NCBI RefSeq assembly: GCF_024223415.1
Contig: NZ_CP100500.1
Length of the DNA stretch: 64,000 nt
Direction: 5' to 3' (one strand)
DNA from: Escherichia coli
GTDB taxonomy: Bacteria; Pseudomonadota; Gammaproteobacteria; Enterobacterales; Enterobacteriaceae
In this document: one piece after another, positions 1-64,000 of the stretch
Position numbering within the stretch: position 1 is the stretch's first letter
Layout of the letters: each line of letters opens with the position of its first letter
Program-made: the position numbers and the translations under genes
The notes under the pieces: model-generated
What the model was told of the DNA's origin: nothing
Database searches by the model: none
Seen by the model: the letters and a program-made list of their open reading frames with translations, nothing else

Positions 1-509
1 ATAAACAGATCGATTTCCAGCGATTTAAGTTGGGAAATCAGCGAGGGATTGACGTAACAGCCATATTTGCGCTCAAGTGTGCCGCCGGAACTGATCAGTT
101 GAATGCGTTCGCGTTTACCGAGTTCATGGCAAATCGGATGGCTATTGGTGAAGACCTGAATGTTGATGTCAGGCAACTGGCGTGCCAGATACCAGCAAGT
201 TGAACTGGCGTCTAAGGCTATCACCATCCCTTCTTCAATCCACGCGAGCGCCTCGCGCGCGATATCTGCTTTATGCGCATAATGGCTTTTCAGCCTGATG
301 TGAAAGGGATCGCCACTGTCTTGATTTTGACGGTGGATATATTTAGCGCGTCCATGATTGCGCAGAATTTTACCCTGCGTCTGTAATTCATTGAGATCGC
401 GACGAATGGTTTCTTTACTGACCTTTAGCTGTTCAGAGAGAGCTTCCGTGGTCAGGCTGGTATGGTTCAGCAGCAGGTCGACTATCGCTTGCTGGCGTGC
501 CGCTTTCAT
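1..509 (-). CDS. fucR: FucR, DeoR-family activator of the fucose regulon; N-terminal part only, 3' end lies beyond window start
   Basis: Reverse-strand ATG at 509; translation begins MKAARQQAIVDLLLNHTSL (DeoR HTH N-terminus). Absent from ORF track because no stop codon falls inside the window. Confidence 0.85.
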   Translation of the reverse strand, partial: MKAARQQAIVDLLLNHTSLTTEALSEQLKVSKETIRRDLNELQTQGKILRNHGRAKYIHRQNQDSGDPFHIRLKSHYAHKADIAREALAWIEEGMVIALDASSTCWYLARQLPDINIQVFTNSHPICHELGKRERIQLISSGGTLERKYGCYVNPSLISQLKSLEIDLF

Positions 510-566
510 ATTTTTCACCCCATCATTCGATAACCGCCCGCGTCATGCGGGCGTACCGGTATGAGA

Positions 567-989
567 TTACGGTGTTACCCCTTTTTTTAAAAGAATATTC
601 CCGTACTTCGCTCGTTCGCCTGTGATAACGATCGCAAAGGCTTTTTGCGCCCGTTCATAAAACGCAAAACGATTGATGCGGATGATGTCAGGACACGGGG
701 CTTGTAGTGAAAGCGCATTACGGTAACGTCGTTCTACTTCAGGATCGAGAGTGTCACCTTCTACCGCCGCCATCATCACCAGCGGTGGTGCATAACTGTC
801 CAGCTCAAATAACGGGATAATCGCCTGGAGCAAGTCGCTCACCAACAGGCCATCAGCGCGGATCACCTGCGGTCCCATCGAATGGGCGGGAAAGTGAGCA
901 TCGGAAAAAATAATTTCATCTCCATGTCCCATCTCTGCCAGCACTTTCAATAGTTCGGGAGAAATTAACGGCGAAATTGTTTTCAGCAT
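567..989 (-). CDS. fucU: L-fucose mutarotase
   Basis: 140-aa [29 protein letters not shown]..., RbsD/FucU family; position in fuc operon. Confidence 0.93.
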
Positions 990-990
990 T

Positions 991-2409
991 TCACACTTCC
1001 TCTATAAATTCAGGTTCAGTTTGCGGGTAGAAATAACGGTACTGATAATGAATCTGTGCACGGGCTTCTTCCGGGCTGTTAAATTCCCCTACGCCATACC
1101 AACCGAACAGCGCAGCTCCTGCGACGGTCGTTTCGGCATCGTCGAGAACTTTTACCGGAATATCAAGCATATTGGCTTTAATCTGATTCCACAATGTGTT
1201 GCGACTTCCTCCGCCGACTAACAATAATTCAGAGGCTTTAAAGTGGCCGATTTTTTCCAGCATCTGTAGATTGCGCTGTAATTGCGCAGTTAACCCTTCC
1301 AGCGCCGCGCGATAGAAATGCCCCCGCGTGGTATTAAGCGTCACTCCTTGCCAGCCAGCGTTCTGACACGACAATAAATCACACTGCATTTTCACGCCAT
1401 CCGCGCCAGGCGCGATCAGACGAGCCTCTTCAATCAACATTTGCCAGGGTGTTTCAGCCGTCCAGAACAGTTTTCTCACCCATTCCAGCACGCCGGATGC
1501 CAGCCATTGCATACCTGGGTTATACAACCCTGCCTGGCTATCCAGTTCGCAGGTGGAACCGGCGTACTGACTTAACAGCGAAGAATCAACCTGGGCGCTG
1601 CGAACCATTAAAATTTCCCATGTACCGGAAGAGAGCACGGGTTCATTTTGTTCAGCACCAGCGCCAAAAAGGGCGAACTGGGTATCGTGACCTGCGGAAA
1701 TCACCGGTATGCCAACGGGTAAGCCGAGCATTGCTGCGGCGCTGTTTTGTAGCGTACCAATCTGTTCACCCGCTTCCACCAGACGAGGGAAGAGTCGGCG
1801 TGGAATACCGGTGGCTTGTAAAATTTGCGGACTGAAATCGCGTTGCTGGATATCCAGCATCTGGCTGGTTCCGGCCATCGTGATATCAGTAGTGAATTCG
1901 CCGGTTAAACGGTGGTTAATCAGCGACGAAATAAAGAGCCAGGCGTGCGCGCGTTCCAGCAGTTGTGGATGATTTTCTTTCAACCACACCAACTTATATA
2001 AAGTATTGAAACTAAAGGCTCCGACGCCAGAAATAGCCTGTAACCGCTGTGCGGAGATTAACCGTTCAATATTGTCCATAACCGCTGCTGTTCGCGGACA
2101 TTTCCAGCTAATGATCGGATAGAGCAGATTGCCTTGCTTATCTACCAGAGCGCCATCCACACCAAAGGTGGTGACGGCGATACCGCGGATGTGGCATTCA
2201 GTCAGTTCACTATTGATTTGCCGACAGCAATCAGCAAAGCGTTGCAAAATGGCGTCTAAAGACCACTGGTGCCAGGTGTTGTTTTCCATCGCGATATCGC
2301 TGGCATTAGGCGTTGAGGCGCGGGCAACAATTTTTCCCTGCCGATTAACCGCGATGGCCCTGACATTGGTCGCGCCACAGTCGAGTACCAGGATAACTTC
2401 TTGTTTCAT
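991..2409 (-). CDS. fucK: L-fuculokinase (FGGY kinase)
   Basis: ORF track gives 991..2439 (482 aa); the ATG at 2409 ([15 protein letters not shown]..., 472 aa) has an AGGAG Shine-Dalgarno 5 nt upstream, whereas the ATG at 2439 lies in the loop of a 10-bp hairpin with no SD. Confidence 0.9.
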
Positions 2410-2517
2410 AATCGCTCCTGCAATATAGCCGGATAACATTGCTTATCCGGCTAACCACTCTTGCTTGTTCAGGCCCGGTAGCCGGAGCGACCGGGCATCA
2501 CATCAGGGAGTAATGTA

Positions 2518-4293
2518 TTAACGCTTGTACAACGGACCGTAGTTCTGGCAAGCGCGGTAATCCTGGCCTTCAATATCCATGCCGTGCGCAGCCCAGGCAG
2601 AAGGACGATACACTTTGGTCTCTTCAACGTTATGCATACATACCGGGATACGCAGCATGGAGGCGAGAGTGATAAAGTCTGCGCCAACGTGGCCGATGGT
2701 CAGAACCCCATGGTTAGCGCCCCAGTTCGCCATTACCGAGTACACATCCGTAAACGGCCCTTTACCGGTGAGGCGCGGTGCAAACCAGGTGGTTGGCCAG
2801 GTTGAGTTGGTACGTTTGTTGAGGATGTCATGCACATCCTTCGGCAATTCCACGCTCCAGCCTTCCGCGATTTGCAGTACCGGTCCCAGGCCTTTGATGA
2901 TGTTGACACGAGTCATGGTGAACGGGACGCCGCCTTCGGTAAGGAAGCGGGAAGAGTAACCGCCGCCACGGAAGTATTCGTGGATCGCCGGGCACCATTC
3001 GGTAGCGGCGAGGCAAGCGTCAGCCTCTTGCTGAGAGATTTCCCAGTGTGGCTTCATCGTCGGGTTACCTTCGCTGTCGCGTTGTTTACAGGAACCGTCC
3101 AGCGCAGCAGAACCGGAGTTGATCAAATGGATGATGCCGTGTTCTGCCAGTCCATCCAGTTTATGCCCCGTTACACGCTCAATTGCTTCTGGTGACCAGT
3201 AGGTACGCACATCGGCAAATACCTGAGCGGTGCCGGTGAGCTGGTGACCCATTAGCATTGCCACGCCGTTAAGACTGTCGTTTTCGGTCGCCACGACAAA
3301 GGGTTCGCGCACGCCATTCCAGTCAAATGAACTGTTAAGGATCGCTTCGGCGGTGTCGCCATTGGGATATTGATCGGTCCAGTGGCGTTGTCCCTGGAAG
3401 CCCGCAGCGATGGCGTTGTAGCCAAGTGATTCTTCCACGCGACCAATATCGGCCAGTTTGCTGTTGCCTTGCATCATGTCGCGGATACACATCGCCATCA
3501 GTAAACTTTCGCGCAGAACTGCGCGGCTTTGCTCGGCATTGCGTTGATACTGTTTGTTATTTTCATCTTCGCCATAGCGGAAGTTTTTATCAGCCCAGGC
3601 CAGTGCCATTTCCAGTTCGGCTTCGTCGTAAATCTTCTGATCGATACGGCGACGCAGTTCGGTCATATCCACCGCCTGGACTTTCATTCCCAGCCAGGAT
3701 TCAAAGAAGTTGTGATCAACAATAGAACCGGCGATACCCATCGAAACGCCGCCCAGCGACAGATAGCTTTTACCTTTCATGCTGGCGACGGCCAAACCGG
3801 CGCGGGCAAAGCGCAGCAGTTTTTCTTCAACATCGGCAGGAATCGATGTGTCATCGGCATCCTGAACGTCATGACCGTAAATGGAGAATGCCGGGATGCC
3901 TTTCTGGCTGTGAGCTGCCAGAGCCGCTGCCAGGTAAACAGCGCCGGGGCGTTCAGTGCCGTTAAAGCCCCAAATGGCTTTCGGGCGGGTTGGATCCATG
4001 TCGATGGTTTCACTGCCATAGCACCAGCAAGGCGTTACCGTAATGGTGAGGCCTACATTCTGGCTGCTGAATTTTTCTTCGCAAGCAGCGGCTTCAGCCA
4101 TACCCGCGATACAGGTATCGGAAATGACACACTCGACGGCAGCTCCGCAGGCATGGCGCAGTTTCTCGGTCAGCAGTGCGGCCGTAGCTTTCGCCATATT
4201 CATTGTTTGTTCTTCAAGCGACTCACGAACACCCATGCGACGACCGTCAATAACCGGGCGGATACCAATTTTCGGTAAGCTGATTTTTTTCAT
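2518..4293 (-). CDS. fucI: L-fucose isomerase
   Basis: 591-aa [22 protein letters not shown]...; length and sequence match FucI as recalled. Confidence 0.95.
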
Positions 4294-4325
4294 TACAGAT
4301 TCCTCACTTTATTCGGAAAATATGT

Positions 4326-5642
4326 TCAGTTAGTTGCCGTTTGAGAACGGAAACGGGCAAAGATAAAGATGACCGCGAAGCAGAGTGCGGGGATCAGTTC
4401 AGCAGTGGGGATGTTGCCCGCCGCGTCACTGACAAAACCCATGACCGGAGTGACAATACCGCCGCCAATGATGGTCATAACGATGAAGGACGAACCGTAT
4501 TTGGTGTCCTGGCCGAGATTCTTAATGCCCAGCGAGAAGATTGTTGGGTACTGAATCGACATAAAGGCGCTGCATAAAGTCAGGGCTATTAAGCCCACAT
4601 GACCGCCAGCGAAGGCTGAGATCAGGCACAGTGCCATAGCGATTAATGCGTAGGCGGCCAGGACTTTGTGTGGTGCGAAGCGACTGATGAGCCAGGTACC
4701 GGTGAAACGACCAATAAAGAAGCACACCATGGTTCCGGTTAAATAGTTAGCGGCAAAGCCTGCAGTCATACCTGGAATTTCTTCTACAGCGTAGCGAATC
4801 AAATAGCTCCAGCAGGCCGTTTGTGCGCCAACGTAGCAGAATTGCGCTAATACTGCCCAGCGCCAGTGGCGAATACGCGCCAGGCGAGAAAGCGATGCGG
4901 AGAACGATCCTTGTTTGGCGTCACTGTGATTATCACTCTGCAATGCCGGGAATTTCGTCAGCATGATCAGCAGGGCGACCAGTAACACGATAGCCACGAT
5001 GATCATATAAGGTGTCTGTACCGATAATACCAGGCTGTGTTTATACGCACTCAATTGCTCTGGAGACATTTTATCGAGAACGTCTTGCGATTGATGTGGC
5101 ACGTTAGACAAAATAAGACTTTGCCCAAAGACAACCGCGATAATTGCGCCAAATGAGTTAAATGTTTGCGCAAGATTTAAGCGGAAGTGACCACTGCTTT
5201 CCGGCCCTAATACCGTAACAAAAGGGTTTGCGGCAGTTTCCAGACAACCTAATCCGGCTGCAATAATAAATAGGCCAACTAAAAATAAGGTGTAGTTCAT
5301 TATTTCTGCAGCGGGCCAGAATAATGCAGCACCCAAGGCATATAAAAATAATCCGGTAATAATTCCTGCTTTATAACTGAGTTTTTTCATCAATATCCCA
5401 GCAGGAATTGGGATAATGAAATAACCAAAGTAAAAGGCCGATTGGATCAGGCCAGCCTGGAAATTTGTCAGTGTAAAAGCCTGCTGGAATTGAGGTAATA
5501 AAATGTCGTTAAGGTTATTGGCTACCGCCCAAAGAAAAAACAGTGAGCACAGCAGCGCGAATGGAATAATGTAACTTCTGCTTTGCCCTGCATCTTTATC
5601 TACCGCACGGTAACTCTGCGTTTGTATTGATGTGTTTCCCAT
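4326..5642 (-). CDS. fucP: L-fucose:H+ symporter (MFS)
   Basis: 438-aa polytopic membrane ORF; ATG preceded by AAGAGGA SD; operon position. Confidence 0.95.
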   Translation of the reverse strand: MGNTSIQTQSYRAVDKDAGQSRSYIIPFALLCSLFFLWAVANNLNDILLPQFQQAFTLTNFQAGLIQSAFYFGYFIIPIPAGILMKKLSYKAGIITGLFLYALGAALFWPAAEIMNYTLFLVGLFIIAAGLGCLETAANPFVTVLGPESSGHFRLNLAQTFNSFGAIIAVVFGQSLILSNVPHQSQDVLDKMSPEQLSAYKHSLVLSVQTPYMIIVAIVLLVALLIMLTKFPALQSDNHSDAKQGSFSASLSRLARIRHWRWAVLAQFCYVGAQTACWSYLIRYAVEEIPGMTAGFAANYLTGTMVCFFIGRFTGTWLISRFAPHKVLAAYALIAMALCLISAFAGGHVGLIALTLCSAFMSIQYPTIFSLGIKNLGQDTKYGSSFIVMTIIGGGIVTPVMGFVSDAAGNIPTAELIPALCFAVIFIFARFRSQTATN

Positions 5643-6188
5643 AGCATCCTCTTAGGTTCAGAAGCTTAAGCACGTAATCGGTTATGTTTTCAAAAGTGCA
5701 AAACCAGCGAGTTCGGGCTTCATATCAGTGAATATTTGCCTGTCTGAAATGAACTCATGGATTCATTTTCAAATAAAAAACGCTCTGTAATATGACGGCG
5801 GTCACACTTATTAGCTGGAAGGTGACTTTATGTGACTACCATCACTTTAATAATCGAAATTTCATGCCCGTTTCAGAAAATAAATCATAAAAAACACAAA
5901 CCAGATGACCGTATTAATTGTTTATGCCGAAAACGGGCATTCCTGGCTTGGGTGAATAGAAAAATGACCGTTTTGATAAATATTTTTAAGAGCGGTCATT
6001 TTTAATGGGGTTATAAAAAGAGAACTTGCAGTTATTTACTGTGATTAGTTGAACCAGGTCACAAAATATAAGCTTGTGAATTTCTTTCTTGTTAATCAGG
6101 AAGAAGATGGTGGGTAATTAAACGGCTAATTCAATAGTGTGAAAGGAACAACATTATTGCCCTGTTTTGAATCAGAGAGAGGTAGCTA
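5643..6188. promoter_or_regulatory. Divergent fucPIKUR / fucAO control region
   Basis: 546-bp AT-rich intergenic between divergent starts; CRP-like half-site pair TGTGActaccaTCACT at 5831..5846; inverted repeat ATGACCG...CGGTCAT at about 5962..5999. Confidence 0.6.
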
Positions 6189-6836
6189 ATGGAACGAAAT
6201 AAACTTGCTCGTCAGATTATTGACACTTGCCTGGAAATGACCCGCCTGGGACTGAACCAGGGGACAGCGGGGAACGTCAGTGTACGTTATCAGGATGGGA
6301 TGCTGATTACGCCTACAGGCATTCCATATGAAAAACTGACGGAGTCGCATATTGTCTTTATTGATGGCAACGGTAAACATGAGGAAGGAAAGCTCCCCTC
6401 AAGCGAATGGCGTTTCCATATGGCGGCCTATCAAAGCAGACCGGATGCCAACGCGGTTGTTCACAATCATGCCGTTCATTGCACAGCAGTTTCCATTCTT
6501 AACCGACCGATCCCCGCTATTCACTACATGATTGCGGCGGCTGGCGGTAATTCTATTCCTTGCGCGCCTTATGCGACCTTTGGAACACGCGAACTTTCTG
6601 AACATGTTGCGCTGGCTCTCAAAAATCGTAAGGCAACTTTGTTACAACATCATGGGCTTATCGCTTGTGAGGTGAATCTGGAAAAAGCGTTATGGCTGGC
6701 GCATGAAGTTGAAGTGCTGGCGCAACTTTACCTGACGACCCTGGCGATTACGGACCCGGTGCCAGTGCTGAGCGATGAAGAAATTGCCGTAGTGCTGGAG
6801 AAATTCAAAACCTATGGGTTACGGATTGAAGAGTAA
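6189..6836 (+). CDS. fucA: L-fuculose-1-phosphate aldolase (class II)
   Basis: 215-aa ORF MERNKLARQIIDTCLEMTRLGLNQGTAGNVSVRYQ...; GAGAGAGG SD. Confidence 0.95.
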   Translation: MERNKLARQIIDTCLEMTRLGLNQGTAGNVSVRYQDGMLITPTGIPYEKLTESHIVFIDGNGKHEEGKLPSSEWRFHMAAYQSRPDANAVVHNHAVHCTAVSILNRPIPAIHYMIAAAGGNSIPCAPYATFGTRELSEHVALALKNRKATLLQHHGLIACEVNLEKALWLAHEVEVLAQLYLTTLAITDPVPVLSDEEIAVVLEKFKTYGLRIEE

Positions 6837-6863
6837 TTTCGTAAAGCAACAAGGAGAAGGATG

Positions 6864-8012
6864 ATGGCTAACAGAATGATTCTGAACGAAACGGCATGGT
6901 TTGGTCGGGGCGCTGTTGGGGCTTTAACCGATGAGGTGAAACGCCGTGGTTATCAGAAGGCGCTGATCGTCACCGATAAAACGCTGGTGCAATGCGGCGT
7001 GGTGGCGAAAGTGACCCATAAGATGGATGCTGCAGGGCTGGCATGGGCGATTTACGACGGCGTAGTGCCCAACCCAACAATTACTGTCGTCAAAGAAGGG
7101 CTCGGTGTATTCCAGAATAGCGGCGCGGATTACCTGATCGCTATTGGTGGTGGTTCTCCACAGGATACTTGTAAAGCGATTGGCATTATCAGCAACAACC
7201 CGGAGTTTGCCGATGTGCGTAGCCTGGAAGGACTTTCCCCGACCAATAAACCCAGTGTACCGATTCTGGCAATCCCCACCACAGCAGGCACTGCGGCAGA
7301 AGTGACCATTAACTACGTGATCACTGACGAAGAAAAACGGCGCAAGTTTGTTTGCGTTGATCCGCATGATATCCCGCAGGTGGCGTTTATTGACGCTGAC
7401 ATGATGGATGGTATGCCTCCAGCGCTGAAAGCTGCGACGGGTGTCGATGCGCTCACTCATGCTATTGAGGGGTATATTACCCGTGGCGCGTGGGCGCTAA
7501 CCGATGCACTGCACATTAAAGCGATTGAAATCATTGCTGGGGCGCTGCGAGGATCGGTTGCTGGTGATAAGGATGCCGGAGAAGAAATGGCGCTCGGGCA
7601 GTATGTTGCGGGTATGGGCTTCTCGAATGTTGGGTTAGGGTTGGTGCATGGTATGGCGCATCCACTGGGCGCGTTTTACAACACTCCACACGGTGTTGCG
7701 AACGCCATCCTGTTACCGCATGTCATGCTCTATAACGCTGACTTTACCGGTGAGAAGTACCGCGATATCGCGCGCGTTATGGGTGTGAAAGTGGAAGGTA
7801 TGAGCCTGGAAGAGGCGCGTAATGCCGCTGTTGAAGCGGTGTTTGCTCTCAACCGTGATGTCGGTATTCCGCCACATTTGCGTGATGTTGGTGTACGCAA
7901 GGAAGACATTCCGGCACTGGCTCAGGCGGCACTGGATGATGTTTGTACCGGTGGCAACCCGCGTGAAGCAACGCTTGAGGATATTGTAGAGCTTTACCAT
8001 ACCGCCTGGTAA
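6864..8012 (+). CDS. fucO: L-1,2-propanediol oxidoreductase / lactaldehyde reductase (iron-type ADH)
   Basis: ORF MMANRMILNETAWFGRG...; two tandem ATGs at 6861 and 6864, I use the second (382 aa) with AGGAG SD 7 nt upstream. Confidence 0.93.
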   Translation: MANRMILNETAWFGRGAVGALTDEVKRRGYQKALIVTDKTLVQCGVVAKVTHKMDAAGLAWAIYDGVVPNPTITVVKEGLGVFQNSGADYLIAIGGGSPQDTCKAIGIISNNPEFADVRSLEGLSPTNKPSVPILAIPTTAGTAAEVTINYVITDEEKRRKFVCVDPHDIPQVAFIDADMMDGMPPALKAATGVDALTHAIEGYITRGAWALTDALHIKAIEIIAGALRGSVAGDKDAGEEMALGQYVAGMGFSNVGLGLVHGMAHPLGAFYNTPHGVANAILLPHVMLYNADFTGEKYRDIARVMGVKVEGMSLEEARNAAVEAVFALNRDVGIPPHLRDVGVRKEDIPALAQAALDDVCTGGNPREATLEDIVELYHTAW

Positions 8013-8030
8013 ATGCGCTGATGTGATAAT

Positions 8031-8060
8031 GCCGGATACGACGTTTGCGGCGTATCCGGC
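8031..8060. terminator. REP-like hairpin between convergent fucO and xni, probable bidirectional terminator
   Basis: GCCGGATACG / CGTATCCGGC, 10-bp perfect stem with 10-nt loop, read directly. Confidence 0.5.
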
Positions 8061-8066
8061 TCGCCG

Positions 8067-8933
<867 letters not shown>

Positions 8934-10301
8934 TTAATCGCAGGCAACGATCTTCATTGCCAGGCCGCCGCGAGAGGTTTCGCGGTACTTGGCGTTCATA
9001 TCTTTACCTGTTTCGTACATGGTTTCGATAACTTTATCGAGGCAGACGCGCGGCTCGCTGGTACGGCGCAGTGCCATACGTGCGGCGTTCACCGCTTTTA
9101 CTGCCGCAATGGCGTTACGCTCGATGCATGGCACCTGTACCTGTCCGGCGACCGGGTCACACGTCAGACCGAGGTTGTGCTCCATGGCGATTTCCGCCGC
9201 GATGCACACCTGCGCCGGGCTTGCGCCTAATAGTTCTGCCAGACCAGCCGCCGCCATTGAGCACGCCACGCCAACTTCACCCTGGCAACCCACTTCAGCA
9301 CCAGAAATCGACGCGTTCATCTTATAAAGAGAACCAATGGCGCTGGCTACCAGCAGGTAACGAGCCAGTGAGTTAGCGTTCACTTCGCGGATAAACTTAT
9401 CGTAGTACGCCAGCACAGCCGGGATAATCCCGCACGCACCGTTAGTCGGCGCAGTCACCACGCGACCGCCAGCGGCGTTCTCTTCGTTCACTGCCAGTGC
9501 AAACATGTTGATCCAGTCAACAACCGCCATCGGGTCAGTGGTGGTTTTATCCTGGCTGACCAGCATCCGGCGTAGTGCCGCAGCACGGCGTGGAACGCGC
9601 AGTTTGCCAGGCAACACGCCTTCGGTAGAAATACCGCGCTCAATACCGCCGCGCATGACTTCCCAGACGTTCGCCAGGTGCTGTTCCAGCTCTTCTTTGC
9701 TGTGCAGCGCCAGCTCGTTTTTCATCATCAGGCCAGAGAGTGACAGCCCGGTTTCCTGACAATGTTTTTGCAGATCGGCTGCTGAACTGTACGGATAAGG
9801 AACTTCAACCGGTGCGCTATCCTGCTGGCCAAAATGCTCTTCATCAACGATAAAGCCACCGCCAATAGAGTAGTAAGTCTGACTGTAAACGACTTTATCA
9901 CCCGCCAGCGCGGTAATGCGCATACCGTTTTCATGCAGAGAAAGGTTGTCTGCATGGAAGTTCATGCACTGATCAACCGGGAACTCCACTTCATGCTGAC
10001 CGTTTGCCAGCATCAGGCGACCATGAGTATTCACATCCTGAATAAAACCAGGGATGGAATCGATATCCACGGTATCCGGCAGGTTACCCGCCAGGCCCAT
10101 AATAATGGCGATATCAGTGTGGTGGCCTTTACCAGTCAGAGAGAGCGAGCCGTACACGTCAACCACCACGCGGGTCACGTCTTTAAGCAGGTTACGGGCA
10201 ATCAGATCGTCGGTAAATTGTTTACCCGCTTTCATTGGTCCAACGGTATGAGAACTGGAAGGGCCAATGCCGATTTTGAAAATATCGAATACGCTAATCA
10301 T
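8934..10301 (-). CDS. sdaB: L-serine dehydratase 2
   Basis: 455-aa ORF MISVFDIFKIGIGPSSSHTVGPMKAG... (Fe-S serine dehydratase family). Confidence 0.95.
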   Translation of the reverse strand: MISVFDIFKIGIGPSSSHTVGPMKAGKQFTDDLIARNLLKDVTRVVVDVYGSLSLTGKGHHTDIAIIMGLAGNLPDTVDIDSIPGFIQDVNTHGRLMLANGQHEVEFPVDQCMNFHADNLSLHENGMRITALAGDKVVYSQTYYSIGGGFIVDEEHFGQQDSAPVEVPYPYSSAADLQKHCQETGLSLSGLMMKNELALHSKEELEQHLANVWEVMRGGIERGISTEGVLPGKLRVPRRAAALRRMLVSQDKTTTDPMAVVDWINMFALAVNEENAAGGRVVTAPTNGACGIIPAVLAYYDKFIREVNANSLARYLLVASAIGSLYKMNASISGAEVGCQGEVGVACSMAAAGLAELLGASPAQVCIAAEIAMEHNLGLTCDPVAGQVQVPCIERNAIAAVKAVNAARMALRRTSEPRVCLDKVIETMYETGKDMNAKYRETSRGGLAMKIVACD

Positions 10302-10358
10302 AGGAAATACATCGCGTTAAAACGGAGGAAGCGCCGCCCGAAAGCGGCGCGAAAGGAC

Positions 10359-11648
10359 TTAGCTGAACAGAGAGTAGAAGATTGCGGAGATTGCAATCAG
10401 ACCCATCACGACAACGAATACGTTGCTGATGTGACCGCTGTACTTACGCATTGCCGGTACTTTCTGAATTGCGTACATCGGCATCAGGAACAGGATCATC
10501 GCGATGATTGGGCCGCCCAGGGTTTCAATCATACCCAGGATGCTCGGGTTCAGGGTGGCAACAATCCAGGTCGTTACCAGCATGAACAGCGCAGTGATAC
10601 GGTTCAGCTTGTTGATTTCGATAGACTTACCTTTACCACGCAGAGATTTAATCACCATACCGTTGAAGCCTTCACGTGCGCCCAGGTAGTGGCCGAGGAA
10701 GGATTTGGTGATAGCGATAATCGCGATAATCGGAGCCATCCACGCGATAACCGGTGCGTTAAAGTGGTTAGCCAGGTAAGACAGAATCGAGATGTTCTGC
10801 TCTTTAGCCGCAGCCAGGTCTGCCGGAGTCAGGCTCAGTACGCAGCTGAAGACGAAGAACATTACGGTCAGCACCATCATGATGTGTGCGAATGCCAGGA
10901 TCTTCGAGCATTTCTGTTCTGCCATATCGCCGTACTCTTCACGCTTCGCAACGGCGAAAGAAGAGATGATCGGAGAGTGGTTGAACGAGAACACCATTAC
11001 CGGAATTGCCAGCCACAGGGTCATCCACAGACCGTTTCCGGTTGCAGATGCAGTGTCCAGAGACAGCGTTTCCAGTGCTGCGCCGTTCCACTGCGGGATC
11101 AGGTACAGAGCCAGCAGCATCAATACGCCAACAAACGGGAACACCAGAATACTCATCGCTTTAACGATCATCTGCTCACCGAAGCGAACGATGGTCATCA
11201 TACCCACGATCAGGATCAGCGACAGAATCGCACGCGGCGGTGGCGTCATACCCAGCTGGTGAGACATGAAGCTTTCAACTGTATTGGTGATTGCCACGCT
11301 ATAAACCAGCAGGATCGGGTAGATAGCGAAGAAGTAGAGCAGGGTAATCAGTTTACCTGCGCCAATACCAAAGTGTTCTTCTACAACCTCGGTGATGTCT
11401 TCGCCCGGGTTTTTACCAGACAGTACGAAGCGAGTCAGGCCGCGGTGAGCAAAAAACGTCATCGGGAACGCAAGGATAGCCATGATGATCAGCGGGATCA
11501 TACCGCCAACACCGGCGTTGATTGGCAGGAACAGCACGCCCGCGCCGATTGCCGTGCCGTAAAGGCCCAGCATCCACATGGTGTCTGTCTTGCGCCAGGC
11601 ACTACGAGAGTCTTTCGACGCAATCGTGCTGGTTTGAGTCGTTTCCAT
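10359..11648 (-). CDS. sdaC: Serine:H+ symporter (HAAAP family)
   Basis: 429-aa polytopic ORF; CAGGAG SD; immediately upstream of sdaB. Confidence 0.95.
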
Positions 11649-12204
11649 CTATTTCTCCTGGAGGAATGCAAATAATTCAGCTTTTAGCCAGTTCAGCCCG
11701 GGAAGGTGCCTGACCGTAAAAATGAAATCTGTCTATCGGCGATGGCTTAATCATTTACCGCCGTAATAATTTGAGGGCGGAAAGATACACACAAGTTATG
11801 TATCTATCAGTGATCTTGATCCCAAATACAATAATCTACTTGGAATATAGATTATCCCAACGCTTTACTCTGTAAATCAAAAGTAAAAGAGAATTTAAGG
11901 GCAATATTTGCCCATTAAACGACATCTGACTTCTTCCGGGGCGCGCAATATATGTAGGTTGAACTGAAAAAATCAATACTTTTAGTTAATCATGGCGATA
12001 ATTTCTTTTTCATAGCGATAAAATACGGTTTATGAAAATAGGGAAACGTTTGCGTTGCAACATAAATTGTATGACATATTAACTGTGATGATATTTGTCG
12101 CGTGAGGGTGGTAAGAAACATTCATATAACAAATGAAATGAGTTGATGAGTAAGTGACCAAAAACGAGAAAACCCGGCAACAAACGTCACCGGGGGAGGG
12201 GAGA

Positions 12205-24876: not shown

Positions 24877-26178
24877 ATGGCGCAATTCTACTCTGCAAAA
24901 CGACGCACGACGACGCGTCAGATCATAACCGTTTCAGTCAACGACCTCGACTCTTTTGGTCAGGGCGTGGCGCGACATAACGGCAAAACGCTATTTATCC
25001 CCGGATTATTACCGCAGGAAAACGCGGAAGCTACTGTTACTGAAGATAAAAAACAGTATGCCCGCGCTAAAGTCGTACGCCGGTTAAGCGATAGCCCGGA
25101 ACGCGAAACGCCACGCTGTCCTCATTTTGGCGTATGCGGCGGCTGTCAGCAACAACACGCCAGCGTGGATTTACAGCAGCGAAGCAAAAGTGCGGCACTC
25201 GCCCGATTAATGAAACACGAAGTCTCTGAAGTGATCGCCGATGTTCCCTGGGGCTATCGCCGTCGCGCGCGTTTAAGTCTGAACTACTTACCGAAAACAC
25301 AGCAACTTCAGATGGGGTTTCGCAAAGCGGGCTCCAGTGAAATTGTCGACGTTAAACAATGCCCCATTTTAGTGCCCCAACTTGAAGCATTGCTGCCCAA
25401 AGTCAGGGCATGCCTGGGCAGCTTACAAGCTATGCGCCATCTTGGTCATGTTGAACTGGTACAGGCAACCAGCGGCACGCTGATGATTTTGCGCCATACC
25501 GCACCGCTAAGTTCGGCAGATCGCGAAAAACTGGAACGCTTTTCGCATTCTGAAGGCCTGGATCTGTATCTCGCCCCCGATAGTGAGATACTCGAAACCG
25601 TCTCTGGTGAGATGCCCTGGTATGACTCAAACGGGTTGCGCTTAACTTTTAGCCCGCGCGATTTTATTCAGGTCAATGCGGGTGTGAACCAAAAAATGGT
25701 AGCGCGTGCGTTGGAATGGCTGGATGTGCAACCTGAAGATCGCGTACTGGATCTGTTCTGCGGTATGGGCAACTTTACACTGCCATTGGCGACACAAGCA
25801 GCCAGTGTGGTGGGTGTAGAAGGTGTTTCGGCGCTGGTGGAAAAAGGCCAGCAGAATGCGCGTCTTAATGGCTTACAGAATGTGACGTTTTATCACGAAA
25901 ATCTTGAAGAAGATGTCACAAAGCAGCCGTGGGCGAAAAACGGCTTCGATAAAGTGTTGCTGGACCCCGCGCGAGCAGGTGCCGCAGGTGTTATGCAGCA
26001 AATTATAAAACTGGAACCTATTCGTATAGTTTATGTATCCTGTAACCCTGCAACGCTGGCTCGGGATAGCGAAGCGTTATTAAAAGCAGGATATACCATT
26101 GCGCGACTGGCGATGCTGGATATGTTCCCACACACGGGACATCTGGAATCGATGGTACTTTTCTCGCGCGTTAAATAG
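24877..26178 (+). CDS. rlmD: 23S rRNA (uracil1939-C5)-methyltransferase
   Basis: 433-aa ORF with TRAM domain, Fe-S cysteine cluster [11 protein letters not shown] and SAM-MTase motifs. Confidence 0.93.
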
Positions 26179-26225
26179 TTGCGATTTGCCGATTTCGGTA
26201 GGTCTGGTCCCTAAAGGAGAGGACG

Positions 26226-28460
26226 ATGGTTGCGGTAAGAAGTGCACATATCAATAAGGCTGGTGAATTTGATCCGGAAAAATGGATCGCAAGTCTGGGT
26301 ATTACCAGCCAGAAGTCGTGTGAGTGCTTAGCCGAAACCTGGGCGTATTGTCTGCAACAGACGCAGGGGCATCCGGATGCCAGTCTGTTATTGTGGCGTG
26401 GTGTTGAGATGGTGGAGATCCTCTCGACATTAAGTATGGACATTGACACGCTGCGGGCGGCGCTGCTTTTCCCTCTGGCTGATGCCAACGTAGTCAGCGA
26501 AGATGTGCTGCGTGAGAGCGTCGGTAAGTCGGTCGTTAACCTTATTCACGGCGTGCGTGATATGGCGGCGATCCGCCAGCTGAAAGCGACGCACACTGAT
26601 TCTGTTTCCTCCGAACAGGTCGATAACGTTCGCCGGATGTTATTGGCGATGGTCGATGATTTTCGCTGCGTGGTCATCAAACTGGCGGAGCGTATTGCTC
26701 ATCTGCGTGAAGTAAAAGATGCGCCGGAAGATGAACGCGTACTGGCGGCAAAAGAGTGCACCAATATCTACGCGCCGCTGGCGAACCGTCTTGGGATTGG
26801 GCAACTGAAATGGGAGCTGGAAGATTACTGCTTCCGTTATCTCCACCCGACCGAATACAAACGCATCGCAAAACTGTTGCATGAACGCCGTCTCGACCGC
26901 GAACACTATATCGAAGAGTTTGTCGGTCATCTGCGCGCTGAGATGAAAGCTGAAGGCGTTAAAGCTGAAGTGTATGGTCGTCCGAAACACATCTACAGCA
27001 TCTGGCGCAAAATGCAGAAAAAGAACCTCGCCTTCGATGAGCTGTTTGATGTGCGTGCGGTACGTATTGTCGCCGAGCGTTTACAGGATTGTTATGCCGC
27101 ACTGGGGATAGTGCACACTCACTATCGCCACCTGCCGGATGAGTTTGATGATTACGTCGCTAACCCGAAACCAAACGGTTATCAGTCTATTCATACCGTG
27201 GTTCTGGGGCCGGGTGGAAAAACCGTTGAGATCCAAATCCGCACCAAACAGATGCATGAAGATGCAGAGTTGGGTGTTGCTGCGCACTGGAAATATAAAG
27301 AGGGCGCGGCAGCTGGCGGCGCACGTTCGGGACATGAAGACCGGATTGCCTGGCTGCGTAAACTGATTGCGTGGCAGGAAGAGATGGCTGATTCCGGCGA
27401 AATGCTCGACGAAGTACGTAGTCAGGTGTTTGACGACAGGGTGTATGTCTTTACGCCGAAAGGTGATGTCGTTGATTTGCCTGCGGGATCAACGCCGCTG
27501 GACTTCGCTTACCACATCCACAGTGATGTCGGACACCGCTGCATCGGGGCAAAAATTGGCGGGCGCATTGTGCCGTTCACCTACCAGCTGCAGATGGGCG
27601 ACCAGATTGAAATTATCACCCAGAAACAGCCGAACCCCAGCCGTGACTGGTTAAACCCAAACCTCGGTTACGTCACAACCAGCCGTGGGCGTTCGAAAAT
27701 TCACGCCTGGTTCCGTAAACAGGACCGTGACAAAAACATTCTGGCTGGGCGGCAAATCCTTGACGACGAGCTGGAACATCTGGGGATCAGCCTGAAAGAA
27801 GCAGAAAAACATCTGCTGCCGCGTTACAACTTCAATGATGTCGACGAGTTGCTGGCGGCGATTGGTGGCGGGGATATCCGTCTCAATCAGATGGTGAACT
27901 TCCTGCAATCGCAATTTAATAAGCCGAGTGCCGAAGAGCAGGACGCCGCCGCGCTGAAACAGCTTCAGCAAAAAAGCTACACGCCGCAAAACCGCAGTAA
28001 AGATAACGGTCGTGTGGTGGTTGAAGGTGTTGGTAACCTGATGCACCACATCGCGCGCTGCTGCCAGCCGATTCCTGGAGATGAGATTGTCGGCTTCATT
28101 ACCCAGGGACGCGGTATTTCAGTACACCGCGCCGATTGCGAACAACTGGCGGAACTGCGCTCCCATGCGCCAGAACGCATTGTTGACGCGGTATGGGGTG
28201 AGAGCTACTCCGCCGGATATTCGCTGGTGGTCCGCGTGGTGGCTAATGATCGTAGTGGGTTGTTACGTGATATCACGACCATTCTCGCCAATGAGAAAGT
28301 GAACGTGCTTGGCGTTGCCAGCCGTAGCGACACCAAACAGCAACTGGCGACCATCGACATGACCATTGAGATTTACAACCTGCAAGTGCTGGGTCGCGTG
28401 CTGGGTAAACTGAACCAGGTGCCGGATGTTATCGACGCGCGTCGGTTGCACGGGAGTTAG
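26226..28460 (+). CDS. relA: GTP pyrophosphokinase, (p)ppGpp synthetase I
   Basis: 744-aa ORF MVAVRSAHINKAGEFDPEKWIASLG...; RelA/SpoT synthetase, TGS and ACT regions. Confidence 0.96.
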   Translation: MVAVRSAHINKAGEFDPEKWIASLGITSQKSCECLAETWAYCLQQTQGHPDASLLLWRGVEMVEILSTLSMDIDTLRAALLFPLADANVVSEDVLRESVGKSVVNLIHGVRDMAAIRQLKATHTDSVSSEQVDNVRRMLLAMVDDFRCVVIKLAERIAHLREVKDAPEDERVLAAKECTNIYAPLANRLGIGQLKWELEDYCFRYLHPTEYKRIAKLLHERRLDREHYIEEFVGHLRAEMKAEGVKAEVYGRPKHIYSIWRKMQKKNLAFDELFDVRAVRIVAERLQDCYAALGIVHTHYRHLPDEFDDYVANPKPNGYQSIHTVVLGPGGKTVEIQIRTKQMHEDAELGVAAHWKYKEGAAAGGARSGHEDRIAWLRKLIAWQEEMADSGEMLDEVRSQVFDDRVYVFTPKGDVVDLPAGSTPLDFAYHIHSDVGHRCIGAKIGGRIVPFTYQLQMGDQIEIITQKQPNPSRDWLNPNLGYVTTSRGRSKIHAWFRKQDRDKNILAGRQILDDELEHLGISLKEAEKHLLPRYNFNDVDELLAAIGGGDIRLNQMVNFLQSQFNKPSAEEQDAAALKQLQQKSYTPQNRSKDNGRVVVEGVGNLMHHIARCCQPIPGDEIVGFITQGRGISVHRADCEQLAELRSHAPERIVDAVWGESYSAGYSLVVRVVANDRSGLLRDITTILANEKVNVLGVASRSDTKQQLATIDMTIEIYNLQVLGRVLGKLNQVPDVIDARRLHGS

Positions 28461-28475
28461 GCCGAAACTTGCTCG

Positions 28476-28520
28476 TATCTACAATGTAGATTGATATATA
28501 CTGTATCTACATATGATAGC
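28476..28520. promoter_or_regulatory. mazEF promoter with alternating-palindrome operator
   Basis: ATCTACAATGTAGAT plus a further ATCTACAT arm, so the arms can pair in alternative registers; immediately upstream of mazE. Confidence 0.7.
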
Positions 28521-28537
28521 GGTTTGAGGAAAGGGTT

Positions 28538-28786
28538 ATGATCCACAGTAGCGTAAAGCGTTGGGGAAATTCACCGGCGGTGCGGATCCCGGCTACGTTA
28601 ATGCAGGCGCTCAATCTGAATATTGATGATGAAGTGAAGATTGACCTGGTGGATGGCAAATTAATTATTGAGCCAGTGCGTAAAGAGCCCGTATTTACGC
28701 TTGCTGAACTGGTCAACGACATCACGCCGGAAAACCTCCACGATAATATCGACTGGGGAGAGCCGAAAGATAAGGAAGTCTGGTAA
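28538..28786 (+). CDS. mazE: Antitoxin MazE
   Basis: 82-aa [30 protein letters not shown]... (AbrB/SpoVT fold). Confidence 0.96.
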
Positions 28787-29121
28787 TGGTAAGCCGATAC
28801 GTACCCGATATGGGCGATCTGATTTGGGTTGATTTTGACCCGACAAAAGGTAGCGAGCAAGCCGGACATCGTCCGGCTGTTGTCCTGAGTCCGTTCATGT
28901 ACAACAACAAAACAGGTATGTGTCTGTGTGTTCCTTGTACAACGCAATCAAAAGGATATCCGTTCGAAGTTGTTTTATCCGGTCAGGAACGTGATGGCGT
29001 AGCGTTAGCTGATCAGGTAAAAAGTATCGCCTGGCGGGCAAAAGGAGCAACGAAGAAAGGAACGGTTGCCCCAGAGGAATTACAACTCATTAAAGCCAAA
29101 ATTAACGTACTGATTGGGTAG
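28786..29121 (+). CDS. mazF: mRNA interferase toxin MazF
   Basis: 111-aa [38 protein letters not shown]...; start overlaps mazE stop. Confidence 0.96.
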   Translation: MVSRYVPDMGDLIWVDFDPTKGSEQAGHRPAVVLSPFMYNNKTGMCLCVPCTTQSKGYPFEVVLSGQERDGVALADQVKSIAWRAKGATKKGTVAPEELQLIKAKINVLIG

Positions 29122-29192
29122 GTGTTACTAACTCACTTCTATTCTGGTCACAGGTTTCCACCTGACAGACCCGCAATTTTCAGGACATTCTA

Positions 29193-29984
29193 ATGAATCA
29201 AATTGACCGTTTGCTCACTATTATGCAGCGCCTGCGCGACCCGGAAAACGGCTGCCCGTGGGATAAAGAGCAGACATTTTCTTCTATTGCGCCTTACACC
29301 CTTGAAGAAACCTACGAGGTGCTGGACGCTATTGCCCGCGAAGACTTTGACGATCTGCGCGGTGAACTCGGCGATCTGCTGTTCCAGGTGGTGTTTTACG
29401 CACAAATGGCCCAGGAAGAAGGGCGCTTTGATTTTAATGATATTTGCGCCGCGATTAGCGATAAATTAGAACGCCGTCATCCACATGTTTTTGCTGACGG
29501 TTCTGCCGGAAACAGCCGCGAAGTTCTCGCCCGTTGGGAGGAGATCAAAACCGAAGAGCGCGCGCAGAAAGCGCAGCATTCGGCGCTGGACGATATTCCT
29601 CGTAGTTTACCCGCCTTAATGCGTGCGCAAAAAATCCAGAAACGTTGCGCCAACGTTGGCTTCGATTGGACGACGCTTGGTCCGGTAGTCGATAAAGTCT
29701 ACGAAGAGATCGACGAGGTGATGTACGAAGCGCGGCAGGCTGTTGTCGACCAGGCTAAACTGGAGGAGGAAATGGGGGACCTGCTATTTGCCACGGTCAA
29801 TCTGGCTCGTCATTTAGGGACAAAAGCGGAAATCGCATTGCAAAAAGCGAACGAAAAATTCGAGCGTCGTTTTCGCGAAGTGGAGCGTATTGTTGCCGCG
29901 CGTGGACTGGAAATGACAGGTGTTGACCTCGAAACAATGGAAGAAGTCTGGCAACAGGTAAAACGGCAGGAAATTGATCTCTAA
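29193..29984 (+). CDS. mazG: Nucleoside triphosphate pyrophosphohydrolase MazG
   Basis: 263-aa ORF with tandem MazG domains. Confidence 0.93.
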   Translation: MNQIDRLLTIMQRLRDPENGCPWDKEQTFSSIAPYTLEETYEVLDAIAREDFDDLRGELGDLLFQVVFYAQMAQEEGRFDFNDICAAISDKLERRHPHVFADGSAGNSREVLARWEEIKTEERAQKAQHSALDDIPRSLPALMRAQKIQKRCANVGFDWTTLGPVVDKVYEEIDEVMYEARQAVVDQAKLEEEMGDLLFATVNLARHLGTKAEIALQKANEKFERRFREVERIVAARGLEMTGVDLETMEEVWQQVKRQEIDL

Positions 29985-29997
29985 GGGAATTACGCGG

Positions 29998-30039
29998 TCA
30001 AGCGCCATTTGTGTCATTTTTTAAATGACAAGCGCTTGA
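29998..30039 (+). other. Imperfect hairpin downstream of mazG, in the pyrG upstream region
   Basis: TCAAGCGC...TGTCATT-tttta-AATGACA..GCGCTTGA; possible -10 TATACT at 30151..30156. Confidence 0.4.
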
Positions 30040-30196
30040 TTTGCGTCAAAAACATTTACCCCAAAGGGGCTATTTTCTCACTCCTGATTTCAATAGTGCG
30101 CTGGCGAAGAGGAGGGATAATGAAAGTTTGTGGCACAGGTCATGTTCGGGTATACTGCTTTCCCGTCCTGGTTATTCCATCGTCTTTTCAACCTAA

Positions 30197-31849
<1,653 letters not shown>

Positions 31850-31869
31850 GTAAAAAAGTTAGAACGGCA

Positions 31870-31890
31870 ACGCGTACCCTGGGTACGCGT
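31870..31890 (+). other. Palindrome in the pyrG-eno spacer
   Basis: ACGCGTACCC-t-GGGTACGCGT, 10-bp arms followed by TGTTTGT. Confidence 0.4.
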
Positions 31891-31921
31891 TGTTTGTCTG
31901 GAGTTTCAGTTTAACTAGTGA

Positions 31922-33235
<1,314 letters not shown>

Positions 33236-33260
33236 GTCTGACTTTATCTGATTTAAAAAT

Positions 33261-33285
33261 GCCAGCCTTCGGGCTGGCGTTTTTT
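33261..33285. terminator. Bidirectional intrinsic terminator after eno
   Basis: GCCAGCC-ttcg-GGCTGGC followed by TTTTTT, preceded by AAAAA on the other side. Confidence 0.8.
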
Positions 33286-33294
33286 ATGGTTGAG

Positions 33295-34200
33295 TTACCA
33301 GCGACCGGACGCGCCGCCACCTCCAGAAGAACCGCCACCGCCGCTAAACCCGCCGCCTGAGCCTCCGCCACTTGAGCCGCCACCGGAAGAGGATGAAGAA
33401 GAACCTTTTCTTGAAGCTCTTTCTTTACTGAGTTTTTTGTATTTGGCGCGTAGCTTTTTATTGACGATAAGCCAAAAAATAACCAGTGGTACGATCGCAA
33501 AAGGCGTTAACATACCGCAGGCAACGATTAAATTGGTCCATGGTCCTGGCTCGGCAACATAGAGGAATACCATCCCGTAAATGGCGCCAGTGAGAGTGAT
33601 CCAGGGTAAATTCGACGGATCGGTAAAAACAATAAAATATGAAAGTACCGCCAGCAATATAATTACAGCAAGCGATAATGGAATAGGGGGATTGATACTG
33701 TAATAATCCCCCCTGTCTTCCGGTAATTCACCATTCAACAGAAGCGCGCCGATATTTTCGCTTGCCAGTGTTAATCCACCCATCAGGTCATCACTTTTGA
33801 AGGCAGGGATCAATATATCCCTGATAATCTTCGCCGCTTGCAGGTCGGTAACCACCCCTTCCAGCCCGTAGCCAACCTCAATACGAACAGCATGATCCTC
33901 CCAGGCAACCAGAAGTAAAATACCATCGTTTCTCTGCTTATCTCCCAGTTTCCAGCTATCAAAAACCCTTGTAGCATATTGTTCAATGGAATCGTCTCCG
34001 GTAGACGGCACTACTAATACAGCGACCTGCGCCCGTGTTTTATGTGTAATATCCTGCAGTTGCTGTGTCAGTGATTGTTGTTCAGAAGTGCTTAACGTAC
34101 CAGTAATATCGGTCACCTGTTGGCGCAGTTCCGGCACAGCAATTTGCTGGGCAAGCCCAGGAAGACACCACAAAGTGAATAGAATAAAGATTAAGCGCAT
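33295..34200 (-). CDS. TPM-domain membrane protein (YgcG-like), paralogue 1
   Basis: ORF track begins at a TTG (34212); the ATG at 34200 gives MRLIFILFTLWCLPGLAQQ... (signal peptide), a TPM domain (TGDDSIEQYATRVFDSWKLGDK...), TM helices and a Gly/Ser-rich C-terminus ending SGRW. Confidence 0.8.
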   Translation of the reverse strand: MRLIFILFTLWCLPGLAQQIAVPELRQQVTDITGTLSTSEQQSLTQQLQDITHKTRAQVAVLVVPSTGDDSIEQYATRVFDSWKLGDKQRNDGILLLVAWEDHAVRIEVGYGLEGVVTDLQAAKIIRDILIPAFKSDDLMGGLTLASENIGALLLNGELPEDRGDYYSINPPIPLSLAVIILLAVLSYFIVFTDPSNLPWITLTGAIYGMVFLYVAEPGPWTNLIVACGMLTPFAIVPLVIFWLIVNKKLRAKYKKLSKERASRKGSSSSSSGGGSSGGGSGGGFSGGGGSSGGGGASGRW

Positions 34201-34205
34201 TACGA

Positions 34206-35354
34206 TCACCAACGGCCGGATGAACCGCCGCCTCCTGAAGAACCGCCACCACCGCGGAAAGAATTTCTCGACGAAGAGCGAGAGTGAGCATTACGATTCC
34301 CCGTTTTCCTGTTGCTTTTTTCTCCTGATCCCAGCTTAAGATTGCCAGTAAATTTGGCCACAATGATCAGCAGAACGATGCCAGCAATGGTTATTGGACC
34401 GATAAAATGATCAATTAACCCAATAATTGTTGAGATGAATGCAATATCTTTATTACTGGCGAACACTAGGCACCATCCCACAATAATTATCAGCATCACG
34501 ACAAACAATGAATTTCGTCCTGATTCACGAACCTGCGGAGTCTTCTTTTGTTTTTTCACTTTAGCGTTTTTATTTTTTGGGGTCAGCATCATAGGAAATA
34601 CGCGGCACATATTAAAAACTACCGCGAGACGCTGCTTGCAGGTTGTTGCTAACAATAAACTAAAACAAACGACCGATACCCGCCGAATGATGACATCGTC
34701 CTGAAAGGAGAAAAACCAGACCATAGGGGTAATCATCGATATCATCCATATGCCACGCCGTGGGCGGCTGGCAAATCGCCAGAGGACAACGATGGCAACG
34801 ATCATCAGCAGTGTCCAGGCAAGACATGGCAGCGAACGTTGCGGATTAGCAAACAGATGATTGGCTAAAGCATCCAAAGGGCTAATGTTCGCTTTGATAT
34901 GGGTAAACTGTGCGATGCTTTCAATTCCGCCCGTTAATCCAGCAAAGAGATTGTTTTTTTCGAATTCTGGCTGCATATGGTAACGAACAATTTGCGCAGC
35001 TTGTTCCGGCGGCAACATCTGTTCCAGTCCATGTCCAATCTTCATTGACGCCAGCCCTTCCGGCCATACGACGAGAATTAAGATACCTTCGCCATATCGC
35101 TTCTCTCCAACGGGTTTCCAGTGATATACCCCGTATCTCTGCGAGGCTGCAAGTTTAATGTTTTTGCCCCCTGTGGTCGGCGTAACCAACACGGCCACCT
35201 GGAAGTGGTTTTGCTGCTCGAGAGTCTGTAATTGTTGAGTTAAAGCAGTTTGTTCTTCTGTCGTTAATGTCCCGGTTAAGTCAGTTACTGAAGGCCATTG
35301 TTCAGCGAATACCTGAAAACCGCATAGCATCAGAAGTAAGAGAAAAATACGCAT
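34206..35354 (-). CDS. TPM-domain membrane protein, paralogue 2 (longer, multi-TM)
   Basis: 382-aa ORF; signal peptide MRIFLLLLMLCGFQVFA; AAGGA SD; C-terminus GGGGSSGGGGSSGRW. Confidence 0.8.
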   Translation of the reverse strand: MRIFLLLLMLCGFQVFAEQWPSVTDLTGTLTTEEQTALTQQLQTLEQQNHFQVAVLVTPTTGGKNIKLAASQRYGVYHWKPVGEKRYGEGILILVVWPEGLASMKIGHGLEQMLPPEQAAQIVRYHMQPEFEKNNLFAGLTGGIESIAQFTHIKANISPLDALANHLFANPQRSLPCLAWTLLMIVAIVVLWRFASRPRRGIWMISMITPMVWFFSFQDDVIIRRVSVVCFSLLLATTCKQRLAVVFNMCRVFPMMLTPKNKNAKVKKQKKTPQVRESGRNSLFVVMLIIIVGWCLVFASNKDIAFISTIIGLIDHFIGPITIAGIVLLIIVAKFTGNLKLGSGEKSNRKTGNRNAHSRSSSRNSFRGGGGSSGGGGSSGRW

Positions 35355-35368
35355 ATCAATTCCTTTTG

Positions 35369-36262
35369 TTACCAGCGCCCGGAAGCGCCACCGCCACCAG
35401 ATGAACCGCCACCACCGCTGAAATTGTCATTGTTGAATGAAGAGGATGACGATGATGAATAGTGGGAGGAAGAATTGCTTCTTGTATGGCGTGATGGCTG
35501 GTTGACATCACGCATCAAATCCCGAACTTTTTTGCCGAAGGGGGTAAAAGCGATGGCGACAGCCAGGAACGGTGTGGCGAAGCAGAGTAATGTTGCGAGT
35601 ACTCCCCAGCTTCCGCTGAAGCCTGCTATAGGTAAAACAAAGGCCAGTACAATAGCTGCGAAGCAAATTACTCCCAGCGTTTTGATATATCCTCTGGCAG
35701 AAATAAACGTCAGTACTATCGCCCAGACTAACAATGCCCACCAACCGCTAAAGGGCAAAGGGTGATCGGTCGGTGTTATCGTTGCTAAATTATTCCCCGT
35801 AAGACGACTTTCAATATCGCTGATCCCCTTTTGTAAACCGCCAGCTAGGTCGCCTTTTTTAAATGCAGGAATAATACTGTTGCGAATAATTTTCCTGGAC
35901 TGTGCATCCGTAATAATACCTTCCAGCCCGTAACCGATTTCAATACGCACGGTATGATCCTGCCAGGCGACTAACAGTAGAACGCCATCATCACGGTCTT
36001 TATCACCCGGTTTCCAGCTATCGAATACCCGCGTTGCGTACTGCTCGATGGTTTCATCGCCTGTTGTTTCAACCACTAACACGACCAGTTGTGCGTGGCT
36101 TTTTTGCGTCAGGGCTTTAATCTGGTTGGTCAGGGTGTTTACTTCGCTGTTTGTTAATGTGCCCGTTAAGTCATTCACATACTTGGGTGATTCAGGTACT
36201 GGAATTTGTGTGGCAAACACAGATGAACAGAAGAAAGCCATAAGGAAGATAAAATTTCGCAT
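35369..36262 (-). CDS. TPM-domain membrane protein, paralogue 3
   Basis: ORF track to 36292; the ATG at 36262 (MRNFIFLMAFFCSSVFATQ...) has a GGGGAAG SD and a signal-peptide-like N-terminus; TPM core nearly identical to paralogue 1; C-terminus GGGGSSGGGGASGRW. Confidence 0.8.
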   Translation of the reverse strand: MRNFIFLMAFFCSSVFATQIPVPESPKYVNDLTGTLTNSEVNTLTNQIKALTQKSHAQLVVLVVETTGDETIEQYATRVFDSWKPGDKDRDDGVLLLVAWQDHTVRIEIGYGLEGIITDAQSRKIIRNSIIPAFKKGDLAGGLQKGISDIESRLTGNNLATITPTDHPLPFSGWWALLVWAIVLTFISARGYIKTLGVICFAAIVLAFVLPIAGFSGSWGVLATLLCFATPFLAVAIAFTPFGKKVRDLMRDVNQPSRHTRSNSSSHYSSSSSSSFNNDNFSGGGGSSGGGGASGRW

Positions 36263-36275
36263 AGAACTTCCCCGC

Positions 36276-36878
36276 TTAATGAGCATTAGCATTCTGGCTA
36301 AAATCTATTGTTGGGGCTTTACTTACTGCGGCGACATCATCCGGCAAATAATTTTTCTTTGGTGTGTAATCCATGACCTTTGCGGTTAACACAGCGGGGA
36401 ATTTGCGGATAGTGACATTATATTGTTCAATGGCTTTAATATATCTTCCTCGCGCAACGGCAATCCGATTTTCACTTCCTTCAAGCTGTACCATTAAATT
36501 TTGATAGAGTTCCTGAGATTTTAACTCAGGGTAACGCTCACTAATTATCGTTAACTGACCGAGAGTGCGAGTCACCTGCGCTTGAGCCTGTTGCCAGGCT
36601 TGTAATTTTTGTTCATCTCCCGGAGTTTGCTGAAGATCGCTACTGGCGCGATTAGCCTGGCTACGAGCCAATGTTACGGCTTCCAGTACATCTCGTTCAT
36701 GGCTGGAATAACCTTTAATGCTGGCGACAAGATTAGGAATAAGATCGGCGCGACGTTGATATTGATTCAATACCTCAGACCAGGAGGCGTTAACCTGCTC
36801 ATCATAGGTTTGAATATCGTTATATCCACAGCCTGATAAATTGAAAATAAATATAATTACGATGAATATTCTGAGCAT
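36276..36878 (-). CDS. lemA: LemA-family lipoprotein
   Basis: 200-aa ORF with lipobox (FNLSGC) and LemA-family helical region; first gene of the four-gene minus-strand operon. Confidence 0.8.
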   Translation of the reverse strand: MLRIFIVIIFIFNLSGCGYNDIQTYDEQVNASWSEVLNQYQRRADLIPNLVASIKGYSSHERDVLEAVTLARSQANRASSDLQQTPGDEQKLQAWQQAQAQVTRTLGQLTIISERYPELKSQELYQNLMVQLEGSENRIAVARGRYIKAIEQYNVTIRKFPAVLTAKVMDYTPKKNYLPDDVAAVSKAPTIDFSQNANAH

Positions 36879-37050
36879 GTTTAAATCCCTTTTAATTAAT
36901 TCCTTAAAACATAATACTCTGCTTCATTTTATTCTTTATGATCTAATCCACTTTTTGCCATAAACCTGCCTGTAACAGAATGTTAATAAGACATGATTGT
37001 TGTGGCAGGATCTGCAATAATTAACAATTATCCACTTCACAGAGAATGCT

Positions 37051-37722
37051 ATGCAGTACCCGATTAACGAGATGTTCCAGACCCTGCAAGGTGAGGGTTA
37101 CTTTACCGGCGTCCCCGCCATTTTTATTCGTTTACAGGGATGCCCGGTTGGCTGTGCCTGGTGCGACACCAAACACACCTGGGAAAAGCTTGAGGATCGG
37201 GAAGTCTCCCTTTTCAGCATTCTGGCGAAGACCAAAGAGAGTGATAAGTGGGGGGCGGCGAGCAGTGAAGATTTGCTGGCTGTCATTGGTCGCCAGGGAT
37301 ACACCGCGCGGCATGTGGTGATTACGGGTGGTGAGCCTTGCATTCATGATTTGCTACCACTGACAGATCTGCTCGAAAAGAACGGTTTTAGCTGCCAGAT
37401 CGAAACCAGTGGTACTCATGAGGTACGCTGCACACCGAATACCTGGGTTACCGTATCACCAAAGCTGAACATGCGCGGCGGCTATGAAGTGTTGTCACAG
37501 GCACTGGAGCGAGCCAACGAAATCAAGCATCCAGTGGGACGCGTACGTGATATTGAAGCACTGGATGAACTTTTGGCGACGCTGACCGATGATAAACCGC
37601 GAGTCATTGCACTGCAGCCGATTAGCCAAAAGGATGATGCCACACGTTTGTGCATTGAAACCTGCATTGCGCGTAATTGGCGTTTGTCGATGCAAACCCA
37701 TAAATATTTAAATATTGCCTGA
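37051..37722 (+). CDS. queE: 7-carboxy-7-deazaguanine synthase (radical SAM)
   Basis: 223-aa ORF MQYPINEMFQTLQGEGYFTGVPAIFIRLQGCPVGCAWCDTKHTW (CxxxCxxC-type cluster motif). Confidence 0.93.
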   Translation: MQYPINEMFQTLQGEGYFTGVPAIFIRLQGCPVGCAWCDTKHTWEKLEDREVSLFSILAKTKESDKWGAASSEDLLAVIGRQGYTARHVVITGGEPCIHDLLPLTDLLEKNGFSCQIETSGTHEVRCTPNTWVTVSPKLNMRGGYEVLSQALERANEIKHPVGRVRDIEALDELLATLTDDKPRVIALQPISQKDDATRLCIETCIARNWRLSMQTHKYLNIA

Positions 37723-38060
37723 TTAAACATTTATAAGCGTTATAAATGGGTGGAAACTGTAAAGACTTCTACTCATTTATATTCTTTGTCGTCTCTGAAA
37801 AACCTCCATTTTGCCCATCCTGAACTAATCATTATCATTCTCTACAAATTCTGTGGCGTTAATTTTTCGCTGGAGTGAAAACTATTGCGGTAAAGTTTGG
37901 TAGATTTTAGTTTGTATAGAGTTATTTTAAATATTTACCTTTTTAATCAATGGGTTAAGTGCTCTTTAACATGATGGATGTGTTGTTTGTGTGATACTGT
38001 AAAGTTGGTAGATTGTGACTGGCTTAAAAAATCATTAATTAATAATAGGTTATGTTTAGA
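37723..38060 (+). promoter_or_regulatory. CRISPR leader (AT-rich, promoter-containing)
   Basis: About 340 bp of AT-rich sequence ending ...TATGTTTAGA immediately before repeat 1; repeat orientation places the leader on this side. Confidence 0.65.
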
Positions 38061-38760
38061 GAGTTCCCCGCGCTAGCGGGGATAAACCGGCTGGATACCG
38101 ATCAATTCAATATCGTTTTACGAGTTCCCCGCGCTAGCGGGGATAAACCGGAATACCGATTCATAACGGCGGAAATGTGGATGAGTTCCCCGCGCTAGCG
38201 GGGATAAACCGGTTAATGATGTCAGTGGCGGTTTTCGTATCGCGAGTTCCCCGCGCTAGCGGGGATAAACCGAGTGAGGCAATCAAATGACCCGCCCGCA
38301 ATTAGAGTTCCCCGCGCCAGCGGGGATAAACCGTAAATCCCTCGCGCATCGAGTCAAATGTCGGAGAGTTCCCCGCGCCAGCGGGGATAAACCGGTCGCT
38401 GGAACGGGGCGAATAAAGAGGGGCTCGAGTTCCCCGCGCCAGCGGGGATAAACCGACAGCTCTTTCCCGTCGTTATCCAGTTGGTAAGAGTTCCCCGCGC
38501 CAGCGGGGATAAACCATATGATTCACGAATTACAGGAAACCAGCCGCCGAGTTCCCCGCGTCAGCGGGGGTAAACCGCTATCGGGGTGATTCTGCCAATG
38601 CTCAGAGTGGTGTTCCCCGCGCCAGCGGGGATAAACCGAGCGTTTGCTCCGGGTGGAATAACCCTGGCGGGTGTTCCCCGCTCCAGCGGGGATAAACCGT
38701 TTGCTGGAACCCAAAACTCAGCGCACAGGTTGTGTTCCCCGCGCCAGCGGGGATAAACCA
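38061..38760 (+). CRISPR. Type I-E CRISPR array, 12 repeats and 11 spacers (CRISPR2.3-equivalent locus between queE and ygcE)
   Basis: 29-nt repeat GAGTTCCCCGCGCCAGCGGGGATAAACCG with 32-nt spacers at an exact 61-bp period; repeats start at 38061, 38122, 38183, 38244, 38305, 38366, 38427, 38488, 38549, 38610, 38671, 38732; repeats 1 to 4 carry GCGCTAGC, repeats 10 to 12 begin GTGTT, repeats 8 and 12 end in A. Confidence 0.97.
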
Positions 38761-39229
38761 CCATATAACCCGTTATCTCTTTCTCAAGTTTTTATATTAG
38801 CTGTACTTGTAATAAGCAACATATCCACGTAACACCTCATGTTCAAAATAGTTCCCCATGCCAGATAAGTTCACAATTATCGATACAAAAAATTAAATTT
38901 AATCAAAGTGTTATTTGTATAATTCTTAAGCCGTTAAGAAATTTTAATCTATTATTTTTTTAATATTAATTAATGCCTGTTAATTTTTTCTTTAGTATAA
39001 CAGTGTATTTTTTAAGCTTGTTATTCATTGATTAAGTAATAAATCTGGAAATTTGTCTTTGTTTTGAGGCTAATGAGTGGTTTTACATAACCGCCTCTAT
39101 ACGCTGTTGATGAATAGTTCTTATGAATAAAGATATCCAGTTCATACTTTAAGTGAAAATTGATAAAGTGCGATTCGTATTGTCTTTTATTCTAAAGACA
39201 TCGAGTGTAGTTAATATTCCTTGTAAAAA
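38761..39229. other. AT-rich spacer block between the array and the remnant (possible second leader or H-NS-bound region)
   Basis: About 470 bp, strongly AT-rich, no ORF of 60 aa or more. Confidence 0.4.
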
Positions 39230-39351
39230 CAGGGATAAACCGAACTAGTTAAAGTTTTTATTATGTTCCCTGCATCAGCGGGGATAAACCGGACTTGTTA
39301 TCATTTTTTAAGTTGTCGAACTTATGTTCCCCGCGCCAGCGGGGATAACCA
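39230..39351 (+). CRISPR. Degenerate CRISPR remnant (CRISPR2.2-like): one truncated and two degenerate repeats
   Basis: CAGGGATAAACCG (partial), ATGTTCCCTGCATCAGCGGGGATAAACCG (5 mismatches) and ATGTTCCCCGCGCCAGCGGGGATAACCA (1-nt deletion); spacers of 20 and 32 nt. Confidence 0.75.
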
Positions 39352-39397
39352 TTCAGGTATGTTCAGGCCGGGCAGTTTCCCGCCCGGTCTTCCTCAC

Positions 39398-40876
39398 TTA
39401 CGCATTCGACCAGCTCTGGATCGAATCCGCATTCCCCAATTCCCCATGCATCACTTCATACGATTTTTTCAGGATCACATCAGTATGTTTGGTTAGGTCT
39501 TTGAAAATGCCTTTATTCATCGCGTCGTAGCGTTTGGCATTGCTCTCAATCGGTATAAAGATATCTTTCACGCGAACCATTTTATCGACAGCCGTTGCGT
39601 AATCCGGGTATAGCCCCAGACCTACCGCTGTATTAATCGCTGCCCCCAGGCTTGCACAACCGTTAATGGCGTTACGGCGTGCCGGAAGGTTGAACACGTC
39701 GGCAAAAATCTGCATAAACAGATCGCTGTTCGAACCGCCGCCAGTAATGATCACATGCTTTGCAAAGTGATTCATTTCATTACACATATTGTCGTAATTG
39801 TTCTTCAGCGTCAGCGCCACGCTTTCCAGTATAGAACGATATATCCATGCGTAATCCATGCTGGAATCAAAGCCGATCATAATCCCACGTTTGTAGGGTT
39901 CCCACGGGTTGGTCAGCCAGTCCAGCACCGTCATCAGACCATTACAGCCAGGCGGCACACAAGAAGCTTTTTTGTTGAGCAAATCTTCCGGTGAAAGATC
40001 CTGTGCTTTGGCATCCTGAATTAACGACTCGCCTAGCATGTCGCGCAGCCAGCTCACCGTCCACATGCCTTTACGGATACCGTAACCTTCATACAGCAAT
40101 GTTTGCGGAATAGAAGACATAATCGGCCAGTACGCCACCGGATCTTTCGGCAGTGCTTTGCCGTTCATCATCAATGCGATGTAAGTGCCAAGAGAAATTA
40201 CCGCCGTTTCATCATCCAGTAATCCGGCCCCCAGAGCTTCTACCGGTTTATCACTGGTGGTACAAACAACCGGCAGTCCTGCCGGGAAATGTGTCGCCAG
40301 TGCGGCTTGTGGTGTGATATGTCCGAGGACGGTGCCAGGCATTTGCACATCAAACAGCATATGACGGGGGATATTAAACTTATCCATTACCGCAGCATCT
40401 TCACTCCATGCCCAGCTCTTATAATCCACCGGCCACTGACCAAAATAGTTGGAGATATTGTCTTTAAACTCGCCGGTTAAGCGATGCGTCAGATAACCCG
40501 AAAAAGAGGTGACATAGGCCACGTCAGGATTAGTGTGTTCGTAGGGACGCGTTACGCGTGCATCCTGCCAGCTAATCAATGGCGCAGCTGGCGTGCCATC
40601 GGCTTTCAATAACGCACGGCAGCAACGGATGGATCCCAGACCAATACCGACAATATCTTCTTTATTCCCGGCAAACTGACTCATCAAATCGTGACCGGCA
40701 AAACATAATGATGCCCATAAATCGTCGTCAGGATGTTCTGCGGTATCGGCATCTGGCGTGTGCATCGGCTGCAATAAGCCTTTACCTTCGCAAACCACAT
40801 TACCTTCCAGATCGTACATCACCACTTTTGTGCTCTGACTTCCGCCATCAATCCCTATGATGTATTTTTTCGACAT
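39398..40876 (-). CDS. ygcE: FGGY-family carbohydrate kinase YgcE
   Basis: 492-aa ORF MSKKYIIGIDGGSQSTKVVMYDLEGNVV... (FGGY N- and C-terminal domains). Confidence 0.88.
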   Translation of the reverse strand: MSKKYIIGIDGGSQSTKVVMYDLEGNVVCEGKGLLQPMHTPDADTAEHPDDDLWASLCFAGHDLMSQFAGNKEDIVGIGLGSIRCCRALLKADGTPAAPLISWQDARVTRPYEHTNPDVAYVTSFSGYLTHRLTGEFKDNISNYFGQWPVDYKSWAWSEDAAVMDKFNIPRHMLFDVQMPGTVLGHITPQAALATHFPAGLPVVCTTSDKPVEALGAGLLDDETAVISLGTYIALMMNGKALPKDPVAYWPIMSSIPQTLLYEGYGIRKGMWTVSWLRDMLGESLIQDAKAQDLSPEDLLNKKASCVPPGCNGLMTVLDWLTNPWEPYKRGIMIGFDSSMDYAWIYRSILESVALTLKNNYDNMCNEMNHFAKHVIITGGGSNSDLFMQIFADVFNLPARRNAINGCASLGAAINTAVGLGLYPDYATAVDKMVRVKDIFIPIESNAKRYDAMNKGIFKDLTKHTDVILKKSYEVMHGELGNADSIQSWSNA

Positions 40877-40902
40877 GATTTTTCTCCTGTAATTTTCCTG
40901 GC

Positions 40903-42180
40903 TTACTTGCTGCTAGCTATTGCGGGGGCGCTATCAGCAGTACGAATTTTTTGGAACAGCAAAAAGGTAAAGACAATCACCATGGCAAGCGCCGCCATGC
41001 CCATCAGCCACATATTGCGGTAGGCTTCTGCTGCGGGCAGGGTGTCTTGCCAGTGGCCGATAATGGGGTAAACGAAGACATCCGGCAGGAATCCAATCAC
41101 CGAACAAATACCTACCGTGGTGCCCATAATGTAAGACGGTGTTCTCGCTTCGCCAGGGCAGGCCCAGTACAGCCCGCGTGAGGCGTAACAGGTGAATCCC
41201 AGCAGTAAAATCAGGCCAATCCCCATCGCGACCGATTGCGGGTTAGAGTTCGTGACGAGCAGGGCAGTCAGTGCCAGCAGGCCGATGATGGAAAGGATTT
41301 GAATCACGCGGGTAGGGGATTTCACTTTGCTGTAGGTGGTGATTATGCCGCCAAGTGGGCCGCACAGCGCGCGGAATATTTTGTTGATCACAATCCCCAT
41401 GTAGCTCGCCGCCACCAGCGACATGCCGTACATTTCGGTCAGATAGTTGGTGGAGTAACTCAGAATGGCGTAGATGGTGAAGACACCAAAAATCACCATG
41501 CTGCAATACCAGGTGGTGCTGATGCGCAAAACGGCCAGGATGTCGCTAAGCTGGAATGATTGTTTTTCTTCGTTATTGGCACTGCGCAGGTTGTTGTTAT
41601 CGCTAACAAAAAACCAGCACAGAATCCCCAACAAGATGTAAACCACACTGTAGATGATAATGACCGTTTTCAGGCTGGCGCTGTCATCCGGTGCAAAGCG
41701 AGAAAAAACCCACATGGTAAACACTGCCAGCGACATTACACCGACGCCGCGCAGCCCTTCCATCCAGCCCATAATTTTCCCTTGCTCGCTATGATCGCCA
41801 AGCAACGATGCGGCTTTAATCGACACCGACCACAGCATTAAAATCGTTGTTATCGCAAAGGCGACCTGAATACAGAGCATTACCCACAGCGGTGGATACG
41901 TTGCCATTAACAGACCCAGTAATCCGGTAATGATCATCGCGGAAGTAATCATTTTGCGGTGTGAAAATTTATCGGCAATAACGCCGCTGGGGGCATAAAG
42001 AATAATAGCCGCAATACCAAAGGTACTCATTATTAAACCTATCTCGGTATTGCTGAATCCCATAAATTTCGCCATGGGAATTTGATAAATATAACGTAAA
42101 TAAGCCAGGTCGAAACTAACGCCGCCGCTAAAACTAATTATCGCGAGGGTTATCCAACGGCGATATGAGTTGTGTTGCAT
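40903..42180 (-). CDS. yqcE: MFS transporter YqcE
   Basis: 425-aa polytopic ORF. Confidence 0.88.
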   Translation of the reverse strand: MQHNSYRRWITLAIISFSGGVSFDLAYLRYIYQIPMAKFMGFSNTEIGLIMSTFGIAAIILYAPSGVIADKFSHRKMITSAMIITGLLGLLMATYPPLWVMLCIQVAFAITTILMLWSVSIKAASLLGDHSEQGKIMGWMEGLRGVGVMSLAVFTMWVFSRFAPDDSASLKTVIIIYSVVYILLGILCWFFVSDNNNLRSANNEEKQSFQLSDILAVLRISTTWYCSMVIFGVFTIYAILSYSTNYLTEMYGMSLVAASYMGIVINKIFRALCGPLGGIITTYSKVKSPTRVIQILSIIGLLALTALLVTNSNPQSVAMGIGLILLLGFTCYASRGLYWACPGEARTPSYIMGTTVGICSVIGFLPDVFVYPIIGHWQDTLPAAEAYRNMWLMGMAALAMVIVFTFLLFQKIRTADSAPAIASSK

Positions 42181-42358
42181 ATCGTATTCCCATTTGTAAT
42201 AGACAAAAAAAAGAGAAAAGTAAGCCGCCCTTTCAGGTGGATTACTTTTCTCAGGTCTCTAGTAATTGAAATAATAAATAACATGGAAAGCAGAGGTGTT
42301 GTGTGAGAGTAATCACGCTTCTGCTTTTTAAAACTATTTGATAATACGAATATCACAC

Positions 42359-42374
42359 TGTGATTACGATCACA
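42359..42374. promoter_or_regulatory. CRP-like site in the yqcE / ygcW divergent region
   Basis: TGTGAttacgaTCACA, perfect consensus half-sites, overlapped by a second palindrome TCACAcTGTGA at 42353..42363. Confidence 0.55.
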
Positions 42375-42427
42375 TTAGCAGTTATGTCCTTATGCTAAAA
42401 ATTATCTCCAGTTACCAGAGATAATGA

Positions 42428-42474
42428 GAAAGGTAACTTCCCTCTCGCGGGGGAAGTTACCTTTCTTTTTTTTT
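42428..42474 (+). terminator. Strong intrinsic terminator in the ygcW leader (candidate attenuator or antitermination target)
   Basis: GAAAGGTAACTTCCC-tctcgcgg-GGGAAGTTACCTTTC, 15-bp perfect stem followed by 9 consecutive T; ends 24 nt before the ygcW start codon. Confidence 0.8.
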
Positions 42475-42498
42475 GCCTTACGGAAATTGGAGCTAACT

Positions 42499-43284
42499 AT
42501 GTCAATCGAATCTCTCAATGCGTTCTCAATGGATTTTTTTTCCCTGAAAGGTAAAACCGCAATTGTTACCGGCGGGAATAGCGGTTTAGGCCAGGCATTT
42601 GCCATGGCGTTGGCCAAAGCAGGCGCAAATGTCTTTATTCCAAGTTTTGTCAAAGATAACGGCGAAACAAAGGAAATGATTGAAAATCAGGGTGTTGAGG
42701 TGGACTTCATGCAGGTGGATATCACCGCAGAAGGCGCGCCGCAGAAGATTATCGCTGCCTGCTGTGAGCGTTTCGGTACAGTTGATATTCTGGTTAACAA
42801 TGCCGGTATTTGTAAGCTGAATAAGGTGCTGGACTTCGGTCGTGCCGACTGGGACCCGATGATTGATGTGAACCTGACCGCCGCATTCGAGTTAAGCTAC
42901 GAAGCGGCAAAAATTATGATCCCGCAGAAAAGCGGTAAAATCATTAATATCTGTTCATTGTTCTCTTACTTAGGTGGACAATGGTCACCTGCATATTCTG
43001 CTACTAAACATGCTCTTGCCGGATTCACCAAAGCTTATTGTGATGAACTAGGTCAATATAATATTCAGGTAAATGGTATCGCCCCTGGCTATTATGCAAC
43101 AGATATTACGCTGGCGACACGCAGTAATCCAGAAACCAATCAGCGCGTTCTTGATCATATTCCGGCAAACCGTTGGGGCGATACTCAAGATTTAATGGGC
43201 GCAGCCGTATTCCTCGCAAGTCAGGCATCGAATTATGTCAACGGGCATTTATTAGTGGTCGATGGCGGTTATTTAGTGCGCTAA
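42499..43284 (+). CDS. ygcW: Short-chain dehydrogenase/reductase YgcW (KduD-like)
   Basis: ORF track begins at 42424 and translates the terminator (PFFFF); the ATG at 42499 (MSIESLNAFSMDFFSLKGKTAIVTGGNSGLG, 261 aa) has a GGAG SD; Rossmann TGGxxGxG motif. Confidence 0.88.
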   Translation: MSIESLNAFSMDFFSLKGKTAIVTGGNSGLGQAFAMALAKAGANVFIPSFVKDNGETKEMIENQGVEVDFMQVDITAEGAPQKIIAACCERFGTVDILVNNAGICKLNKVLDFGRADWDPMIDVNLTAAFELSYEAAKIMIPQKSGKIINICSLFSYLGGQWSPAYSATKHALAGFTKAYCDELGQYNIQVNGIAPGYYATDITLATRSNPETNQRVLDHIPANRWGDTQDLMGAAVFLASQASNYVNGHLLVVDGGYLVR

Positions 43285-43353
43285 CCCATAACGGTGGTTT
43301 CTGTTTTCTCTTATTAATGATTATTCCATTTTTATTATCAGGAAGGAATTACT

Positions 43354-44808
43354 ATGTCTTTATCTCGCGCAGCGATTGTCGACCAGCTAAAGGAAATTGT
43401 TGGTGCAGATCGCGTAATTACCGATGAAACAGTATTAAAGAAGAACAGTATTGACCGTTTTCGTAAATTTCCGGATATTCATGGTATTTATACTTTGCCG
43501 ATTCCGGCTGCGGTCGTAAAACTCGGTTCCACAGAACAAGTCTCCCGTGTGCTGAATTTTATGAATGCGCACAAAATTAACGGTGTGCCGCGTACCGGTG
43601 CTTCCGCCACCGAAGGTGGGCTGGAAACTGTTGTAGAAAACTCGGTGGTGCTCGACGGCTCCGCCATGAATCAAATCATTAATATTGATATTGAGAATAT
43701 GCAGGCGACGGCGCAATGTGGCGTTCCCCTGGAAGTGCTGGAAAACGCGTTGCGTGAAAAAGGTTACACCACGGGGCACTCTCCGCAGTCAAAGCCGCTG
43801 GCGCAGATGGGCGGCCTGGTAGCAACCCGCAGTATCGGGCAGTTCTCCACACTCTACGGTGCAATCGAAGATATGGTCGTTGGTCTGGAAGCAGTATTGG
43901 CTGATGGCACCGTCACACGCATTAAAAACGTGCCACGCCGCGCGGCTGGCCCGGACATTCGTCACATCATCATCGGCAACGAAGGTGCATTGTGCTATAT
44001 CACTGAAGTAACAGTGAAAATCTTTAAATTCACCCCGGAAAACAACCTCTTCTACGGCTATATCCTGGAAGACATGAAAACCGGCTTCAACATCCTGCGT
44101 GAAATCATGGTGGAAGGGTATCGTCCGTCGATCGCTCGTTTGTATGACGCTGAAGATGGCACCCAACACTTCACCCATTTTGCCGACGGAAAATGTGTGC
44201 TGATCTTTATGGCTGAAGGTAACCCTCGCATTGCGAAGGCGACGGGCGAAGGGATTGCGGAAATCGTTGCCCGCTACCCGCAATGCCAACGCGTGGACAG
44301 CAAGCTGATCGAAACCTGGTTTAACAACCTGAACTGGGGACCGGATAAAGTGGCTGCCGAACGTGTGCAGATCCTCAAAACCGGCAACATGGGCTTTACT
44401 ACCGAAGTGTCCGGCTGCTGGAGCTGCATCCACGAAATCTACGAAAGCGTTATTAACCGTATTCGTACCGAGTTCCCGCACGCCGACGACATCACTATGC
44501 TGGGCGGTCACTCCTCTCATAGCTATCAGAACGGCACCAACATGTACTTCGTCTACGACTACAACGTTGTCAACTGTAAGCCGGAAGAGGAAATCGACAA
44601 GTACCACAATCCGCTCAACAAAATCATCTGCGAAGAAACCATTCGCCTCGGCGGTTCGATGGTGCACCACCACGGTATCGGTAAACATCGCGTTCACTGG
44701 AGCAAACTGGAACACGGCAGCGCGTGGGCGTTGCTGGAAGGGCTGAAAAAGCAGTTCGATCCTAATGGCATTATGAATACGGGTACTATCTATCCGATTG
44801 AAAAATAA
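43354..44808 (+). CDS. ygcU: FAD-linked oxidase/dehydrogenase YgcU
   Basis: 484-aa ORF with FAD-binding PCMH-type domain (GlcD / alkyl-DHAP synthase-like). Confidence 0.88.
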   Translation: MSLSRAAIVDQLKEIVGADRVITDETVLKKNSIDRFRKFPDIHGIYTLPIPAAVVKLGSTEQVSRVLNFMNAHKINGVPRTGASATEGGLETVVENSVVLDGSAMNQIINIDIENMQATAQCGVPLEVLENALREKGYTTGHSPQSKPLAQMGGLVATRSIGQFSTLYGAIEDMVVGLEAVLADGTVTRIKNVPRRAAGPDIRHIIIGNEGALCYITEVTVKIFKFTPENNLFYGYILEDMKTGFNILREIMVEGYRPSIARLYDAEDGTQHFTHFADGKCVLIFMAEGNPRIAKATGEGIAEIVARYPQCQRVDSKLIETWFNNLNWGPDKVAAERVQILKTGNMGFTTEVSGCWSCIHEIYESVINRIRTEFPHADDITMLGGHSSHSYQNGTNMYFVYDYNVVNCKPEEEIDKYHNPLNKIICEETIRLGGSMVHHHGIGKHRVHWSKLEHGSAWALLEGLKKQFDPNGIMNTGTIYPIEK

Positions 44809-44849
44809 TGTGTCAGGCAGCGTTCCGCGATGACGGGGCGTTGCCTTTT

Positions 44850-44879
44850 CGGCTTCTCAGGCGAGAAGCCGTTCTTATT
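44850..44879 (+). terminator. Intercistronic hairpin with T-rich tail between ygcU and ygcS
   Basis: CGGCTTCTC-aggc-GAGAAGCCG, 9-bp stem followed by TTCTTATT. Confidence 0.5.
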
Positions 44880-44901
44880 ACCGGACAATGAAGGGGTAAA
44901 G

Positions 44902-46239
44902 ATGAACACTTCACCGGTGCGAATGGATGATTTACCGCTTAACCGTTTTCACTGCCGCATTGCTGCGCTCACTTTCGGCGCACACCTGACCGACGGTTAT
45001 GTTCTCGGCGTCATTGGTTACGCCATTATTCAGCTTACGCCCGCCATGCAACTGACGCCGTTTATGGCGGGAATGATCGGCGGCTCGGCGCTCCTTGGTT
45101 TGTTTCTTGGCAGCCTGGTTCTTGGGTGGATCTCCGACCATATTGGTCGGCAAAAAATCTTCACCTTCAGCTTTTTGCTGATTACGCTCGCTTCGTTCTT
45201 GCAATTTTTTGCCACCACGCCAGAGCATCTTATTGGGCTGCGCATTTTGATCGGCATTGGTCTGGGAGGCGATTACTCAGTAGGTCACACCTTGCTGGCT
45301 GAATTTTCCCCGCGCCGCCATCGCGGTATTTTGCTGGGCGCATTCAGCGTGGTGTGGACCGTAGGCTATGTGTTGGCAAGTATTGCCGGACATCACTTTA
45401 TTAGCGAAAGCCCGGAGGCCTGGCGCTGGCTGCTGGCATCGGCAGCTCTGCCCGCGTTGTTGATTACGTTATTACGCTGGGGAACGCCAGAATCGCCACG
45501 CTGGCTACTGCGCCAGGGGCGTTTTGCAGAAGCTCACGCTATCGTGCATCGCTATTTTGGTCCCCATGTTTTACTGGGCGATGAAGTGGCAACGGCGACC
45601 CATAAACACATCAAAACCTTGTTCTCTTCGCGCTACTGGCGGCGCACGGCGTTTAACAGCGTCTTCTTTGTCTGCCTCGTAATCCCATGGTTTGTGATTT
45701 ATACCTGGCTGCCAACTATCGCCCAGACTATTGGACTGGAAGATGCGCTGACTGCCAGCCTGATGCTTAATGCGTTGTTAATTGTGGGCGCGCTGCTGGG
45801 ATTAGTTCTGACGCACCTGCTGGCACATCGCAAGTTTTTGCTGGGAAGTTTTTTGCTGCTGGCGGCAACGCTGGTAGTGATGGCCTGTTTGCCTTCCGGC
45901 AGTTCATTAACGCTACTGCTTTTTGTTCTCTTCAGCACCACCATTTCGGCAGTCAGTAATCTGGTGGGCATTTTGCCTGCGGAAAGTTTTCCTACTGACA
46001 TTCGCTCGCTGGGCGTCGGTTTTGCCACCGCCATGAGTCGGTTGGGGGCGGCGGTAAGTACTGGCCTGCTGCCGTGGGTGCTGGCGCAGTGGGGAATGCA
46101 AGTCACCTTATTGCTCCTGGCGGCAGTGTTGTTGGTTGGTTTTGTTGTGACCTGGCTATGGGCACCAGAAACCAAAGCCCTCCCGCTGGTGGCGGCGGGA
46201 AATGTAGGAGGTGCGAATGAACATTCTGTTAGCGTTTAA
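44902..46239 (+). CDS. ygcS: MFS transporter YgcS
   Basis: ATG at 44902 with AAGGGG SD (MNTSPVRMDDLPLNRFH..., 445 aa); the ORF track start at 44830 is an upstream extension. Confidence 0.88.
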   Translation: MNTSPVRMDDLPLNRFHCRIAALTFGAHLTDGYVLGVIGYAIIQLTPAMQLTPFMAGMIGGSALLGLFLGSLVLGWISDHIGRQKIFTFSFLLITLASFLQFFATTPEHLIGLRILIGIGLGGDYSVGHTLLAEFSPRRHRGILLGAFSVVWTVGYVLASIAGHHFISESPEAWRWLLASAALPALLITLLRWGTPESPRWLLRQGRFAEAHAIVHRYFGPHVLLGDEVATATHKHIKTLFSSRYWRRTAFNSVFFVCLVIPWFVIYTWLPTIAQTIGLEDALTASLMLNALLIVGALLGLVLTHLLAHRKFLLGSFLLLAATLVVMACLPSGSSLTLLLFVLFSTTISAVSNLVGILPAESFPTDIRSLGVGFATAMSRLGAAVSTGLLPWVLAQWGMQVTLLLLAAVLLVGFVVTWLWAPETKALPLVAAGNVGGANEHSVSV

Positions 46240-46996
46240 AGCCGAACCGGATGCCGGAATGCTGGCGGAAAAAGAGTGGCAGGCGGCGGCTCAGGGTAAT
46301 AGCGGACCGGATGTTTCGCTACTGCGAAGTTTACTCGGTGCTGATGAACAGGCTGCCGCCGCGCTGCTGTTGGCGCAGAGAAAAAACGGTACGCCGATGT
46401 CTTTAACCGCGTTGAGCATGGGGGATGAACGGGCGTTACACTGGCTGCGCTATCTCATGGCTCTTGGGTTTGAGGAAGCTGTATTGCTGGAGACGGCGGC
46501 AGATCTGCGCTTTGCGTCGGAATTTGTCGCTCGCCATATTGCCGAATGGCAGCGTCAGAATCCGCTGGATCTGATAATTACCGGCTGCCAAAGCAGCGAA
46601 GGGCAGAATGGGCAAACGCCATTTTTGCTGGCGGAAATGCTGGGCTGGCCCTGCTTCACCCAGGTGGAGCGTTTCACTCTCGACGCGCTGTTTATCACCC
46701 TCGAACAGCGTACTGAACATGGGCTGCGCTGTTGCCGGGTTCGCTTGCCTGCGGTGATTGCCGTGCGTCAGTGCGGTGAAGTGGCCTTGCCAGTACCGGG
46801 AATGCGCCAGCGAATGGCTGCGGGGAAAGCGGAAATTATCCGTAAAACTGTTGCTGCCGAATTGCCAGCGATGCAGTGTCTGCAACTGGCAAGAGCAGAG
46901 CAACGACGCGGAGCGACGCTGATTGATGGGCAAACGGTAGCAGAAAAAGCGCAAAAGCTATGGCAGAACTATTTACGCCAAAGGATGCAGCCATGA
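46217..46996 (+). CDS. ygcR: Electron transfer flavoprotein beta-subunit-like (FixA-like) YgcR
   Basis: ATG at 46217 with AGGAGG SD (MNILLAFKAEPDAGML..., 259 aa); overlaps the ygcS 3' end. Confidence 0.85.
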   Translation: MNILLAFKAEPDAGMLAEKEWQAAAQGNSGPDVSLLRSLLGADEQAAAALLLAQRKNGTPMSLTALSMGDERALHWLRYLMALGFEEAVLLETAADLRFASEFVARHIAEWQRQNPLDLIITGCQSSEGQNGQTPFLLAEMLGWPCFTQVERFTLDALFITLEQRTEHGLRCCRVRLPAVIAVRQCGEVALPVPGMRQRMAAGKAEIIRKTVAAELPAMQCLQLARAEQRRGATLIDGQTVAEKAQKLWQNYLRQRMQP

Positions 46997-47853
46997 ATAT
47001 CGCAATTGTGACAATAAATCAGGAGAATGCCGCAATAGCAAGCTGGCTGGCGGCACAGGATTTCAGCGGTTGTACCCTGGCGCACTGGCAGATTGAACCT
47101 CAGCCTGTAGTGGCGGAACAGGTGCTGGATGCGTTGGTGGAACAGTGGCAGCGAACGCCTGCGGACGTTGTTCTCTTTCCGCCGGGAACGTTTGGCGATG
47201 AACTGTCGACCCGGCTGGCCTGGCGTTTACATGGTGCAAGCATCTGCCAGGTGACTTCGTTAGAGATTCCAATCGTAAGCGTGCGCAAATCCCACTGGGG
47301 AAATGCGCTAACGGCGACGCTGCAAACAGAAAAACGCCCGCTATGTCTTTCCCTGGCGCGCCAGGCGGGAGCAGATAAAAATGCCACGTTGCCCTCTGGT
47401 ATTCAGCAACTGAACATAGTCCCAGGTGCGCTTCCGGACTGGCTGGTTAGCATAGAGAACCTGAAAAATGTTAGCCGCGACCCATTAGCTGAGGCCAGAC
47501 GGGTGTTGGTGGTAGGGCAGGGCGGAGAGGCAGATAACCAGGAAATCGCTATGCTGGCAGAAAAGCTGGGAGCCGAAGTGGGCTACAGTCGGGCGCGAGT
47601 GATGAACGGTGGCGTTGATGCTGAAAAAGTGATTGGTATTTCCGGACATCTGCTGGCACCTGAGGTGTGTATTGTTGTTGGCGCTTCTGGCGCAGCAGCG
47701 TTAATGGCGGGCGTGCGCAATAGCAAGTTTGTGGTGGCGATTAATCATGACGCCAGCGCTGCGGTATTTTCACAGGCAGATGTTGGCGTGGTTGATGACT
47801 GGAAAGTGGTGCTGGAGGCACTGGTGACAAACATTCACGCAGATTGCCAATAA
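46993..47853 (+). CDS. ygcQ: Electron transfer flavoprotein alpha-subunit-like (FixB-like) YgcQ
   Basis: ATG at 46993 (MNIAIVTINQENAAIASW..., 286 aa); 4-bp overlap with ygcR. Confidence 0.85.
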   Translation: MNIAIVTINQENAAIASWLAAQDFSGCTLAHWQIEPQPVVAEQVLDALVEQWQRTPADVVLFPPGTFGDELSTRLAWRLHGASICQVTSLEIPIVSVRKSHWGNALTATLQTEKRPLCLSLARQAGADKNATLPSGIQQLNIVPGALPDWLVSIENLKNVSRDPLAEARRVLVVGQGGEADNQEIAMLAEKLGAEVGYSRARVMNGGVDAEKVIGISGHLLAPEVCIVVGASGAAALMAGVRNSKFVVAINHDASAAVFSQADVGVVDDWKVVLEALVTNIHADCQ

Positions 47854-47857
47854 CGTG

Positions 47858-47965
47858 TTGCCGGATGATCCTGCCTACGGTTCTGGCCTGGGGACTTGTA
47901 GGCCTGATAAGACGCGTCAAGCGTCGCATCAGGTGCTGAATGTCGGATGTGGCGTGTAGCCTACA
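47858..47965. repeat. REP/BIME cluster between convergent ygcQ and ygcP
   Basis: TGTAGGCCTGATAAGACGCGTCAAGCGTCGCATCAGG plus flanking partial REP units. Confidence 0.7.
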
Positions 47966-47999
47966 AATCACACAAATTCAATTCGTTACGAATATCCCG

Positions 48000-48575
48000 T
48001 CAAAGCAATTTTTTCGCTAATGTCCAGACCCCGGTATTCGTGGTGGAAAGCGCCACGACACCCGCGTTAATCGCATTACGCGCATCTTCTTCATCGCAAA
48101 CCAGCCCACCGGCAATCAGCGGTTGGCGGATTTTCTCCGTCACCCAGCCCAGTACTTTGGGCATGCAGCCTGGCAGGATCTCAATACAATCCGGATTCGA
48201 TTGCGCAACTTGCTTATCAATGTTGTGAAACGAAATCGAATCAACAATAAACAGGCGATGAATACAGAAAAAACCTTCCGCTCTTGCCGCTTTTAGCATC
48301 GATGCTTTGGTGCTGATAATGCCGTCCGCCTCGGTCACCAGTTTCAAAAACTGAATCACGACTTCTTTATTTGACGCGCCTTCCAGCAAATCAACATGAA
48401 TAAAAGCATATTTCCCGGCGTTCTTAATCTTTTTAACGATATTACTGATGGTGCAGATATTGCCGTACAACACGGAAATAAACTGGCATTCAGAGTCGAT
48501 TGCCAGTTGCAGGCTGGCATTATCTTTTACGGCAGCAATCACCGGATTCTGGCGGAGCAGGTGTAAGAGGGGCAT
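48000..48575 (-). CDS. ygcP: GlpP-family putative antiterminator YgcP
   Basis: 191-aa ORF MPLLHLLRQNPVIAAVKDNASLQLAIDSE... (G3P-responsive antiterminator family). Confidence 0.85.
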   Translation of the reverse strand: MPLLHLLRQNPVIAAVKDNASLQLAIDSECQFISVLYGNICTISNIVKKIKNAGKYAFIHVDLLEGASNKEVVIQFLKLVTEADGIISTKASMLKAARAEGFFCIHRLFIVDSISFHNIDKQVAQSNPDCIEILPGCMPKVLGWVTEKIRQPLIAGGLVCDEEDARNAINAGVVALSTTNTGVWTLAKKLL

Positions 48576-48591
48576 AAATTATCCTTATTAT

Positions 48592-48852
48592 TTATCCAAA
48601 GCGGTAGGTGATGCCGAATCCGGAAGGTGGATAGCGCCACTGTTGTAGTGTTGATTCGTCGCACAGCAAACGGCAGGTGCCACACTCCAGGCAACTGCGA
48701 TAGTCAATACGTAAGTCACCTTCCGGTGTGAGCGAAAAAAGACCTGCCGGACAGGCGTTAATCAACCGTTCTGCCGTCTGGCGCTCAACGGAGTCAGCCG
48801 GAACAATGTGCGGCGCATCAGCAACGCGCCAGAGATTACGGGCTACAGACAT
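48592..48852 (-). CDS. ygcO: Ferredoxin-like protein YgcO (FixX-like)
   Basis: ATG at 48852 with AGGAG SD (MSVARNLWRVADAPH..., 86 aa); Cys motif CLECGTCRLLC. Confidence 0.85.
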   Translation of the reverse strand: MSVARNLWRVADAPHIVPADSVERQTAERLINACPAGLFSLTPEGDLRIDYRSCLECGTCRLLCDESTLQQWRYPPSGFGITYRFG

Positions 48853-50114
48853 CGCAGACTCCTGATAACATCGCCCGCCAGATGCCACAGGCCGTGACGA
48901 CGTAAATGACGCCAGAATAACTGGCGCAGCGGTGGAACAGGTTTATCACCCTGATCCCATAAATCGCGGGAAATATCCTGCATTAACGCAGGCCACGCCC
49001 GATACCAGCCAGGGCGTTGCAAAAGCGCCGGAACATGCTGATAACGTTGTAGAACATCCCACAGCAGGCTGCGCTCTACGTTGTGATGATAAAGCGGAAA
49101 CAGATTTTGCGGCTCGCGGTGCTGGCAGGCGCTTATCAGTGTTTGTGCCGCCGCCTGCGCGCCAGTTAGCGCCGTATCCATGCCGCGCACGGAAATTCCG
49201 GTATTGACGCAACTGCGCAACGCATCGCCTACCAGCAGCCAGCCGTTACCGGCGTATTGCACTGGCATACTGTGCAAGCCACCTTCTGGCACCAGATGCG
49301 CACCATACTCCAGTGATTCCGTGTTTTTGATAAGTGGGCGCACTGCCGGATGCGCTTTAAAGCGAGTCAGCAGCTCGCTTGCCGGAACACGACTTTGCGT
49401 AAGTGAAGAGAGCGGGCAAACAATCCCTAACGAGAGCGTTTGTTGATTAGTATAAAGAAATGCGCCGCCGGGAAAGTCATCACAGATTCCGCCGCTGAAC
49501 AGCAACGCTGCGCCTTCGTTATTCTCCAGATGAAAACGTTCTTCAATAGCGGATGTTTCCAGCGACAGCACTTCTTTGATCCCCAACGCCATCGCTTCGC
49601 CAGCAGGACGAGTCACTAATCCGTGACGCTCAGCCAGGACGCTGTTGGCACCTTCTGCCAGCACCACATAACGGGCGCGGAGAATATCGTCACCACAAAT
49701 GACACCACACACCCTGCCGTCTTCTTCATACAGAGCATCCACCGTCGCACCAGGGATGCACTCGACACCTTCTTTTTCGGCTTCGGCAACCAGCCACGGA
49801 TCGAACCGTGCACGTAATACACTCCAGGATTCACCGCCGGGCTGTAAGCTGGAAAACGTCGTTGCGCCATCCGGCGTTAACAGGGAAAGGCTTTCGTGAG
49901 TGATGAGTCGTTCAAGAGGCGCGGTCAGATGAAATTGCGGGAGGAGTTCCGCGAGTGCATGGGTATATAACCGCCCGCCGGAAAGATTTTTGCTGCCGGG
50001 GATTTCAGCGCGTTCCAGTAACAAAACGGATAAACCCGCTCGCGCGCAGCGTAACGCGCAAGCGGTGCCTGCAATACCGGCACCAATAATAATAATGTCG
50101 CAGTCGTCTTCCAT
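48843..50114 (-). CDS. ygcN: FAD-dependent oxidoreductase YgcN (FixC / ETF-QO-like)
   Basis: ATG at 50114 (MEDDCDIIIIGAGIAGTACA..., 423 aa; dinucleotide-binding GxGxxG); the ORF track start at 50144 is a GTG extension. Confidence 0.85.
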   Translation of the reverse strand: MEDDCDIIIIGAGIAGTACALRCARAGLSVLLLERAEIPGSKNLSGGRLYTHALAELLPQFHLTAPLERLITHESLSLLTPDGATTFSSLQPGGESWSVLRARFDPWLVAEAEKEGVECIPGATVDALYEEDGRVCGVICGDDILRARYVVLAEGANSVLAERHGLVTRPAGEAMALGIKEVLSLETSAIEERFHLENNEGAALLFSGGICDDFPGGAFLYTNQQTLSLGIVCPLSSLTQSRVPASELLTRFKAHPAVRPLIKNTESLEYGAHLVPEGGLHSMPVQYAGNGWLLVGDALRSCVNTGISVRGMDTALTGAQAAAQTLISACQHREPQNLFPLYHHNVERSLLWDVLQRYQHVPALLQRPGWYRAWPALMQDISRDLWDQGDKPVPPLRQLFWRHLRRHGLWHLAGDVIRSLRCL

Positions 50115-50191
50115 GTCATGCCCCAGATATCCTGAACACAACACCCTAACATAGCGTTACTTAAGGGAAATTGACCGCCGACACACTCTTA

Positions 50192-50557
50192 TCATTCGCC
50201 GCGATAGATACAACCAGCGGTGCAGGTTTCTTTTACCATCACCGCACTTAACAGCGGCACAACGGGTTTAACCTGATCCCAAATCCATTTTGCTAAAACT
50301 TCGCTGGTCGGGTTTTCCAGACCTGGAATATCATTGAGATAATGGTGATCGAGGCGGTCATAAGTTGGCTTAAACGCCGCTTTCAGTTCAGCGAAATCGA
50401 TAATCCAGCCCGTATGCGGATCGACTTCCCCGGTAATTTCCAGTCGCACCATAAAGGAATGCCCGTGCAGGCGACCACATTTATGCCCTTCCGGGACGTG
50501 TGGTAAGCGGTGAGCGGCTTCGAAGGTGAAATCTTTAAATAACGTGGTGGACATCAT
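50192..50557 (-). CDS. queD: 6-carboxy-5,6,7,8-tetrahydropterin synthase
   Basis: Start at codon 29 of the track ORF gives [35 protein letters not shown] (121 aa) with the PTPS zinc-binding His motif. Confidence 0.9.
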
Positions 50558-50872
50558 AATTTCTCTACAGGACGATAAAACCGCCGTAGAGTACCGGAAA
50601 GGCTGTTTTTTCGCATTATCTAAAACGACTTTGTTGCGCAAAATCGCTGATTTATCTTAATGATTGGCTAAATTCATTTGTTTTTCATTAGGTTGGTTAA
50701 TCTATTTTGTTGTTAAAGACTATTGCTAAAACAGGTTAGTCGATTTGGTTATTAGTTATCGCTATCCCGTCTTTAATCCACACCGTTCACCCCGTTAACC
50801 TTACCTTCTCTTCTGTTTTATGGGCGCTGACAGGGCGCAGAAACAGCTTTGCTTACTGGAACATAACGACGC
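50558..50872. promoter_or_regulatory. queD / cysJIH divergent promoter region (CysB-dependent cys promoter expected)
   Basis: 315-bp AT-rich intergenic between divergent starts; no ORF. Confidence 0.5.
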
Positions 50873-52672
50873 ATGACGACACAGGTCCCACCTTCCGCGT
50901 TGCTTCCGTTGAACCCGGAGCAACTGGCACGCCTTCAGGCGGCCACGACCGATTTAACTCCCACCCAGCTTGCCTGGGTTTCTGGCTATTTCTGGGGCGT
51001 GCTCAATCAGCAGCCTGCTGCGCTTGCAGCAACGCCAGCGCCAGCCGCAGAAATGCCGGGTATAACTATTATCTCCGCCTCGCAAACCGGCAATGCGCGC
51101 CGGGTTGCTGAAGCATTACGCGATGATTTATTGACGGCAAAACTGAACGTTAAGCTGGTGAGCGCGGGCGACTATAAATTCAAACAAATCGCCAGCGAAA
51201 AACTGCTTATCGTGGTGACGTCAACGCAAGGGGAAGGGGAACCGCCGGAAGAAGCCGTCGCGCTGCATAAGTTCCTGTTCTCCAAAAAAGCGCCGAAGCT
51301 GGAAAATACCGCTTTTGCCGTGTTTAGCCTCGGCGATAGTTCTTATGAATTTTTCTGCCAGTCCGGGAAAGATTTCGACAGCAAGCTGGCGGAACTGGGC
51401 GGTGAACGCCTGCTCGACCGTGTCGACGCCGACGTTGAATACCAGGCTGCTGCCAGCGAGTGGCGCACCCGCGTGGTTGATGCGCTTAAATCGCGTGCGC
51501 CTGTCGCGGCACCTTCGCAATCCGTCGCTACTGGCGCGGTAAATGAAATCCACACCAGCCCGTACAGCAAAGACGCGCCGCTGGTGGCTAGCCTCTCTGT
51601 TAACCAGAAAATTACCGGGCGTAACTCTGAAAAAGACGTTCGCCATATCGAAATTGACTTAGGTGACTCGGGCCTGCGCTATCAGCCGGGCGACGCGCTG
51701 GGCGTGTGGTATCAGAACGATCCGGCACTGGTGAAAGAACTTGTCGAACTGCTGTGGCTGAAAGGCGATGAAACTGTCACCGTTGACGGCAAAACGCTGA
51801 CCCTGCGCGAAGCGCTACAGTGGCACTTCGAACTGACGGTTAACACCGCCAATATCGTTGAGAACTATGCCACGCTTACCCGCAGTGAAACGCTGCTGCC
51901 GCTGGTGGGCGATAAAGCGAAGTTGCAGCATTACGCCGCGACCACGCCGATTGTCGATATGGTGCGTTTCTCTCCGGCACAGCTTGATGCTGAAGCGCTG
52001 ATTAACCTGCTGCGCCCGCTGACGCCGCGTCTCTATTCCATCGCCTCCTCGCAGGCGGAAGTCGAGAACGAAGTACACGTCACCGTTGGTGTGGTGCGTT
52101 ACGACGTGGAAGGCCGCGCCCGTGCCGGTGGTGCCTCCAGCTTCCTCGCTGACCGCGTGGAAGAAGAGGGCGAAGTCCGCGTATTTATCGAACATAACGA
52201 TAACTTTCGCCTGCCCGCTAACCCGGAAACCCCGGTGATTATGATAGGCCCAGGCACCGGTATTGCGCCGTTCCGCGCCTTTATGCAGCAACGCGCCGCT
52301 GACGAAGCGCCAGGTAAAAACTGGCTGTTCTTTGGCAATCCGCATTTTACGGAAGACTTCCTGTATCAGGTGGAGTGGCAGCGCTACGTCAAAGAGGGGG
52401 TGCTGACGCGGATCGATCTCGCCTGGTCGCGCGATCAAAAAGAAAAAGTTTACGTACAAGACAAACTGCGCGAACAGGGCGCGGAGCTGTGGCGCTGGAT
52501 CAATGACGGTGCCCACATTTATGTCTGCGGCGACGCTAATCGCATGGCGAAAGACGTTGAGCAGGCACTTCTGGAAGTGATTGCCGAATTTGGTGGCATG
52601 GACACCGAAGCGGCGGATGAATTTTTAAGTGAGCTGCGCGTAGAGCGCCGTTATCAGCGAGATGTCTACTAA
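50873..52672 (+). CDS. cysJ: Sulfite reductase (NADPH) flavoprotein alpha subunit
   Basis: 599-aa ORF; flavodoxin-like plus FAD/NADPH-binding domains. Confidence 0.96.
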
Positions 52673-54384
52673 TGAGCGAAAAACATCCAGGGCCTTTAGT
52701 GGTCGAAGGAAAACTGACAGACGCCGAGCGCATGAAGCTTGAAAGCAACTACCTGCGCGGCACCATTGCGGAAGATTTAAACGACGGTCTGACCGGCGGC
52801 TTTAAGGGCGACAACTTCCTGCTGATCCGCTTCCACGGCATGTATCAGCAGGATGACCGCGACATCCGCGCCGAACGTGCTGAACAGAAGCTGGAGCCGC
52901 GCCACGCGATGCTGTTGCGCTGTCGTCTGCCGGGTGGGGTGATTACCACTAAACAGTGGCAGGCGATCGACAAATTTGCCGGTGAAAACACCATCTATGG
53001 CAGCATTCGCCTGACCAACCGCCAGACGTTTCAGTTCCACGGCATTCTGAAAAAGAACGTCAAACCGGTGCACCAGATGCTGCACTCGGTCGGTCTTGAT
53101 GCGCTGGCGACCGCTAACGACATGAACCGTAACGTACTCTGCACCTCGAACCCTTACGAGTCGCAGCTACACGCGGAAGCGTATGAATGGGCGAAGAAAA
53201 TCTCTGAACATCTGCTGCCGCGTACCCGCGCGTATGCGGAGATCTGGCTCGATCAGGAAAAAGTCGCCACCACCGATGAAGAACCGATCCTCGGTCAGAC
53301 TTATTTGCCGCGTAAATTCAAAACCACGGTAGTGATCCCGCCGCAGAACGATATCGATCTGCATGCCAACGACATGAACTTCGTGGCAATCGCCGAAAAC
53401 GGCAAGCTGGTAGGCTTTAACCTGCTGGTGGGCGGCGGGCTTTCCATCGAACACGGTAATAAGAAAACCTACGCCCGCACGGCGAGCGAGTTTGGTTATC
53501 TGCCGCTGGAGCATACCCTGGCGGTGGCGGAAGCCGTCGTGACGACTCAGCGCGATTGGGGTAACCGTACCGATCGTAAAAATGCCAAAACCAAATACAC
53601 GCTGGAGCGCGTGGGTGTTGAGACATTTAAAGCGGAAGTGGAACGTCGCGCGGGGATCAAATTCGAGCCGATTCGCCCGTATGAGTTTACCGGACGCGGA
53701 GATCGTATTGGCTGGGTTAAGGGCATTGATGATAACTGGCACCTGACGCTGTTTATCGAAAATGGTCGCATCCTTGATTATCCGGGGCGTCCGCTGAAAA
53801 CCGGCCTGCTGGAGATCGCGAAGATCCACAAAGGTGATTTCCGCATTACGGCGAACCAGAATCTGATCATCGCCGGTGTGCCGGAAAGCGAGAAAGCGAA
53901 GATCGAGAAGATCGCCAAAGAGAGCGGGTTAATGAATGCCGTCACGCCGCAGCGTGAAAACTCAATGGCCTGCGTCTCGTTCCCGACTTGCCCGCTGGCG
54001 ATGGCGGAAGCGGAGCGTTTCCTGCCGTCTTTTATCGACAACATCGATAATTTAATGGCGAAACATGGTGTCAGCGATGAGCATATCGTGATGCGTGTAA
54101 CAGGCTGCCCGAACGGTTGTGGTCGCGCGATGCTGGCGGAAGTGGGTCTGGTGGGTAAAGCGCCGGGTCGCTACAACCTGCATCTTGGCGGCAACCGTAT
54201 TGGGACACGTATCCCACGAATGTATAAAGAAAACATCACCGAGCCGGAAATCCTGGCGTCGCTTGATGAACTGATAGGGCGCTGGGCGAAAGAGCGCGAA
54301 GCGGGTGAAGGCTTCGGCGACTTTACGGTGCGTGCAGGCATCATTCGCCCGGTGCTCGATCCGGCGCGCGATTTGTGGGATTAA
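52672..54384 (+). CDS. cysI: Sulfite reductase (NADPH) hemoprotein beta subunit
   Basis: 570-aa [25 protein letters not shown]...; start overlaps cysJ stop. Confidence 0.96.
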
Positions 54385-54398
54385 CCATCAGCCCGGTC

Positions 54399-54436
54399 TT
54401 GTAGGCCTGATAAGACGCGTGAGCGTCGCATCAGGC
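54399..54436. repeat. REP element between cysI and cysH
   Basis: TTGTAGGCCTGATAAGACGCGTGAGCGTCGCATCAGGC. Confidence 0.7.
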
Positions 54437-54457
54437 AAGGCAAACAGTGAGGAATCT

Positions 54458-55192
54458 ATGTCCAAACTCGATCTAAACGCCCTGAACGAACTGCCGAAGG
54501 TAGATCGCATTCTGGCGCTGGCGGAAACTAACGCCCAACTGGAAAAACTGGACGCTGAAGGCCGCGTAGCCTGGGCGCTGGATAATCTGCCCGGTGAATA
54601 TGTGCTTTCTTCCAGCTTCGGCATTCAGGCGGCGGTGAGCCTGCATCTGGTGAATCAGATTCGCCCGGATATTCCAGTGATCCTCACCGATACGGGTTAT
54701 TTGTTCCCGGAAACCTACCGCTTTATTGACGAGTTAACGGACAAACTCAAGCTCAACCTGAAAGTGTACCGTGCTACCGAAAGCGCAGCCTGGCAGGAAG
54801 CACGCTACGGAAAACTGTGGGAACAGGGCGTTGAAGGCATTGAAAAGTACAATGACATCAACAAAGTCGAACCGATGAACCGGGCGCTGAAAGAACTTAA
54901 CGCGCAAACGTGGTTTGCTGGTCTGCGCCGTGAACAATCCGGCAGCCGCGCCAATTTACCGGTGCTGGCAATTCAGCGTGGCGTATTTAAAGTGCTGCCG
55001 ATTATCGACTGGGATAACCGAACGATATATCAGTATCTACAAAAGCATGGCCTGAAATATCATCCATTATGGGACGAAGGATATTTATCGGTGGGCGATA
55101 CCCATACAACCCGTAAATGGGAACCCGGCATGGCGGAAGAAGAAACGCGTTTCTTTGGCTTAAAAAGGGAATGTGGGTTACACGAAGGGTAA
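54458..55192 (+). CDS. cysH: Phosphoadenosine phosphosulfate reductase
   Basis: ATG at 54458 ([19 protein letters not shown]..., 244 aa); the ORF track start at 54305 is an extension through the REP. Confidence 0.95.
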
Positions 55193-55456
55193 ATATTGCC
55201 GGATAAATTAAACGCCTCTGTCAGAAATGATGGGTGCGTTTTTATTTTGCGAGCAGCATTCCTGATTTTAAACGTGAACGCCGCTGGAAGAATTATCAGG
55301 TATAGAATGGCGTCGGGTGCTTGAGGCTGTCTGGCGTTAAGCATTCGCGAGGTTCCAGATGGACAAAAGCCCCAGGCGATATTTCTATCAACCTGAGGCC
55401 AGCGTTCGAACCTAAGCAATTCGGATGTTAGTCTCTTCTTTGCAGGGAGGCAAGAC

Positions 55457-55609
55457 ATGCTAACAAAATATGCCCTTGTGGCAATCATAGTACTGTGTTG
55501 TACAGTACTGGGATTCACGCTCATGGTAGGCGACTCGTTGTGTGAGTTGAGTATCAGAGAACGTGGTATGGAGTTTAAGGCTGTTCTCGCTTACGAATCG
55601 AAGAAGTAG
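55457..55609 (+). CDS. hokX: Hok/Gef-family type I toxin (hokX-like), 50 aa
   Basis: Below the ORF-track size cutoff; GGGAGG SD 6 nt upstream; [50 protein letters not shown] = one TM helix plus the Hok signature (SLCE...R...AYES). Confidence 0.8.
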
Positions 55610-55614
55610 CCACC

Positions 55615-55636
55615 ACGCGGGGGTAAAACCCCGCGT
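55615..55636 (+). terminator. Hairpin at the 3' end of the hok-like transcript
   Basis: ACGCGGGG-gtaaaa-CCCCGCGT, 8-bp GC-rich stem, weak U tract. Confidence 0.5.
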
Positions 55637-55801
55637 ATTGAATTGTGATGGTTTGGTCTCCTGCACCCTTTTTTAAATTTATATTTTTTATGTGAATATA
55701 TTGTCTCTATTTATTATTATGAATTTCAAATGAAAATCATAAATTTATTCACAATATAAATGTTTTATTGGCTGATATATATCACAGATAATTTTTAAAA
55801 T
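55637..55801. promoter_or_regulatory. AT-rich region upstream of cas3 (probable cas promoter, likely H-NS target)
   Basis: About 165 bp, strongly AT-rich, immediately 5' of cas3. Confidence 0.5.
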
Positions 55802-58501
55802 ATGCGTAAATATCCTTTAAGTTTACTGAAGGATAAAAATATTGTGACTTTCTTTGATTTCTGGGGAAAAACCCGACGCGACGAGAAAGAAGGGGGTGAC
55901 GACTATCACCTTCTTTGCTGGCATTCGCTGGATGTGGCCGCGATGGGCTATTTAATGGTTAAAAGAAATTGCTTCGGGCTGGCTGATTATTTCCGTCAAT
56001 TAGGGATTTCTGACAAGGAACAGGCGGCTCAATTTTTCGCCTGGTTGTTGTGCTGGCACGATATTGGAAAATTTGCCCGCTCATTTCAGCAACTTTACCT
56101 GCACCCACAACTCAAGGTTCCGGAAGGCGCAAGAAAGAATTACGAAAAGATCTCTCATTCAACGCTGGGCTACTGGCTGTGGCATCATTATTTAAGTGAA
56201 TGCGAAGAATTGCTTCCTGCCTCTTCACTCTCTACTCGCAAACTTAAACGTGTAATAGCGATGTGGATGCCCATGACTACCGGGCATCATGGTCGCCCGC
56301 CTGACCGTATTGATGAACTGGATAATTTTCTGCCTGAAGACAAAGCTGCCGCGCGAGATTTTCTCCTTGAAATCAAGCCACTGTTTCCGCAGCTAGAGAT
56401 CCCCGCATTCTGGGATGATGACGAGGGCGTTGAACTTATAAAACAACTTTCCTGGTATATCTCTGCAACCGTCGTACTTGCAGACTGGACAGGATCGTCA
56501 ACGCGATTTTTTCCACGCGTCGCACAGACAATGGATATTGAAGATTACTGGCAAAAGGCTTTAGTTCAGGCTCAAAACGCATTAACCGTCTTTCCTCCAA
56601 AAGCAGAAACCGCGCCTTTCACCGGAATTAATACGCTGTTTCCTTTTATTGAGAATCCGAAACCGTTACAGCAAAAGGTGCTGGATCTGGATATCAGCCA
56701 GCCAGGACCGCAGTTATTTATTCTGGAGGATGTAACCGGCGCAGGTAAAACAGAAGCGGCGCTTATCCTGGCACACAGGTTGATGGCTGCGGGTAAAGCT
56801 CAGGGTTTGTTTTTTGGCCTGCCAACAATGGCAACGGCCAATGCCATGTACGATCGGCTGGTCAAAACCTGGCTTTCTTTCTATTCGCCAGAATCCCGCC
56901 CCAGCCTGGTGCTGGCACACAGTGCCCGCACATTAATGGACCGCTTTAATGAATCACTCTGGTCCGGTGATTTAGTCGGGTCAGAAGAACCGGATGAACA
57001 AACGTTCAGTCAGGGATGTGCGGCCTGGTTTGCCGACAGTAACAAGAAGGCGTTGCTGGCTGAAATTGGCGTCGGCAAGCTGGATCAGGCGATGATGGCA
57101 GTGATGCCGTTTAAACATAATAATCTGCGGCTTCTGGGGTTGAGTAACAAAATCCTGCTGGCTGATGAGATCCACGCCTGTGACGCTTACATGTCGTACA
57201 TTCTTGAAGGGTTGATTGAGCGACAGGTGCGTGGCGGAAACAGCGTCATTTTGCTTTCTGCTACGTTATCTCAACAGCAGCGCGACAAACTTGTCGCCGC
57301 CTTTGCGCGTGGCACAGAGGGCCAGCAAGAAGCTCCGTTCCTGGAAAAGGATGATTACCCCTGGCTGACGCATGTCACGAAATCCGATGTGCATTCGCAC
57401 CGGGTAGCGACGCGCAAAGACGTTGAGCGTAGCGTGAGCGTGGGTTGGCTTCATAGCGAACAAGAATGTATTGCGCGTATCGAATCAGCGGTAAGTCAGG
57501 GGAAATGCATCGCCTGGATCCGGAATTCTGTCGATGACGCTATTAAGGTTTATCGTCAGTTACTTGCCCGCGGCGTCATTCCTGCTTCCAGCCTTTCACT
57601 TTTTCATAGCCGCTTTGCTTTTAGCGATCGCCAGCGAATTGAAACGGAAACGCTGGCACGCTTTGGTAAAAATTGTAGTTTAAAAAGATCATCTCAAGTC
57701 ATTGTTTGTACACAAGTAATTGAGCAAAGTGTGGATATTGACCTGGACGAAATGATCTCCGACCTGGCCCCCATTGATTTGCTGATCCAGCGAGCGGGGC
57801 GATTACAACGGCATATTCGCGATATTAATGGTCAGTTAAAGCGTGATGGAAAAGACGAGCGTTCCCCTCCTGAATTGCTGATTCTGGCCCCCGTCTGGGA
57901 CGACGCTCCTGGTGACGAATGGTTCGGCAGTGCCATGCGTAACAGTGCATATGTCTACCCGGATCATGGGCGAATCTGGCTGACCCAGCGTGTGCTGCGT
58001 GAGCAAGGCGTTATTCAGATGCCACACTCAGCCCGCCTTCTTATTGAATCAGTCTACGGTGAGGACGTGGTAATGCCGGACGGATTTGCCCGCAGCGAGC
58101 AGGAGCAAGTGGGCAAATATTACTGCGATCGCTCAATGGCTAAAAAGTTTGTGCTGAACTTCAGGCCCGGCTATGCCGCCAATATCAACGATTACCTTCC
58201 GGAAAAGCTGTCGACACGTCTGGCTGAGGAATCTGTTTCCCTGTGGCTGGCTAGCTGTATTAACGGCGTGGTGAAGCCTTATGCCAGCGGTGCTCACGCA
58301 TGGGAAATGAGCGTTGTCAGAGTGCGCCGAAGCTGGTGGAAAAAACATCGGGATGAGTTTTCTTTACTGGAAGGGGAAGTGTTAAGGCAGTGGTGCATTG
58401 AACAGCGGCAAGATCCGGAGATGGCAAACGTGATTTTAGTCACCGATGACGAAAGTTGCGGGTATTCGGCTACGGAAGGATTGATTGGCAAGGTTGATTG
58501 A
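55802..58501 (+). CDS. cas3: Cas3 helicase-nuclease (HD domain plus superfamily-2 helicase), type I-E
   Basis: 899-aa ORF; HD motif (HLLCWHSLDVAA...WHDIGKF), Walker A (TGAGKTEAA), DEAH-like (LLADEIHA); start may be internal (GTG at 55844) because the ATG at 55802 lacks an SD. Confidence 0.92.
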   Translation: MRKYPLSLLKDKNIVTFFDFWGKTRRDEKEGGDDYHLLCWHSLDVAAMGYLMVKRNCFGLADYFRQLGISDKEQAAQFFAWLLCWHDIGKFARSFQQLYLHPQLKVPEGARKNYEKISHSTLGYWLWHHYLSECEELLPASSLSTRKLKRVIAMWMPMTTGHHGRPPDRIDELDNFLPEDKAAARDFLLEIKPLFPQLEIPAFWDDDEGVELIKQLSWYISATVVLADWTGSSTRFFPRVAQTMDIEDYWQKALVQAQNALTVFPPKAETAPFTGINTLFPFIENPKPLQQKVLDLDISQPGPQLFILEDVTGAGKTEAALILAHRLMAAGKAQGLFFGLPTMATANAMYDRLVKTWLSFYSPESRPSLVLAHSARTLMDRFNESLWSGDLVGSEEPDEQTFSQGCAAWFADSNKKALLAEIGVGKLDQAMMAVMPFKHNNLRLLGLSNKILLADEIHACDAYMSYILEGLIERQVRGGNSVILLSATLSQQQRDKLVAAFARGTEGQQEAPFLEKDDYPWLTHVTKSDVHSHRVATRKDVERSVSVGWLHSEQECIARIESAVSQGKCIAWIRNSVDDAIKVYRQLLARGVIPASSLSLFHSRFAFSDRQRIETETLARFGKNCSLKRSSQVIVCTQVIEQSVDIDLDEMISDLAPIDLLIQRAGRLQRHIRDINGQLKRDGKDERSPPELLILAPVWDDAPGDEWFGSAMRNSAYVYPDHGRIWLTQRVLREQGVIQMPHSARLLIESVYGEDVVMPDGFARSEQEQVGKYYCDRSMAKKFVLNFRPGYAANINDYLPEKLSTRLAEESVSLWLASCINGVVKPYASGAHAWEMSVVRVRRSWWKKHRDEFSLLEGEVLRQWCIEQRQDPEMANVILVTDDESCGYSATEGLIGKVD

Positions 58502-58598
58502 GATGTCTGCGACAGGACTCTCTGAATAGTTGATATACAGAAAAGGATGGAAAGATGGACAACCGACCTGGGATGGTCTTTTTTACGAGAGGATGCGT

Positions 58599-60161
58599 AT
58601 GAACTCGTTTTCACTTCTGACAACCTCGTGGTTGCCCGTTCGTTTTAAAGACGGAACGACAGGCAAACTGGCACCAGTCGATCTGGCTGATGAAAATGTT
58701 GTCGATATCGCTGCGCCGCGGGCAGATCTCCAGGGTGCGGCATGGCAGTTTTTGCTGGGGCTACTACAAACCAGCTTCGCGCCAAAAGATCATCGTCGTT
58801 GGGATGATATCTGGGAAGACGGACTGGAATCTGAAAAGCTACGGGAAGCATTGCTGTCATTAGAACACGCTTTCCAGTTTGGGCCAGATTCCCCTTCATT
58901 TATGCAGGATTTCGAGGCGCTCACGGGAGATAAAGTTCAGATCGCTTCGTTACTGCCTGAGATTCCCGGCGCTCAAACAACGAAGTTTAATAAAGACCAT
59001 TTTATCAAGCGTGGTGTAACGGAATACCTGTGTCCTCATTGTTCAGCGTTAGCCCTGTTCTCCCTACAGTTAAATGCACCGTCAGGCGGCAAAGGCTATC
59101 GCACCGGTTTACGCGGCGGTGGGCCGATGACCACTCTTATTGAATTACAGGAATATCAGGGCAATCAACAAACACCCTTATGGCGCAAACTGTGGCTCAA
59201 TGTGATGCCGCAGGATGAAGCCGACTTACCGCTACCCAAAAAATTTGACGATCTGATTTTCCCCTGGCTTGGCCCGACGCGTACCAGCGAACTGGCCGGT
59301 GCGGTGGTAACCGATGATCAGGTTAATAAACTCCAGGCGTACTGGGGAATGCCACGGCGTATTCGTATTGATTTTAATACCACGACAGTCGGCAACTGCG
59401 ATATTTGCGGCGAGCAGAACGACGCGCTCCTGAACCTGATGACGACCAAAAATTACGGCGCTAACTATGCCATGTGGCAGCATCCCTTAACGCCTTACCG
59501 TATACCACTTAAAGAGGGTGGCGAGTTTTACTCCGTTAAACCACAACCGGGCGGTTTAATCTGGCGCGACTGGTTAGGCCTTATCGAAACGGGTAAATCA
59601 GAAAACAATACGGAACTTCCCGCGCTGGTGGTGAAACTCTTTAATGCCAGCAGTCTGAAACAGGCAAAAGTGGGCCTATGGGGATTTGGTTATGATTTCG
59701 ACAATATGAAAGCGCGCTGTTGGTACGAACACCATTTCCCGCTGCTGCTCAATAAAAAAGAAGGCCAGATACCGAAACTGCGGCTGGCTGCGCAAACGGC
59801 TTCACGGATTCTGAGTCTGTTACGGAGTGCATTGAAAGAAGCGTGGTTCTCCGATCCAAAAGGTGCACGGGGTGATTTCAGTTTTGTGGATATCGACTTC
59901 TGGAACAAAACTCAGCATCGCTTCCTGAGGTTAGTGCGCCAAATTGAAGAAGGTCAGGATCCAGATGAATTACTCGGCAAATGGCAAAAGGAAATTTGGT
60001 TATTTGCGCGTCAGGATTTTGACGAGCGTGTATTCACCAATCCTTATGAGCCCGTTGATTTGAAACGCGTCATGACCGCACGCAAGAAATATTTTACAAC
60101 ATCGGCGGAGAAGCAAAATGCTAAAGCCGCCAGGGAGAAAAAGCAGGAGGCTGCTGAATGA
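58599..60161 (+). CDS. cse1: Cascade large subunit Cse1 (CasA / Cas8e)
   Basis: ORF track begins at a TTG (58530); the ATG at 58599 (MNSFSLLTTSWLPVRFKDG...) has a GAGAGG SD; Cse1 N-terminal signature; 520 aa. Confidence 0.88.
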   Translation: MNSFSLLTTSWLPVRFKDGTTGKLAPVDLADENVVDIAAPRADLQGAAWQFLLGLLQTSFAPKDHRRWDDIWEDGLESEKLREALLSLEHAFQFGPDSPSFMQDFEALTGDKVQIASLLPEIPGAQTTKFNKDHFIKRGVTEYLCPHCSALALFSLQLNAPSGGKGYRTGLRGGGPMTTLIELQEYQGNQQTPLWRKLWLNVMPQDEADLPLPKKFDDLIFPWLGPTRTSELAGAVVTDDQVNKLQAYWGMPRRIRIDFNTTTVGNCDICGEQNDALLNLMTTKNYGANYAMWQHPLTPYRIPLKEGGEFYSVKPQPGGLIWRDWLGLIETGKSENNTELPALVVKLFNASSLKQAKVGLWGFGYDFDNMKARCWYEHHFPLLLNKKEGQIPKLRLAAQTASRILSLLRSALKEAWFSDPKGARGDFSFVDIDFWNKTQHRFLRLVRQIEEGQDPDELLGKWQKEIWLFARQDFDERVFTNPYEPVDLKRVMTARKKYFTTSAEKQNAKAAREKKQEAAE

Positions 60162-60694
60162 GTATTGTAAAAGAGGAGCACAAAGCCACGCTGCGTAAAT
60201 GGCACGAAGAGTTGCAGGCTAAACGCGGCAATCGTGCCAGTCTGCGGCGTAGCACAACGGTTAATGATGTTTGCTTGTCAGAAGGGTTTCGTTCTCTGCT
60301 GATGCAGACCCACACTTTGTGGAAAATTGAAGCACAAGAGTGGCGTTTTACCGCACTGGCGCTGGTCGCCGCAGTTAGCGCCAATGTAAAAGCCATTGAT
60401 GAACGGCAGCCTTTTGCCGCGCAGCTGGCGGCGGTAATGTCGGAGGGGCGTTTTACTCGCCTGTCGGCAGTAAAAACGCCGGATGATTTACTGCGTCAGT
60501 TACGTCGCGCGGTCAAATTATTAAACGGTTCCGTCAATCTTATCTCTTTGGCAGAAGATATTTTCCGCTGGTGTCAGGAGAGCGACGACCTGCTCAATCA
60601 TCACCGCCGCCAGCAGCGGCCAACCGAATTTATCCGTATCCGCTGGGCACTGGAATATTACCAGGCTGGCGACGCCGATAACGAACAAAATTAA
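60158..60694 (+). CDS. cse2: Cascade small subunit Cse2 (CasB)
   Basis: 178-aa ORF; ATGA overlap with cse1; position in operon. Confidence 0.85.
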   Translation: MSIVKEEHKATLRKWHEELQAKRGNRASLRRSTTVNDVCLSEGFRSLLMQTHTLWKIEAQEWRFTALALVAAVSANVKAIDERQPFAAQLAAVMSEGRFTRLSAVKTPDDLLRQLRRAVKLLNGSVNLISLAEDIFRWCQESDDLLNHHRRQQRPTEFIRIRWALEYYQAGDADNEQN

Positions 60695-60708
60695 TAAAGG
60701 ACTATCTC

Positions 60709-61764
60709 ATGACAACATTTATTCAGCTTCATTTGTTAACCGCTTACCCTGCTGCCAACCTTAACCGTGATGATACTGGTGCGCCAAAAACTGTGGTACT
60801 GGGTGGTGCAACGCGTCTGCGCGTTTCCTCACAAAGTCTGAAACGTGCGTGGCGCACTTCTGCACTTTTTGAACAGGCACTGGCGGGCCATATTGGTATT
60901 CGCAGTGGGCGAATTGCGCGTGAGGCGGCAACTATCCTGATTGAGAAAGGAATCGAAGAGAAAAAAGCCATCGAATGGGCGGCAAAAATTGCGGATTATC
61001 TTGGGAAAGCTAAAAACGACAAAAAACCAAAAGATCCGCTCACTAACGCCGAAACTGAACAATTAGTTCATATCAGCCCGGCAGAATTTGACGCCGTAAA
61101 AGCGCTGGCCCATCAACTGGCAGAAGAAAAGCGCGCGCCAATAGAGGAAGATCTCGCGTTGTTACGTAAAGACCGTATAGCGGTAGATATCGCTATGTTT
61201 GGTCGTATGCTGGCGAATAAACCTGAGTTTAATGTTGAAGCCGCCTGCCAGGTCGCGCATGCGTTTGGTGTCAGTGAAACGATTGTCGAAGATGATTTTT
61301 TCACCGCCGTTGATGATTTGCGCCAGGCCTCTGAAGATGCCGGTGCCGGGCATCTCGGAGAAACCGGATTCGGTTCAGCACTTTTCTACACCTATATCTG
61401 CATTGATAAAGATCTGCTGGTAGAAAACCTCGGCGGTGACGAAGCGTTAGCTAATCAGACCATACGCGCTTTTACGGAAGCCGCACTTAAAGTCTCCCCA
61501 ACCGGCAAACAGAACAGCTTTGCCAGCCGTGCCTACGCCTCCTGGGCGCTGGCAGAAAAAGGCACCGAACAACCGCGTTCTCTGGCGGCGGCTTTCTATG
61601 AACCCATTAATGGCACCCGGCAGTTAGATGTGGCGGTGCAGCGTATTACAACGCTTCGCGAAAACATGAATACGGTCTACGAACAGAAGACCGAATGCGT
61701 AAGTTTTGACGTGATGAACAAACAGGGAAGCATGAAGGACGTGCTGGACTTTATCTGCGCGTAA
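60709..61764 (+). CDS. cas7: Cascade backbone subunit Cas7 (CasC)
   Basis: 351-aa ORF MTTFIQLHLLTAYPAANLNRDDTGAPKTVVLGGATRLRVSSQSLKRAWR. Confidence 0.9.
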   Translation: MTTFIQLHLLTAYPAANLNRDDTGAPKTVVLGGATRLRVSSQSLKRAWRTSALFEQALAGHIGIRSGRIAREAATILIEKGIEEKKAIEWAAKIADYLGKAKNDKKPKDPLTNAETEQLVHISPAEFDAVKALAHQLAEEKRAPIEEDLALLRKDRIAVDIAMFGRMLANKPEFNVEAACQVAHAFGVSETIVEDDFFTAVDDLRQASEDAGAGHLGETGFGSALFYTYICIDKDLLVENLGGDEALANQTIRAFTEAALKVSPTGKQNSFASRAYASWALAEKGTEQPRSLAAAFYEPINGTRQLDVAVQRITTLRENMNTVYEQKTECVSFDVMNKQGSMKDVLDFICA

Positions 61765-61774
61765 GGGGCGGCTT

Positions 61775-62521
61775 ATGAGCCAATATCTGATTTTTCAGCT
61801 TCATGGGCCGATGGCATCCTGGGGCGTCGATGCTCCCGGCGAAGTGCGTCATACCCATGAACTGCCTTCGCGCTCAGCATTGCTGGGGTTACTGGCTGCC
61901 GGGGTAGGGATTCGGCGTGATGATACCGAACGATTAAACGCGTTTAACCGCCACTATTCACTGGTGGTTTGCGCCAGCCGTAACCCGCGCTGGGCACGGG
62001 ATTATCACACGGTCCAGATGCCAAAAGAGGTGCGTAAATCGCGTTATTTCAGCCGTCGCGAAGAGTTGAGCGATCCTGATCTTCTGAGCGCAATTATCTC
62101 CCGGCGCGACTACTACACCGATGCCTGGTGGATGGTGGCGGTGGCAACAACCCCCGATGCGCCTTACAGCCTTGAACAGTTGCAGGAAGGTTTACGTCAT
62201 CCGGTTTTTCCGCTTTATCTGGGGCGAAAAAGTCATCCGCTGGCATTACCACTCGCGCCGTTACTGATCGAAGGCAACGCGTCTGATGCCTTATGTAACG
62301 CATACCAACAGTATCAGGATAGTTTCCGCGAACTGAAAGTCTCACTCCCGAAACTTCAGGATGAATGCTGGTGGGAAGGGAAACACGACGGCCTGGTCGC
62401 GAGCAAAATATTACGTCGCCGGGATGTTCCTTTGAATCGTCAGCAGTGGCTGTTTGGGGAACGCACCGTCAATCAGGGGCCGTGGCTCAGCAAGGAGGAA
62501 CCATGTACCTCTCAAGAATAA
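61775..62521 (+). CDS. cas5: Cascade subunit Cas5 (CasD)
   Basis: 248-aa ORF MSQYLIFQLHGPMASWGVDAPGEVRHT... Confidence 0.9.
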   Translation: MSQYLIFQLHGPMASWGVDAPGEVRHTHELPSRSALLGLLAAGVGIRRDDTERLNAFNRHYSLVVCASRNPRWARDYHTVQMPKEVRKSRYFSRREELSDPDLLSAIISRRDYYTDAWWMVAVATTPDAPYSLEQLQEGLRHPVFPLYLGRKSHPLALPLAPLLIEGNASDALCNAYQQYQDSFRELKVSLPKLQDECWWEGKHDGLVASKILRRRDVPLNRQQWLFGERTVNQGPWLSKEEPCTSQE

Positions 62522-63153
62522 CCTTACATACCGGCCAGCTTTCGCCTGCGCAGTTGTTGCATCTGGTGGATCGCGGTGAATATGTGATGCATCAGTGGCT
62601 GTGGGATCTCTTCCCAGGCGGCAAAGAAAGGCAATTTCTTTATCGTCGGGAAGAACTCCAGGGCGCGTTTCGCTTTTTTGTCCTGTCGCAGGAACGCCCG
62701 GCGGAAAGTGAAATGTTCACCATCGAATGCCGACCATTTGCGTCGGAGTTGCGTACCGGACAATCGCTTTGTTTCAACCTGCGGGCGAATCCAACAATCT
62801 GTAAAGCGGGCAAGCGCCACGATCTGCTGATGGAAGCGAAACGGCAGGTGAGGGGGCAGGCGGAAGGAAGTGATGTCTGGTTGCATCAACAACAGGCAGC
62901 GCTGGACTGGCTGGCAGCGCAGGGGGAGAGAAGCGGTTTTACACTGCTGGATACCTCGGTTGATGCCTACCGACAACAGCAACTCCGGCGGGAAAACTCC
63001 CGACAACTGATCCAGTTCAGTAGCGTGGATTATACGGGGATGCTTACGGTCACCGATCCTGGGTTATTTCTGCAACGTCTGAGCCAGGGGTATGGCAAAA
63101 GCCGCGCGTTCGGCTGTGGTCTGATGCTGATCAAACCCGGAGCAGAGGCGTGA
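62503..63153 (+). CDS. cas6e: crRNA endoribonuclease Cas6e (CasE)
   Basis: ATG at 62503 with AGGAGG SD (MYLSRITLHTGQ..., 216 aa); C-terminal GCGLM motif; overlaps cas5 by 19 nt. Confidence 0.88.
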   Translation: MYLSRITLHTGQLSPAQLLHLVDRGEYVMHQWLWDLFPGGKERQFLYRREELQGAFRFFVLSQERPAESEMFTIECRPFASELRTGQSLCFNLRANPTICKAGKRHDLLMEAKRQVRGQAEGSDVWLHQQQAALDWLAAQGERSGFTLLDTSVDAYRQQQLRRENSRQLIQFSSVDYTGMLTVTDPGLFLQRLSQGYGKSRAFGCGLMLIKPGAEA

Positions 63154-64000
63154 CGTTTGTACCACTGAGTCCGATCCCGTTAAAAGATCGCACCTCTATG
63201 ATCTTCCTCCAGTACGGTCAAATCGACGTACTGGACGGCGCTTTCGTGCTGATCGACAAAACCGGGATCCGCACGCACATTCCGGTGGGATCGGTCGCCT
63301 GCATTATGCTCGAACCGGGAACGAGAGTTTCCCACGCGGCGGTGCATCTGGCCGCCACGGTGGGAACACTGCTGGTCTGGGTCGGTGAAGCGGGCGTTCG
63401 CGTTTACTCTTCCGGACAACCCGGAGGGGCGCGGGCAGATAAATTACTCTACCAGGCAAAGCTGGCTTTAACGGAAGATCTACGCCTGAAGGTGGTGCGC
63501 AAAATGTATGAATTACGTTTTCGTGAGCCACCGCCAGCTCGCCGTTCAGTGGATCAGCTACGGGGAATTGAGGGATCCCGCGTTCGCCAGACCTATGCAT
63601 TACTGGCGAAACAATATGGTGTGAAATGGAATGGTCGCAAATACGATCCTAAAGACTGGGAAAAAGGCGATGTTGTGAATCGCTGCATCAGTGCTGCCAC
63701 ATCATGTCTGTACGGTATTTCTGAAGCGGCAGTATTAGCCGCGGGATATGCGCCCGCTATTGGATTTATTCATAGTGGCAAACCGCTTTCATTTGTTTAT
63801 GACATAGCCGATATCATTAAATTTGATTCGGTTGTGCCAAAGGCATTTGAAATAGCGGCAAGACACCCGGCAGAATCTGATAAAGAAGTCAGATTAGCCT
63901 GTCGCGATATTTTCCGTAGCACTAAGTTAACGGGCAAATTAATACCGTTAATTGAGGAAGTCCTTGCTGCAGGTGAAATTGAACCACCACAACCCGCGCC
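63150..64000 (+). CDS. cas1: Cas1 integrase; N-terminal about 283 codons, 3' end beyond window
   Basis: GTG at 63150 (GTGA overlap with the cas6e stop); translation VTFVPLSPIPLKDRTSMIFLQYGQIDVLDGAFVLIDKTGIRTHIPVGSVACIMLEPGTRVSHAAV...; absent from ORF track because there is no stop in the window. Confidence 0.92.
   Translation, partial: MTFVPLSPIPLKDRTSMIFLQYGQIDVLDGAFVLIDKTGIRTHIPVGSVACIMLEPGTRVSHAAVHLAATVGTLLVWVGEAGVRVYSSGQPGGARADKLLYQAKLALTEDLRLKVVRKMYELRFREPPPARRSVDQLRGIEGSRVRQTYALLAKQYGVKWNGRKYDPKDWEKGDVVNRCISAATSCLYGISEAAVLAAGYAPAIGFIHSGKPLSFVYDIADIIKFDSVVPKAFEIAARHPAESDKEVRLACRDIFRSTKLTGKLIPLIEEVLAAGEIEPPQPA

Follow-up and report, generated by a model that had tools for sequence, protein, structure and literature searches.

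The translation start of Escherichia coli fucK and two hairpins, probable remnants of a REP pair, in the fucI-fucK spacer

REPs accumulate in intergenic spacers without needing a function. Intercistronic REPs of the malE-malF and hisJ-hisQ type are reportedly stabilizers of mRNA, a role said to go back to Newbury et al. in 1987, and the hairpins between fucI and fucK of Escherichia coli resemble them as stable hairpins that follow the stop codon of the upstream cistron in a polycistronic sugar operon, with the difference that the function at fucI-fucK is putative. REPs and BIMEs in operons stabilize upstream mRNA against 3'-5' exonucleases and attenuate transcription (PMC3333891). According to Ton-Hoang et al. 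(PMC3333891), binding and cleavage by RAYT in vitro require GTAG and a stem mismatch, and a perfect palindrome is refractory. E. coli REPs are the specific target reported for the insertion sequence IS1397 (PMC1525189; PMC3333891). The fucI-fucK hairpins share with the REP/PU and BIME class (y, z1 and z2) the layout of an extragenic, GC-rich, inverse pair of palindromes between cistrons, with the core GCCGGATAAG...ATCCGGC. They are unlike that class in the loss of GTAG/CTAC (GTTAG and CCTGA are found instead), the deletion of the inner stem, the conversion of the AA/CC mismatch to A-T pairs, and the occurrence of this sequence variant as a single copy. Stable GC hairpins are found at the same junction, upstream of the fucK Shine-Dalgarno (SD) sequence, in Raoultella, Enterobacter, Kluyvera, and Symbiopectobacterium. 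These are unrelated in sequence, carry a T-run, and lie in a spacer of approximately 52 nt, whereas the E. coli hairpins have no T-run. As for the start codon of fucK, the closest precedent is the group of re-annotated K-12 starts (U00096.2 to U00096.3; EcoGene 3.0), in which the same gene underwent the same 30-nt (10-codon) shift; only the strain differs here.

The window analyzed here, 64,000 nucleotides in length, comes from the chromosome of an E. coli strain other than K-12, to which most of it is 97-99% identical, and includes the fuc regulon, with fucI, fucK, and fucU all on the minus strand. The upstream cistron, fucI (L-fucose isomerase; 2518..4293, stop codon at 2520-2518), is followed by an intercistronic spacer of 108 nt (2410..2517, minus strand, as read from the sequence), which contains both hairpins and is identical to that of K-12, and then by fucK (L-fuculokinase, FGGY family; 991..2409, minus strand, 472 aa plus stop codon, with the start used in RefSeq and in NC_000913.3). 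On the minus strand the spacer reads ...GGTTAGCCGGATAAGCAATGTTATCCGGCTATATTGCAGGAGCGATTATGAAACAA, and its order from 5' to 3' is hairpin 1, a 19-nt linker, hairpin 2, TATTGC, AGGAG, CGATT, and the ATG at 2409. The SD motif AGGAG occupies 2415..2419 (minus strand) and is separated from the ATG at 2409-2407 by the 5-nt spacer CGATT. A second, upstream in-frame ATG (2437..2439, minus strand) is located in the loop of hairpin 2 and opens the longest open reading frame (ORF), which spans 991..2439 and encodes 482 aa from an ATG start, that is, an extension of 10 residues by comparison to the 472-aa form. This ORF is closed on its 5' side by an in-frame TAA two codons before the ATG at 2439, with 11 open codons. 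The identity of the gene product is clear from its score of 845.5 bits against TIGR02628 (cutoff 470.9), with coverage of profile positions 1-465 of 465, and from Pfam scores of 305.5 bits for FGGY_N and 80 bits for FGGY_C. K-12 FucK aligns from residue 1 at position 2409 with 99.8% identity.

Very probably, the start codon of fucK is the ATG at 2409, which yields the 472-aa L-fuculokinase, and the ATG at 2439 is in frame by accident. In every E. coli genome opened, the start called by PGAP is the equivalent of window position 2409. The K-12 record NC_000913.3 places fucK at 2937468-2938886 and encodes a protein of 472 aa, NP_417283.2, and the version number.2 indicates that this protein has been revised. 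In the protein collection, at least 1000 contigs carry the 472-aa form, compared with 2 old GenBank records that carry the 482-aa form. Based on a scan of one genome per species in Enterobacteriaceae, we compared 43 full-length orthologous loci from Escherichia, Citrobacter, Klebsiella, Salmonella, Raoultella, Kluyvera, Enterobacter, Kosakonia, Buttiauxella, and other genera. The N terminus MK(Q/N)(E/D)V begins at the homologous ATG in all 43 loci (MNNDV in one of them), and in most of the 43 spacers a GGAG is positioned usually 5-8 nt upstream of this ATG, with GGGAG, GGGGG, or CAGGGG in a few. Similarity among the orthologues collapses directly upstream of the homologous ATG. In-frame upstream starts are entirely absent from 13 of the 43 loci and are elsewhere located between 1 and 114 codons away, mostly at non-homologous distances, and we found no conserved upstream start common to the 43 orthologous loci. 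In E. albertii, the spacer of which is otherwise near-identical, the loop sequence is GCCATA, with ATA replacing the upstream ATG. Citrobacter sp. NCU1 and relatives carry GCGCAATGCC in the homologous REP loop, likewise 10 codons upstream and in frame.

Family profiles and a known protein structure give the same picture of the N terminus. Position 1 of Pfam FGGY_N corresponds to residue 15 of the 482-aa form and position 1 of TIGR02628 to residue 14, which places the ten extra residues outside the family; the profiles thus begin at residue 4-5 of the 472-aa form, 3-4 residues after the methionine encoded at 2409. In the solved structure of a Streptococcus FucK (4c23), residue 7 aligns with residue 13 of the 482-aa form, and only six residues precede the aligned block. 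The 472-aa form thus begins shortly before the LDxGxT phosphate-binding motif, as expected for the family. In strain BH100, a 1.4-kb insertion sequence lies between the loop ATG and fucK, yet PGAP calls an intact 472-aa fucK.

The ambiguity of the fucK start was already known; it was raised in 2007 and was settled in the K-12 reference annotation by 2014, with support from ribosome profiling. In Makita et al. (2007; PMC1805508), fucK had the highest posterior probability of the "wrong" predictions, at -10 codons from the EcoGene site; the authors judged the SD-led site to be right from the comparison with other genomes, and included fucK among candidate multi-start genes. The EcoGene set, described as confirmed by N-terminal protein sequencing, had the other fucK start in 2007 (PMC1805508). 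This entry is a point against 2409; the entry was judged erroneous by Makita et al. and was later reversed in the annotation. According to Table S3 of Nakahigashi et al. (2016; PMC4909307), the fucK start was shifted by 30 nt between U00096.2 (2006) and U00096.3 (2014). Their tetracycline ribosome profiling (TetRP) data for fucK were scored automatically as "no change" and on manual inspection as "3. 2014: signal at 2014 initiation site"; the same study reported dual starts for 28 other E. coli genes (PMC4909307). The TetRP support for fucK consists of a single table entry, and expression of the fuc operon is poor in the absence of fucose. Full-text literature searches for fucK together with ribosome profiling or N-terminal data returned nothing besides PMC1805508 and PMC4909307, and no N-terminal peptides of FucK were found.

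The predicted energetics of initiation also differ between the two ATGs. Opening of the region from -15 to +5 costs 4.6 kcal/mol at 2409 vs 17.0 kcal/mol at 2439, and the best anti-SD duplex is -6.6 kcal/mol at 2409 vs -3.3 kcal/mol at 2439. The SD at 2415-2419 has a mean unpaired probability of 0.79, and the ATG at 2439 is itself unpaired in its loop with a probability of 0.99. The features of canonical SD-led initiation, namely a complementary SD, a spacing of 5-9 nt, and accessibility, are all present at 2409. A gap of 7 nt separates hairpin 2, a stable structure, from the SD downstream of it. According to the folding model, the hairpin leaves the SD accessible and does not repress the initiation of fucK, for which this canonical AGGAG is very probably used. 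These observations bear out the central proposal of the original prediction, that 2409 is the real start, which is now backed by annotation, conservation, family profiles, energetics, and the TetRP entry. The proposal had called for a comparison of the N terminus across species, in which all 43 loci start at the homologous ATG and the upstream start is not shared. The longest fucK ORF does begin at 2439 with its ATG in a 6-nt hairpin loop (GCAATG, 2442-2437), the upstream ATG does lack an SD, as is evident from the anti-SD duplexes, and AGGAG was correctly placed 5 nt upstream of the ATG at 2409 (2419-2415). The hairpin had been described as a perfect 10-bp stem at 2427..2452; it is indeed perfect, and the stem is 11 bp long (2453-2443 / 2436-2426).

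Hairpin 2 (2426..2453, minus strand) has a free energy of -16.7 kcal/mol when folded alone, and its arms, TAGCCGGATAA (2453-2443) and TTATCCGGCTA (2436-2426), are 100% complementary with 6 nt between them. It is the probable decayed second REP/PU of a BIME. Hairpin 1 (2473..2496, minus strand; -17.4 kcal/mol), the probable decayed first REP/PU of the same BIME, is formed by GCCCGGT and ACCGGGC on either side of cgctccggct. Hairpin 2 is present in both the minimum free energy (MFE) and the centroid structures of the spacer, with z = -3.1 for a 141-nt stretch. The MFE of the 108-nt spacer is -46.4 kcal/mol (z = -4.6 vs dinucleotide shuffles). We counted 6 distinct hairpins in the window whose stem is perfect over 10 bp or more and whose loop is 3-8 nt; 40 dinucleotide shuffles contained 0.28 on average and never more than 2, indicating that such a hairpin is not a chance occurrence. 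An Rfam scan of 2300-2650 at a permissive E-value returned only two chance-level matches (E = 2.6 and 8.9), far below gathering scores, and a scan of 2300-2700 for promoters and terminators identified no promoter-like or terminator-like site. Hairpin 2 is followed by TATTGCAGG, and there is no T-run after either of the E. coli hairpins.

Judging by sequence comparison, hairpins 1 and 2 are best understood as the remnants of a REP pair, i.e. a BIME remnant. Most Citrobacter and Klebsiella species and Raoultella planticola have a fucI-fucK spacer of approximately 100 nt that contains two inverse canonical REPs, in the order GCCCGGTGGCGCAAGCTTACCGGGCCTAC, linker, GTAGGCCGGATAAGCGCAGCGCCATCCGGC. 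In an alignment with ten other species of Citrobacter, Klebsiella, and Raoultella, hairpin 1 falls on GCCCGGTGGCGCAAGCTTACCGGGCCTAC and hairpin 2 on GTAGGCCGGATAAGCGCAGCGCCATCCGGC, column for column. Salmonella spacers are of similar length and contain palindromes flanked by GTAGG/CCTAC, with a more divergent sequence. By comparison to the canonical units, CCTAC after hairpin 1 is changed to CCTGA and GTAGG before hairpin 2 to GTTAG in Escherichia. In unit 2, the inner CG...CG pairs are lost in Escherichia, and CC is replaced by TT opposite the AA of GGATAAG, so that the two-base mismatch has become A-T pairs and the palindrome is perfect. GTAGG/CCTAC motifs, of which there are 1-2 in most Citrobacter, Klebsiella, and Salmonella spacers, are absent from the E. 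coli spacer. The BIME arrangement is thus kept, as hairpin 1, a 19-nt linker, and hairpin 2, and both units lack several hallmarks of REPs. Neither unit has the GTAG tetranucleotide (CTAC when inverted). REPs are imperfect palindromes with a stem mismatch, whereas 11 of 11 bp are paired in hairpin 2, and REPs occur in many copies per genome, whereas the 36-nt stretch of hairpin 2 is found at a median of one place per E. coli genome. Two further hallmarks are present, namely positional and sequence homology to recognized REPs, and use as a target by a REP-specific insertion sequence, the latter in a single natural case. In that case, strain BH100 (NZ_CP025251.1), IS1397 is located at the junction of the loop and the 3' arm of hairpin 2 with a 4-bp duplication of GTTA.

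The decamer GCCGGATAAG is present 14 times in the window, compared to 3.4 expected. Of 5426 E. coli genomes, 5424 contain hairpin 2, each in a single copy; its 36-nt stretch is identical in 4911 of these 5424 and differs by one base in the remainder. We also considered hairpin 2 as a member of a repeated family, which is ruled out because this sequence variant is single-copy per genome. With GTAG/CTAC gone from both units and the mismatch gone from unit 2, features that are required according to PMC3333891, both units are apparently decayed and should no longer be mobilized. The REP character that is left was nevertheless sufficient for IS1397 to insert in strain BH100. The ATG at 2439 is a by-product of this REP decay and has no role in initiation. 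In the NC_000913.3 record used here, which has no repeat features, not even the canonical REP that separates barA from gudD is marked, so that the absence of such features at fucI-fucK is uninformative. The decayed-BIME identity of the hairpins and the IS1397 insertion in one strain are a small addition to a well-known class.

It is a real, if tentative, possibility that the two hairpins have kept, on the fucPIKUR transcript, the activity known for intercistronic REPs. They would then block 3'-5' exonucleases and stabilize the upstream fucPI, or attenuate read-through, and FucI would be produced in excess of FucK. A strong hairpin was present in all 44 spacers that we examined, in the form of a REP pair, of a GC hairpin with a T-run (in the genera with a 52-nt spacer), or of other palindromes. 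None of the 15 variable spacer sites in Escherichia is located within the 22 stem nucleotides of hairpin 2, and 3 of the 15 are in its 6-nt loop; the stems of hairpin 1 contain 2 of the 15, both of which result in G-U wobble pairs. This test of substitutions is weak, with P of about 0.02-0.06 from 9 hand-picked, non-independent sequences. Taken together, the strong hairpins of unrelated kinds in 44 of 44 spacers and the substitution pattern within Escherichia suggest that structure at this junction matters. In E. whittamii, hairpin 2 is missing, so at least one close relative can dispense with it. A more specific proposal, which we consider rather doubtful, is that the decayed BIME has been domesticated as an intercistronic RNA element of which the stems alone are under selection, and which might set the ratio of FucI to FucK through blockade of 3' exonucleases or partial attenuation, as an equivalent of the terminator-like hairpins of other genera. 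In a rarer variant of this proposal, melting of the hairpin may expose the loop AUG and give rise to a minor 482-aa isoform. At the level of regulation by RNA, Spot 42 has been reported to repress fucI and fucK (PMC12612679). A paper on the expression of the fucose operon (PMC10221146) makes no mention of the fucI-fucK spacer.

Different readings of the two ATGs have to be weighed against a start at 2409. Exclusive initiation at the ATG at 2439, producing a 482-aa FucK, is extremely improbable. Although this ATG opens the longest ORF, was the K-12 annotation until U00096.2 and the EcoGene-set site used by Makita et al., persists as the start of the 482-aa form in the two old GenBank records, and is unpaired in its loop (0.99), it has no SD, and the region where the ribosome would bind is locked in the -16.7 kcal/mol stem, which takes 17 kcal/mol to open. 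Moreover, the 10-residue extension is absent from family profiles and is unconserved beyond E. coli and its closest clades, with ATA in E. albertii; the K-12 annotation was changed away from 2439, and the TetRP signal is at the new site. Use of both ATGs, with a major 472-aa form and a minor 482-aa isoform made upon melting of the hairpin at higher temperature or upon unwinding by ribosomes or a helicase, appears very improbable. The manual TetRP entry for fucK is "3. 2014" and not "4. multiple", and the lack of an SD at 2439 weighs against this reading as well, despite the place of fucK among the candidate multi-start genes of Makita et al. and the 28 other dual-start genes of Nakahigashi et al. 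Retention of the ATG in nearly all E. coli sampled, with the 36-nt stretch identical in 4911 of 5424 genomes, would fit a dual start, but the spacer as a whole has diverged very little within E. coli, which accounts for this retention. The ATG is lost in E. albertii and has no equivalent in most other genera.

With the start at 2409, two further readings concern the hairpins. There is close to an even chance that they are inert, dead REPs, the conservation of which reflects the short divergence time within Escherichia. The units have lost GTAG/CTAC, and unit 2 the mismatch, that RAYT requires (PMC3333891); hairpin 2 is lost in E. whittamii, an insertion sequence within it is tolerated by BH100, and the substitution statistics are weak, all of which is consistent with an inert relic. 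On the other hand, some stable hairpin of unrelated sequence is kept between fucI and fucK in every lineage examined, and both of the observed stem substitutions preserve pairing. It is highly unlikely that the hairpin is an intrinsic terminator, or conceals an internal promoter, that separates fucPI from fucKUR. A terminator-like hairpin with a T-run does occupy this junction in other genera, and TATATT follows the E. coli stem; however, there is no T-run in E. coli, and a transcript starting past TATATT would be devoid of most of the leader. On the basis of the negative scan of 2300-2700, we rejected both the terminator and the internal-promoter readings for E. coli.

Several other genes of the window had likewise been proposed to start well inside their longest ORF, and we examined these by mapping the K-12 RefSeq starts onto the window. 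The proposal holds for xni (30 codons), gudD (8), ygcW (25), queD (29), ygcN (10), and cysH (51). Upstream extensions are probable, and uncertain, for cas6e (46 codons) and cse1 (about 26), for which the alignments are at only 21-27% identity, and ygcS does not belong in the group since its longest ORF is not upstream of the K-12 RefSeq start. The longest ORF begins upstream of the start in 15 of 47 genes of the window and in 18 of 51 in K-12. Starts inside the longest ORF are thus a normal and unremarkable situation, which matches the published use of the first possible start by 62.6% of verified E. coli genes (PMC1805508). In the same window, ygcW has the same pattern as fucK, with a 16-bp hairpin within its 25-codon extension.

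In conclusion, the case of fucK is of little import beyond annotation hygiene. Both RefSeq and the K-12 reference already give the correct 472-aa start. An in-frame ATG within a REP-derived hairpin is a recurrent route to over-extended genes in longest-ORF callers. The fucI-fucK junction provides a tidy example of what appears to be a REP pair that has eroded at its original location but kept its stems, and related genera each keep some hairpin at this position.

Hairpin 2 of the fucI-fucK spacer (2453-2426) is itself the site of an insertion in another strain. In E. coli BH100 (NZ_CP025251.1; positions 3189-4620 of its fuc locus), the IS3-family element IS1397 lies at the junction of the loop and the 3' arm, corresponding to about 2433-2437 of the window, and is accompanied by a 4-bp GTTA duplication. 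Among 5424 E. coli genomes, the spacer is interrupted in BH100 alone. Separately, the fucK leader (2410-2430) adjoins hairpin 2 and is a candidate pairing region for Spot 42, whose repressed genes include fucI and fucK according to a review (PMC12612679).

REP or REP-like palindromes also occur elsewhere in the window. A REP-like one, GCCGGATACGACGTTTGCGGCGTATCCGGC (8031-8060), sits where fucO and xni converge, between their 3' ends, and has no adjoining GTAG. Another, TAGGCCGGATAAGGCGTTAACGCCGCATCCGGCATA (21957-21992), between barA and gudD, is a canonical y-type REP with GTAGG and served as a comparison. The ygcW start (42499) is preceded, at a distance of 33 nt, by a perfect 16-bp hairpin, AGAAAGGTAACTTCCC...GGGAAGTTACCTTTCT (42427-42466), which falls within the 25-codon upstream extension of the longest ygcW ORF. 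Choosing a start by ORF length alone would mislead here just as it does at fucK.

Parts of the window diverge from K-12. At about 34200, the ygcG homologue shares only 43% identity with its K-12 counterpart, with flanking genes at 98-100%, which makes the ygcG region a locally divergent segment. At about 55800-63200, cas3, cse1, cas7e, cas5e, and cas6e share only 21-34% identity with the type I-E proteins of K-12, cas1e is 86% identical, and the region appears to represent the other of the E. coli type I-E cas alleles.

The content of the fucI-fucK spacer varies among genera. In Enterobacter, Raoultella, Kluyvera, and Symbiopectobacterium it comprises only about 52 nt, and a terminator-like GC hairpin with a T-run replaces the REP pair (958-988 and 953-988 in the fuc loci L024 and L045, respectively; also in loci L020, L027, L030, and L042). 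The spacers of Citrobacter amalonaticus S646 and Citrobacter sp. MGH106 (L014 and L046; 183 and 118 nt) carry, in place of a REP pair, a different long palindrome, GCAGGACAAAAACA...TTTTTGTCCTGC, possibly a small repeat element of some other type. In Escherichia whittamii (L038, 947-1000), the 54-nt spacer contains hairpin 1 only, and hairpin 2 is absent. Because the E. whittamii junction, AAGCAGGAGCGACT, is similar to both flanks of E. coli hairpin 2, GCAAGAGTGGTT and GCAGGAGCGATT, the sequence comparison suggests that hairpin 2 was lost or gained through recombination between short direct repeats.

Follow-up and report, generated by a model that had tools for sequence, protein, structure and literature searches.

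The mazEF locus and its flanking genes

The locus lies in a 64-kb stretch of Escherichia coli DNA (the window, by which we mean the whole of the stretch that was analysed) and consists of an antitoxin gene and a toxin gene carried on the same strand as relA and mazG. The four genes, with the evidence on which each was assigned, are the following.

26226 to 28460, + strand: relA, GTP diphosphokinase, 744 aa, the upstream gene (ORF; Pfam HD_4, RelA_SpoT, TGS and ACT; annotation of strain SCU-316)
28538 to 28786, + strand: mazE, antitoxin, 82 aa (ORF list, Pfam, NCBIfam, PDB match)
28786 to 29121, + strand: mazF, toxin, 111 aa (ORF list, Pfam, NCBIfam, PDB match)
29193 to 29984, + strand: mazG, nucleoside triphosphate pyrophosphohydrolase, 263 aa, the downstream gene (ORF, Pfam MazG, SCU-316 annotation)

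An earlier note on this DNA, made from the sequence alone, had described an intact mazEF module flanked by relA upstream and mazG downstream and embedded in their transcription unit. The ORFs, their domains and the annotated RefSeq record of strain SCU-316, which is 100% identical over the locus and names both genes mazE and mazF, all agree with these flanks. The position of the module within the relA-mazG unit is supported by the gene order and by a search of the + strand between relA, mazE, mazF and mazG, in which no terminator-like site was found; co-transcription in a relA-mazEFG operon has been described (PMC7167474, PMC4803016), and mazG is among the co-transcribed genes (PMC4803016).

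A frameshift or a truncation, which would speak against the intactness of the module, was looked for in mazE and mazF and none was found, both ORFs being full length. The TAA stop codon of mazE (28784-28786) and the ATG start codon of mazF (28786-28788) have base 28786 in common (TAATG), so that the overlap of the toxin start with the antitoxin stop was read correctly in the earlier note, and the Shine-Dalgarno sequence of mazE (GAGG) is located at 28527-28530. The mazE ORF was matched by Pfam PF04014 (MazE_antitoxin; 52.9 bits for a cut-off of 24.7) and by the NCBIfam equivalog NF007312 (MazE; 194 bits for a cut-off of 113), and the mazF ORF by PF02452 (PemK_toxin; 82.7 bits for a cut-off of 23.1) and by the equivalog NF007386 (MazF; 225 bits for a cut-off of 120). 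No family of the PADLOC-DB v2 anti-phage defence models matched MazE or MazF.

The PDB search showed that MazE is identical at 81 of 82 residues to the K-12 crystal structures 1MVF and 1UB4, the sole change being E69D, and that MazF is identical at 110 of 111 residues to the K-12 structures 3NFC, 5CR2, 5CK9 and 1UB4, the sole change being R86K; both are conservative substitutions at the sequence level. MazE has the architecture of an AbrB/SpoVT-type N-terminal DNA-binding domain with a disordered MazF-binding tail. Its DNA-contacting residues are K7, R8, W9, N11 and R16 (PMC4333400), and all five are present. The catalytic residues of MazF, which the earlier note had proposed as a check on the 111-aa ORF, were examined and E24, R29 and T52 are all in place. 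Arg-29 and Thr-52 of E. coli MazF contact the scissile phosphate and are the cleavage residues (PMC10864209), and E24A is the standard low-activity mutant (PMC5888573, PMC12557383). With about 99% identity to the characterised proteins, the ACA-specific RNase activity of MazF, its neutralisation by MazE and the lability of MazE to ClpAP and Lon would be expected to apply to this module as well.

Comparison with the K-12 locus

The mazEF locus of K-12 (chpAI/chpAK; b2783/b2782) has the same relA-mazE-mazF-mazG order and the same 1-nt overlap of stop and start codons. Alignment to characterised mazEF promoters, the other check put forward in the earlier note, showed that the operator and promoter of the window are base-for-base the same as those of K-12 MG1655 over 28469-28537. 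Over the 860-bp alignment, the two sequences differ by the two missense changes given above (MazE E69D and MazF R86K), by one synonymous change in relA and by four synonymous changes in mazF. The window also has a C instead of a T at position 28468, three base changes immediately ahead of the mazG start and one extra G directly after the mazF stop (29122). The synonymous G at position 29064 (A in K-12) removes one ACA, which leaves eight ACA sites in the mazF of the window, compared with the nine of K-12 mazF (PMC5888573).

Arms, palindromes and MazE sites of the operator

The operator was delimited by a repeat search and by comparison with oligonucleotides from the isothermal titration calorimetry (ITC) study of Zorzini et al. 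2015 (PMC4333400).

28472 to 28521, + strand: mazEF operator 'cab' (exact match to the 50 specified oligo bases of Zorzini et al. 2015)
28477 to 28483, + strand: arm 1, ATCTACA, inside site 'c' (28475-28493) (repeat search)
28485 to 28491, + strand: arm 2, TGTAGAT, the middle arm, complementary to arms 1 and 3 (repeat search)
28492 to 28503, + strand: site 'a' core, TGATATATACTG, containing the palindrome ATATAT (28494-28499) (PMC4333400)
28505 to 28511, + strand: arm 3, ATCTACA, inside site 'b' (28496-28514) (repeat search)

The region singled out in the earlier note starts at 28476, one base before arm 1, and three copies of the arm had been read there as two overlapping palindromes. The repeat search over 28440-28560 bears this out, since arm 1 and arm 2 form an inverted pair that is 100% complementary with a 1-nt gap, and ATGTAGAT (28484-28491) and ATCTACAT (28505-28512) form a second pair that is 100% complementary with a 13-nt gap. 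The palindromes are thus of 7 bp with a gap of 1 nt and of 8 bp with a gap of 13 nt and, because both use arm 2, the middle arm belongs to both. The search also returned GTATCTACA, 9 nt long, as a direct repeat (28475 and 28503). The overall abundance of the heptamer in the window is unremarkable (7 occurrences on both strands of the 64 kb, versus 4.3 ± 2.3 expected from shuffles); three of the seven sites fall within 35 bp, for which a simulation of seven random sites in 64 kb gave P ~2.5e-5.

The 'cab', 'c', 'a' core and 'b' oligonucleotides (PMC4333400) map exactly and uniquely onto the window. The identification of this region as the characterised mazEF operator is upheld by the exact match of 28472-28521 to the 'cab' oligonucleotide and by the identity to K-12.

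The earlier note went further and took the two palindromes to be mutually exclusive. Of this, the common middle arm is real and the exclusivity is not retained, later ITC and NMR work having given three independent sites for MazE dimers. Mutually exclusive palindromes are the 2001 model of Marianovsky et al., relayed by PMC4803016, where the operator of mazEF is called the 'alternating palindrome': the middle arm would pair with either arm 1 or arm 3, and MazE-MazF would bind either of the two exclusive operator states. The geometry of the window, with arm 2 in both the 7-bp and the 8-bp palindromes, is real and fits that published description (PMC4803016), and yet we hold this model to be unlikely. 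ITC and NMR on the same sequence showed three MazE dimers binding c, a and b independently, with n = 3 on 'cab', and the highest affinity was found at site 'a', which is centred on ATATAT, in the interval separating arm 2 from arm 3, and does not correspond to any of the arms (PMC4333400). Furthermore, many palindrome mutations left MazEF binding unaffected (PMC4803016). Folded as single-stranded DNA, the operator strand reached -4.2 kcal/mol (z = -0.65), a value that 47 of 200 shuffles also attained, which gives no basis for a structural switch; a stable DNA hairpin or cruciform was rejected on this result. Since the operator strand is not unusually stable as a hairpin, its symmetry would have its importance in the DNA duplex, as dyads for protein binding. 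In the current operator model, MazE has three independent sites, one of which is the ATATAT core, and this model refines the first reading. MazF raises the affinity of MazE for the operator at ratios near 1:1 and abolishes binding when in large excess (PMC4333400).

Promoters, candidate Fis site and antisense RNA

Three further features were placed on or around the operator.

28460 to 28474, + strand: candidate Fis site, GGCCGAAAcTTGCTC (GGCCGAAAyTTGCTC), just upstream of the operator (consensus match by eye)
28497 to 28517, + strand: candidate -10 hexamers, TATACT at 28497-28502 (possibly P2) and TATGAT at 28512-28517 (possibly P3) (by eye)
28427 to 28826, - strand: antisense RNA aMEF (K-12 ameF, b4844) (colinear homology to the K-12 annotation)

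Transcription from the published promoters P2 and P3 begins at two points within the operator, 13 nt from each other; MazE represses both promoters, and MazE-MazF does so more strongly (PMC4803016). The two candidate hexamers start 15 bp apart, a spacing that we tentatively regard as broadly compatible with the P2 and P3 starts. The consensus promoter scan called neither the published P2 and P3 nor the two hexamers found by eye. Because the promoter and operator are identical to those of K-12, we infer the same autoregulation of P2 and P3 by MazE and MazE-MazF.

A Fis site located upstream of the alternating palindrome activates transcription (PMC4803016). In the candidate Fis site of the window, base 28468 is a C, as it also is in the soil isolate SC455, whereas it is a T in K-12 and in strain 150; the T of K-12 gives an AAATTT centre. 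The presence of a cytosine at position 28468 would weaken the A/T-rich core of the candidate site and could change activation.

The ameF gene of the K-12 RefSeq record is 400 nt long and spans the 5' end of mazF, the whole of mazE, the operator and the 3' end of relA. This region is colinear between K-12 and the window and, because the K-12 alignment is without indels in the interval, aMEF can be placed on the minus strand from 28826 (5' end, within mazF) to 28427 (3' end, within relA). Expression of mazEF is reported to be stimulated, without a need for RNase III, by the weak and non-canonical promoter that aMEF has within mazF (PMC8749433).

Distribution in E. coli and the empty site

An 851-bp query of the mazEF locus was compared with 5,426 complete E. 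coli genomes. The whole query was found in 4,415 of the 5,426, always on the chromosome and in one copy per genome; identity over the locus was at least 99% in 421 genomes and reached 100% in strain SCU-316. The 40-bp c-a-b core of the operator was exact in 4,346 of about 4,418 mazEF-positive genomes, and the 66 bp of operator and promoter were exact in 3,693 of 4,418. Two operator variants that were sampled differ from the window solely at positions 28518, 28520 and 28535, all of which are downstream of the arms. The synonymous mazF haplotype of the window is common to about 1,261-1,357 genomes, as counted with a 66-bp mazF coding query for which three SNPs relative to K-12 leave no 28-mer megablast seed, K-12-type alleles being therefore missed by this control.

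The relA and mazG flanks alone were matched in 1,007 of the 5,426 genomes, which lack mazEF. That many strains, such as UTI89, have an undisturbed relA-mazG pair has been reported (PMC7167474). In strain SCU-105, which has such an empty site, the sequence ceases to be homologous to the window 1-2 nt past the relA stop codon, and homology is regained some 40 nt ahead of the mazG start. These break points delimit the cassette, which includes its own promoter and operator.

about 28462 to 29150, + strand: mazEF cassette (presence/absence alignment with the empty site of SCU-105)

In the mazEF-less strains, 28462-29150 is replaced by a 60-bp filler (SCU-105, L001:1563-1622). The filler is single-copy and confined to the 1,007 mazEF-less genomes, ST131 included; since it is absent from all of the mazEF-positive E. 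coli genomes, mazEF and the filler are mutually exclusive alleles. Its predicted fold is a pair of very stable, adjacent hairpins (-28.9 kcal/mol, z = -6.4). Although mazEF-less strains have already been published, the structured 60-bp filler may be undescribed. That the double hairpin is a functional RNA element, and that the gain of the mazEF cassette of about 690 bp amounted to its replacement and not to a neutral insertion, is a conjecture to which we give roughly one chance in four. If the filler were a functional RNA, a terminator, an attenuator or a processing or stability signal between relA and mazG would be the candidates, and the gain of mazEF would have rewired the coupling of mazG expression to relA.

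Relatives of the module and identity of the locus

Searches of phage records returned no match to the mazEF cassette, and the sole near-identical match among plasmid records was a 4.8-Mb chromosome filed as a plasmid (H23). Carriage of this cassette by mobile elements was consequently rejected, no phage match and no true plasmid carrier having been found. Relatives with about 70% nucleotide identity are present on another 141 plasmids, for the most part conjugative plasmids of Klebsiella, Providencia and Proteus. The relatives on K. pneumoniae pDD02172-3 and Rahnella aceris pPlas1 have the same antitoxin-toxin order and an overlapping junction; their MazF proteins are 69-71% identical to that of the window, but their MazE proteins just 40-44%. 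They are located in conjugative backbones (traT/traD), whereas the E. coli module is located between relA and mazG.

The operators also differ. Upstream of mazE, the plasmid relatives have palindromes of 19-21 bp (Klebsiella and Rahnella; L031:608-667, L032:634-690), which in Rahnella are GTATCAACA-A-AGTTGACAC and GTATCATCA-T-TGTTGATAC. Two complete palindromes, that is, four arms, are thus found 38-39 bp apart on the plasmids, where E. coli has three arms and ATATAT. The half-site of the plasmid palindromes, GTATC(A/T)(A/T)CA, resembles the GTATCTACA of E. coli, and we speculate that the three-armed operator of E. coli could be a contracted form of a four-armed operator with two palindromes. 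The parD (kis-kid) system of R1 and chpBS of E. coli share the PemK/MazF toxin fold and the AbrB-type antitoxin with mazEF; they have a multi-site operator, and the stoichiometry of the antitoxin-toxin complex tunes repression (PMC4333400). Kid of R1 is distant from MazF in sequence (PDB match with E = 2e-8).

The three-arm arrangement was also looked for on its own, by scanning the pattern ATCTACA-N0-3-TGTAGAT-N8-20-ATCTACA over 100,044 species-representative genomes. The scan gave 25 matches in scattered taxa, when about 7 would be expected by chance (our own estimate, assuming a uniform base composition). No relative of MazE or MazF was detected near the 25 matches by tblastn at E <= 1, and we took them to be chance or unrelated occurrences rather than three-arm operators of other species. 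The pattern was not found in any of the Escherichia species-representative genomes: the representative of E. coli is probably a mazEF-less strain, and the sister species likely lack or vary the operator.

These comparisons bear on two other identities for the locus. Chromosomal toxin-antitoxin loci often decay, and a decayed or inactive remnant, with a pseudogenised toxin or an orphan antitoxin, would be in keeping with this tendency, with the one residue changed in each protein and with one ACA site fewer than in K-12. Against such a remnant, neither ORF is shortened, both exceed the equivalog cut-offs, their catalytic and DNA-binding residues are kept, the exact DNA is present in an annotated RefSeq genome where MazE and MazF have ordinary WP protein accessions (SCU-316), and 421 genomes are at least 99% identical over the locus; we consider decay very improbable. 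Still less probable is a paralogous or plasmid-type module of the PemK family (chpBS, pemIK/kis-kid or the mazEF of Klebsiella and Rahnella plasmids). The Pfam families are common to all of these systems and the MazF of the plasmid relatives reaches 69-71% identity, but the NCBIfam equivalogs for ChpS (33.2 bits for a cut-off of 101) and ChpB (53.5 bits for a cut-off of 129) remained below their cut-offs, identity of the plasmid MazE proteins does not go beyond 40-44% and a different, two-palindrome operator precedes their genes, and the locus is chromosomal between relA and mazG in 4,415 genomes, with no true plasmid carrier. The locus is almost certainly (probability of about 0.97) the type II toxin-antitoxin module mazEF (chpA) of the E. 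coli chromosome, complete and, on every criterion applied to its sequence, functional; no feature of the sequence speaks against this identification.

Proposed functioning and significance of the module

mazEF was the first chromosomal toxin-antitoxin system described. In the scheme that we propose for the allele of the window, transcription would start from the two closely spaced promoters inside the operator and would be supplemented by read-through from relA, continuing into mazG, and the translation of mazE and mazF would be coupled through the TAATG overlap. MazE would act as the labile antitoxin: in a MazF2-MazE2-MazF2 complex its C-terminal tail would thread over the MazF dimer, and the operator would be bound by its AbrB-type N-terminal dimer. 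MazE dimers are predicted to occupy three adjacent sites within 28475-28514, site c corresponding to the arm 1/arm 2 palindrome, site a to the ATATAT core and site b containing arm 3. MazF would strengthen the binding of MazE to the operator at balanced ratios and weaken it when in excess, resulting in negative autoregulation. Degradation of MazE by ClpAP or Lon would free MazF, a putative metal-independent endoribonuclease cutting single-stranded RNA at ACA by means of Arg-29 and Thr-52, and free MazF would then cleave mRNAs, including its own with the eight ACA sites of mazF, leading to translation arrest. The role of mazEF is contested, the proposals being programmed death, reversible stasis, phage defence or exclusion, and a selfish element (PMC7167474).

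The mazEF operator, the structures, the antisense RNA and the patchy distribution in E. coli are all already published. The value of the locus is that of a positive control, the module and its operator having been correctly recognised from raw sequence. From the present comparison, it is a naturally occurring allele (MazE D69, MazF K86) whose operator core shows essentially no variation in over 4,300 genomes.

Other features of the window

A CRISPR array of 12 type I-E repeats (GAGTTCCCCGCGCCAGCGGGGATAAACC) with a 61-bp period was located at 38061-38759, between queE and ygcE, and a small degenerate remnant array at 39261-39351, about 500 bp beyond the main one. The SCU-316 RefSeq record has no listed feature over this CRISPR stretch, and the offset between the window and SCU-316 in the CRISPR region is 57 bp. 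This offset and the difference in fucI given below show that the window belongs to a relative of SCU-316 and not to SCU-316 itself. The type I-E cas operon occupies 55802-64000 on the + strand, with cas1e running past the end of the window; its ORFs of 899 (cas3), 543, 178, 351, 248 and 262 aa correspond to the cas3-casA-casB-cas7e-cas5e-cas6e order of SCU-316. A second toxin-antitoxin locus, of type I, is found at 55315-55609 between cysH and cas3, where Rfam sok (RF01794, 110 bits) was matched at 55315-55472 and an intact 50-aa ORF of the Hok/Gef family is present at 55457-55609.

The window also contains a full-length CsrB sRNA (RF00018, 384 bits) at 15362-15721 on the + strand, and barA, the sensor kinase gene of CsrB, at 22064-24820 on the minus strand. 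The fucI gene, which is frameshifted according to the SCU-316 annotation, is an intact 591-aa ORF at 2518-4293 on the minus strand of the window.

Follow-up and report, generated by a model that had tools for sequence, protein, structure and literature searches.

A lemA-TPM operon between eno and queE in Escherichia coli as the expanded, lineage-specific version of a widely conserved module

In the ORF list of the 64-kb Escherichia coli window (the whole stretch of DNA analysed) eno (31937-33235, plus strand) and queE (37051-37722, plus strand) flank four co-directional ORFs on the minus strand. The locus raises the question whether three of these genes are recent tandem duplicates that still recombine, as the initial annotation had proposed, and what such a set of genes would do for the cell. 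Four genes in one direction between eno and queE had been claimed and the ORF list agrees. Pfam matches and a lipobox likewise bear out the description of the products as a LemA lipoprotein and three TPM paralogues. The lemA ORF was taken over as listed, while the TPM-domain ORFs stood in the list at 35369-36292, 34206-35354 and 33295-34212. Based on conserved orthologue starts and Shine-Dalgarno-like sequences we refined the start of TPM1 to ATG 36262 and that of TPM3, listed with TTG 34212, to ATG 34200. ATG 36292, from which the longer TPM1 ORF overlaps lemA, is probably not a true start. A consensus scan detected a terminator-like hairpin 17 nt past the TPM3 stop, the probable end of the operon. 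The locus is a chromosomal operon that runs from lemA through TPM1, TPM2 and TPM3 to this putative terminator (Table 1).

Table 1. Features of the lemA-TPM locus in window coordinates
Feature	Position	Strand	Evidence
lemA, LemA-family lipoprotein, 200 aa, operon gene 1	36276..36878	-	ORF, Pfam, PDB match, lipobox
TPM1, BA41-type TPM membrane protein, 297 aa	35369..36262	-	Pfam, PDB match, AF2/Foldseek
TPM2, most divergent paralogue, 382 aa, ~5 TM helices, lysine-rich cytoplasmic loop	34206..35354	-	Pfam, hydropathy
TPM3, BA41-type TPM membrane protein, 301 aa	33295..34200	-	Pfam, orthologue
TPM1 conserved C-terminal tail coding stretch, NFSGGGGSSGGGGASGRW + stop	35369..35425	-	
TPM2 conserved C-terminal tail coding stretch, SFRGGGGSSGGGGSSGRW + stop	34206..34262	-	
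TPM3 conserved C-terminal tail coding stretch, GFSGGGGSSGGGGASGRW + stop	33295..33351	-	
Intrinsic-terminator-like hairpin, GCCAGCC-CGAA-GGCTGGC then T run	33261..33278	-	consensus scan
Divergent lemA-queE intergenic region, presumed operon promoter	36879..37050	.	two PhoP-box-like sites

The lemA product matched the Pfam family LemA (PF04011, 5.6e-48) and the LemA structure PDB 2ETD (7.7e-32). Its lipobox L-S-G-C17 is followed by an invariant G-Y-N. For comparison we used 84 loci with LemA relatives, from Proteobacteria and one Leptospira; C-[GSA]-Y-N was present in all 84 LemA homologues of these fetched loci and a canonical lipobox in 74. Listeria LemA, Thermotoga TM0961 (the protein of 2ETD) and the magnetosome protein MamQ belong to the same family and share a helical-bundle domain predicted on the extracytoplasmic side of the membrane, but they carry an N-terminal TM helix where the window LemA has its lipobox anchor. 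The NCBIfam MamQ match (1.5e-25) scored 90 bits, far under the equivalog cut-off of 250. LemA and MamQ have been tied to membrane formation, and a LemA-like domain has been proposed as a membrane-associated scaffold. The LemA/GacS sensor kinase of Pseudomonas is unrelated to the window LemA.

All three downstream proteins matched Pfam TPM_phosphatase (TPM1 8.7e-41, TPM2 3.7e-21, TPM3 3.9e-38). By sequence TPM1 matched the PDB entries 7TBR (3e-21) and 5ANP, the protein BA41 (1e-20). In the AF2 model of TPM1 the TPM domain reached a pLDDT >90, and Foldseek aligned the model to 5ANP with a TMt of 0.89 at 34% identity. An N-terminal D-x4-L-x3-E stretch and a GYGLE motif are present in each paralogue, and D31 is invariant across an alignment of 68 homologues. 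By hydropathy, and for TPM1 also by AF2, every TPM protein begins with a signal peptide and combines 3-5 hydrophobic helices with a TPM domain on the periplasmic side: TPM1 has three TM helices and a K/R-rich tail, and TPM2, by hydropathy, about five TM helices and an inserted lysine-rich loop. Of the earlier description as secreted or membrane proteins, the membrane anchor thus stands and secretion does not.

The three proteins end in F(S/R)GGGGSSGGGG(A/S)SGRW, and the common ending GGGGSSGGGG(A/S)SGRW that had been claimed agrees with the sequences. Across all six frames of the window the motif occurred at C-terminal ends of the three TPM genes only and is therefore not due to chance. The membrane-proximal part of the tail carries a net positive charge in 58 of the 68 homologues, with 7-11 K/R against 1-3 D/E in the E. 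coli paralogues. Under the positive-inside rule this charge places the tail in the cytoplasm, where the invariant end most probably lies. The AF2 model, computed from the 68-sequence alignment, is at odds with this location: residues 288-296 of TPM1 form a strand (pLDDT ~94), and all remaining strands of the model lie in the TPM sheet, leaving this sheet as the only partner, a pairing read from the DSSP string rather than from coordinates. The tail might then re-enter the periplasm and add a beta-strand to the TPM sheet of its own or a partner protein, completing or occluding the domain. The short cytoplasmic TPM-B offers a parallel: the model adds its C-terminus (PVVL) to its own domain as a short strand. 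On the same side we list that AF2 left the tail undocked on TPM-B. Nevertheless, three hydrophobic helices follow the periplasmic domain, the charge is as described and AF2 ignores the membrane, so we regard re-entry as doubtful.

At the DNA level the three gene ends form a family of 55-nt direct repeats (33294-33348, 34205-34259 and 35368-35422). Near-identical 3' DNA had been reported at these sites; the sites were right, yet two copies showed only 78% and 85% identity to the reference copy. A repeat search found no further long DNA repeats between the genes. Over the last 54 nt, 43-46 of 54 positions match between paralogues. Each pair of paralogues has 8-9 identical codons among the 18 of the tail, along with 7-8 synonymous and 1-3 non-synonymous differences. 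The tail codons are close to saturation with synonymous differences, and the tail is thus conserved at the peptide level only; its peptide is kept by selection and not by gene conversion. The same tail was observed in Pseudomonas, Burkholderia, Bradyrhizobium, Brenneria, Klebsiella and Leptospira. It is present in ~64 complete long TPM proteins of the 84 loci, and BA41 of Bizionia (Bacteroidetes) ends in GGGFGGGGASGGW. The last 15 residues hold 8 of the 16 invariant columns of the 68-sequence alignment, and the entropy is 0.55 bits in the tail compared to 1.44 in the TPM domain. On these alignments the tail is the most conserved element of the TPM family and not a trace of recent duplication. 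The alternative that it is mere low complexity fails in the face of such a family-wide protein motif.

The paralogues share about 34-45% protein identity (TPM2 with TPM1 or TPM3 about 33-39%, TPM3 with TPM1 43%). Each has a one-to-one orthologue in E. albertii (TPM1 84%, TPM2 78%, TPM3 90%), and Klebsiella carries orthologues of TPM1 (51% identity) and TPM2 at the same eno-queE site. These identities and orthologues indicate that the TPM duplication is ancient rather than recent. In the Klebsiella TPM2 orthologue (262 aa) the signal peptide, TM helices and tail remain while the TPM domain is gone, so not every paralogue needs the domain. All four genes are under purifying selection, with dN/dS of 0.03-0.11 for lemA, 0.13-0.20 for TPM1, 0.26-0.36 for TPM2 and 0.13 for TPM3 (against its E. 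albertii orthologue). TPM2 evolves faster than the other paralogues.

Population counts were taken over 5,426 complete E. coli genomes. The full four-gene form was found in 1,101 of them (~20%), lemA in 1,454 and TPM2 in 1,104; about 6% have lemA, TPM1 and an unrelated gene. The variability suggested for this locus is therefore real and takes the form of a presence/absence polymorphism, and the same four genes are not the arrangement of most strains. Since ~73% of the genomes are without lemA, the module is dispensable. The K-12-type ygcG body occurs in 3,933 of the 5,426 genomes (~72%), the K-12 form being a very divergent ygcG plus yqcG. K-12 does have a single ygcG here, as claimed, apart from the additional 46-codon yqcG; lemA, TPM1 and TPM2 are absent. 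K-12 YgcG (b2778) and YqcG occupy the same eno-queE site. YgcG has an identical tail and the same architecture as the window TPM proteins, but only 37-41% identity to any of them, and in a protein search its closest relatives came from E. coli only. The yqcG-queE region of K-12 is ~95% identical to the lemA-queE region of the window. What is left of lemA in K-12 is its frameshifted 5' end, yqcG: residues 15-33 of YqcG are the counterpart of the LemA signal peptide, but the lipobox Cys is gone. The K-12 state is a reduced derivative, and its ygcG, which sits where TPM3 lies in the window, is a deeply divergent allele.

On the eno side, homology between K-12 and the window stops at 33366, in the tail-coding 3' end of TPM3 and shortly beyond the tail stretch of Table 1, which puts a boundary of haplotype divergence near the tail. 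In strain 536, TPM3 combines window-type with K-12-type sequence as a mosaic. Recombination between strains does matter, judging from this boundary and the mosaic. We also found that dS within E. coli was 0.12-0.88 at the locus compared to 0.01-0.02 in the adjacent eno; for TPM1 the window differs more from B7A (0.88) than from E. albertii (0.41).

The proposal of recent tandem duplicates, with 3' ends homogenised by recombination or gene conversion and copy number changing through unequal crossing-over, can be judged from these data. Three co-directional paralogues whose 3' ends share a 55-nt direct repeat, a gene number that differs among strains and a K-12 homology that reaches just inside the last TPM tail are what it would lead one to expect. 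The low identity among paralogues, the separate orthologues in E. albertii and Klebsiella, the diverged repeats with their near-saturated tail codons and the lack of other long repeats between the genes speak against it. Neither is the K-12 form a simple product of unequal crossover, as ygcG has low identity to every paralogue and the 5' fossil of lemA was kept. We consider this proposal largely refuted and extremely unlikely.

The 84 loci show what the module looks like elsewhere. A TPM gene adjoins lemA in 79 of them, and both a long and a short form are present in 47. Almost always lemA is followed by a long, BA41-like TPM gene (signal peptide, TPM domain, ~3 TM helices, tail GGGGASGxW), and in more than half of the loci a short, BA42-like form comes next (~165 aa, neither signal peptide nor TM helix; 1e-16 against BA42). 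The usual operon is lemA, long tailed TPM, short cytoplasmic TPM. BA41 and BA42 of Bizionia argentinensis (PDB 5ANP; 4OA3 and 2MPB) represent the two TPM types of this canonical operon, and their own genes presumably lie in one. BA41 resembles TPM1 in sequence and fold and has the same C-terminal motif; a BA41-like gene lies beside lemA in the 79 loci, mostly directly downstream. Escherichia differs in having three BA41-like long paralogues and no BA42-like short TPM, a layout shared only with E. albertii among the 84 loci, and TPM2 differs from BA41 and BA42 by its additional helices and its loop. The four-gene operon is a lineage-specific expansion of this widely conserved LemA-TPM module.

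As to function, we tentatively propose, with somewhat less than even confidence, a module for the maintenance of the inner membrane and periplasm. LemA would form a lipid-anchored periplasmic helical bundle and serve as a membrane-proximal scaffold. Each TPM protein, held by its 3-5 TM helices, would present to the periplasm an alpha/beta TPM domain able to bind metal. These domains would assist membrane complexes from the extracytoplasmic side, as accessory, assembly or repair factors. The three paralogues may differ in client specificity or form a hetero-oligomer. The accessory role is suggested by analogy with Psb32/TLP18.3 of photosystem II, with MOLO-1 of a ligand-gated channel and with a TPM-fold subunit of the mycobacterial CIII2CIV2 complex. 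Psb32/TLP18.3/LMTP1, which act in repair and assembly of photosystem II, share Pfam PF04536 with the window proteins, were matched by Foldseek (3PVH, 3PTJ, 8C7I, 9H70) and likewise tether a lumenal or periplasmic TPM domain to the membrane. The NCBIfam Psb32 matches were weak, at 31-40 bits far under the equivalog cut-off of 160. E. coli has no photosystem, and Psb32/TLP18.3/LMTP1 are not known to have a LemA partner or a Gly-rich tail. MOLO-1 (of the C. elegans levamisole receptor) and the ~143-aa mycobacterial subunit are TPM-fold auxiliary parts of membrane complexes. The chains 8OVC_V, 6ADQ_J, 6HWH_O and 8HCR_J, which we take to be the named accessory factors of the mycobacterial supercomplex, were matched with a Foldseek probability of 1.0 and a TMt of ~0.65 at 13-17% sequence identity. 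These proteins have client complexes, whereas none is known for the E. coli TPM proteins.

Expression would probably start from a promoter region common with queE that is PhoP-bound in K-12, and the module would then respond to low Mg2+, antimicrobial peptides and envelope stress. We detected PhoP-box-like sites with two mismatches each at 36961-36977 (minus strand) and 36878-36894 (plus strand); the pattern occurs twice in the 172 bp between lemA and queE and 19 times in the whole 64-kb window (both strands). For the K-12 form of this region, binding of phosphorylated PhoP has been shown over the 300 bp upstream of queE and over the next 300 bp, and was discussed for queE only (PMC4974570). 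PhoP possibly regulates lemA as well. Co-induction of lemA and a TPM gene was seen in an sppA mutant of Flavobacterium (PMC13236525). The RefSeq product name of YqcG is 'cell envelope stress response protein'.

A different role is possible if the TPM domains depend on divalent cations to hydrolyse nucleotides or phosphoesters, in which case their substrate would be a phosphorylated one in the periplasm or at the membrane surface, and LemA a cofactor or regulator. TPM1 is nearest to BA41, and going by paper titles and review statements BA41 is reportedly an ATPase/ADPase and BA42 and TLP18.3 are phosphatases; as far as these sources go, such activities favour a hydrolase over a scaffold. The conserved D-x4-L-x3-E and GYGLE motifs with the invariant D31 fit an enzyme, as does the metal binding reported for BA42, TLP18.3 and LMTP1 (preprint 10.1101/2024.10.28.620569). 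However, the same survey of TPM domains reports no consensus on function and no single function for the fold (preprint 10.1101/2024.10.28.620569). Several TPM proteins are non-catalytic accessory subunits, the Klebsiella TPM2 orthologue was retained with an intact tail despite the loss of its domain, and the gene neighbourhood suggests no substrate. We hold the enzymatic role to be unlikely. If the locus were a variable accessory module that protects from phage or from contact-dependent toxins, its presence/absence polymorphism would make sense, as would the deep allelic lineages seen in the dS values. The type I-E CRISPR array that begins ~340 bp past queE, a TPM-LemA pair within a T6SS gene cluster in Burkholderia (locus L008), the match of LemA to a PHROG family and LemA homologues in 37 phage records point in the same direction. 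Against such a defence or competition island, none of the four proteins had a PADLOC match above noise, and the locus holds no integrase, transposase or other mobility gene. In E. coli, E. albertii and Klebsiella alike it occupies the same site, always on the chromosome and in a single copy, and the core lemA-TPM operon is near-universal in the sampled proteobacterial loci, as befits a housekeeping-type module. The proteins are periplasmic or inner-membrane and selection on lemA is strongly purifying, all of which makes a defence role very improbable.

The expansion of an old LemA-TPM module together with its proposed maintenance role is our best explanation overall, with a probability of about 0.55. 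Its account of identity and evolution is very probably right, and the mechanism stands at the tentative level given above. The window locus is an expanded copy of a widespread envelope module.

Between eno and queE we found four co-directional ORFs on the minus strand, with gaps of no more than 14 nt between the operon genes. The initial annotation had read them as a LemA lipoprotein gene followed by three TPM-domain genes, and the Pfam matches bear this out. We refer to the three long TPM paralogues, in their order after lemA, as TPM1, TPM2 and TPM3. For TPM1 and TPM3 the likely start codons were chosen on the basis of the starts kept in strain 536, B7A and E. albertii together with Shine-Dalgarno-like sequences. 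A proline-rich ORF on the opposite strand merely reads the Gly-rich coding sequence in antisense, and an Rfam scan of positions 31000-40000 returned no RNA family.

Features of the lemA-TPM operon and its surroundings (positions in the window)
Feature	Position	Strand	Remarks
eno	31937-33235	+	flank of operon
Terminator-like hairpin	33278-33261	-	3' of TPM3
Proline-rich ORF	33290-33562	+	antisense of coding sequence
TPM3	ORF 33295-34212; likely start ATG 34200	-	TPM_phosphatase PF04536, 3.9e-38
TPM2	ORF 34206-35354	-	TPM_phosphatase PF04536, 3.7e-21
TPM1	ORF 35369-36292; likely start ATG 36262	-	TPM_phosphatase PF04536, 8.7e-41
lemA	36276-36878; stop codon 36276-36278	-	200 aa; LemA PF04011, 5.6e-48
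queE	37051-37722	+	flank of operon
55-nt repeat, three copies	33294-33348, 34205-34259, 35368-35422		3' ends of TPM genes
TPM1 tail strand (AF2)	35372-35398	-	residues 288-296
Counterpart of K-12 yqcG	approx. 36810-36911		
PhoP-box-like site	36878-36894	+	two mismatches
PhoP-box-like site	36961-36977	-	two mismatches
CRISPR array	38059-38759		type I-E-like
Degenerate CRISPR repeats	39212-39351		two or three

To place the operon we compared 84 loci, 80 of which came from a LemA-alignment scan with one genome per species (alpha-, beta- and gamma-Proteobacteria and one Leptospira) and four from exact-protein look-ups. A TPM gene adjoins lemA in 79 of them, mostly directly downstream and co-directional. 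The usual order is lemA, long TPM, short TPM, with both TPM types present in 47/84 loci. The long type has 280-350 aa with a signal peptide, the TPM domain, a hydrophobic span of ~70 aa and a C-terminal tail of the form ...GGGG(S/F)xGGGGASGxW. The short type has ~165 aa, is free of signal peptide and TM helix and ends with NELPDxPVVL. The two match the long (BA41, 1e-20) and the short (BA42, 1e-16) TPM protein of Bizionia argentinensis, respectively. In the window lemA is likewise followed on the same strand by a long TPM gene and all three paralogues carry the canonical tail, with no short TPM ORF between eno and queE. Nor did the loci that we examined from Klebsiella, Brenneria and Pseudomonas contain the short type. 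Compared to the canonical operon the window thus has three long tailed TPMs and lacks the short one, and among the 84 loci E. albertii alone shows the same arrangement. The locus is therefore a lineage-specific variant of a common operon. LemA and TPM as a pair are nearly absent from the literature that we searched (for LemA, TPM, ygcG, yqcG and the tail), which describes no operon of the two and gave no hit to a functional study of the locus at hand. A different order, TPM then lemA, was observed in Burkholderia (L008, 4882-7199), inside a T6SS cluster with tssG on one side and the gene of the tssJ/SciN lipoprotein on the other, and also in Paraburkholderia (L011) and Candidatus Burkholderia verschuerenii (L018).

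The lemA product matches its profile over the full length (model positions 1-149 of 149) and the sequence of the solved structure 2ETD with 7.7e-32. The N-terminus, MLRIFIVIIFIFNLSGC, has the features of a lipoprotein signal peptide with the lipobox L-S-G-C17. Across the comparison set Cys-[GSA]-Tyr-Asn was kept in 84/84 LemA homologues and a canonical lipobox in 74. On the strength of the lipobox we predict an N-terminal lipid anchor and a helical domain outside the cytoplasm. With the MamQ equivalog model (NCBIfam NF040966) LemA scored 89.9 bits, below the cut-off of 250 bits; it is a LemA-family relative and not MamQ. LemA was also the only one of the proteins with a match in PHROGs (phrog_1383, 5e-22), where the label 'virion structural protein' is probably unreliable. 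A tblastn search of 50,697 phage records detected LemA homologues in 37; most of these are phages of Enterococcus and Listeria, and a 240-kb record is from an Acinetobacter phage.

All three TPM proteins belong to PF04536 (TLP18.3/Psb32/MOLO-1), with a significant profile match over the whole domain in each case; for TPM1 it covers model positions 1-123 of 125. TPM1 was the paralogue that we modelled with AF2, based on an alignment of 68 sequences. The mean pLDDT of the protein was 77.9, while the domain itself, made of 4 strands and 4 helices, showed values >90. The model has the TPM fold: Foldseek returned TMt values of 0.89 for 5ANP (BA41), 0.88 for 7TBR, 0.78 for 2KW7 and 0.76 for 3PVH, and the proteins matched include PG0361, TLP18.3, Psb32, BA42 and LMTP1. 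The fold was also seen in a ~143-aa subunit of mycobacterial CIII2CIV2 supercomplexes (8OVC_V, 6ADQ_J, 6HWH_O, 8HCR_J), matched by the TPM1 model with probability 1.0, a TMt of ~0.65 and 13-17% identity. With this subunit we would have another membrane complex in which a TPM domain plays an accessory part. The window TPM proteins contain the GYGLE motif as well as the conserved Asp and Glu residues of the N-terminal loop. Binding of divalent metals and phosphatase or ATPase activity are putative. In the Psb32 equivalog test (NCBIfam NF047379) TPM1, TPM3 and K-12 YgcG scored 31-40 bits, under the cut-off of 160 bits; these three are members of the Psb32 superfamily, but not Psb32. We also observed weak matches (1e-4 and 2.4e-4) of PF25184, 'YxzE-like putative bacteriocin', to the last TM helix and the Gly-rich tail (TPM1 residues 267-302, numbered from ATG 36292, and TPM3 residues 234-290), which may be purely compositional.

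The initial annotation had described the 3' ends of the three genes as near-identical DNA and concluded on a tandem duplication with possible ongoing recombination. The age of the paralogues speaks against a recent event. TPM1 and TPM3 are 43-45% identical at the protein level and TPM2 shares only 33-39% with either. In E. albertii (L009) all four genes recur and the TPM orthologues pair one-to-one (84%, 78% and 90% identity), so the duplication that gave rise to TPM3 is at least older than the split of E. coli and E. albertii. At the same site in Klebsiella (L005) the order is queE, lemA, TPM, a 262-aa gene, eno. The Klebsiella TPM groups with TPM1 (51%) and the 262-aa protein groups with TPM2; its TPM domain is lost, whereas its tail is perfect and both signal peptide and TM helices are retained. 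As TPM1 and TPM2 both have orthologues there, their duplication is older than the Escherichia-Klebsiella split. The repeat copies at the 3' ends turned out to be 78% and 85% identical to the reference copy, and across the last 54 nt 43-46 positions match between paralogues, less than the initial wording implied. For the 18 tail codons we counted 8-9 identical ones, 7-8 synonymous and 1-3 non-synonymous differences. Nearly half of the codons for the same amino acid use different triplets, so the peptide is conserved and the DNA is not homogenised. Neither a recent duplication nor ongoing recombination between the paralogues holds up. The dN/dS ratios, 0.03-0.11 (lemA), 0.13-0.20 (TPM1), 0.26-0.36 (TPM2) and 0.13 (TPM3), show purifying selection on each of the four genes.

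The shared Gly-rich endings noted initially are present in all three proteins as F(S/R)GGGGSSGGGG(A/S)SGRW, and across all six frames of the window the motif is restricted to the three TPM stops. The same tail occurs in Klebsiella, Brenneria and Pseudomonas (...GGGGSSGGGGASGRW), in the long TPM of Burkholderia (...GGGGSSGGGGASDSW), in distant homologues of 434-482 aa (...GGGGSFGGGGASGSW) and at the end of the SEQRES of BA41 (...GGGFGGGGASGGW), which comes from the Bacteroidetes. We detected it in ~64 complete long TPM ORFs of the 84 loci, one from Leptospira included. Of the 16 columns that are invariant in the 68-sequence alignment, 8 fall within the last 15 residues, where the G, S and W columns are invariant, and the mean column entropy was 0.55 bits for the tail compared to 1.44 bits for the TPM domain and 2.5 bits for the TM region; the aligned long TPMs were chosen by a pattern demanding a terminal ...W, though essentially every intact long TPM that we found has the tail. 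Judged by these alignments, no other part of the long TPM proteins is as conserved across phyla as the Gly-rich tail. The tail peptide was not found printed in the literature searched. Lapses of the tail were seen in TPM2 alone: the E. albertii copy (L009, 3844-4980) ends with ...GGGGASGR and has lost the terminal Trp, and the copy of 536 (L003, 2574-3722) ends with ...SSDRW. These lapses fit the higher dN/dS of TPM2.

Each TPM protein is predicted to have a signal-peptide-like N-terminus followed by the domain and 3-5 hydrophobic helices, which would make the TPM domains extracytoplasmic and held by TM segments. In the TPM1 model the helices span residues 174-189, 194-212 and 218-238, followed by an amphipathic helix (241-250) and a disordered stretch (256-277). 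The E. coli tails contain 7-11 K/R compared to 1-3 D/E, and the first 15 residues past the last hydrophobic segment are net-positive in 58/68 homologues. Hydropathy and charge (positive-inside rule) would thus put the tail in the cytoplasm. Unexpectedly, AF2 modelled the GGGGASGRW stretch of TPM1 as a beta-strand with a pLDDT of ~94. The only other strands of the model form the TPM sheet and hence, reading from the DSSP string, the tail must dock there; the strand apparently packs on the periplasmic TPM sheet. For a cytoplasmic tail such docking in cis is topologically impossible, so the two predictions conflict. Docking on the short cytoplasmic TPM found no support: in an AF2 chimera of Afipia TPM-B and the last 40 residues of the cognate long TPM, built from a 35-locus paired alignment, the tail was disordered (pLDDT ~40), a weak negative given that the readout was pLDDT and DSSP of a single chain.

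The locus had been suspected to vary in copy number, and a survey of 5,426 complete E. coli genomes supports this. At least 80% of positions 33100-37100 was present in 1,101 genomes (20.3%), lemA in 1,454 (26.8%) and TPM2 in 1,104 (20.3%). At least 80% of the K-12-type ygcG body was found in 3,933 genomes (72.5%), rising to 4,290 (79.1%) when partial and full copies are counted, and a B7A-type filler gene of 120 aa in 340 (6.3%). Every copy of the locus is chromosomal and single. Carriers of the four genes include O157:H7, LF82 and 536, and strain SCU-316 is 100% identical to the window. The B7A haplotype, the third one, has a two-gene core, with an unrelated hydrophobic hypothetical protein of 120 aa (L002, 1692-2054) in place of TPM2 and TPM3; this protein had no match in NCBIfam, PADLOC or PHROGs. 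The third gene of 536 is a mosaic, window-like over the first ~60 residues and with 98% DNA identity to K-12 ygcG over the rest. PGAP/RefSeq calls TPM1 'incomplete; missing C-terminus' in 536 (L003, 3974-4645) and B7A (L002, 2324-2995). We rejected a pseudogene because the translation is intact through the Ser/Gly-rich region to ...GGGGSSGGGGASGRW, and the low-complexity tail has probably misled the annotation. Between E. coli haplotypes dS was 0.12-0.88 for the operon compared to 0.01-0.02 for the adjacent eno, i.e. 5 to 40 times higher. For TPM1 we obtained a dS of 0.88 between the window and B7A and of 0.41 between the window and E. albertii. As the B7A gene is further from the window than the orthologue of another species, the allelic lineages look older than the species, or introgressed; the divergence points to one or the other at this operon.

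Of the TPM genes K-12 (L001) has only ygcG at the site, in agreement with the initial annotation, and YgcG is 37-41% identical to any of the window paralogues. We found no donor species for it, as the best 120 homologues were all from E. coli, either of K-12 type or 536-type mosaics. Homology with K-12 resumes at position 36844, inside lemA, and runs through the intergenic region at ~95% identity. The small K-12 gene yqcG (L001, 2582-2722) corresponds to the 5' part of lemA and the adjoining sequence. Its ORF begins at an upstream ATG, after which the window has a stop. In K-12 the ORF passes the lemA ATG, the site of a 1-nt deletion in that strain, and from there on follows the LemA frame. 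Over the lemA 5' end 69/98 nt match, in the same frame after the deletion, and YqcG ...TFTKIIFIFSVLVFNDNEY aligns with LemA ...IFIVIIFIFNLSGCGYNDI, with the lipobox Cys lost. The promoter region is common to both genes. K-12 YqcG is a fossil that stems from the 5' end of lemA with its signal peptide and carries a frameshift. An internal in-frame deletion of lemA that kept both ends was rejected as the 3' alignment is scattered and unconvincing, and we claim 5' homology alone. The RefSeq name of YqcG is 'cell envelope stress response protein'.

The intergenic region between lemA and queE (172 bp) contains two PhoP-box-like sites, out of 19 in the entire window on both strands, and no match to the sigma-E, CpxR or RcsB consensus patterns. 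For K-12 it has been reported that phosphorylated PhoP binds two stretches of 300 bp, one upstream of queE and the one that follows, and that deletion of yqcG increases queE expression (PMC4974570). Given the sites and the binding in K-12, it is plausible that the lemA operon responds to PhoQ/PhoP. In a signal-peptide-peptidase mutant of Flavobacterium columnare lemA (log2 1.22), a TPM gene (log2 2.21) and an ECF sigma factor were all up (PMC13236525). Just past queE lies a CRISPR array of 12 repeats of ~29-30 nt (GTGTTCCCCGCGCCAGCGGGGATAAACC) with a period of 61 nt, followed ~450 nt further on by the degenerate repeats. A CRISPR is annotated at the same place in the K-12 and B7A records. The array was found by the general repeat search, and Tandem Repeats Finder reported nothing there.

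What the operon does has to be judged by analogy. TPM function is without consensus (10.1101/2024.10.28.620569). The function of LemA is described as unknown, MamQ is required for magnetosome membrane formation and a LemA-like domain has been proposed as a membrane-associated scaffold. The best-supported inference is that the LemA-TPM operon would be a module for maintenance of the periplasm and inner membrane. LemA would act as the lipid-anchored scaffold. The TPM domains would assist membrane complexes as accessory factors or in assembly or repair, comparable to their role in PSII, the mycobacterial supercomplex and the levamisole receptor, and three paralogues could widen the specificity or assemble into a hetero-oligomer. 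The main rival, that the TPM domains may act as hydrolases, draws on the activity reported for BA41, BA42 and TLP18.3. That the locus is a defence island is a weak suggestion: none of the four window proteins had a match in PADLOC-DB, where the sole match was a noise-level DrmB hit of K-12 YgcG (E 0.0075), mobility genes are absent and the site is conserved across genera.

A bolder joint reading of the observations is unlikely, with a probability of about 0.2. The invariant C-terminal peptide GGGGASGxW would be the key functional element of a very widespread trans-membrane system of LemA, a long TPM and, in most cases, a short cytoplasmic TPM. It could serve as a docking, regulatory or degradation signal from the periplasmic TPM/LemA face to the cytoplasm or, alternatively, as a strand that returns to the TPM domain and gates it. 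In Escherichia the system would have been remodelled around three specialised long TPMs, with control linked to PhoQ/PhoP. Its loss in K-12 would have left the divergent orphan YgcG together with YqcG, a fossil LemA signal peptide that is induced by stress. Selection on an envelope function, either balancing or diversifying and acting over a long time, would account for the deep alleles.

Current understanding is not overturned by these results. The genes already carry family annotation in RefSeq, and in its architecture the locus is a variant of a gene pair that is known but uncharacterised. LemA and TPM are among the more widespread bacterial families without an accepted function. Strains with the full module (O157:H7, 536, LF82), the two-gene form (B7A) and the remnant (K-12) offer a convenient genetic entry point, and since these forms occur naturally, gain and loss experiments in isogenic backgrounds would be straightforward. 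Most worth attention are the invariant tail that spans phyla, the origin of yqcG from lemA and the unusually deep alleles.

Follow-up and report, generated by a model that had tools for sequence, protein, structure and literature searches.

The CRISPR array at positions 38061–38760 (+ strand) of the window, which is the whole 64,000-nucleotide stretch of Escherichia coli DNA analysed here, is best read (probability about 0.85) as the CRISPR2.3 array of a clone with a non-K-12 cas operon, in which copying of the first repeat would have given nested repeat haplotypes. The newest of these haplotypes, a block of repeats with a C-to-T change at position 14 (C14T; hereafter the T block), would be ancestral to the clone and would since then have suffered only losses. 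As judged from the comparison of seven related genomes, the array is an incomplete, eroded and inherited record in which no strain-specific acquisition is visible. The evidence comes from the organization of the locus, the distribution of the repeat variants, the spacer content of related strains, the spacer targets and the occurrence of C14T in other arrays.

Locus, leader and cas operon

The array is a real and ordinary one, namely the chromosomal type I-E array CRISPR2.3 of E. coli at the CRISPR-II locus, between queE and ygcE; in related E. coli genomes, the RefSeq annotation likewise has a 'CRISPR' feature at this site. The features around it are:

37051..37722, + strand: queE (ygcF), upstream flanking gene (open reading frame; annotated in relatives)
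37723..38060, + strand: leader 2.3, AT-rich, between queE and repeat 1 (from GC content and conservation)
39263..39352, + strand: CRISPR2.2 remnant with two degenerate repeats and one spacer, 502 bp after repeat 12
39398..40876, − strand: ygcE, downstream flanking gene (open reading frame; annotated in relatives)
55802..64000, + strand: type I-E cas operon with cas3, cse1, cse2, cas7, cas5, cas6e and cas1 (NCBIfam equivalog hits), cut by the end of the window

The leader is 338 nt long with a GC content of 0.30, against 0.50 for the window, and its last 50 nt together with repeat 1 were matched in 4083 of 5426 E. coli genomes, nearly all of them at ≥95% identity. Since an AT-rich leader with a conserved repeat-proximal 50 nt lies on this side, the array is read on the + strand and repeat 1 is the newest. 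A simple scan for promoters and terminators in this region stayed at background level and gave no convincing promoter. In addition, no Rfam family reached its threshold in 37700–39500, where the 29-nt repeat scores low and the corresponding families may be absent from the release. The CRISPR2.2 remnant and its spacer are identical in every sampled strain that keeps the remnant, and the layout of CRISPR-II, with this remnant at about 0.5 kb from CRISPR2.3, is as previously described (PMC3903273).

The cas operon is located 17 kb downstream of the array, with cas2 beyond the end of the window. The K-12-specific models of Cas3 and Cse1 scored below their cut-offs, and the cas region showed 96% DNA identity to the cas genes of VG12A2, which adjoin a CRISPR2.1 of the GTG type. 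On these two grounds, the operon is the non-K-12 (cas-EO-type) variant described in PMC3737337.

Organization of the array and repeat variants

Parsing at a 61-nt step gave 12 direct repeats of 29 nt and 11 spacers of 32 nt. The repeats start at 38061, 38122 and so on to 38732, with a period of exactly 61 nt and 0–2 substitutions per repeat, and both the period and the copy number are far beyond chance. The first-pass annotation had described the 12 repeats with their variants and the 11 spacers (38090–38121, 38151–38182 and onwards), and parsing found all of them in place.

With GAGTTCCCCGCGCCAGCGGGGATAAACCG as the reference for repeat variants, R1–R4 carry C14T (GCGCTAGC) and R5–R7 are identical to the consensus. 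R8 has G29A, R9 has C13T and A22G, and R10–R12 have A2T and thus start with GTG. Besides A2T, R11 has G12T and R12, the terminal repeat, has G29A and ends in ...ACCA. The blocks obtained by repeat parsing and the spacers whose targets are given below are:

38061..38272, + strand: newest block, repeats 1–4 with C14T (GAG type with a GCUA loop), around spacers 1–3 (a, b, e)
38305..38577, + strand: middle block, repeats 5–9, GAG type without C14T
38610..38760, + strand: oldest block, repeats 10–12, GTG type, with the private G12T of R11
38090..38121, + strand: spacer 1 (a), the newest
38151..38182, + strand: spacer 2 (b)
38334..38365, + strand: spacer 5 (h)
38456..38487, + strand: spacer 7 (j)

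The consensus repeat and every variant are predicted to fold into a 7-bp stem with a GCCA tetraloop in the consensus, that is, a putative stem-loop of the kind bound and cut by Cas6e. C14T falls on the third base of this predicted tetraloop and leaves the hairpin and its energy (−15.1 kcal/mol, predicted) unaltered, and at this loop position the change is probably neutral. C13T and G12T are also at loop positions of the predicted hairpin, and A22G converts the closing U-A pair into U-G with the predicted fold being kept. An assembly artefact was considered as the source of the variants and was rejected because the same variants are present in five clean independent assemblies.

Repeats at the distal end

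The first-pass annotation had interpreted the changes of R8–R12 as terminal degeneration. Only the private changes in R9 and R11 fit this interpretation: the GTG start is a repeat type, the final A of R12 is constant at this locus and that of R8 probably has another origin.

GTG and GAG repeats are the two main repeat types of E. coli, with GWG as their consensus (PMC3338789, PMC3737337). In PMC3737337, where the opposite strand is written, the names CRISPR-T and CRISPR-A are given to GAG and GTG, respectively. By the base that defines the two types (A or T at the second position), R1–R9 are GAG and R10–R12 are GTG. Both in the window clone and in four other arrays, GTG repeats were seen at the distal end and nowhere else, a distribution that points to an older inherited block and not to decay. 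The array of TUM13936, in which a GTG repeat is followed by a GAG terminal repeat, misfits this simple nesting.

As regards position 29, the final A is constant in the terminal repeat of CRISPR2.3, here R12; it was found in 17 of the 17 sampled arrays with a separate CRISPR2.3. For the A that ends R8 another origin was considered. The base at position 29 arrives with the spacer from the last base of the protospacer adjacent motif (PAM), and the second and internal repeats are not copied (Swarts et al., 2012, PMC3338789; PMC3737337). Position 29 is also the most variable private position in our data, with three of the nine private substitutions (one each to A, C and T) among 103 distinct repeat-spacer units. 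By analogy with the published experiments, the A that ends R8 is likely PAM-derived. All four protospacers found in this work have G at the third PAM base, the same base as in the repeats preceding those spacers. For spacer 8 itself (TATGATTCACGAATTACAGGAAACCAGCCGCC), no protospacer was found in IMG/VR, JGI metagenomes, GTDB genomes, INPHARED, PLSDB or E. coli genomes.

The only true private mutations are C13T and A22G in R9 and G12T in R11, and they are old. The variants of R8, R9 and R11 are unchanged in five clean assemblies of clone-mates, and the changes of R9 and R11 never spread to neighbouring repeats. Inherited repeat types or PAM-derived bases can look like decay in the leader-distal part of an array.

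Spacer content in related genomes

Any of the 11 spacers was shared by 70 of the 5426 complete E. coli genomes, and most of the array was common to six of these: KV7 (pig, Denmark), NCTC10444 (calf), NCTC9112, GPEC1446 (chicken, USA), SCU-316 (human, USA) and O78 strain 3 (human, China). The 23.7-kb upstream flank was about 100% identical only in the same six array-sharing genomes, the next best being 99.3%; they and the window genome make up one clone. When the spacer order was compared with that of the CRISPR2.3 arrays of other strains, as the first-pass annotation had proposed, these six sister strains showed the same order as the window. The seven arrays are ordered subsets of a master order, a b c g d e f / h i j k l m n, in which C14T repeats give way to consensus repeats at the oblique bar:

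O78 strain 3: all 14 spacers, with i duplicated
NCTC9112: without a
KV7: without g
NCTC10444: without d and e
SCU-316: without a, b, c and g
GPEC1446: without a to e, a single T repeat being kept
Window: without c, g and d

The SCU-316 assembly has homopolymer indels in the array, and R9 reads differently there; it was used only for the presence or absence of spacers.

The deletion in the window is internal, of 183 bp (3 × 61 bp) between identical T repeats, and removed c, g and d. Its junction is:

38183..38211, + strand: repeat 3, junction of the internal deletion of c, g and d (b-c-g-d-e in O78 strain 3 and NCTC9112 versus b-e in the window)

As c, g and d sit between spacers that the window has, their absence can only be due to loss. 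All the differences between strains in spacer presence lie inside the T block, the distal spacers being shared and stable. These differences consist in the loss of one to five adjacent units, to which one duplication is added, and no private spacer was found in any of the seven arrays.

The leader gave additional information about the age of the newest spacer. At position −98, the window and NCTC9112 have C, which is the ancestral base as it is that of the outgroups, and the other five genomes have A. Spacer a was found in both groups and is therefore older than the split of the clone. Taken together with parsimony, this single leader SNP leads us to the loss-only reading, according to which the T block would best be explained as having been complete (a b c g d e f) in the ancestor common to the seven members sampled, with the present differences being losses. 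GPEC1446, SCU-316 and NCTC9112 lack only leader-proximal spacers and could instead be earlier snapshots of a growing array.

These data also modify what had been deduced from the window alone. The first-pass annotation had stated that at least three spacers were acquired after the T mutation, and this is right as a lower bound (window spacers 1–3), but the clone-mates show six (a b c g d e), so a single array under-reports its own history, three of the six post-mutation spacers being missing here. It had also proposed that the repeat variants record the history of acquisition; the T repeats do mark the newer part, but the record is incomplete through the loss of c, g and d. The further idea that the T block is recent must be abandoned, because the same block occurs in the same order in six other genomes and spacer a predates the split marked by the −98 SNP. 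A repeat SNP common to several repeats dates order, not recency.

Targets of the spacers

Targets in phage or prophage genes were identified for four of the 11 spacers. Spacer 1 is identical at 32 of 32 positions to a tail-protein gene of the uncultivated phage contig IMGVR_UViG_3300011584_000016 (L010 9675–9706). This gene belongs to phrog_2837 and adjoins a tail-fibre gene, and the triplet upstream of the protospacer is GTG, not AWG. Spacer 2 matches (32/32) the replication endonuclease gene of a P2-like prophage present in six E. coli genomes (L005 6001–6032), with the PAM ATG. The target of spacer 5 (31/32; PAM ATG) is a gene of phrog_3654 placed between the tail sheath and tail-fibre genes on the contig IMGVR_UViG_2529293142_000021 (L026 7800–7831, minus strand). 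Finally, STEC384 and STEC379 carry a prophage whose tail and baseplate module contains the target of spacer 7 (32/32; PAM ATG; L006 6001–6032). The chance that at least three of four PAMs are AWG is about 1e-4. ATG, written CAT in that work, is the commonest natural PAM of leader-A/cas-EO systems (PMC3737337), and the three ATG PAMs agree with the cas-EO preference.

The search of all 11 spacers in INPHARED and PLSDB with E values up to 10 yielded only chance-level partial matches, some of which crossed the artificial spacer joins of the concatenated query. For the eight spacers then unmatched, a distant-mode search of E. coli genomes returned only other CRISPR arrays, and scanning IMG/VR for exact 26-mers of spacers 3, 4, 6, 8, 9 and 10 returned nothing. 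INPHARED, PLSDB and the E. coli genomes yielded nothing credible for seven spacers (3, 4, 6, 8, 9, 10 and 11). With respect to self-targeting, no site with up to 8 mismatches was detected in the window, and none was seen outside the array region in the genomes of the clone-mates at megablast sensitivity. The second match place returned for O78 strain 3 is probably its array, split by the duplicated spacer i. The first-pass annotation had pointed to phages, plasmids and the host itself as the sequences in which to search the spacers, and such is the outcome: phage or prophage matches for 4 of 11, and no self-target within the limits just given.

C14T in other arrays

C14T is not private to the lineage of the window. 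A 79-nt query formed by leader and T repeat was found exactly in 11 genomes among the matches listed, and 20 of 4083 reached ≥99% identity. C14T blocks head four other, spacer-unrelated array lineages (Combat11I9/L26/23CRST011, PapRG-06-5/strain 48, ET350 and TUM13936), whose spacers are entirely different in the T part and in the older part alike. The T blocks comprise 5–12 repeats and account for half or more of most arrays carrying them, although the sample was chosen for T at R1 and this length thus comes without a control.

The T block runs uninterrupted from repeat 1 in 13 of the 15 T-block arrays (the window and 12 others). A block anchored at the leader is, as expected, the pattern that copying of the first repeat predicts, and the claim of the first-pass annotation that a first-repeat mutation is inherited by later repeats and marks the newer spacers is borne out by it. 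In JX21CE8 and 23CRST027, a consensus repeat 1 is followed by six T repeats. Because these two arrays carry an alternative leader haplotype (−238G/−191T/−107A/−101C), the sequence indicates that their leader end was replaced by recombination. The single, isolated internal C14T of 81EVA, absent in its relatives, is an independent private mutation. C14T has also been tabulated among the repeats of Klebsiella and Salmonella.

All arrays with T at R1 have one leader haplotype, −191C/−107G/−101T, and a non-T O157 strain has the same one. Comparison of flank haplotypes revealed that the flanks of the C14T arrays are mosaic, and the window clone has leader variants of its own at −306, −179 and −88. 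A Dcm-site hot spot for C14T was also considered and dropped, as the context is CCAGC and not CCWGG.

Mechanism and alternative explanations

In the mechanism that we propose, whose duplication step is taken from published experiments, new spacers would enter at the leader-repeat junction and the first repeat would be duplicated. As the first repeat is the template, a substitution in it would be inherited by every newer repeat, and internal substitutions would stay private. Three nested repeat haplotypes would in this way have succeeded one another in time: GTG (R10–R12), GAG (R5–R9) and GAG with C14T (R1–R4). The last base of each repeat would arrive with the spacer from the PAM, this being the likely source of the final A of R8. 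Units would afterwards be lost by recombination or slippage between identical repeats, as c, g and d may have been in the window.

The most direct alternative is that the T block reflects recent and ongoing spacer uptake by this strain, the array being an active, up-to-date diary of its encounters. The leader, the predicted hairpin and the cas operon are intact, the newest spacers match phages, and the three relatives that lack only leader-proximal spacers form a nested pattern that growth could give. However, each of the window's spacers recurs elsewhere in the clone, in genomes that come from different hosts and continents; no spacer is private to any of the seven arrays; the absence of c, g and d between kept spacers is a loss; and the −98 SNP places spacer a in the common ancestor. 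We consider this explanation very unlikely and already largely refuted. A graft of the T block, imported by homologous recombination from another C14T E. coli onto older repeats, is unlikely too. In its favour, the five spacer-unrelated lineages headed by C14T differ in their distal blocks and have mosaic flanks, the −191C/−107G/−101T leader is common to all arrays with T at R1, and JX21CE8 and 23CRST027 provide examples of a leader end exchanged by recombination. Against it, a search of 5426 genomes placed the T-block spacers a–f in this clone alone, coincidental matches of single spacers aside, the leader has the clone's own variants at −306, −179 and −88, and recombination was not needed to explain E. 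coli arrays in a published analysis (PMC4524480). Moreover, import of the leader and R1 alone would have the same outcome as a mutation of R1, and would barely change the reading of the window.

Two other explanations concern the repeats themselves. Repeat recombination certainly occurs in these arrays, as the deletions and the duplicated spacer i of O78 strain 3 reveal, and gene conversion or unequal exchange could spread variants among neighbouring repeats independently of acquisition. Such concerted evolution is, nevertheless, hardly credible here and the least probable of the alternatives, since the T blocks have their anchor at repeat 1 and no patchy one was seen, the private variants of R9 and R11 have not spread in any member of the clone and the isolated C14T of 81EVA stayed single. 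A functional C14T, which by raising the efficiency of integration or altering crRNA processing would account for long T blocks, is highly improbable. Blocks of 5–12 units that make up half or more of most carrier arrays, and the recurrence of the variant in other genera, would fit with it; but the change is in the loop with an identical predicted fold, the block lengths come from a sample picked by T at R1 and without a control, GPEC1446 retains one T repeat only, and C-to-T transitions are expected to recur at unconstrained positions.

Inherited copies of a mutated first repeat, later eroded by deletion, remain the preferred reading of the window. In a broader and doubtful extension, the C14T first repeat would descend from a single old allele at the end where CRISPR2.3 grows, tied to one leader haplotype, and would have been carried or recombined into at least five E. 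coli array lineages with unrelated spacers, each of which would have added 5–12 spacers. If this were true, C14T would form a nested barcode together with the older switch from GTG to GAG, and dated genomes could be used to calibrate natural rates of spacer acquisition and loss, in a system generally taken to be silent. In a stronger form of this reading, C14T would itself favour integration.

Earlier work on E. coli has already described the array and its locus, both repeat types, a last base derived from the PAM, polar growth and erosion through deletions, and RefSeq genomes already include this array allele in their annotation; the mechanism is not new, and the case matters little beyond this clone. 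The presence of the C14T block on several array backgrounds is a minor curiosity, with a possible use as a natural marker for CRISPR turnover in populations.

Comparison with known CRISPR systems

The window closely resembles the CRISPR-II locus of E. coli K-12 and O157:H7: it has the same site, leader 2.3, the 61-nt unit, the CRISPR2.2 remnant at about 0.5 kb and the same repeat consensus, GWGTTCCCCGCGCCAGCGGGGATAAACCG, which is the type-2 consensus of PMC3338789. Spacers count as 33 nt if the PAM-derived base is assigned to them. The window differs from K-12 and O157:H7 in its spacer set, limited to one clone of seven genomes including that of the window, and in the loop change C14T of its four newest repeats; the literature compared here, including that found by a search on repeat sequences, makes no mention of C14T in E. 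coli repeats.

The non-K-12 cas genes, and ATG (CAT in PMC3737337) at three of the four protospacers, are shared with the cas-EO/leader-A variant (Diez-Villasenor et al., 2013, PMC3737337). The cognate CRISPR2.1 lies outside the window, so that leader A is a putative assignment here. While the CRISPR2.1 of the cas-matched VG12A2 is of the GTG type, most repeats of the CRISPR2.3 of the window are of the GAG type.

The work of Swarts et al. (2012, PMC3338789) was experimental and done in K-12, whereas here the pattern was read from natural arrays only. Both have in common a position 29 that varies inside arrays and a first-repeat variant that is propagated when internal ones are not. Finally, in the model of Kupczok et al. 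(2015, PMC4524480), E. coli arrays are inherited vertically and diverge through differential deletion of spacers. In our case every loss is within identical C14T repeats, which differs from that model and, the events being few, may be due to chance; otherwise the agreement is close, as the seven clonal genomes differ by losses of adjacent units and one duplication and keep a stable distal end.

Sequence changes in the arrays of the clone and of two other strains

The CRISPR2.3 arrays of the strains forming one clone with the window genome were compared spacer by spacer, the letters a to n denoting the spacers of their master order. Besides spacer loss, point mutations accumulate in the spacers that these strains share. 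The first base of spacer b in KV7 showed a G to A substitution (L001 2652), and the last base of spacer e in NCTC9112 a C to T substitution (L007 1776). In O78 strain 3 a tandem duplication of spacer i was identified (L008 1411-1532), and repeat 1 of this strain (L008 923-951) carried an additional C11T change, which would give a G-U pair in the stem. The array of SCU-316 (L004 2565-3200) presented homopolymer insertions and deletions in both repeats and spacers. Because such changes are typical of uncorrected long reads, the repeat variants of this strain were not considered trustworthy.

JX21CE8 and 23CRST027 are two exceptions to the leader-anchored block of repeats with the C14T loop change. 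In both of them (L019 2551-2640 and L020 2551-2640, respectively) repeat 1 was consensus and repeats 2 to 7 carried C14T, and an alternative leader haplotype was present. It looks as if the leader, the first repeat and the first spacer had been replaced by recombination, with the crossover located in repeat 2.

Spacers shared with other arrays and their targets

About 30 further E. coli genomes contain, with identical sequence, spacer 2 of the window (38151-38182), whose target is a P2-like replication endonuclease gene. Its position was checked in one of these strains, VG12A2, where the copy (L009 2501-2532) was located in CRISPR2.1, adjoining cas2 and with GTG-type repeats at both sides. The presence of spacer 2 in two arrays is attributable either to independent capture of the same protospacer or to spacer transfer between arrays. 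Arrays of the EC1515 group hold a variant of spacer 5 (window 38334-38365) with one mismatch. In EC1515 itself, about 26 kb separate this variant from the CRISPR2.3 array, so that its location is presumably CRISPR2.1. Spacer 11 of the window also occurs in O169:H41 strains.

Spacer c, lost from the window and kept by its clone-mates, shared 27 of its 32 positions (KV7, L001 2713-2744) with spacer 7 of Combat11I9 (L011 2946-2977), which belongs to the old part of an array unrelated to that of the clone. This likeness suggests that the same site was captured repeatedly, from related phages. For the newest spacer, spacer 1 (window 38090-38121), the sole protospacer found, on a phage contig from IMG/VR (L010 9672-9706), has GTG where AWG was expected. 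The sequence found could belong to a relative that has diverged from the actual donor, or could represent PAM escape.

Surroundings of the CRISPR-II locus

The following features were located at both sides of the array:

39212-39352, CRISPR2.2 remnant and an extra repeat-like copy
35369-36878, minus strand, LemA-family gene and TPM-domain gene, upstream of queE

The CRISPR2.2 remnant has two repeats, and the third, strongly degenerate repeat-like copy lies at about 39212-39240. The single spacer of the remnant was identical across all the examined strains retaining it. The LemA-family and TPM-domain genes are present in the window and its relatives, whereas in ATCC 8739-like strains this position is occupied by ygcG together with a frameshifted yqcG; therefore, the region upstream of queE is variable. 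At the CRISPR-II locus of the ATCC 8739 group (L018, L022, L024 and L025), an IS421 element lies between two runs of repeats, resulting in a long split array.

Follow-up and report, generated by a model that had tools for sequence, protein, structure and literature searches.

An AT-rich separator and the conserved CRISPR2.2 mini-array at the trailer end of the type I-E CRISPR-II locus of Escherichia coli

We analysed a window of 64,000 nucleotides from an E. coli chromosome (contig NZ_CP100500.1 of assembly GCF_024223415.1) and assign the interval 38761-39351, with high confidence in the explanation as a whole, to a known part of the E. coli type I-E CRISPR-II locus: its trailer end, made of a 0.5-kb AT-rich separator and the CRISPR2.2 mini-array. 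The feature has already been described, and neither the block nor the mini-array is new. The unexpected part is that a mini-array regarded as "degenerate", together with about 120 nt upstream of it, is conserved more strongly than both the coding sequence next to it and the functional leader. The repeats are predicted to be competent for processing, the conservation is strong and the element has no known role, and this is found in the most studied bacterium. Comparison of genomes suggests that the segment 39096-39335 is probably kept by purifying selection; what the segment would do is a matter for more tentative proposals, which are discussed below.

The CRISPR2.2 array of the ygcE–ygcF/queE locus was reportedly named by Díez-Villaseñor et al. 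in 2010, and the name is in use in PMC4489801, PMC3903273 and PMC10910852. In the literature it comprises three units beside CRISPR2.3 (PMC4489801, PMC3903273), namely three type-2 (I-E) repeats with two invariable spacers (PMC4489801). The arrays are "separated by 0.5 kb" (PMC3903273), the AT-rich separator of ~0.5 kb has been described (PMC10910852, PMC3903273), and leaders adjoin CRISPR2.1 and CRISPR2.3 only (PMC3903273), these being the only two leaders that are recognised (PMC3737337). The interval in our window shows all of these properties: it lies between queE and ygcE and 3' of CRISPR2.3, and it consists of an AT-rich separator of ~0.5 kb followed by three repeats with two invariable spacers (Table 1). 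An earlier note on this DNA, made from the sequence alone, had proposed a "decayed second array" as one of two possibilities, and this wording agrees with the name that the literature gives to the element.

Of 5,426 complete E. coli genomes, 4,123, K-12 among them, contain the stretch 38761-39397 with an identity of 95-100% and a coverage of 80% or more, and the carriers of the block number ~4,150 of the 5,426 (~76%). Compared with K-12 CRISPR2.2, the window is 97.8% identical over 38761-39397 and 100% identical over 39096-39335. There is no structural difference from the described CRISPR2.2, and the particular traits of this strain are the loop of unit C, which reads GCCA and not GTCA, and a rare haplotype of the block centre. 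The window is thus typical of non-B2 E. coli with a split CRISPR-II locus, and for specialists in E. coli CRISPR the feature is of textbook level. In the RefSeq annotation only the upstream array is labelled as CRISPR, and 38761-39397 carries no annotation.

Table 1. Features of the CRISPR-II locus, in positions of the 64,000-nt window
Feature	Position	Strand	Description
queE (ygcF)	37051..37722	+	left flanking gene of CRISPR-II locus; from ORF and annotation of orthologous loci
leader 2.3	37723..38060	+	AT-rich, 338 nt, 30% G+C; leader of the active array
CRISPR2.3 array	38061..38760	+	12 type I-E repeats, 61-nt period, 11 spacers
AT-rich block, 5' part	38761..38850	.	moderate conservation; pi 0.019 in genomes, 0.013 in metagenome contigs
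candidate extra decayed half-repeat AGTTCCCCATGCCAG	38850..38864	+	13/15 match to repeat 5' half
AT-rich block, hypervariable centre	38851..39031	.	17-30% G+C; deep haplotypes, indels
AT-rich block, conserved 3' part	39032..39213	.	near-invariant from 39096 on
CRISPR2.2 unit A ATATTCCTTGTAAAAACAGGGATAAACCG	39214..39242	+	29 nt
spacer 1 AACTAGTTAAAGTTTTTATT	39243..39262	+	20 nt, invariant
CRISPR2.2 unit B ATGTTCCCTGCATCAGCGGGGATAAACCG	39263..39291	+	29 nt
spacer 2 GACTTGTTATCATTTTTTAAGTTGTCGAACTT	39292..39323	+	32 nt, invariant
unit C ATGTTCCCCGCGCCAGCGGGGATAACCA	39324..39351	+	28 nt; ancestral terminal repeat
trailer and ygcE 3' flank	39352..39397	-	46 nt; G+C-rich hairpin ~39366-39389; polymorphic, pi 0.051 and 0.036
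ygcE (FGGY-family kinase)	39398..40876	-	right flanking gene, convergent with arrays

The last full repeat of CRISPR2.3 ends at 38760, and the block that follows (38761-39213) has 27% G+C, compared with 50% for the window, and contains no ORF longer than 31 aa, so that the AT-rich non-coding stretch noticed earlier is borne out. Its length had been put at about 470 bp, which is the length as far as the recognisable GGGATAAACC of unit A; in the register of the repeats the block measures 453 nt. Within its 5' part, positions 38763-38792 are invariant in 15 strains. The three repeat-like units with spacers of 20 and 32 nt were likewise recovered, in register: units B and C lie within 3 mismatches of the 27-nt repeat core, for which shuffled windows gave 0 matches.

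All three units are predicted to fold as the consensus repeat does, ....(((((((....)))))))......., with a 7-bp stem and a 4-nt loop, and the predicted energies are -7.9 kcal/mol for A, -12.1 for B and -15.1 for C, against -15.1 for the consensus repeat. Unit A is changed at 11 of its 29 positions, all within the first 18, and keeps GGGATAAACCG intact; three changes fall into the 5' single-stranded part and three into the loop, and the stem is preserved through one G.U pair and two double changes from C-G to U-A. Unit B carries five changes, at positions 1, 2 and 9 and at loop positions 12 and 13, its stem being preserved with one G.U pair (position 9) and its handle being intact. The stem of C is intact as well. 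The earlier claim that the stems are disrupted therefore does not agree with the predicted folds, and the claim that the repeats retain the 5' handle is correct for two units out of three: the 8-nt handle ATAAACCG is whole in A and B, and C has a deletion of 1 nt (ATAACCA). Processing by Cas6e had been called unlikely, and this, too, is contradicted by the predicted folds. Spacer 2 is bounded by the intact 5' handle of B and the intact 3' hairpin of C, and in form it is a canonical crRNA unit.

The placement of the changes in A and B is non-random: the final 11 positions of A are all unchanged (P = 0.0009, a value subject to some ascertainment bias because A was recognised by this very part), and so are the final 16 of B (P = 0.011). 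We also considered the compensatory stem changes in A as a proof of selection and rejected this argument, as by our own calculation their chance probability is ~0.3 given AT-biased transitions. When spacers 1 and 2 are compared in register, 12 of the first 17 bases match (P = 0.002); therefore the A–spacer 1 unit is probably an old, decayed duplicate of the B–spacer 2 unit from which 12 nt have been lost.

The other part of the earlier proposal was that the array once had its own leader, i.e. that the AT-rich block once served as leader to a second, independent array which used to acquire spacers and is now dead. The block is indeed AT-rich, it immediately precedes unit A and is correctly oriented, and its length (453 nt) is near that of leader 2.3 (338 nt), a leader known under this name from PMC3737337 and PMC3903273 and conserved in E. 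albertii, E. whittamii and B2 strains. However, the similarity of the block to leader 2.3 was not above that of shuffles, and the same was true for K-12 leader 2.1 when compared in the matching (+) orientation; against its reverse complement the result was borderline (a score of 16, reached by 4 of 300 shuffles) and is taken as chance. A blastn search of the block against the leaders of queE-linked arrays in Klebsiella, Pseudocitrobacter, Phytobacter and Pluralibacter gave no matches. In the collections of phages, plasmids and E. coli genomes the block has no homologue beyond this locus: none was found in phages, the only three matches among plasmids were E. coli chromosomes mislabelled as plasmids, and no paralogue was found elsewhere in E. 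coli genomes. In the outgroups leader 2.3 is joined to unit C with no block between, spacer polymorphism at the A end was not seen in more than 4,000 genomes, and the literature, as stated above, recognises leaders 2.1 and 2.3 only. The comparison of orthologous loci, by which the relation of the block to CRISPR leaders was to be checked, has thus turned out against the leader idea, and we consider a former leader very unlikely.

CRISPR2.2 can also be compared with an active type I-E array. The Cas6e hairpin is there in A, B and C, but spacers are not acquired at a leader end, no gain having been seen in more than 4,000 genomes, and instead of spacers of ~32 nt that match mobile elements there are spacers of 20 and 32 nt with no significant matches. 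The spacer content of the mini-array is fixed apart from rare deletions of units. A promoter consensus scan gave 6 sites where 4.6 were expected, one of them on the + strand at 38870-38899 in the variable centre; the scan for promoters and terminators found nothing above chance and no + strand site in the conserved part. A crude scan for the IHF consensus was uninformative, as leader 2.3 itself also fails near its repeat.

The history of the locus was approached through queE synteny in 80 species and through E. coli genomes without the block. Loci without the block are organised as leader 2.3, then 0-4 repeat–spacer units and then a terminal repeat, GAGTTCCCCGCGTCAGCGGGGATAACCATTCAGG; such loci were seen in E. 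albertii, in E. whittamii, in strain L003 and in the typical B2 strains APEC O2:K1:H7 and Nissle 1917, all of which are without the block, unit A and unit B. The ...GCGGGGATAACCATTCAGG end of unit C is common to B2 E. coli, L003, E. albertii and E. whittamii. As the terminal repeat is present across Escherichia, with the block or without it, sequence comparison identifies unit C as the ancestral degenerate terminal repeat of the queE-linked array, adjoining ygcE. The CRISPR2 arrays of all Escherichia and Salmonella have a terminal repeat that is degenerate at its 3' end (PMC2886076), and unit C, degenerated at the 3' end, is typical of degenerate terminal repeats in general. In contrast to decayed trailer ends in general, the array in the window encloses a non-repeat block of 453 nt, and its decayed units are frozen and not drifting.

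The block, unit A, spacer 1, unit B and spacer 2 together make up 563 nt, which sit in the position of a single spacer, with the last normal repeat on one side and unit C on the other. The block was found only in E. coli that are not of B2 type, and among the 80 queE-syntenic loci of other Enterobacteriaceae it had no matches. The fused CRISPR2.2-3 arrays of B2 E. coli, E. albertii and E. whittamii have the same leader 2.3 and the same terminal repeat end GGGGATAACCATTCAGG beside the ygcE terminator, but they are without the block, A, B and both invariant spacers, and their terminal repeat starts with G(A/G)G where the one in the window starts with AT. In all lineages without the block the terminal repeats share this G(A/G)G start and the GTCA loop. 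A shared start and loop are not expected from independent repeat-to-repeat deletions, which together with parsimony favours a single gain: the ancestor of non-B2 E. coli likely acquired the block, A and B in one recombination event, the less likely alternative being repeated loss elsewhere. This polarity of gain and loss is read from few outgroups, with E. fergusonii, E. marmotae and E. ruysiae not among them. The second possibility raised in the earlier note, a trailer remnant left by an internal deletion, thereby keeps one half of its content, as unit C appears to be the ancestral terminal repeat; the block, A and B look more like an insertion in non-B2 E. coli. A mobile element was considered as the source of the block and rejected, because the block has no terminal inverted repeats.

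The degree of conservation along the interval is very uneven. The segment 39096-39336 is at least 99% identical to the window in 4,002 of 4,163 genomes, about three quarters being at 100%, whereas the same level of identity is reached by 38855-39095 in just 13 of 4,153 genomes and by 241 nt of the ygcE coding sequence in 1,468 of 5,371. An alignment of diverse strains gives the same picture, with a hypervariable block centre and ~240 nt (39096-39335) that are identical. In 15 genomes pi was 0.000 for unit A, spacer 1 and spacer 2, 0.009 for unit B and 0.013 for the 3' part of the block, compared with 0.079 for the block centre, 0.066 for the third codon positions of ygcE and 0.014 for its positions 1 and 2; leader 2.3, which is known to be functional, has a pi of 0.02-0.05 per 30-nt window. 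A 240-nt sliding window moved over 3.4 kb in 9 strains not chosen for variation there had its minimum at 39092-39331, with one segregating site and a pi of 0.0009. The finding was repeated in 52 full-length metagenome contigs that are independent of the genome set (all E. coli, with ygcE 96-99% identical to the window), in which pi was 0.004 for the conserved segment, 0.049 for the centre and 0.063 for the third positions of ygcE, and the variants of the conserved segment were nearly all singletons. The two spacers, invariant in the 15 genomes, are near-invariant in these contigs and in the 4,002 of 4,163 genomes. Altogether, polymorphism in the last ~120 nt of the block and in A, spacer 1, B and spacer 2 is 15- to 70-fold lower than at the neighbouring neutral sites.

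We read the near-invariance of 39096-39335 beside variable neighbours as purifying selection, which on these patterns of diversity is the probable cause. Several facts call for caution. Low-diversity windows are also present at the 5' ends of queE and yqcE, so that a valley of diversity is no proof of direct function; a variant of unit B that breaks the stem (39271 T>A) segregates at ~6%; and ~3% of the carriers have partial deletions, e.g. strain L088, which is without B and spacer 2. One would argue from such data that the element is a functionless fossil and that the low diversity of 39096-39335 is due to a localised sweep, to recombination or hitchhiking, or to a mutational cold spot. Losses of units and insertions of IS elements are tolerated, B2 E. 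coli and sister species do without the element with no obvious consequence, and searches for a promoter, a target, a protospacer, a supported ORF or an Rfam family found none; the comparable valleys at queE and yqcE fit this explanation as well. However, the valley is bounded on both sides by old polymorphism of intermediate frequency at most 100 nt away, it holds both in the 4,002 of 4,163 genomes and in the independent metagenome sample, and its variants are nearly all singletons. Moreover, both the functional leader 2.3 and codon positions 1 and 2 of ygcE are more diverse than the valley. Units A and B, too, have strongly diverged from the consensus in the past, yet they are frozen now. Therefore we regard the fossil as a rather unlikely explanation, though one to be taken seriously, and continue with selective maintenance as the preferred reading of the conservation.

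If the segment is maintained by selection, it may be a functional element of non-B2 E. coli and not a dead remnant, for example a structured + strand RNA processed by Cas6e that carries fixed housekeeping or regulatory guides in a CreR/crlRNA-like manner at the trailer of an array; we offer this as a tentative proposal. Action through a processed + strand RNA would be the most likely mode, but it is speculative. A + strand transcript could reach CRISPR2.2 from the promoter of leader 2.3 by read-through, or it could begin at a weak start within the AT-rich block, and in cas-positive cells Cas6e could cut it at B and C and perhaps at A. The predicted products are one canonical 61-nt crRNA with spacer 2 and one crRNA-like RNA of 49 nt with the 20-nt spacer 1, the length of which equals 32 minus 2 x 6 nt. 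Were the conservation to reflect function, the class of CRISPR-derived regulatory RNAs, which was recognised only lately, would be extended to a new position, the array trailer in place of the cas operon.

Targets for the guides of such an RNA were looked for in several ways. Targets of spacers 1 and 2 with a seed and a PAM occurred at chance counts in the 64-kb window, in the K-12 cas3–casA region and in the leaders. A site in leader 2.3 at 37764 (AAA PAM, 2 mismatches in the first 14 positions) was considered as a target and rejected as chance. The best match of spacer 2 to phages had E >= 0.3, and its search against IMG/VR with every sixth base free returned only this chromosomal locus; no protospacer was found in phages, plasmids or IMG/VR. 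A K-12 ChIP-seq study reports no Cascade binding attributable to CRISPR-II crRNAs and gives a count of "at least 19 crRNAs" for K-12, a count stated without mention of this mini-array (PMC5904413).

A more specific form of this idea is that CRISPR2.2 is a CreR/CreA-like (crlRNA) regulatory mini-array, in which invariant spacers pair partly with the promoter of the cas genes or of a toxin and Cascade represses it. Cascade has a 6-nt periodicity, into which a spacer of 20 nt, i.e. 32 minus 12 nt, would fit. Like the creA, creR and crlRNA mini-arrays of type I systems, CRISPR2.2 has few and degenerate repeats, invariant spacers and strong conservation, with a handle upstream and a hairpin downstream: unit A keeps mainly the 5' handle, and B and C keep the hairpin and the 3' handle, the pattern known from the PsiR1 and PsiR2 repeats of creR (bioRxiv 10.1101/2023.03.10.532045). 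It also occurs mostly in genomes with I-E cas genes. The block co-occurs with these genes: cas7e is present in 2,630 + 1,129 = 3,759 genomes, compared with ~4,150 that have the block. Unlike these mini-arrays, CRISPR2.2 lies outside the cas intergenic region. The known I-E mini-arrays are situated between cas3 and cas8e, whereas CRISPR2.2 is 16 kb away from the I-E cas operon, which starts at 55802 and has a cas3–cse1 gap of 28 nt, and it is found at the trailer of an array. Neither a full seed with a canonical PAM nor a match of at least 10 nt was found in the leaders, elsewhere in the window or in the promoter regions of the cas genes of both I-E variants; a partial target flanked by a PAM was likewise not found in the window, the K-12 cas region and the leaders, and the scan revealed no promoter of its own. 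Additionally, the conservation reaches ~120 nt upstream, which a crRNA-like RNA would not need. Thus it is quite improbable that CRISPR2.2 is a CreR-like array in this strict sense.

The same upstream conservation leads to another thought, namely that the segment acts independently of Cas as a structured small RNA, as the gene of a small protein, as a bidirectional terminator or RNA-stabilising hairpin cluster, or as a platform for nucleoid proteins. The conserved part includes the non-repeat sequence 39096-39213, and at least 243 genomes that have no cas7e retain the segment with an identity of >=99%. It is located exactly where the convergent transcription units of CRISPR2.3 and ygcE meet. 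Both strands fold better than shuffles (z = -5.3 for the + strand of 39032-39360, z = -4.1 for the other strand), but this signal comes largely from the repeat hairpins. Moreover, the conserved part yielded neither an intrinsic terminator nor a promoter, the sequence right after the ygcE stop codon is polymorphic, and no Rfam match was obtained, the scan of 36500-40500 at E <= 1 giving two chance-level matches only. As for a small protein, none of the small ORFs in the interval is convincing; the ORF of 31 aa at 39153-39248 starts with GTG, lacks a Shine-Dalgarno sequence and encodes just a short hydrophobic stretch. A Cas-independent element is therefore unlikely in our estimate, and the Cas6e-processed RNA is the form in which we would put the tentative proposal of function.

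A further decayed half-repeat, possible but uncertain, may lie at 38850-38864, where the block passes into its hypervariable centre. In other strains it is weaker or eroded; in the strain of the window its local alignment score is 22, compared with a maximum of 18 in 200 shuffles.

A deeply divergent allele of queE (1244-1915 in L003, the queE-ygcE locus of an E. coli type without the AT-rich block) was found by the E. coli genome search in 355 of the 5,426 complete genomes, and its identity is 91% with the common allele and 94% with that of E. whittamii. The neighboring ygcE, however, is normal (96.6% identity), and this pattern points to an introgressed segment with its boundary at the CRISPR array. 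In SCPM-O-B-8794, which is designated 'E. coli', both queE and ygcE are just 92% identical to those of the window, and because of this low identity the strain probably represents another Escherichia species. No CRISPR at all is present between its queE and ygcE (L005, 6670-6810), where the gap consists only of about 130 nt of unrelated spacer and the ygcE hairpin.

The other side of queE varies as well. The eno-queE interval of the window (33295-36878, minus strand) carries one LemA-family ORF and three TPM-domain-like ORFs that contain direct repeats rich in Gly (families D3 and D4); the ORF names were taken from the annotation of orthologous loci and not from a domain search of the window. 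K-12-type strains harbor ygcG and yqcG at this place instead, and thus, judged by its gene content, the eno-queE segment is a polymorphic cassette.

Deletions were observed at the CRISPR-II locus of other strains. In the queE-ygcE loci L087, L088 and L090 (about 3639-4240 and equivalents) only the final 456 nt of ygcE are left, fused in the direction of queD–cysJ, which matches a reported 12-kb deletion reaching up to the CRISPR array (PMC5359238). In L088, a unit deletion of 61 nt has also removed unit B and spacer 2 of CRISPR2.2. IS elements have also inserted at the locus, as listed in the table.

IS insertions at the CRISPR-II locus
Element	Site	Genome or locus	Coordinates
IS1	within the AT-rich block	H12 (NZ_CP075472.1)	
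IS3	queE-array gap	L087	1078-2240
IS1	interrupts the block after 62 nt; the accompanying deletion reaches as far as ygcW	L089	3118-3815

Within the CRISPR2.3 array, the four leader-proximal repeats (38061-38272) share the loop GCTA instead of GCCA, which is what copying of each new repeat from the first one would produce, and repeat 9 (38549) has two private changes. The 30 nt directly after the last repeat (38763-38792, CATATAACCCGTTATCTCTTTCTCAAGTTT) are invariant in 15 strains and form a second small conserved patch.

The chromosomal CRISPR-II locus is also included in a 'viral' contig of IMG/VR (L102, 11480-12500), where ygcE breaks off near 11480. This sequence probably comes from the host, at a junction with a prophage or one created by the assembly.

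By the ORF boundaries, the gap between cas3 and cse1 in the I-E variant of the window is only about 28 nt (58501-58530), whereas in K-12 the two genes are separated by a 414-nt intergenic region which holds Pcas (L099, 4496-4909). Therefore, the window strain has no space for a cas3–cas8e regulatory mini-array.

Follow-up and report, generated by a model that had tools for sequence, protein, structure and literature searches.

Positions 39398-50114 of the window (the whole 64-kb stretch of DNA analyzed) hold the E. coli ygcE-yqcE / ygcWUSRQ / ygcNOP locus. We found that the enzymes at the center of this locus recur together across phyla, and that its two divergent operons are fronted by a leader RNA that is a previously undescribed conserved element with covariation support. 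We give about even chances to one explanation uniting these results: a CRP-activated island in which the conserved core, control by YgcP through the leaders, and chemistry on a substituted glycerol belong together.

Maintenance of the locus in E. coli

E. coli KV7 and SCU-316 are 100% identical to this region, and all ten ORFs are complete and intact (Table 1). An earlier note, made from the sequence alone, had listed the gene content correctly. Its families held (FGGY, two MFS, SDR, FAD_binding_4 oxidase, ETF beta/alpha, FixC/FixX-like, and G3P_antiterm), and the overlaps it gave for ygcS/ygcR (23 nt), ygcR/ygcQ (4 nt, ATGA), and ygcO/ygcN (10 nt) can be read directly off the sequence. None of the cluster's proteins reached an NCBIfam equivalog cut-off.

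Of the 5426 complete E. coli genomes, 5060-5101 (~94%) carry the cluster. Relative to K-12, dN/dS was 0-0.32 over all cluster genes and smallest for ygcP (zero nonsynonymous changes), ygcU (0.024), ygcE (0.04), and ygcW (0.07), with values of 0.19 for ygcQ and 0.23 for ygcR. Given this prevalence and these ratios, we regard the ygc genes as real and maintained. By these measures, the locus is under purifying selection; it is probably a functional catabolic island. It is extremely improbable that the cluster is instead a cryptic, effectively silent remnant without a current role in E. coli. Such a remnant would fit the lack of a reported phenotype or substrate, the absence of an effect of ygcU deletion in the single study found, the very strong default terminators in the leaders, and the ~6% of genomes without the cluster, but it would not be expected to keep ten intact genes at such low dN/dS in most genomes, or a regulatory RNA with compensatory changes across Enterobacterales.

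Table 1. Features of the ygc locus in window positions. Gene coordinates are those of the RefSeq annotation of the identical stretch, converted to the window.
Feature	Position	Strand	Description
ygcE	39398-40876	-	FGGY-family kinase
yqcE	40903-42180	-	MFS transporter, first gene of yqcE-ygcE operon
Leader RNA element 2	42204-42270	-	Terminator/antiterminator, 5' UTR of yqcE
CRP-type palindrome TGTGATTACGATCACA	42359-42374	.	Between divergent operons
Leader RNA element 1	42407-42474	+	Terminator/antiterminator, 5' UTR of ygcW
ygcW	42499-43284	+	SDR oxidoreductase, KduD/gluconate-5-dehydrogenase-like
ygcU	43354-44808	+	FAD enzyme, alkyl-DHAP-synthase (AGPS) type
ygcS	44830-46239	+	MFS transporter; start 44830 is that of RefSeq, a K-12-style start would be 44902
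ygcR	46217-46996	+	Divergent ETF beta subunit
ygcQ	46993-47853	+	ETF alpha subunit
ygcP	48000-48575	-	GlpP-family RNA-binding antiterminator, last gene of ygcN-O-P
ygcO	48592-48852	-	FixX-like ferredoxin
ygcN	48843-50114	-	FixC/YdiS-like flavoprotein, putative ETF:quinone oxidoreductase

Conserved core and accessory electron transfer

Gene maps were compared for 80 loci, drawn from five or more phyla. Common to these loci were the SDR (YgcW), the flavoenzyme (YgcU), the FGGY kinase (YgcE), and the antiterminator (YgcP). YgcU was tied to an SDR and a kinase in 80/80 loci, and the YgcE kinase belonged to the core of ~70. Identity was 63-97% for YgcW and 64-75% across phyla for YgcU, but far lower for the kinase (42-58%). 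The presence of ETF genes was scored in the 78 well-covered loci and within ±10 kb only; on this basis the pair occurred in 60 and was missing from 18. It was enriched among loci of anaerobes; lineages living aerobically have this core but no ETF. The ETF genes lay directly 3' of ygcU homologues in ~40 loci outside E. coli, and genes of the YgcN/YgcO type were confined to Enterobacterales. The comparison shows kinase, dehydrogenase, and AGPS-like flavoenzyme to be the ancient core, with the antiterminator YgcP and the leader RNA described below also belonging to the conserved layer, and the ETF pair to be accessory. The dedicated ETF module envisaged in the earlier note is present, with its FixC/FixX-like partners, and has a real add-on character, but it is not part of the core.

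The same note's Fix-type label suits YgcN and YgcO but not YgcR and YgcQ, which scored 30 bits against the FixA model (cut-off 219) and 61 bits against the FixB model (cut-off 549), respectively. YgcR reached 44 bits in the NCBIfam search and 2.6e-11 to Paracoccus ETF beta. The best solved match of YgcQ was LctC (1.3e-22), in an alignment that takes in the FAD-binding C-terminal half; LctC comes from a flavin dehydrogenase-ETF complex, and YgcQ has no N-terminal ferredoxin domain. YgcO, a FixX-like ferredoxin, scored 82 bits (cut-off 166) and carries CP...CxxCxxCxxxC cysteines. YgcN, a putative ETF:quinone oxidoreductase, scored 376 bits against PRK10015 and 365 against FixC, both below cut-off.

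These proteins raise the possibility that YgcN/O and YgcR/Q feed YgcU for anaerobic reductive C-O or C-N cleavage of a substituent. FixABCX with CaiA, the proposed route of electron delivery in carnitine respiration, is the model for such a role, and the E. coli paralogues fixABCX (alongside the BCCT carrier CaiT) and ydiQRST go with anaerobic reduction of a quaternary-ammonium compound and an enoyl-CoA. The enrichment of ETF in anaerobes fits as well, as do YgcS and the BCCT context described below, which suggest carnitine-like cations. However, aerobic lineages keep the core without ETF and show no compensating change in YgcU, enzymes of the VAO/AGPS family are oxidative or redox-neutral, and a reductase-type partner, for example an acyl-CoA dehydrogenase, is missing. 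We consider this reading quite unlikely. ETF was absent from 18 loci, and in our comparison no residue of YgcU separated loci with ETF from those without, so any role given to ETF here is tentative, and electrons could flow either way.

An AGPS-type flavoenzyme

The best PDB match of YgcU was AGPS (2e-40). Residues R262, Y398, and H438-440 align with R419, Y578, and H615-617 of AGPS, and this catalytic Arg/Tyr/His-His-His set was invariant in our alignment of YgcU homologues (A1). The C-terminal substrate domain could be aligned to AGPS only, and the top 37 Foldseek matches of a low-confidence AlphaFold model (pLDDT 65.6) were all AGPS, although the N-terminal ~190 residues of AGPS are missing in YgcU. 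By these homologies, YgcU is an AGPS-type enzyme, and it gives the pathway its signature. The AGPS reaction is redox-neutral, so the analogy does not predict an obligatory ETF partner.

A GlcD-like assignment of YgcU was rejected on its substrate domain and active-site residues, which are those of AGPS. This bears on whether YgcU and YgcR/Q form a D-2-hydroxyacid (D-lactate, glycolate, 2-hydroxyglutarate) dehydrogenase-ETF complex of the LctD-LctBC/D2HGDH type, with kinase and SDR acting separately. GlcD-family enzymes are classical electron donors to ETF, LctC is the closest solved relative of YgcQ, and YgcU does match GlcD, LctD, LDHD, and D2HGDH (E 1e-16 to 1e-41), but those matches span its FAD-binding half only. 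Moreover, in anaerobes a second, truly GlcD-like oxidase accompanies the cluster separately from YgcU, and YgcU is inseparable from SDR and kinase. A hydroxyacid dehydrogenase complex is thus very unlikely.

Leader RNAs and regulation

A ~68-nt terminator/antiterminator leader fronts both divergent operons. Element 1 was first located by a terminator scan, and a covariance model (R1) was then used for searching. In element 1, an antiterminator can form between region A (AGUUACC) and region B (GGUAACU); the alternative fold is a 19-bp terminator followed by U9, ~25 nt 5' of the ygcW ATG. The T-run of element 2 stops ~24 nt 5' of the yqcE ATG. R1 scored element 1 at 79.6 bits and element 2, which was outside the seed, at 62 bits (E = 1e-9). 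Folding gave -34.2 kcal/mol (z = -6.6) for the element 1 terminator and -22.3 kcal/mol (z = -3.9) for the element 2 hairpin, with weak antiterminator halves (-6.7 and -1.4 kcal/mol). The two terminators were absent from the earlier note.

The antiterminator helix was 97.6% paired, with double changes in 5/7 pairs, and none of 500 shuffles was as good. Double changes also occurred in 13 of the 19 terminator pairs; pairs 34-61 and 35-60 of this helix were often open, and the same bases were always paired in the antiterminator. In 59 independent copies from outside the seed, pairing at the inner six positions was ~97%, with a switch between AU and GC. The element matched no Rfam family. Beyond the window, 118/118 elements lay just 5' of a pathway gene on the same strand, encoding an SDR (58), YqcE-type MFS (44), BCCT (6), YgcU (4), or, more rarely, another MFS (3), OpuA (1), or an MttB-like protein (1). 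The element 2 position was occupied in nearly all Enterobacterales loci, and the R1 search found no element 5' of ygcN.

Across loci the element co-occurred with ygcP, and well-covered loci without ygcP had no element. YgcP matched Pfam G3P_antiterm over model positions 1-173 of 173 (E = 1.6e-62) and PDB 3KTS at 1e-27. The ygc leaders share the promoter, binding site, and terminator layout of B. subtilis GlpP targets (PMC9604022). The two leader terminators are likely targets of YgcP. While we graded the regulatory architecture as demonstrated, its mechanism is deduced: the strong intrinsic terminator would form by default in both leaders, and YgcP, presumably bound to a phosphorylated intermediate made by YgcE, would stabilize the weak antiterminator helix and permit read-through. 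The ygcN-O-P genes would lie outside this control.

The two elements flank TGTGATTACGATCACA, the sole perfect TGTGA-N6-TCACA palindrome in the window, where 0.05 were expected. Judging the transcription starts from where the RNA elements begin, we estimate that this site lies near -41 relative to ygcW and near -93 relative to yqcE. The pair yqcE/ygcW was among the top CRP predictions published from PhyloScan, and yqcE has been reported as CRP-activated (PMC8085971). The link to CRP suggested in the earlier note agrees with these data, which are consistent with CRP control of the divergent ygc operons.

Substrate class and proposed pathway

We found no substrate-defining paper for the cluster in the literature searched, so the substrate is still undefined there, as the earlier note had said. 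That note favored an unidentified sugar alcohol or sugar acid, with its electrons passed to a dedicated Fix-type ETF chain. On this reading the compound would be an ordinary one of either kind, oxidized by YgcW and YgcU and phosphorylated by YgcE. YgcW scored 350 bits against NF005390 (KduD; cut-off 369) and also resembles gluconate-5-dehydrogenase. YqcE, a probable importer for which no solved relative was found, bears a weak resemblance (65 bits) to the D-galactonate/anion:cation symporter family. YgcE is a member of the FGGY sugar and polyol kinases, is named carbohydrate kinase in RefSeq, and has LsrK (4e-30), followed by glycerol kinases (2e-19), as its best solved relatives; its NCBIfam matches were sub-threshold (XylB 144 bits, LsrK 140, GlpK 100). 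CRP activation is likewise shared with other sugar operons.

Other evidence argues against a sugar. No aldolase, isomerase, dehydratase, or epimerase was among the recurring neighbor families that we clustered and annotated in a non-exhaustive survey. In other phyla the transporters are of the BCCT and OpuA betaine types, in many cases with an MttB methyltransferase alongside: BCCT occurred in 14 loci, an OpuA/ProX-type ABC system in ~7, and an MttB-family methyltransferase in 6, and betaine-aldehyde-DH-like and Fae genes were also among the neighbors. The closest solved homologues of YgcS were human OCTN2/OCT1/OCT2 (9e-23 to 4e-20), carriers of organic cations and carnitine, with sugar porters behind. 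Together with the AGPS-type active site of YgcU, these points make the sugar reading unlikely, and the loci without ETF count against its electron-transfer chain. Instead, the function is probably catabolism of a substituted glycerol, glyceryl-ether-like and cationic; the charge is suggested by the BCCT/OpuA/MttB context elsewhere, by one locus of the comparison (L002) whose operon combines Zn-ADH, betaine-aldehyde-DH-like, aspartase-like lyase, BCCT, SDR, FGGY, and YgcU genes, and by the likeness of YgcS to OCTN2/OCT1. BCCT, OpuA, and MttB are all absent from the E. coli cluster; the compound degraded in enterobacteria may therefore not be the one used in other phyla.

The chemistry of the substituted-glycerol pathway, deduced from homology and context, could run as follows. 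YqcE and YgcS would take up a glycerol-like polyol whose polar substituent is probably a cationic or quaternary-ammonium group. YgcE would phosphorylate it to a glycerol-3-phosphate analogue, the proposed YgcP effector. YgcW would interconvert alcohol and ketone at C2, giving a dihydroxyacetone-phosphate analogue, and YgcU would act at C1 by AGPS-like flavin chemistry to release the substituent and a triose-phosphate-level product. In ETF-bearing loci, YgcU would hand two electrons to YgcR/Q, from which, in Enterobacterales, they would pass through YgcN/O to quinone.

Against this pathway, the near-KduD score of YgcW and the weak sugar-acid-carrier likeness of YqcE also fit a sugar acid. Over-expression of ygcS has been reported to yield more NMN from nicotinamide (PMC8601175).

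The ygc cluster as a maintained unit

Ten contiguous genes of the best-studied bacterium are still without a function. The cluster is already annotated as an orphan, and full-text literature searches with gene names and concept terms returned no description of its substrate, the function of YgcP or its leaders, in agreement with the earlier note, which had called the substrate undefined. Published work lists yqcE-ygcE among CRP-activated genes (PMC8085971), ranks the yqcE/ygcW spacer among the top predicted CRP sites (PMC1794230), and reports that YgcS over-expression improves nicotinamide-to-NMN conversion (PMC8601175). A 2026 paper names YgcU only as an 'FAD-binding oxidoreductase' and found ygcU deletion to be without effect in the assay used (PMC13012123). 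To these we add a four-gene core, an AGPS-type identity for YgcU, a cationic-substrate context and a new, putative GlpP-family leader RNA. The earlier interpretation of the cluster was partly supported, and our analysis turns its 'unknown carbohydrate pathway' into specific, cheap experiments.

E. coli KV7 and SCU-316 matched the 10.7-kb cluster stretch at 100% identity by BLAST, and gene coordinates were taken from the RefSeq annotation of the KV7 stretch and moved to window positions. The window is chromosomal E. coli DNA, and the cluster is flanked by queE and a CRISPR array on one side and by queD-cysJIH on the other. The gene families read earlier from the open reading frames were right at the superfamily level (NCBIfam; Pfam for YgcP), and the reported overlaps of 23, 4 and 10 nt, the last between ygcO and ygcN, were exact. 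None of the ten proteins reached an NCBIfam equivalog cut-off.

Features of the ygc cluster and its leaders (window positions)
Feature	Position	Strand	Basis
ygcE	39398-40876	-	RefSeq annotation of identical KV7 stretch
yqcE	40903-42180	-	RefSeq annotation of identical KV7 stretch
Leader terminator 2	~42204-42248	-	U-run after; fold -22.3 kcal/mol
Leader element 2 (yqcE leader)	42204-42270	-	R1 62 bits, E=1e-9, outside seed
Leader terminator 1	42426-42467	+	U-run after; fold -34.2 kcal/mol
ygcW	42499-43284	+	RefSeq annotation of identical KV7 stretch
ygcU	43354-44808	+	RefSeq annotation of identical KV7 stretch
ygcS	44830-46239	+	RefSeq annotation of identical KV7 stretch
ygcR	46217-46996	+	RefSeq annotation of identical KV7 stretch
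ygcQ	46993-47853	+	RefSeq annotation of identical KV7 stretch
ygcP	48000-48575	-	RefSeq annotation of identical KV7 stretch
ygcO	48592-48852	-	RefSeq annotation of identical KV7 stretch
ygcN	48843-50114	-	RefSeq annotation of identical KV7 stretch

The ygc cluster is a maintained, functional unit. All ten open reading frames were open, at least 80% of the 10.7-kb stretch was carried by 5060 of 5426 complete E. coli genomes, and every gene was under purifying selection relative to K-12 (dN/dS of 0 for ygcP, 0.024 for ygcU, 0.04 for ygcE, 0.07 for ygcW, 0.19 for ygcQ and 0.23 for ygcR). The ETF and FixC/X-like proteins evolve several-fold faster than the core proteins, with dN/dS of 0.19-0.32 for their genes (46217-47853 and 48592-50114) versus 0-0.07 for the core. 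The Citrobacter YgcQ was ~60% identical and its YgcU 92%. An apparent anomaly of ygcR/Q in one strain (88% protein identity) was rejected as ordinary allelic diversity under looser constraint.

A four-gene core with an accessory ETF

The earlier note had proposed comparing genomic context, and we did so by mapping genes in 80 loci with BLASTP against reference proteins; this revealed a common core and an accessory ETF. All lineages sampled shared a YgcW-type SDR (63-97% identical), YgcU, an FGGY kinase (42-97%) and usually a GlpP-like protein (38-98%). YgcU conservation is unusually high at the sequence level, with 64-75% identity in Sporomusa, Clostridia, halophilic Bacilli, Desulfobacterales, SAR324, Photobacterium and Actinomycetes. 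An ETF pair lay downstream of ygcU in most anaerobes and most Enterobacterales, directly following it in ~40 loci outside E. coli. No ETF was found within ~10 kb in 18 well-covered loci; ETF-less loci came from a Halobacillus/Virgibacillus/Thalassobacillus group, Saccharopolyspora, Prauserella, SAR324, Alkalihalobacillus and an Erwinia/Pantoea/Izhakiella/Serratia proteamaculans group. FixC/FixX-like genes were confined to the Enterobacterales loci of the map. 'An ETF module fused to a pathway', as the earlier note had put it, is therefore a fair description, except that the ETF is an accessory layer and its Fix-like part an enterobacterial addition.

Two loci carried the cluster in unexpected hosts. 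The ygc genes of a Planctomycetota MAG contig (L005) were 100% identical to the E. coli version, and those of a contig labelled Chryseobacterium sp. 18061 (L028) were ~88% identical to the Enterobacter version. Both occurrences most likely represent contamination or mis-binning in public assemblies.

YgcU resembles AGPS in its catalytic residues

The best solved relative of YgcU in a phmmer search was alkyl-DHAP synthase (AGPS, EC 2.5.1.26; PDB 4BBY, 2e-40). Both its FAD domain and its C-terminal substrate domain aligned to AGPS, whereas LctD, LDHD, D2HGDH and glycolate oxidase aligned only to the FAD domain (YgcU ~7-268); its Pfam architecture was FAD_binding_4 plus FAD-oxidase_C. With AGPS numbering fixed by mutant entries (4BC7 and 4BCA, covering Y578F and R419H), AGPS residues R419, Y578 and H615-H617 aligned with YgcU R262, Y398 and H438-H440, which were invariant in 14 sequences from several phyla (alignment A1). 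An AlphaFold model built from these 14 sequences had low confidence (pLDDT 65.6) and was used for coarse fold ranking only, in which the top 37 Foldseek matches were AGPS chains. YgcU is shorter (484 versus 658 residues): its alignment begins at about AGPS residue 193-215, and the ~190 N-terminal residues of AGPS are absent from it.

AGPS acts on C1 of DHAP esters and catalyses a redox-neutral exchange of acyl for alkyl. YgcU shares its fold and constellation of residues, yet is cytoplasmic and soluble, sits in a catabolic operon and is usually coupled to an ETF, which AGPS does not need. The ETF linkage argues that YgcU departs from the redox-neutral exchange, and the partner transporters point to small polar substrates rather than fatty alcohols. 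We treat YgcU as AGPS-like in its predicted catalytic machinery, yet not as an alkyl-DHAP synthase. An active site of the AGPS type would narrow the chemistry to C1-substituted DHAP or G3P analogues.

Electron transfer from YgcU

The earlier note had assigned YgcR and YgcQ to a Fix-type ETF, which the family scores do not support: YgcR reached 30 bits against a FixA cut-off of 219, and YgcQ reached 61 against 549 for FixB and 69 against 528 for PRK11916. ETF beta and alpha domains were nevertheless present, with homologues carrying PF01012 and PF00766. The best solved match of YgcQ was LctC, and its C-terminus aligned to LctC residues 336-393, in the FAD-binding half of the alpha subunit. YgcN (365-376 bits) and YgcO (82 bits), the latter with its cysteine motif present, best matched FixC- and FixX-like NCBIfam models, below cut-offs.

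The position of ETF genes after ygcU in ~40 loci, together with the YgcQ-LctC match, makes YgcU the probable partner of the ETF; its reaction would then be a net oxidation by two electrons. These electrons would, in E. coli, pass from YgcU via YgcR/Q to quinone through the putative YgcN/O pair. Counted against this oxidative reading were the 18 loci without a linked ETF, the redox-neutral chemistry of AGPS, and the comparison of YgcU between ETF-containing and ETF-less loci, in which no residue tracked ETF presence and only a weak difference appeared at residue 476. The same comparison led us to drop the idea that a 'gatekeeper' residue marks aerobic versions of YgcU as recognisable oxidases. 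Alternatively, electrons may flow reductively through the ETF chain, as has been suggested for FixABCX with CaiA.

Two known arrangements offer parallels to the ygc electron-transfer genes. The four-part logic of fixABCX (with caiTABCDE) and ydiQRST (with ydiO), namely ETF beta and alpha, a FixC-like flavoprotein and a FixX-like ferredoxin, appears to recur in ygc, and the ygc context resembles that of cai, which is tied to a quaternary-ammonium substrate and a BCCT carrier. By score YgcN/O look like clear paralogues. YgcR/Q are far more divergent from FixA/B, the ygc genes are split over two convergent operons, and an AGPS-type FAD enzyme takes the partner role that an acyl-CoA dehydrogenase fills in the known sets. 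In LctBCD of Acetobacterium woodii (PDB 7QH2) and in ETF-linked D2HGDH/LDHD, a FAD_binding_4 enzyme stands beside an ETF, presumably docking to it, as in ygc. This likeness extends to anaerobic ygc versions, which often add another oxidase that is genuinely GlcD/LctD-like and, in some cases, a further ETF that includes a ferredoxin domain. Unlike LctD, however, YgcU has an AGPS-like substrate domain, YgcQ lacks a ferredoxin domain, and the ygc system gave no sign of electron bifurcation.

A putative GlpP-family leader RNA

Two leader elements had escaped the earlier note. In the ygcW leader, ~25 nt ahead of the ATG, a 19-bp hairpin leads into a U9 run, and the yqcE leader contains a second terminator on the opposite strand. 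Leader terminators were conserved in at least 57 loci. A motif of the form AGUUACY-AGAG-n-GAGAAAAGUAAC...GCUUUUCUC-U8 preceded the SDR gene in Photobacterium, Sporomusa, Halobacillus, Clostridia and Saccharopolyspora. We collected leaders by anchored extraction and then with a covariance model (R1). Across an alignment of 30 leaders (A2), an AGAG...GAGAAA loop was conserved, and the antiterminator helix formed by regions A and B was 97.6% paired, with 5 of 7 pairs changed on both sides and no shuffle as good; slid controls were 19-54% paired. The terminator helix, which shares the bases of region B, showed 88.7% pairing and compensatory changes at 13 of its 19 pairs. Two terminator pairs were often open while the same B bases always paired in the antiterminator, a sign that selection acts on the A:B helix itself. 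The two helices are predicted to be mutually exclusive, and both are supported by covariation.

Searching the window and 83 loci with R1 recovered the yqcE leader as a second element. Nearly all Enterobacterales had the same divergent leader pair, and other phyla had extra copies before BCCT, MFS and OpuA transporters, ygcU or an MttB-like operon. Every copy outside the window (118/118) sat just upstream of a pathway gene on the same strand. A set of 59 independent copies showed ~97% pairing across the six inner base pairs of the antiterminator, with a clean AU/GC switch. Well-covered loci without ygcP (L002, Desulfobacterales, SAR324 and others) also lacked the element; the exceptions were three loci with an element and no ygcP in view (L033, L062 and L074, two of them on short contigs) and a weak match (L083). 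No Rfam family came near its gathering score in the leader region. The window contains, twice, a new, covariation-supported and putatively GlpP-family leader RNA, a conserved cis-regulatory element of several phyla (Proteobacteria, Bacillota and Actinomycetes among them) that is missing from Rfam.

Pfam G3P_antiterm (PF04309) covered YgcP from residue 1 to 173 of 173 (E=1.6e-62), and YgcP matched PDB 3KTS, a GlpP relative of solved structure, at only 1e-27. The antiterminator halves folded at -6.7 and -1.4 kcal/mol. Because the terminators are far more stable, the default state would be OFF and a protein would be needed to relieve it. R1 found no third element upstream of ygcN, so ygcN-O-P, and with it the regulator YgcP, would not be under its own attenuation. 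The two leader terminators and YgcP provide a ready-made reporter basis for inducer screening.

GlpP of B. subtilis, which belongs to the same family as YgcP, acts on the glpD, glpFK and glpTQ leaders and responds to glycerol-3-phosphate. Its targets have a promoter and a 5' UTR in which a protein-binding region precedes an intrinsic terminator (PMC9604022), a layout common to the ygc leaders. In both systems, the presumed effector is a phosphorylated compound produced by a kinase that is itself part of the regulon. YgcP nevertheless belongs to a separate subfamily, with orthologues mostly 50-60% identical across phyla (38-61% overall), that extends beyond Firmicutes to Proteobacteria and Actinomycetes. 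Its predicted regulon comprises the SDR, the AGPS-like enzyme, the ETF and betaine-type transporters, instead of glpD and glpFK.

A perfect CRP palindrome lay between the two leaders, the sole one in 64 kb (0.05 expected), and we infer that it lies near -41 relative to ygcW and near -93 relative to yqcE. If ygcW began at the in-frame ATG at 42424, it would gain 25 codons running through the leader terminator. We favour the RefSeq start (42499), which has a GGAG ribosome-binding site; automated callers could mis-annotate this start. In two Bacillota MAGs (L075 7000-14031 and L072 10007-16600, both on the minus strand), the leader element (59.9 bits in L075) headed a second operon encoding an MttB-family methyltransferase, a PanB-like hydroxymethyltransferase, an OpuA-type ABC transporter and a proline-racemase/hydroxyproline-epimerase-like protein. 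This placement suggests that the YgcP regulon there reaches quaternary-amine demethylation.

Candidate substrates

Outside Enterobacterales and Actinomycetes, the cluster transporters were BCCT (14 loci) or OpuA/ProX-type ABC (~7 loci), and MttB-family corrinoid methyltransferases lay within or beside the operon in six loci from three phyla. In E. coli, YgcS was closer to human OCTN2, OCT1 and OCT2 than to sugar porters among solved structures. Recurrent neighbours included betaine-aldehyde-dehydrogenase-like ALDHs, the formaldehyde-activating enzyme Fae, and an aldo-keto reductase resembling L-glyceraldehyde-3-phosphate/methylglyoxal reductases. A single Alkalihalobacillus operon encoded OpuAC, an aspartase-like lyase, ALDH, Zn-ADH, BCCT, SDR, FGGY kinase and YgcU. 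Of the neighbour families clustered and annotated in this non-exhaustive survey, none of the recurrent ones was an aldolase, isomerase or dehydratase. This cross-phylum context steers towards quaternary-ammonium or cationic glycerol derivatives.

A Fae homologue above the NCBIfam cut-off was located ~1-7 kb upstream of the core in L034, L039 and L048 (Erwinia/Enterobacter group) and L050 (SAR324). It recurred beside ETF-less clusters in two phyla, together with the aldo-keto reductase and betaine-aldehyde-dehydrogenase-like ALDH. This context hints at a C1 (formaldehyde-level) or oxo-aldehyde by-product.

At the domain level, YgcE was clearly a member of the FGGY family, with XylB as its best NCBIfam model (144 bits against a cut-off of 380) and LsrK, then glycerol kinases, as its nearest solved relatives. 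A GlpP-type sensor, a kinase of this kind, an SDR and AGPS catalytic residues together suggest, from homology and analogy, that the substrate is a substituted glycerol. Phosphorylation would turn this compound into a G3P analogue, also the likely effector of YgcP, and oxidation would give a DHAP analogue, which would then be processed at C1. Flavin chemistry is invoked for this last step, since simple beta-elimination cannot release an alpha-keto ether or ammonium.

The eukaryotic ether-lipid trio consists of AGPS, acyl/alkyl-DHAP reductase (an SDR) and alkylglycerol kinase. By analogy, the ygc kinase, SDR and AGPS-type enzyme appear to match this trio run in the opposite, catabolic order. In the erythritol route of Brucella and Rhizobium, the FGGY kinase EryA is followed by EryB, a FAD polyol-phosphate dehydrogenase. 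Polyol phosphorylation followed by respiratory-chain-linked flavoenzyme oxidation would be a logic shared with ygc, although EryB is GlpD-like (DAO family) whereas YgcU is VAO/AGPS-like, the erythritol route needs isomerases that are absent in ygc, and its regulator is a repressor rather than an antiterminator.

Our working hypothesis is that deacylated betaine-lipid head groups, such as glyceryl-trimethylhomoserine, are among the substrates; these would fit the operon of locus L002 strikingly well. There, homoserine betaine would be converted by ADH and ALDH to trimethyl-aspartate, from which the aspartase-like lyase would release fumarate and trimethylamine. Glycerophosphocholine was judged less economical than the ubiquitous GlpQ/UgpQ route, but it or other cationic glycerol derivatives may serve as substrates, and the enterobacterial substrate may differ from that of other phyla.

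In its full form, the proposal is speculative and we think it rather unlikely to be right as a whole: the ygc core would be a widespread, unrecognised bacterial route that cleaves the C1-O or C1-N bond of substituted glycerols, in effect the reverse of ether-lipid synthesis in eukaryotes. Deacylated head groups of betaine lipids, for example glyceryl-N,N,N-trimethylhomoserine, would be among its substrates, the betaine then passing via MttB or via ADH, ALDH and an aspartase-like lyase to fumarate and trimethylamine, all under a new cross-phylum GlpP-family protein-RNA switch. If true, this would fill a gap in how the abundant betaine lipids of algae and fungi are turned over, and it might connect to the production of trimethylamine.

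Neighbourhood of the cluster

Annotation transferred from KV7 placed a CRISPR repeat array at 37939-38760, between queE and ygcE. Beyond cysH, at ~55457-55609 and from 55782 onward, lay a hok/gef-family toxin gene and cas3. The positions of the array and cas3 put the ygc cluster within the E. coli type I-E CRISPR-cas neighbourhood. Upstream of queE, ~33398-36756 contained a LemA-family gene and then three TPM-domain genes, which have no bearing on the ygc cluster. The 146-nt spacer between the convergent ends of ygcQ and ygcP held REP/BIME-like palindromes at 47860-47965 (GCCGGATG...GTAGGCCTGATAAGACGCG...CGCATCAGG), which probably explain why the whole region matched a median of 4 places per genome by BLAST. 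A 9-bp GC-rich hairpin at 44850-44871 (CGGCUUCUC-AGGC-GAGAAGCCG) lay between the ygcU stop and the K-12-style ygcS start at 44902, falling within the longer RefSeq ygcS reading frame (start 44830), and may act as an internal attenuator or processing site.
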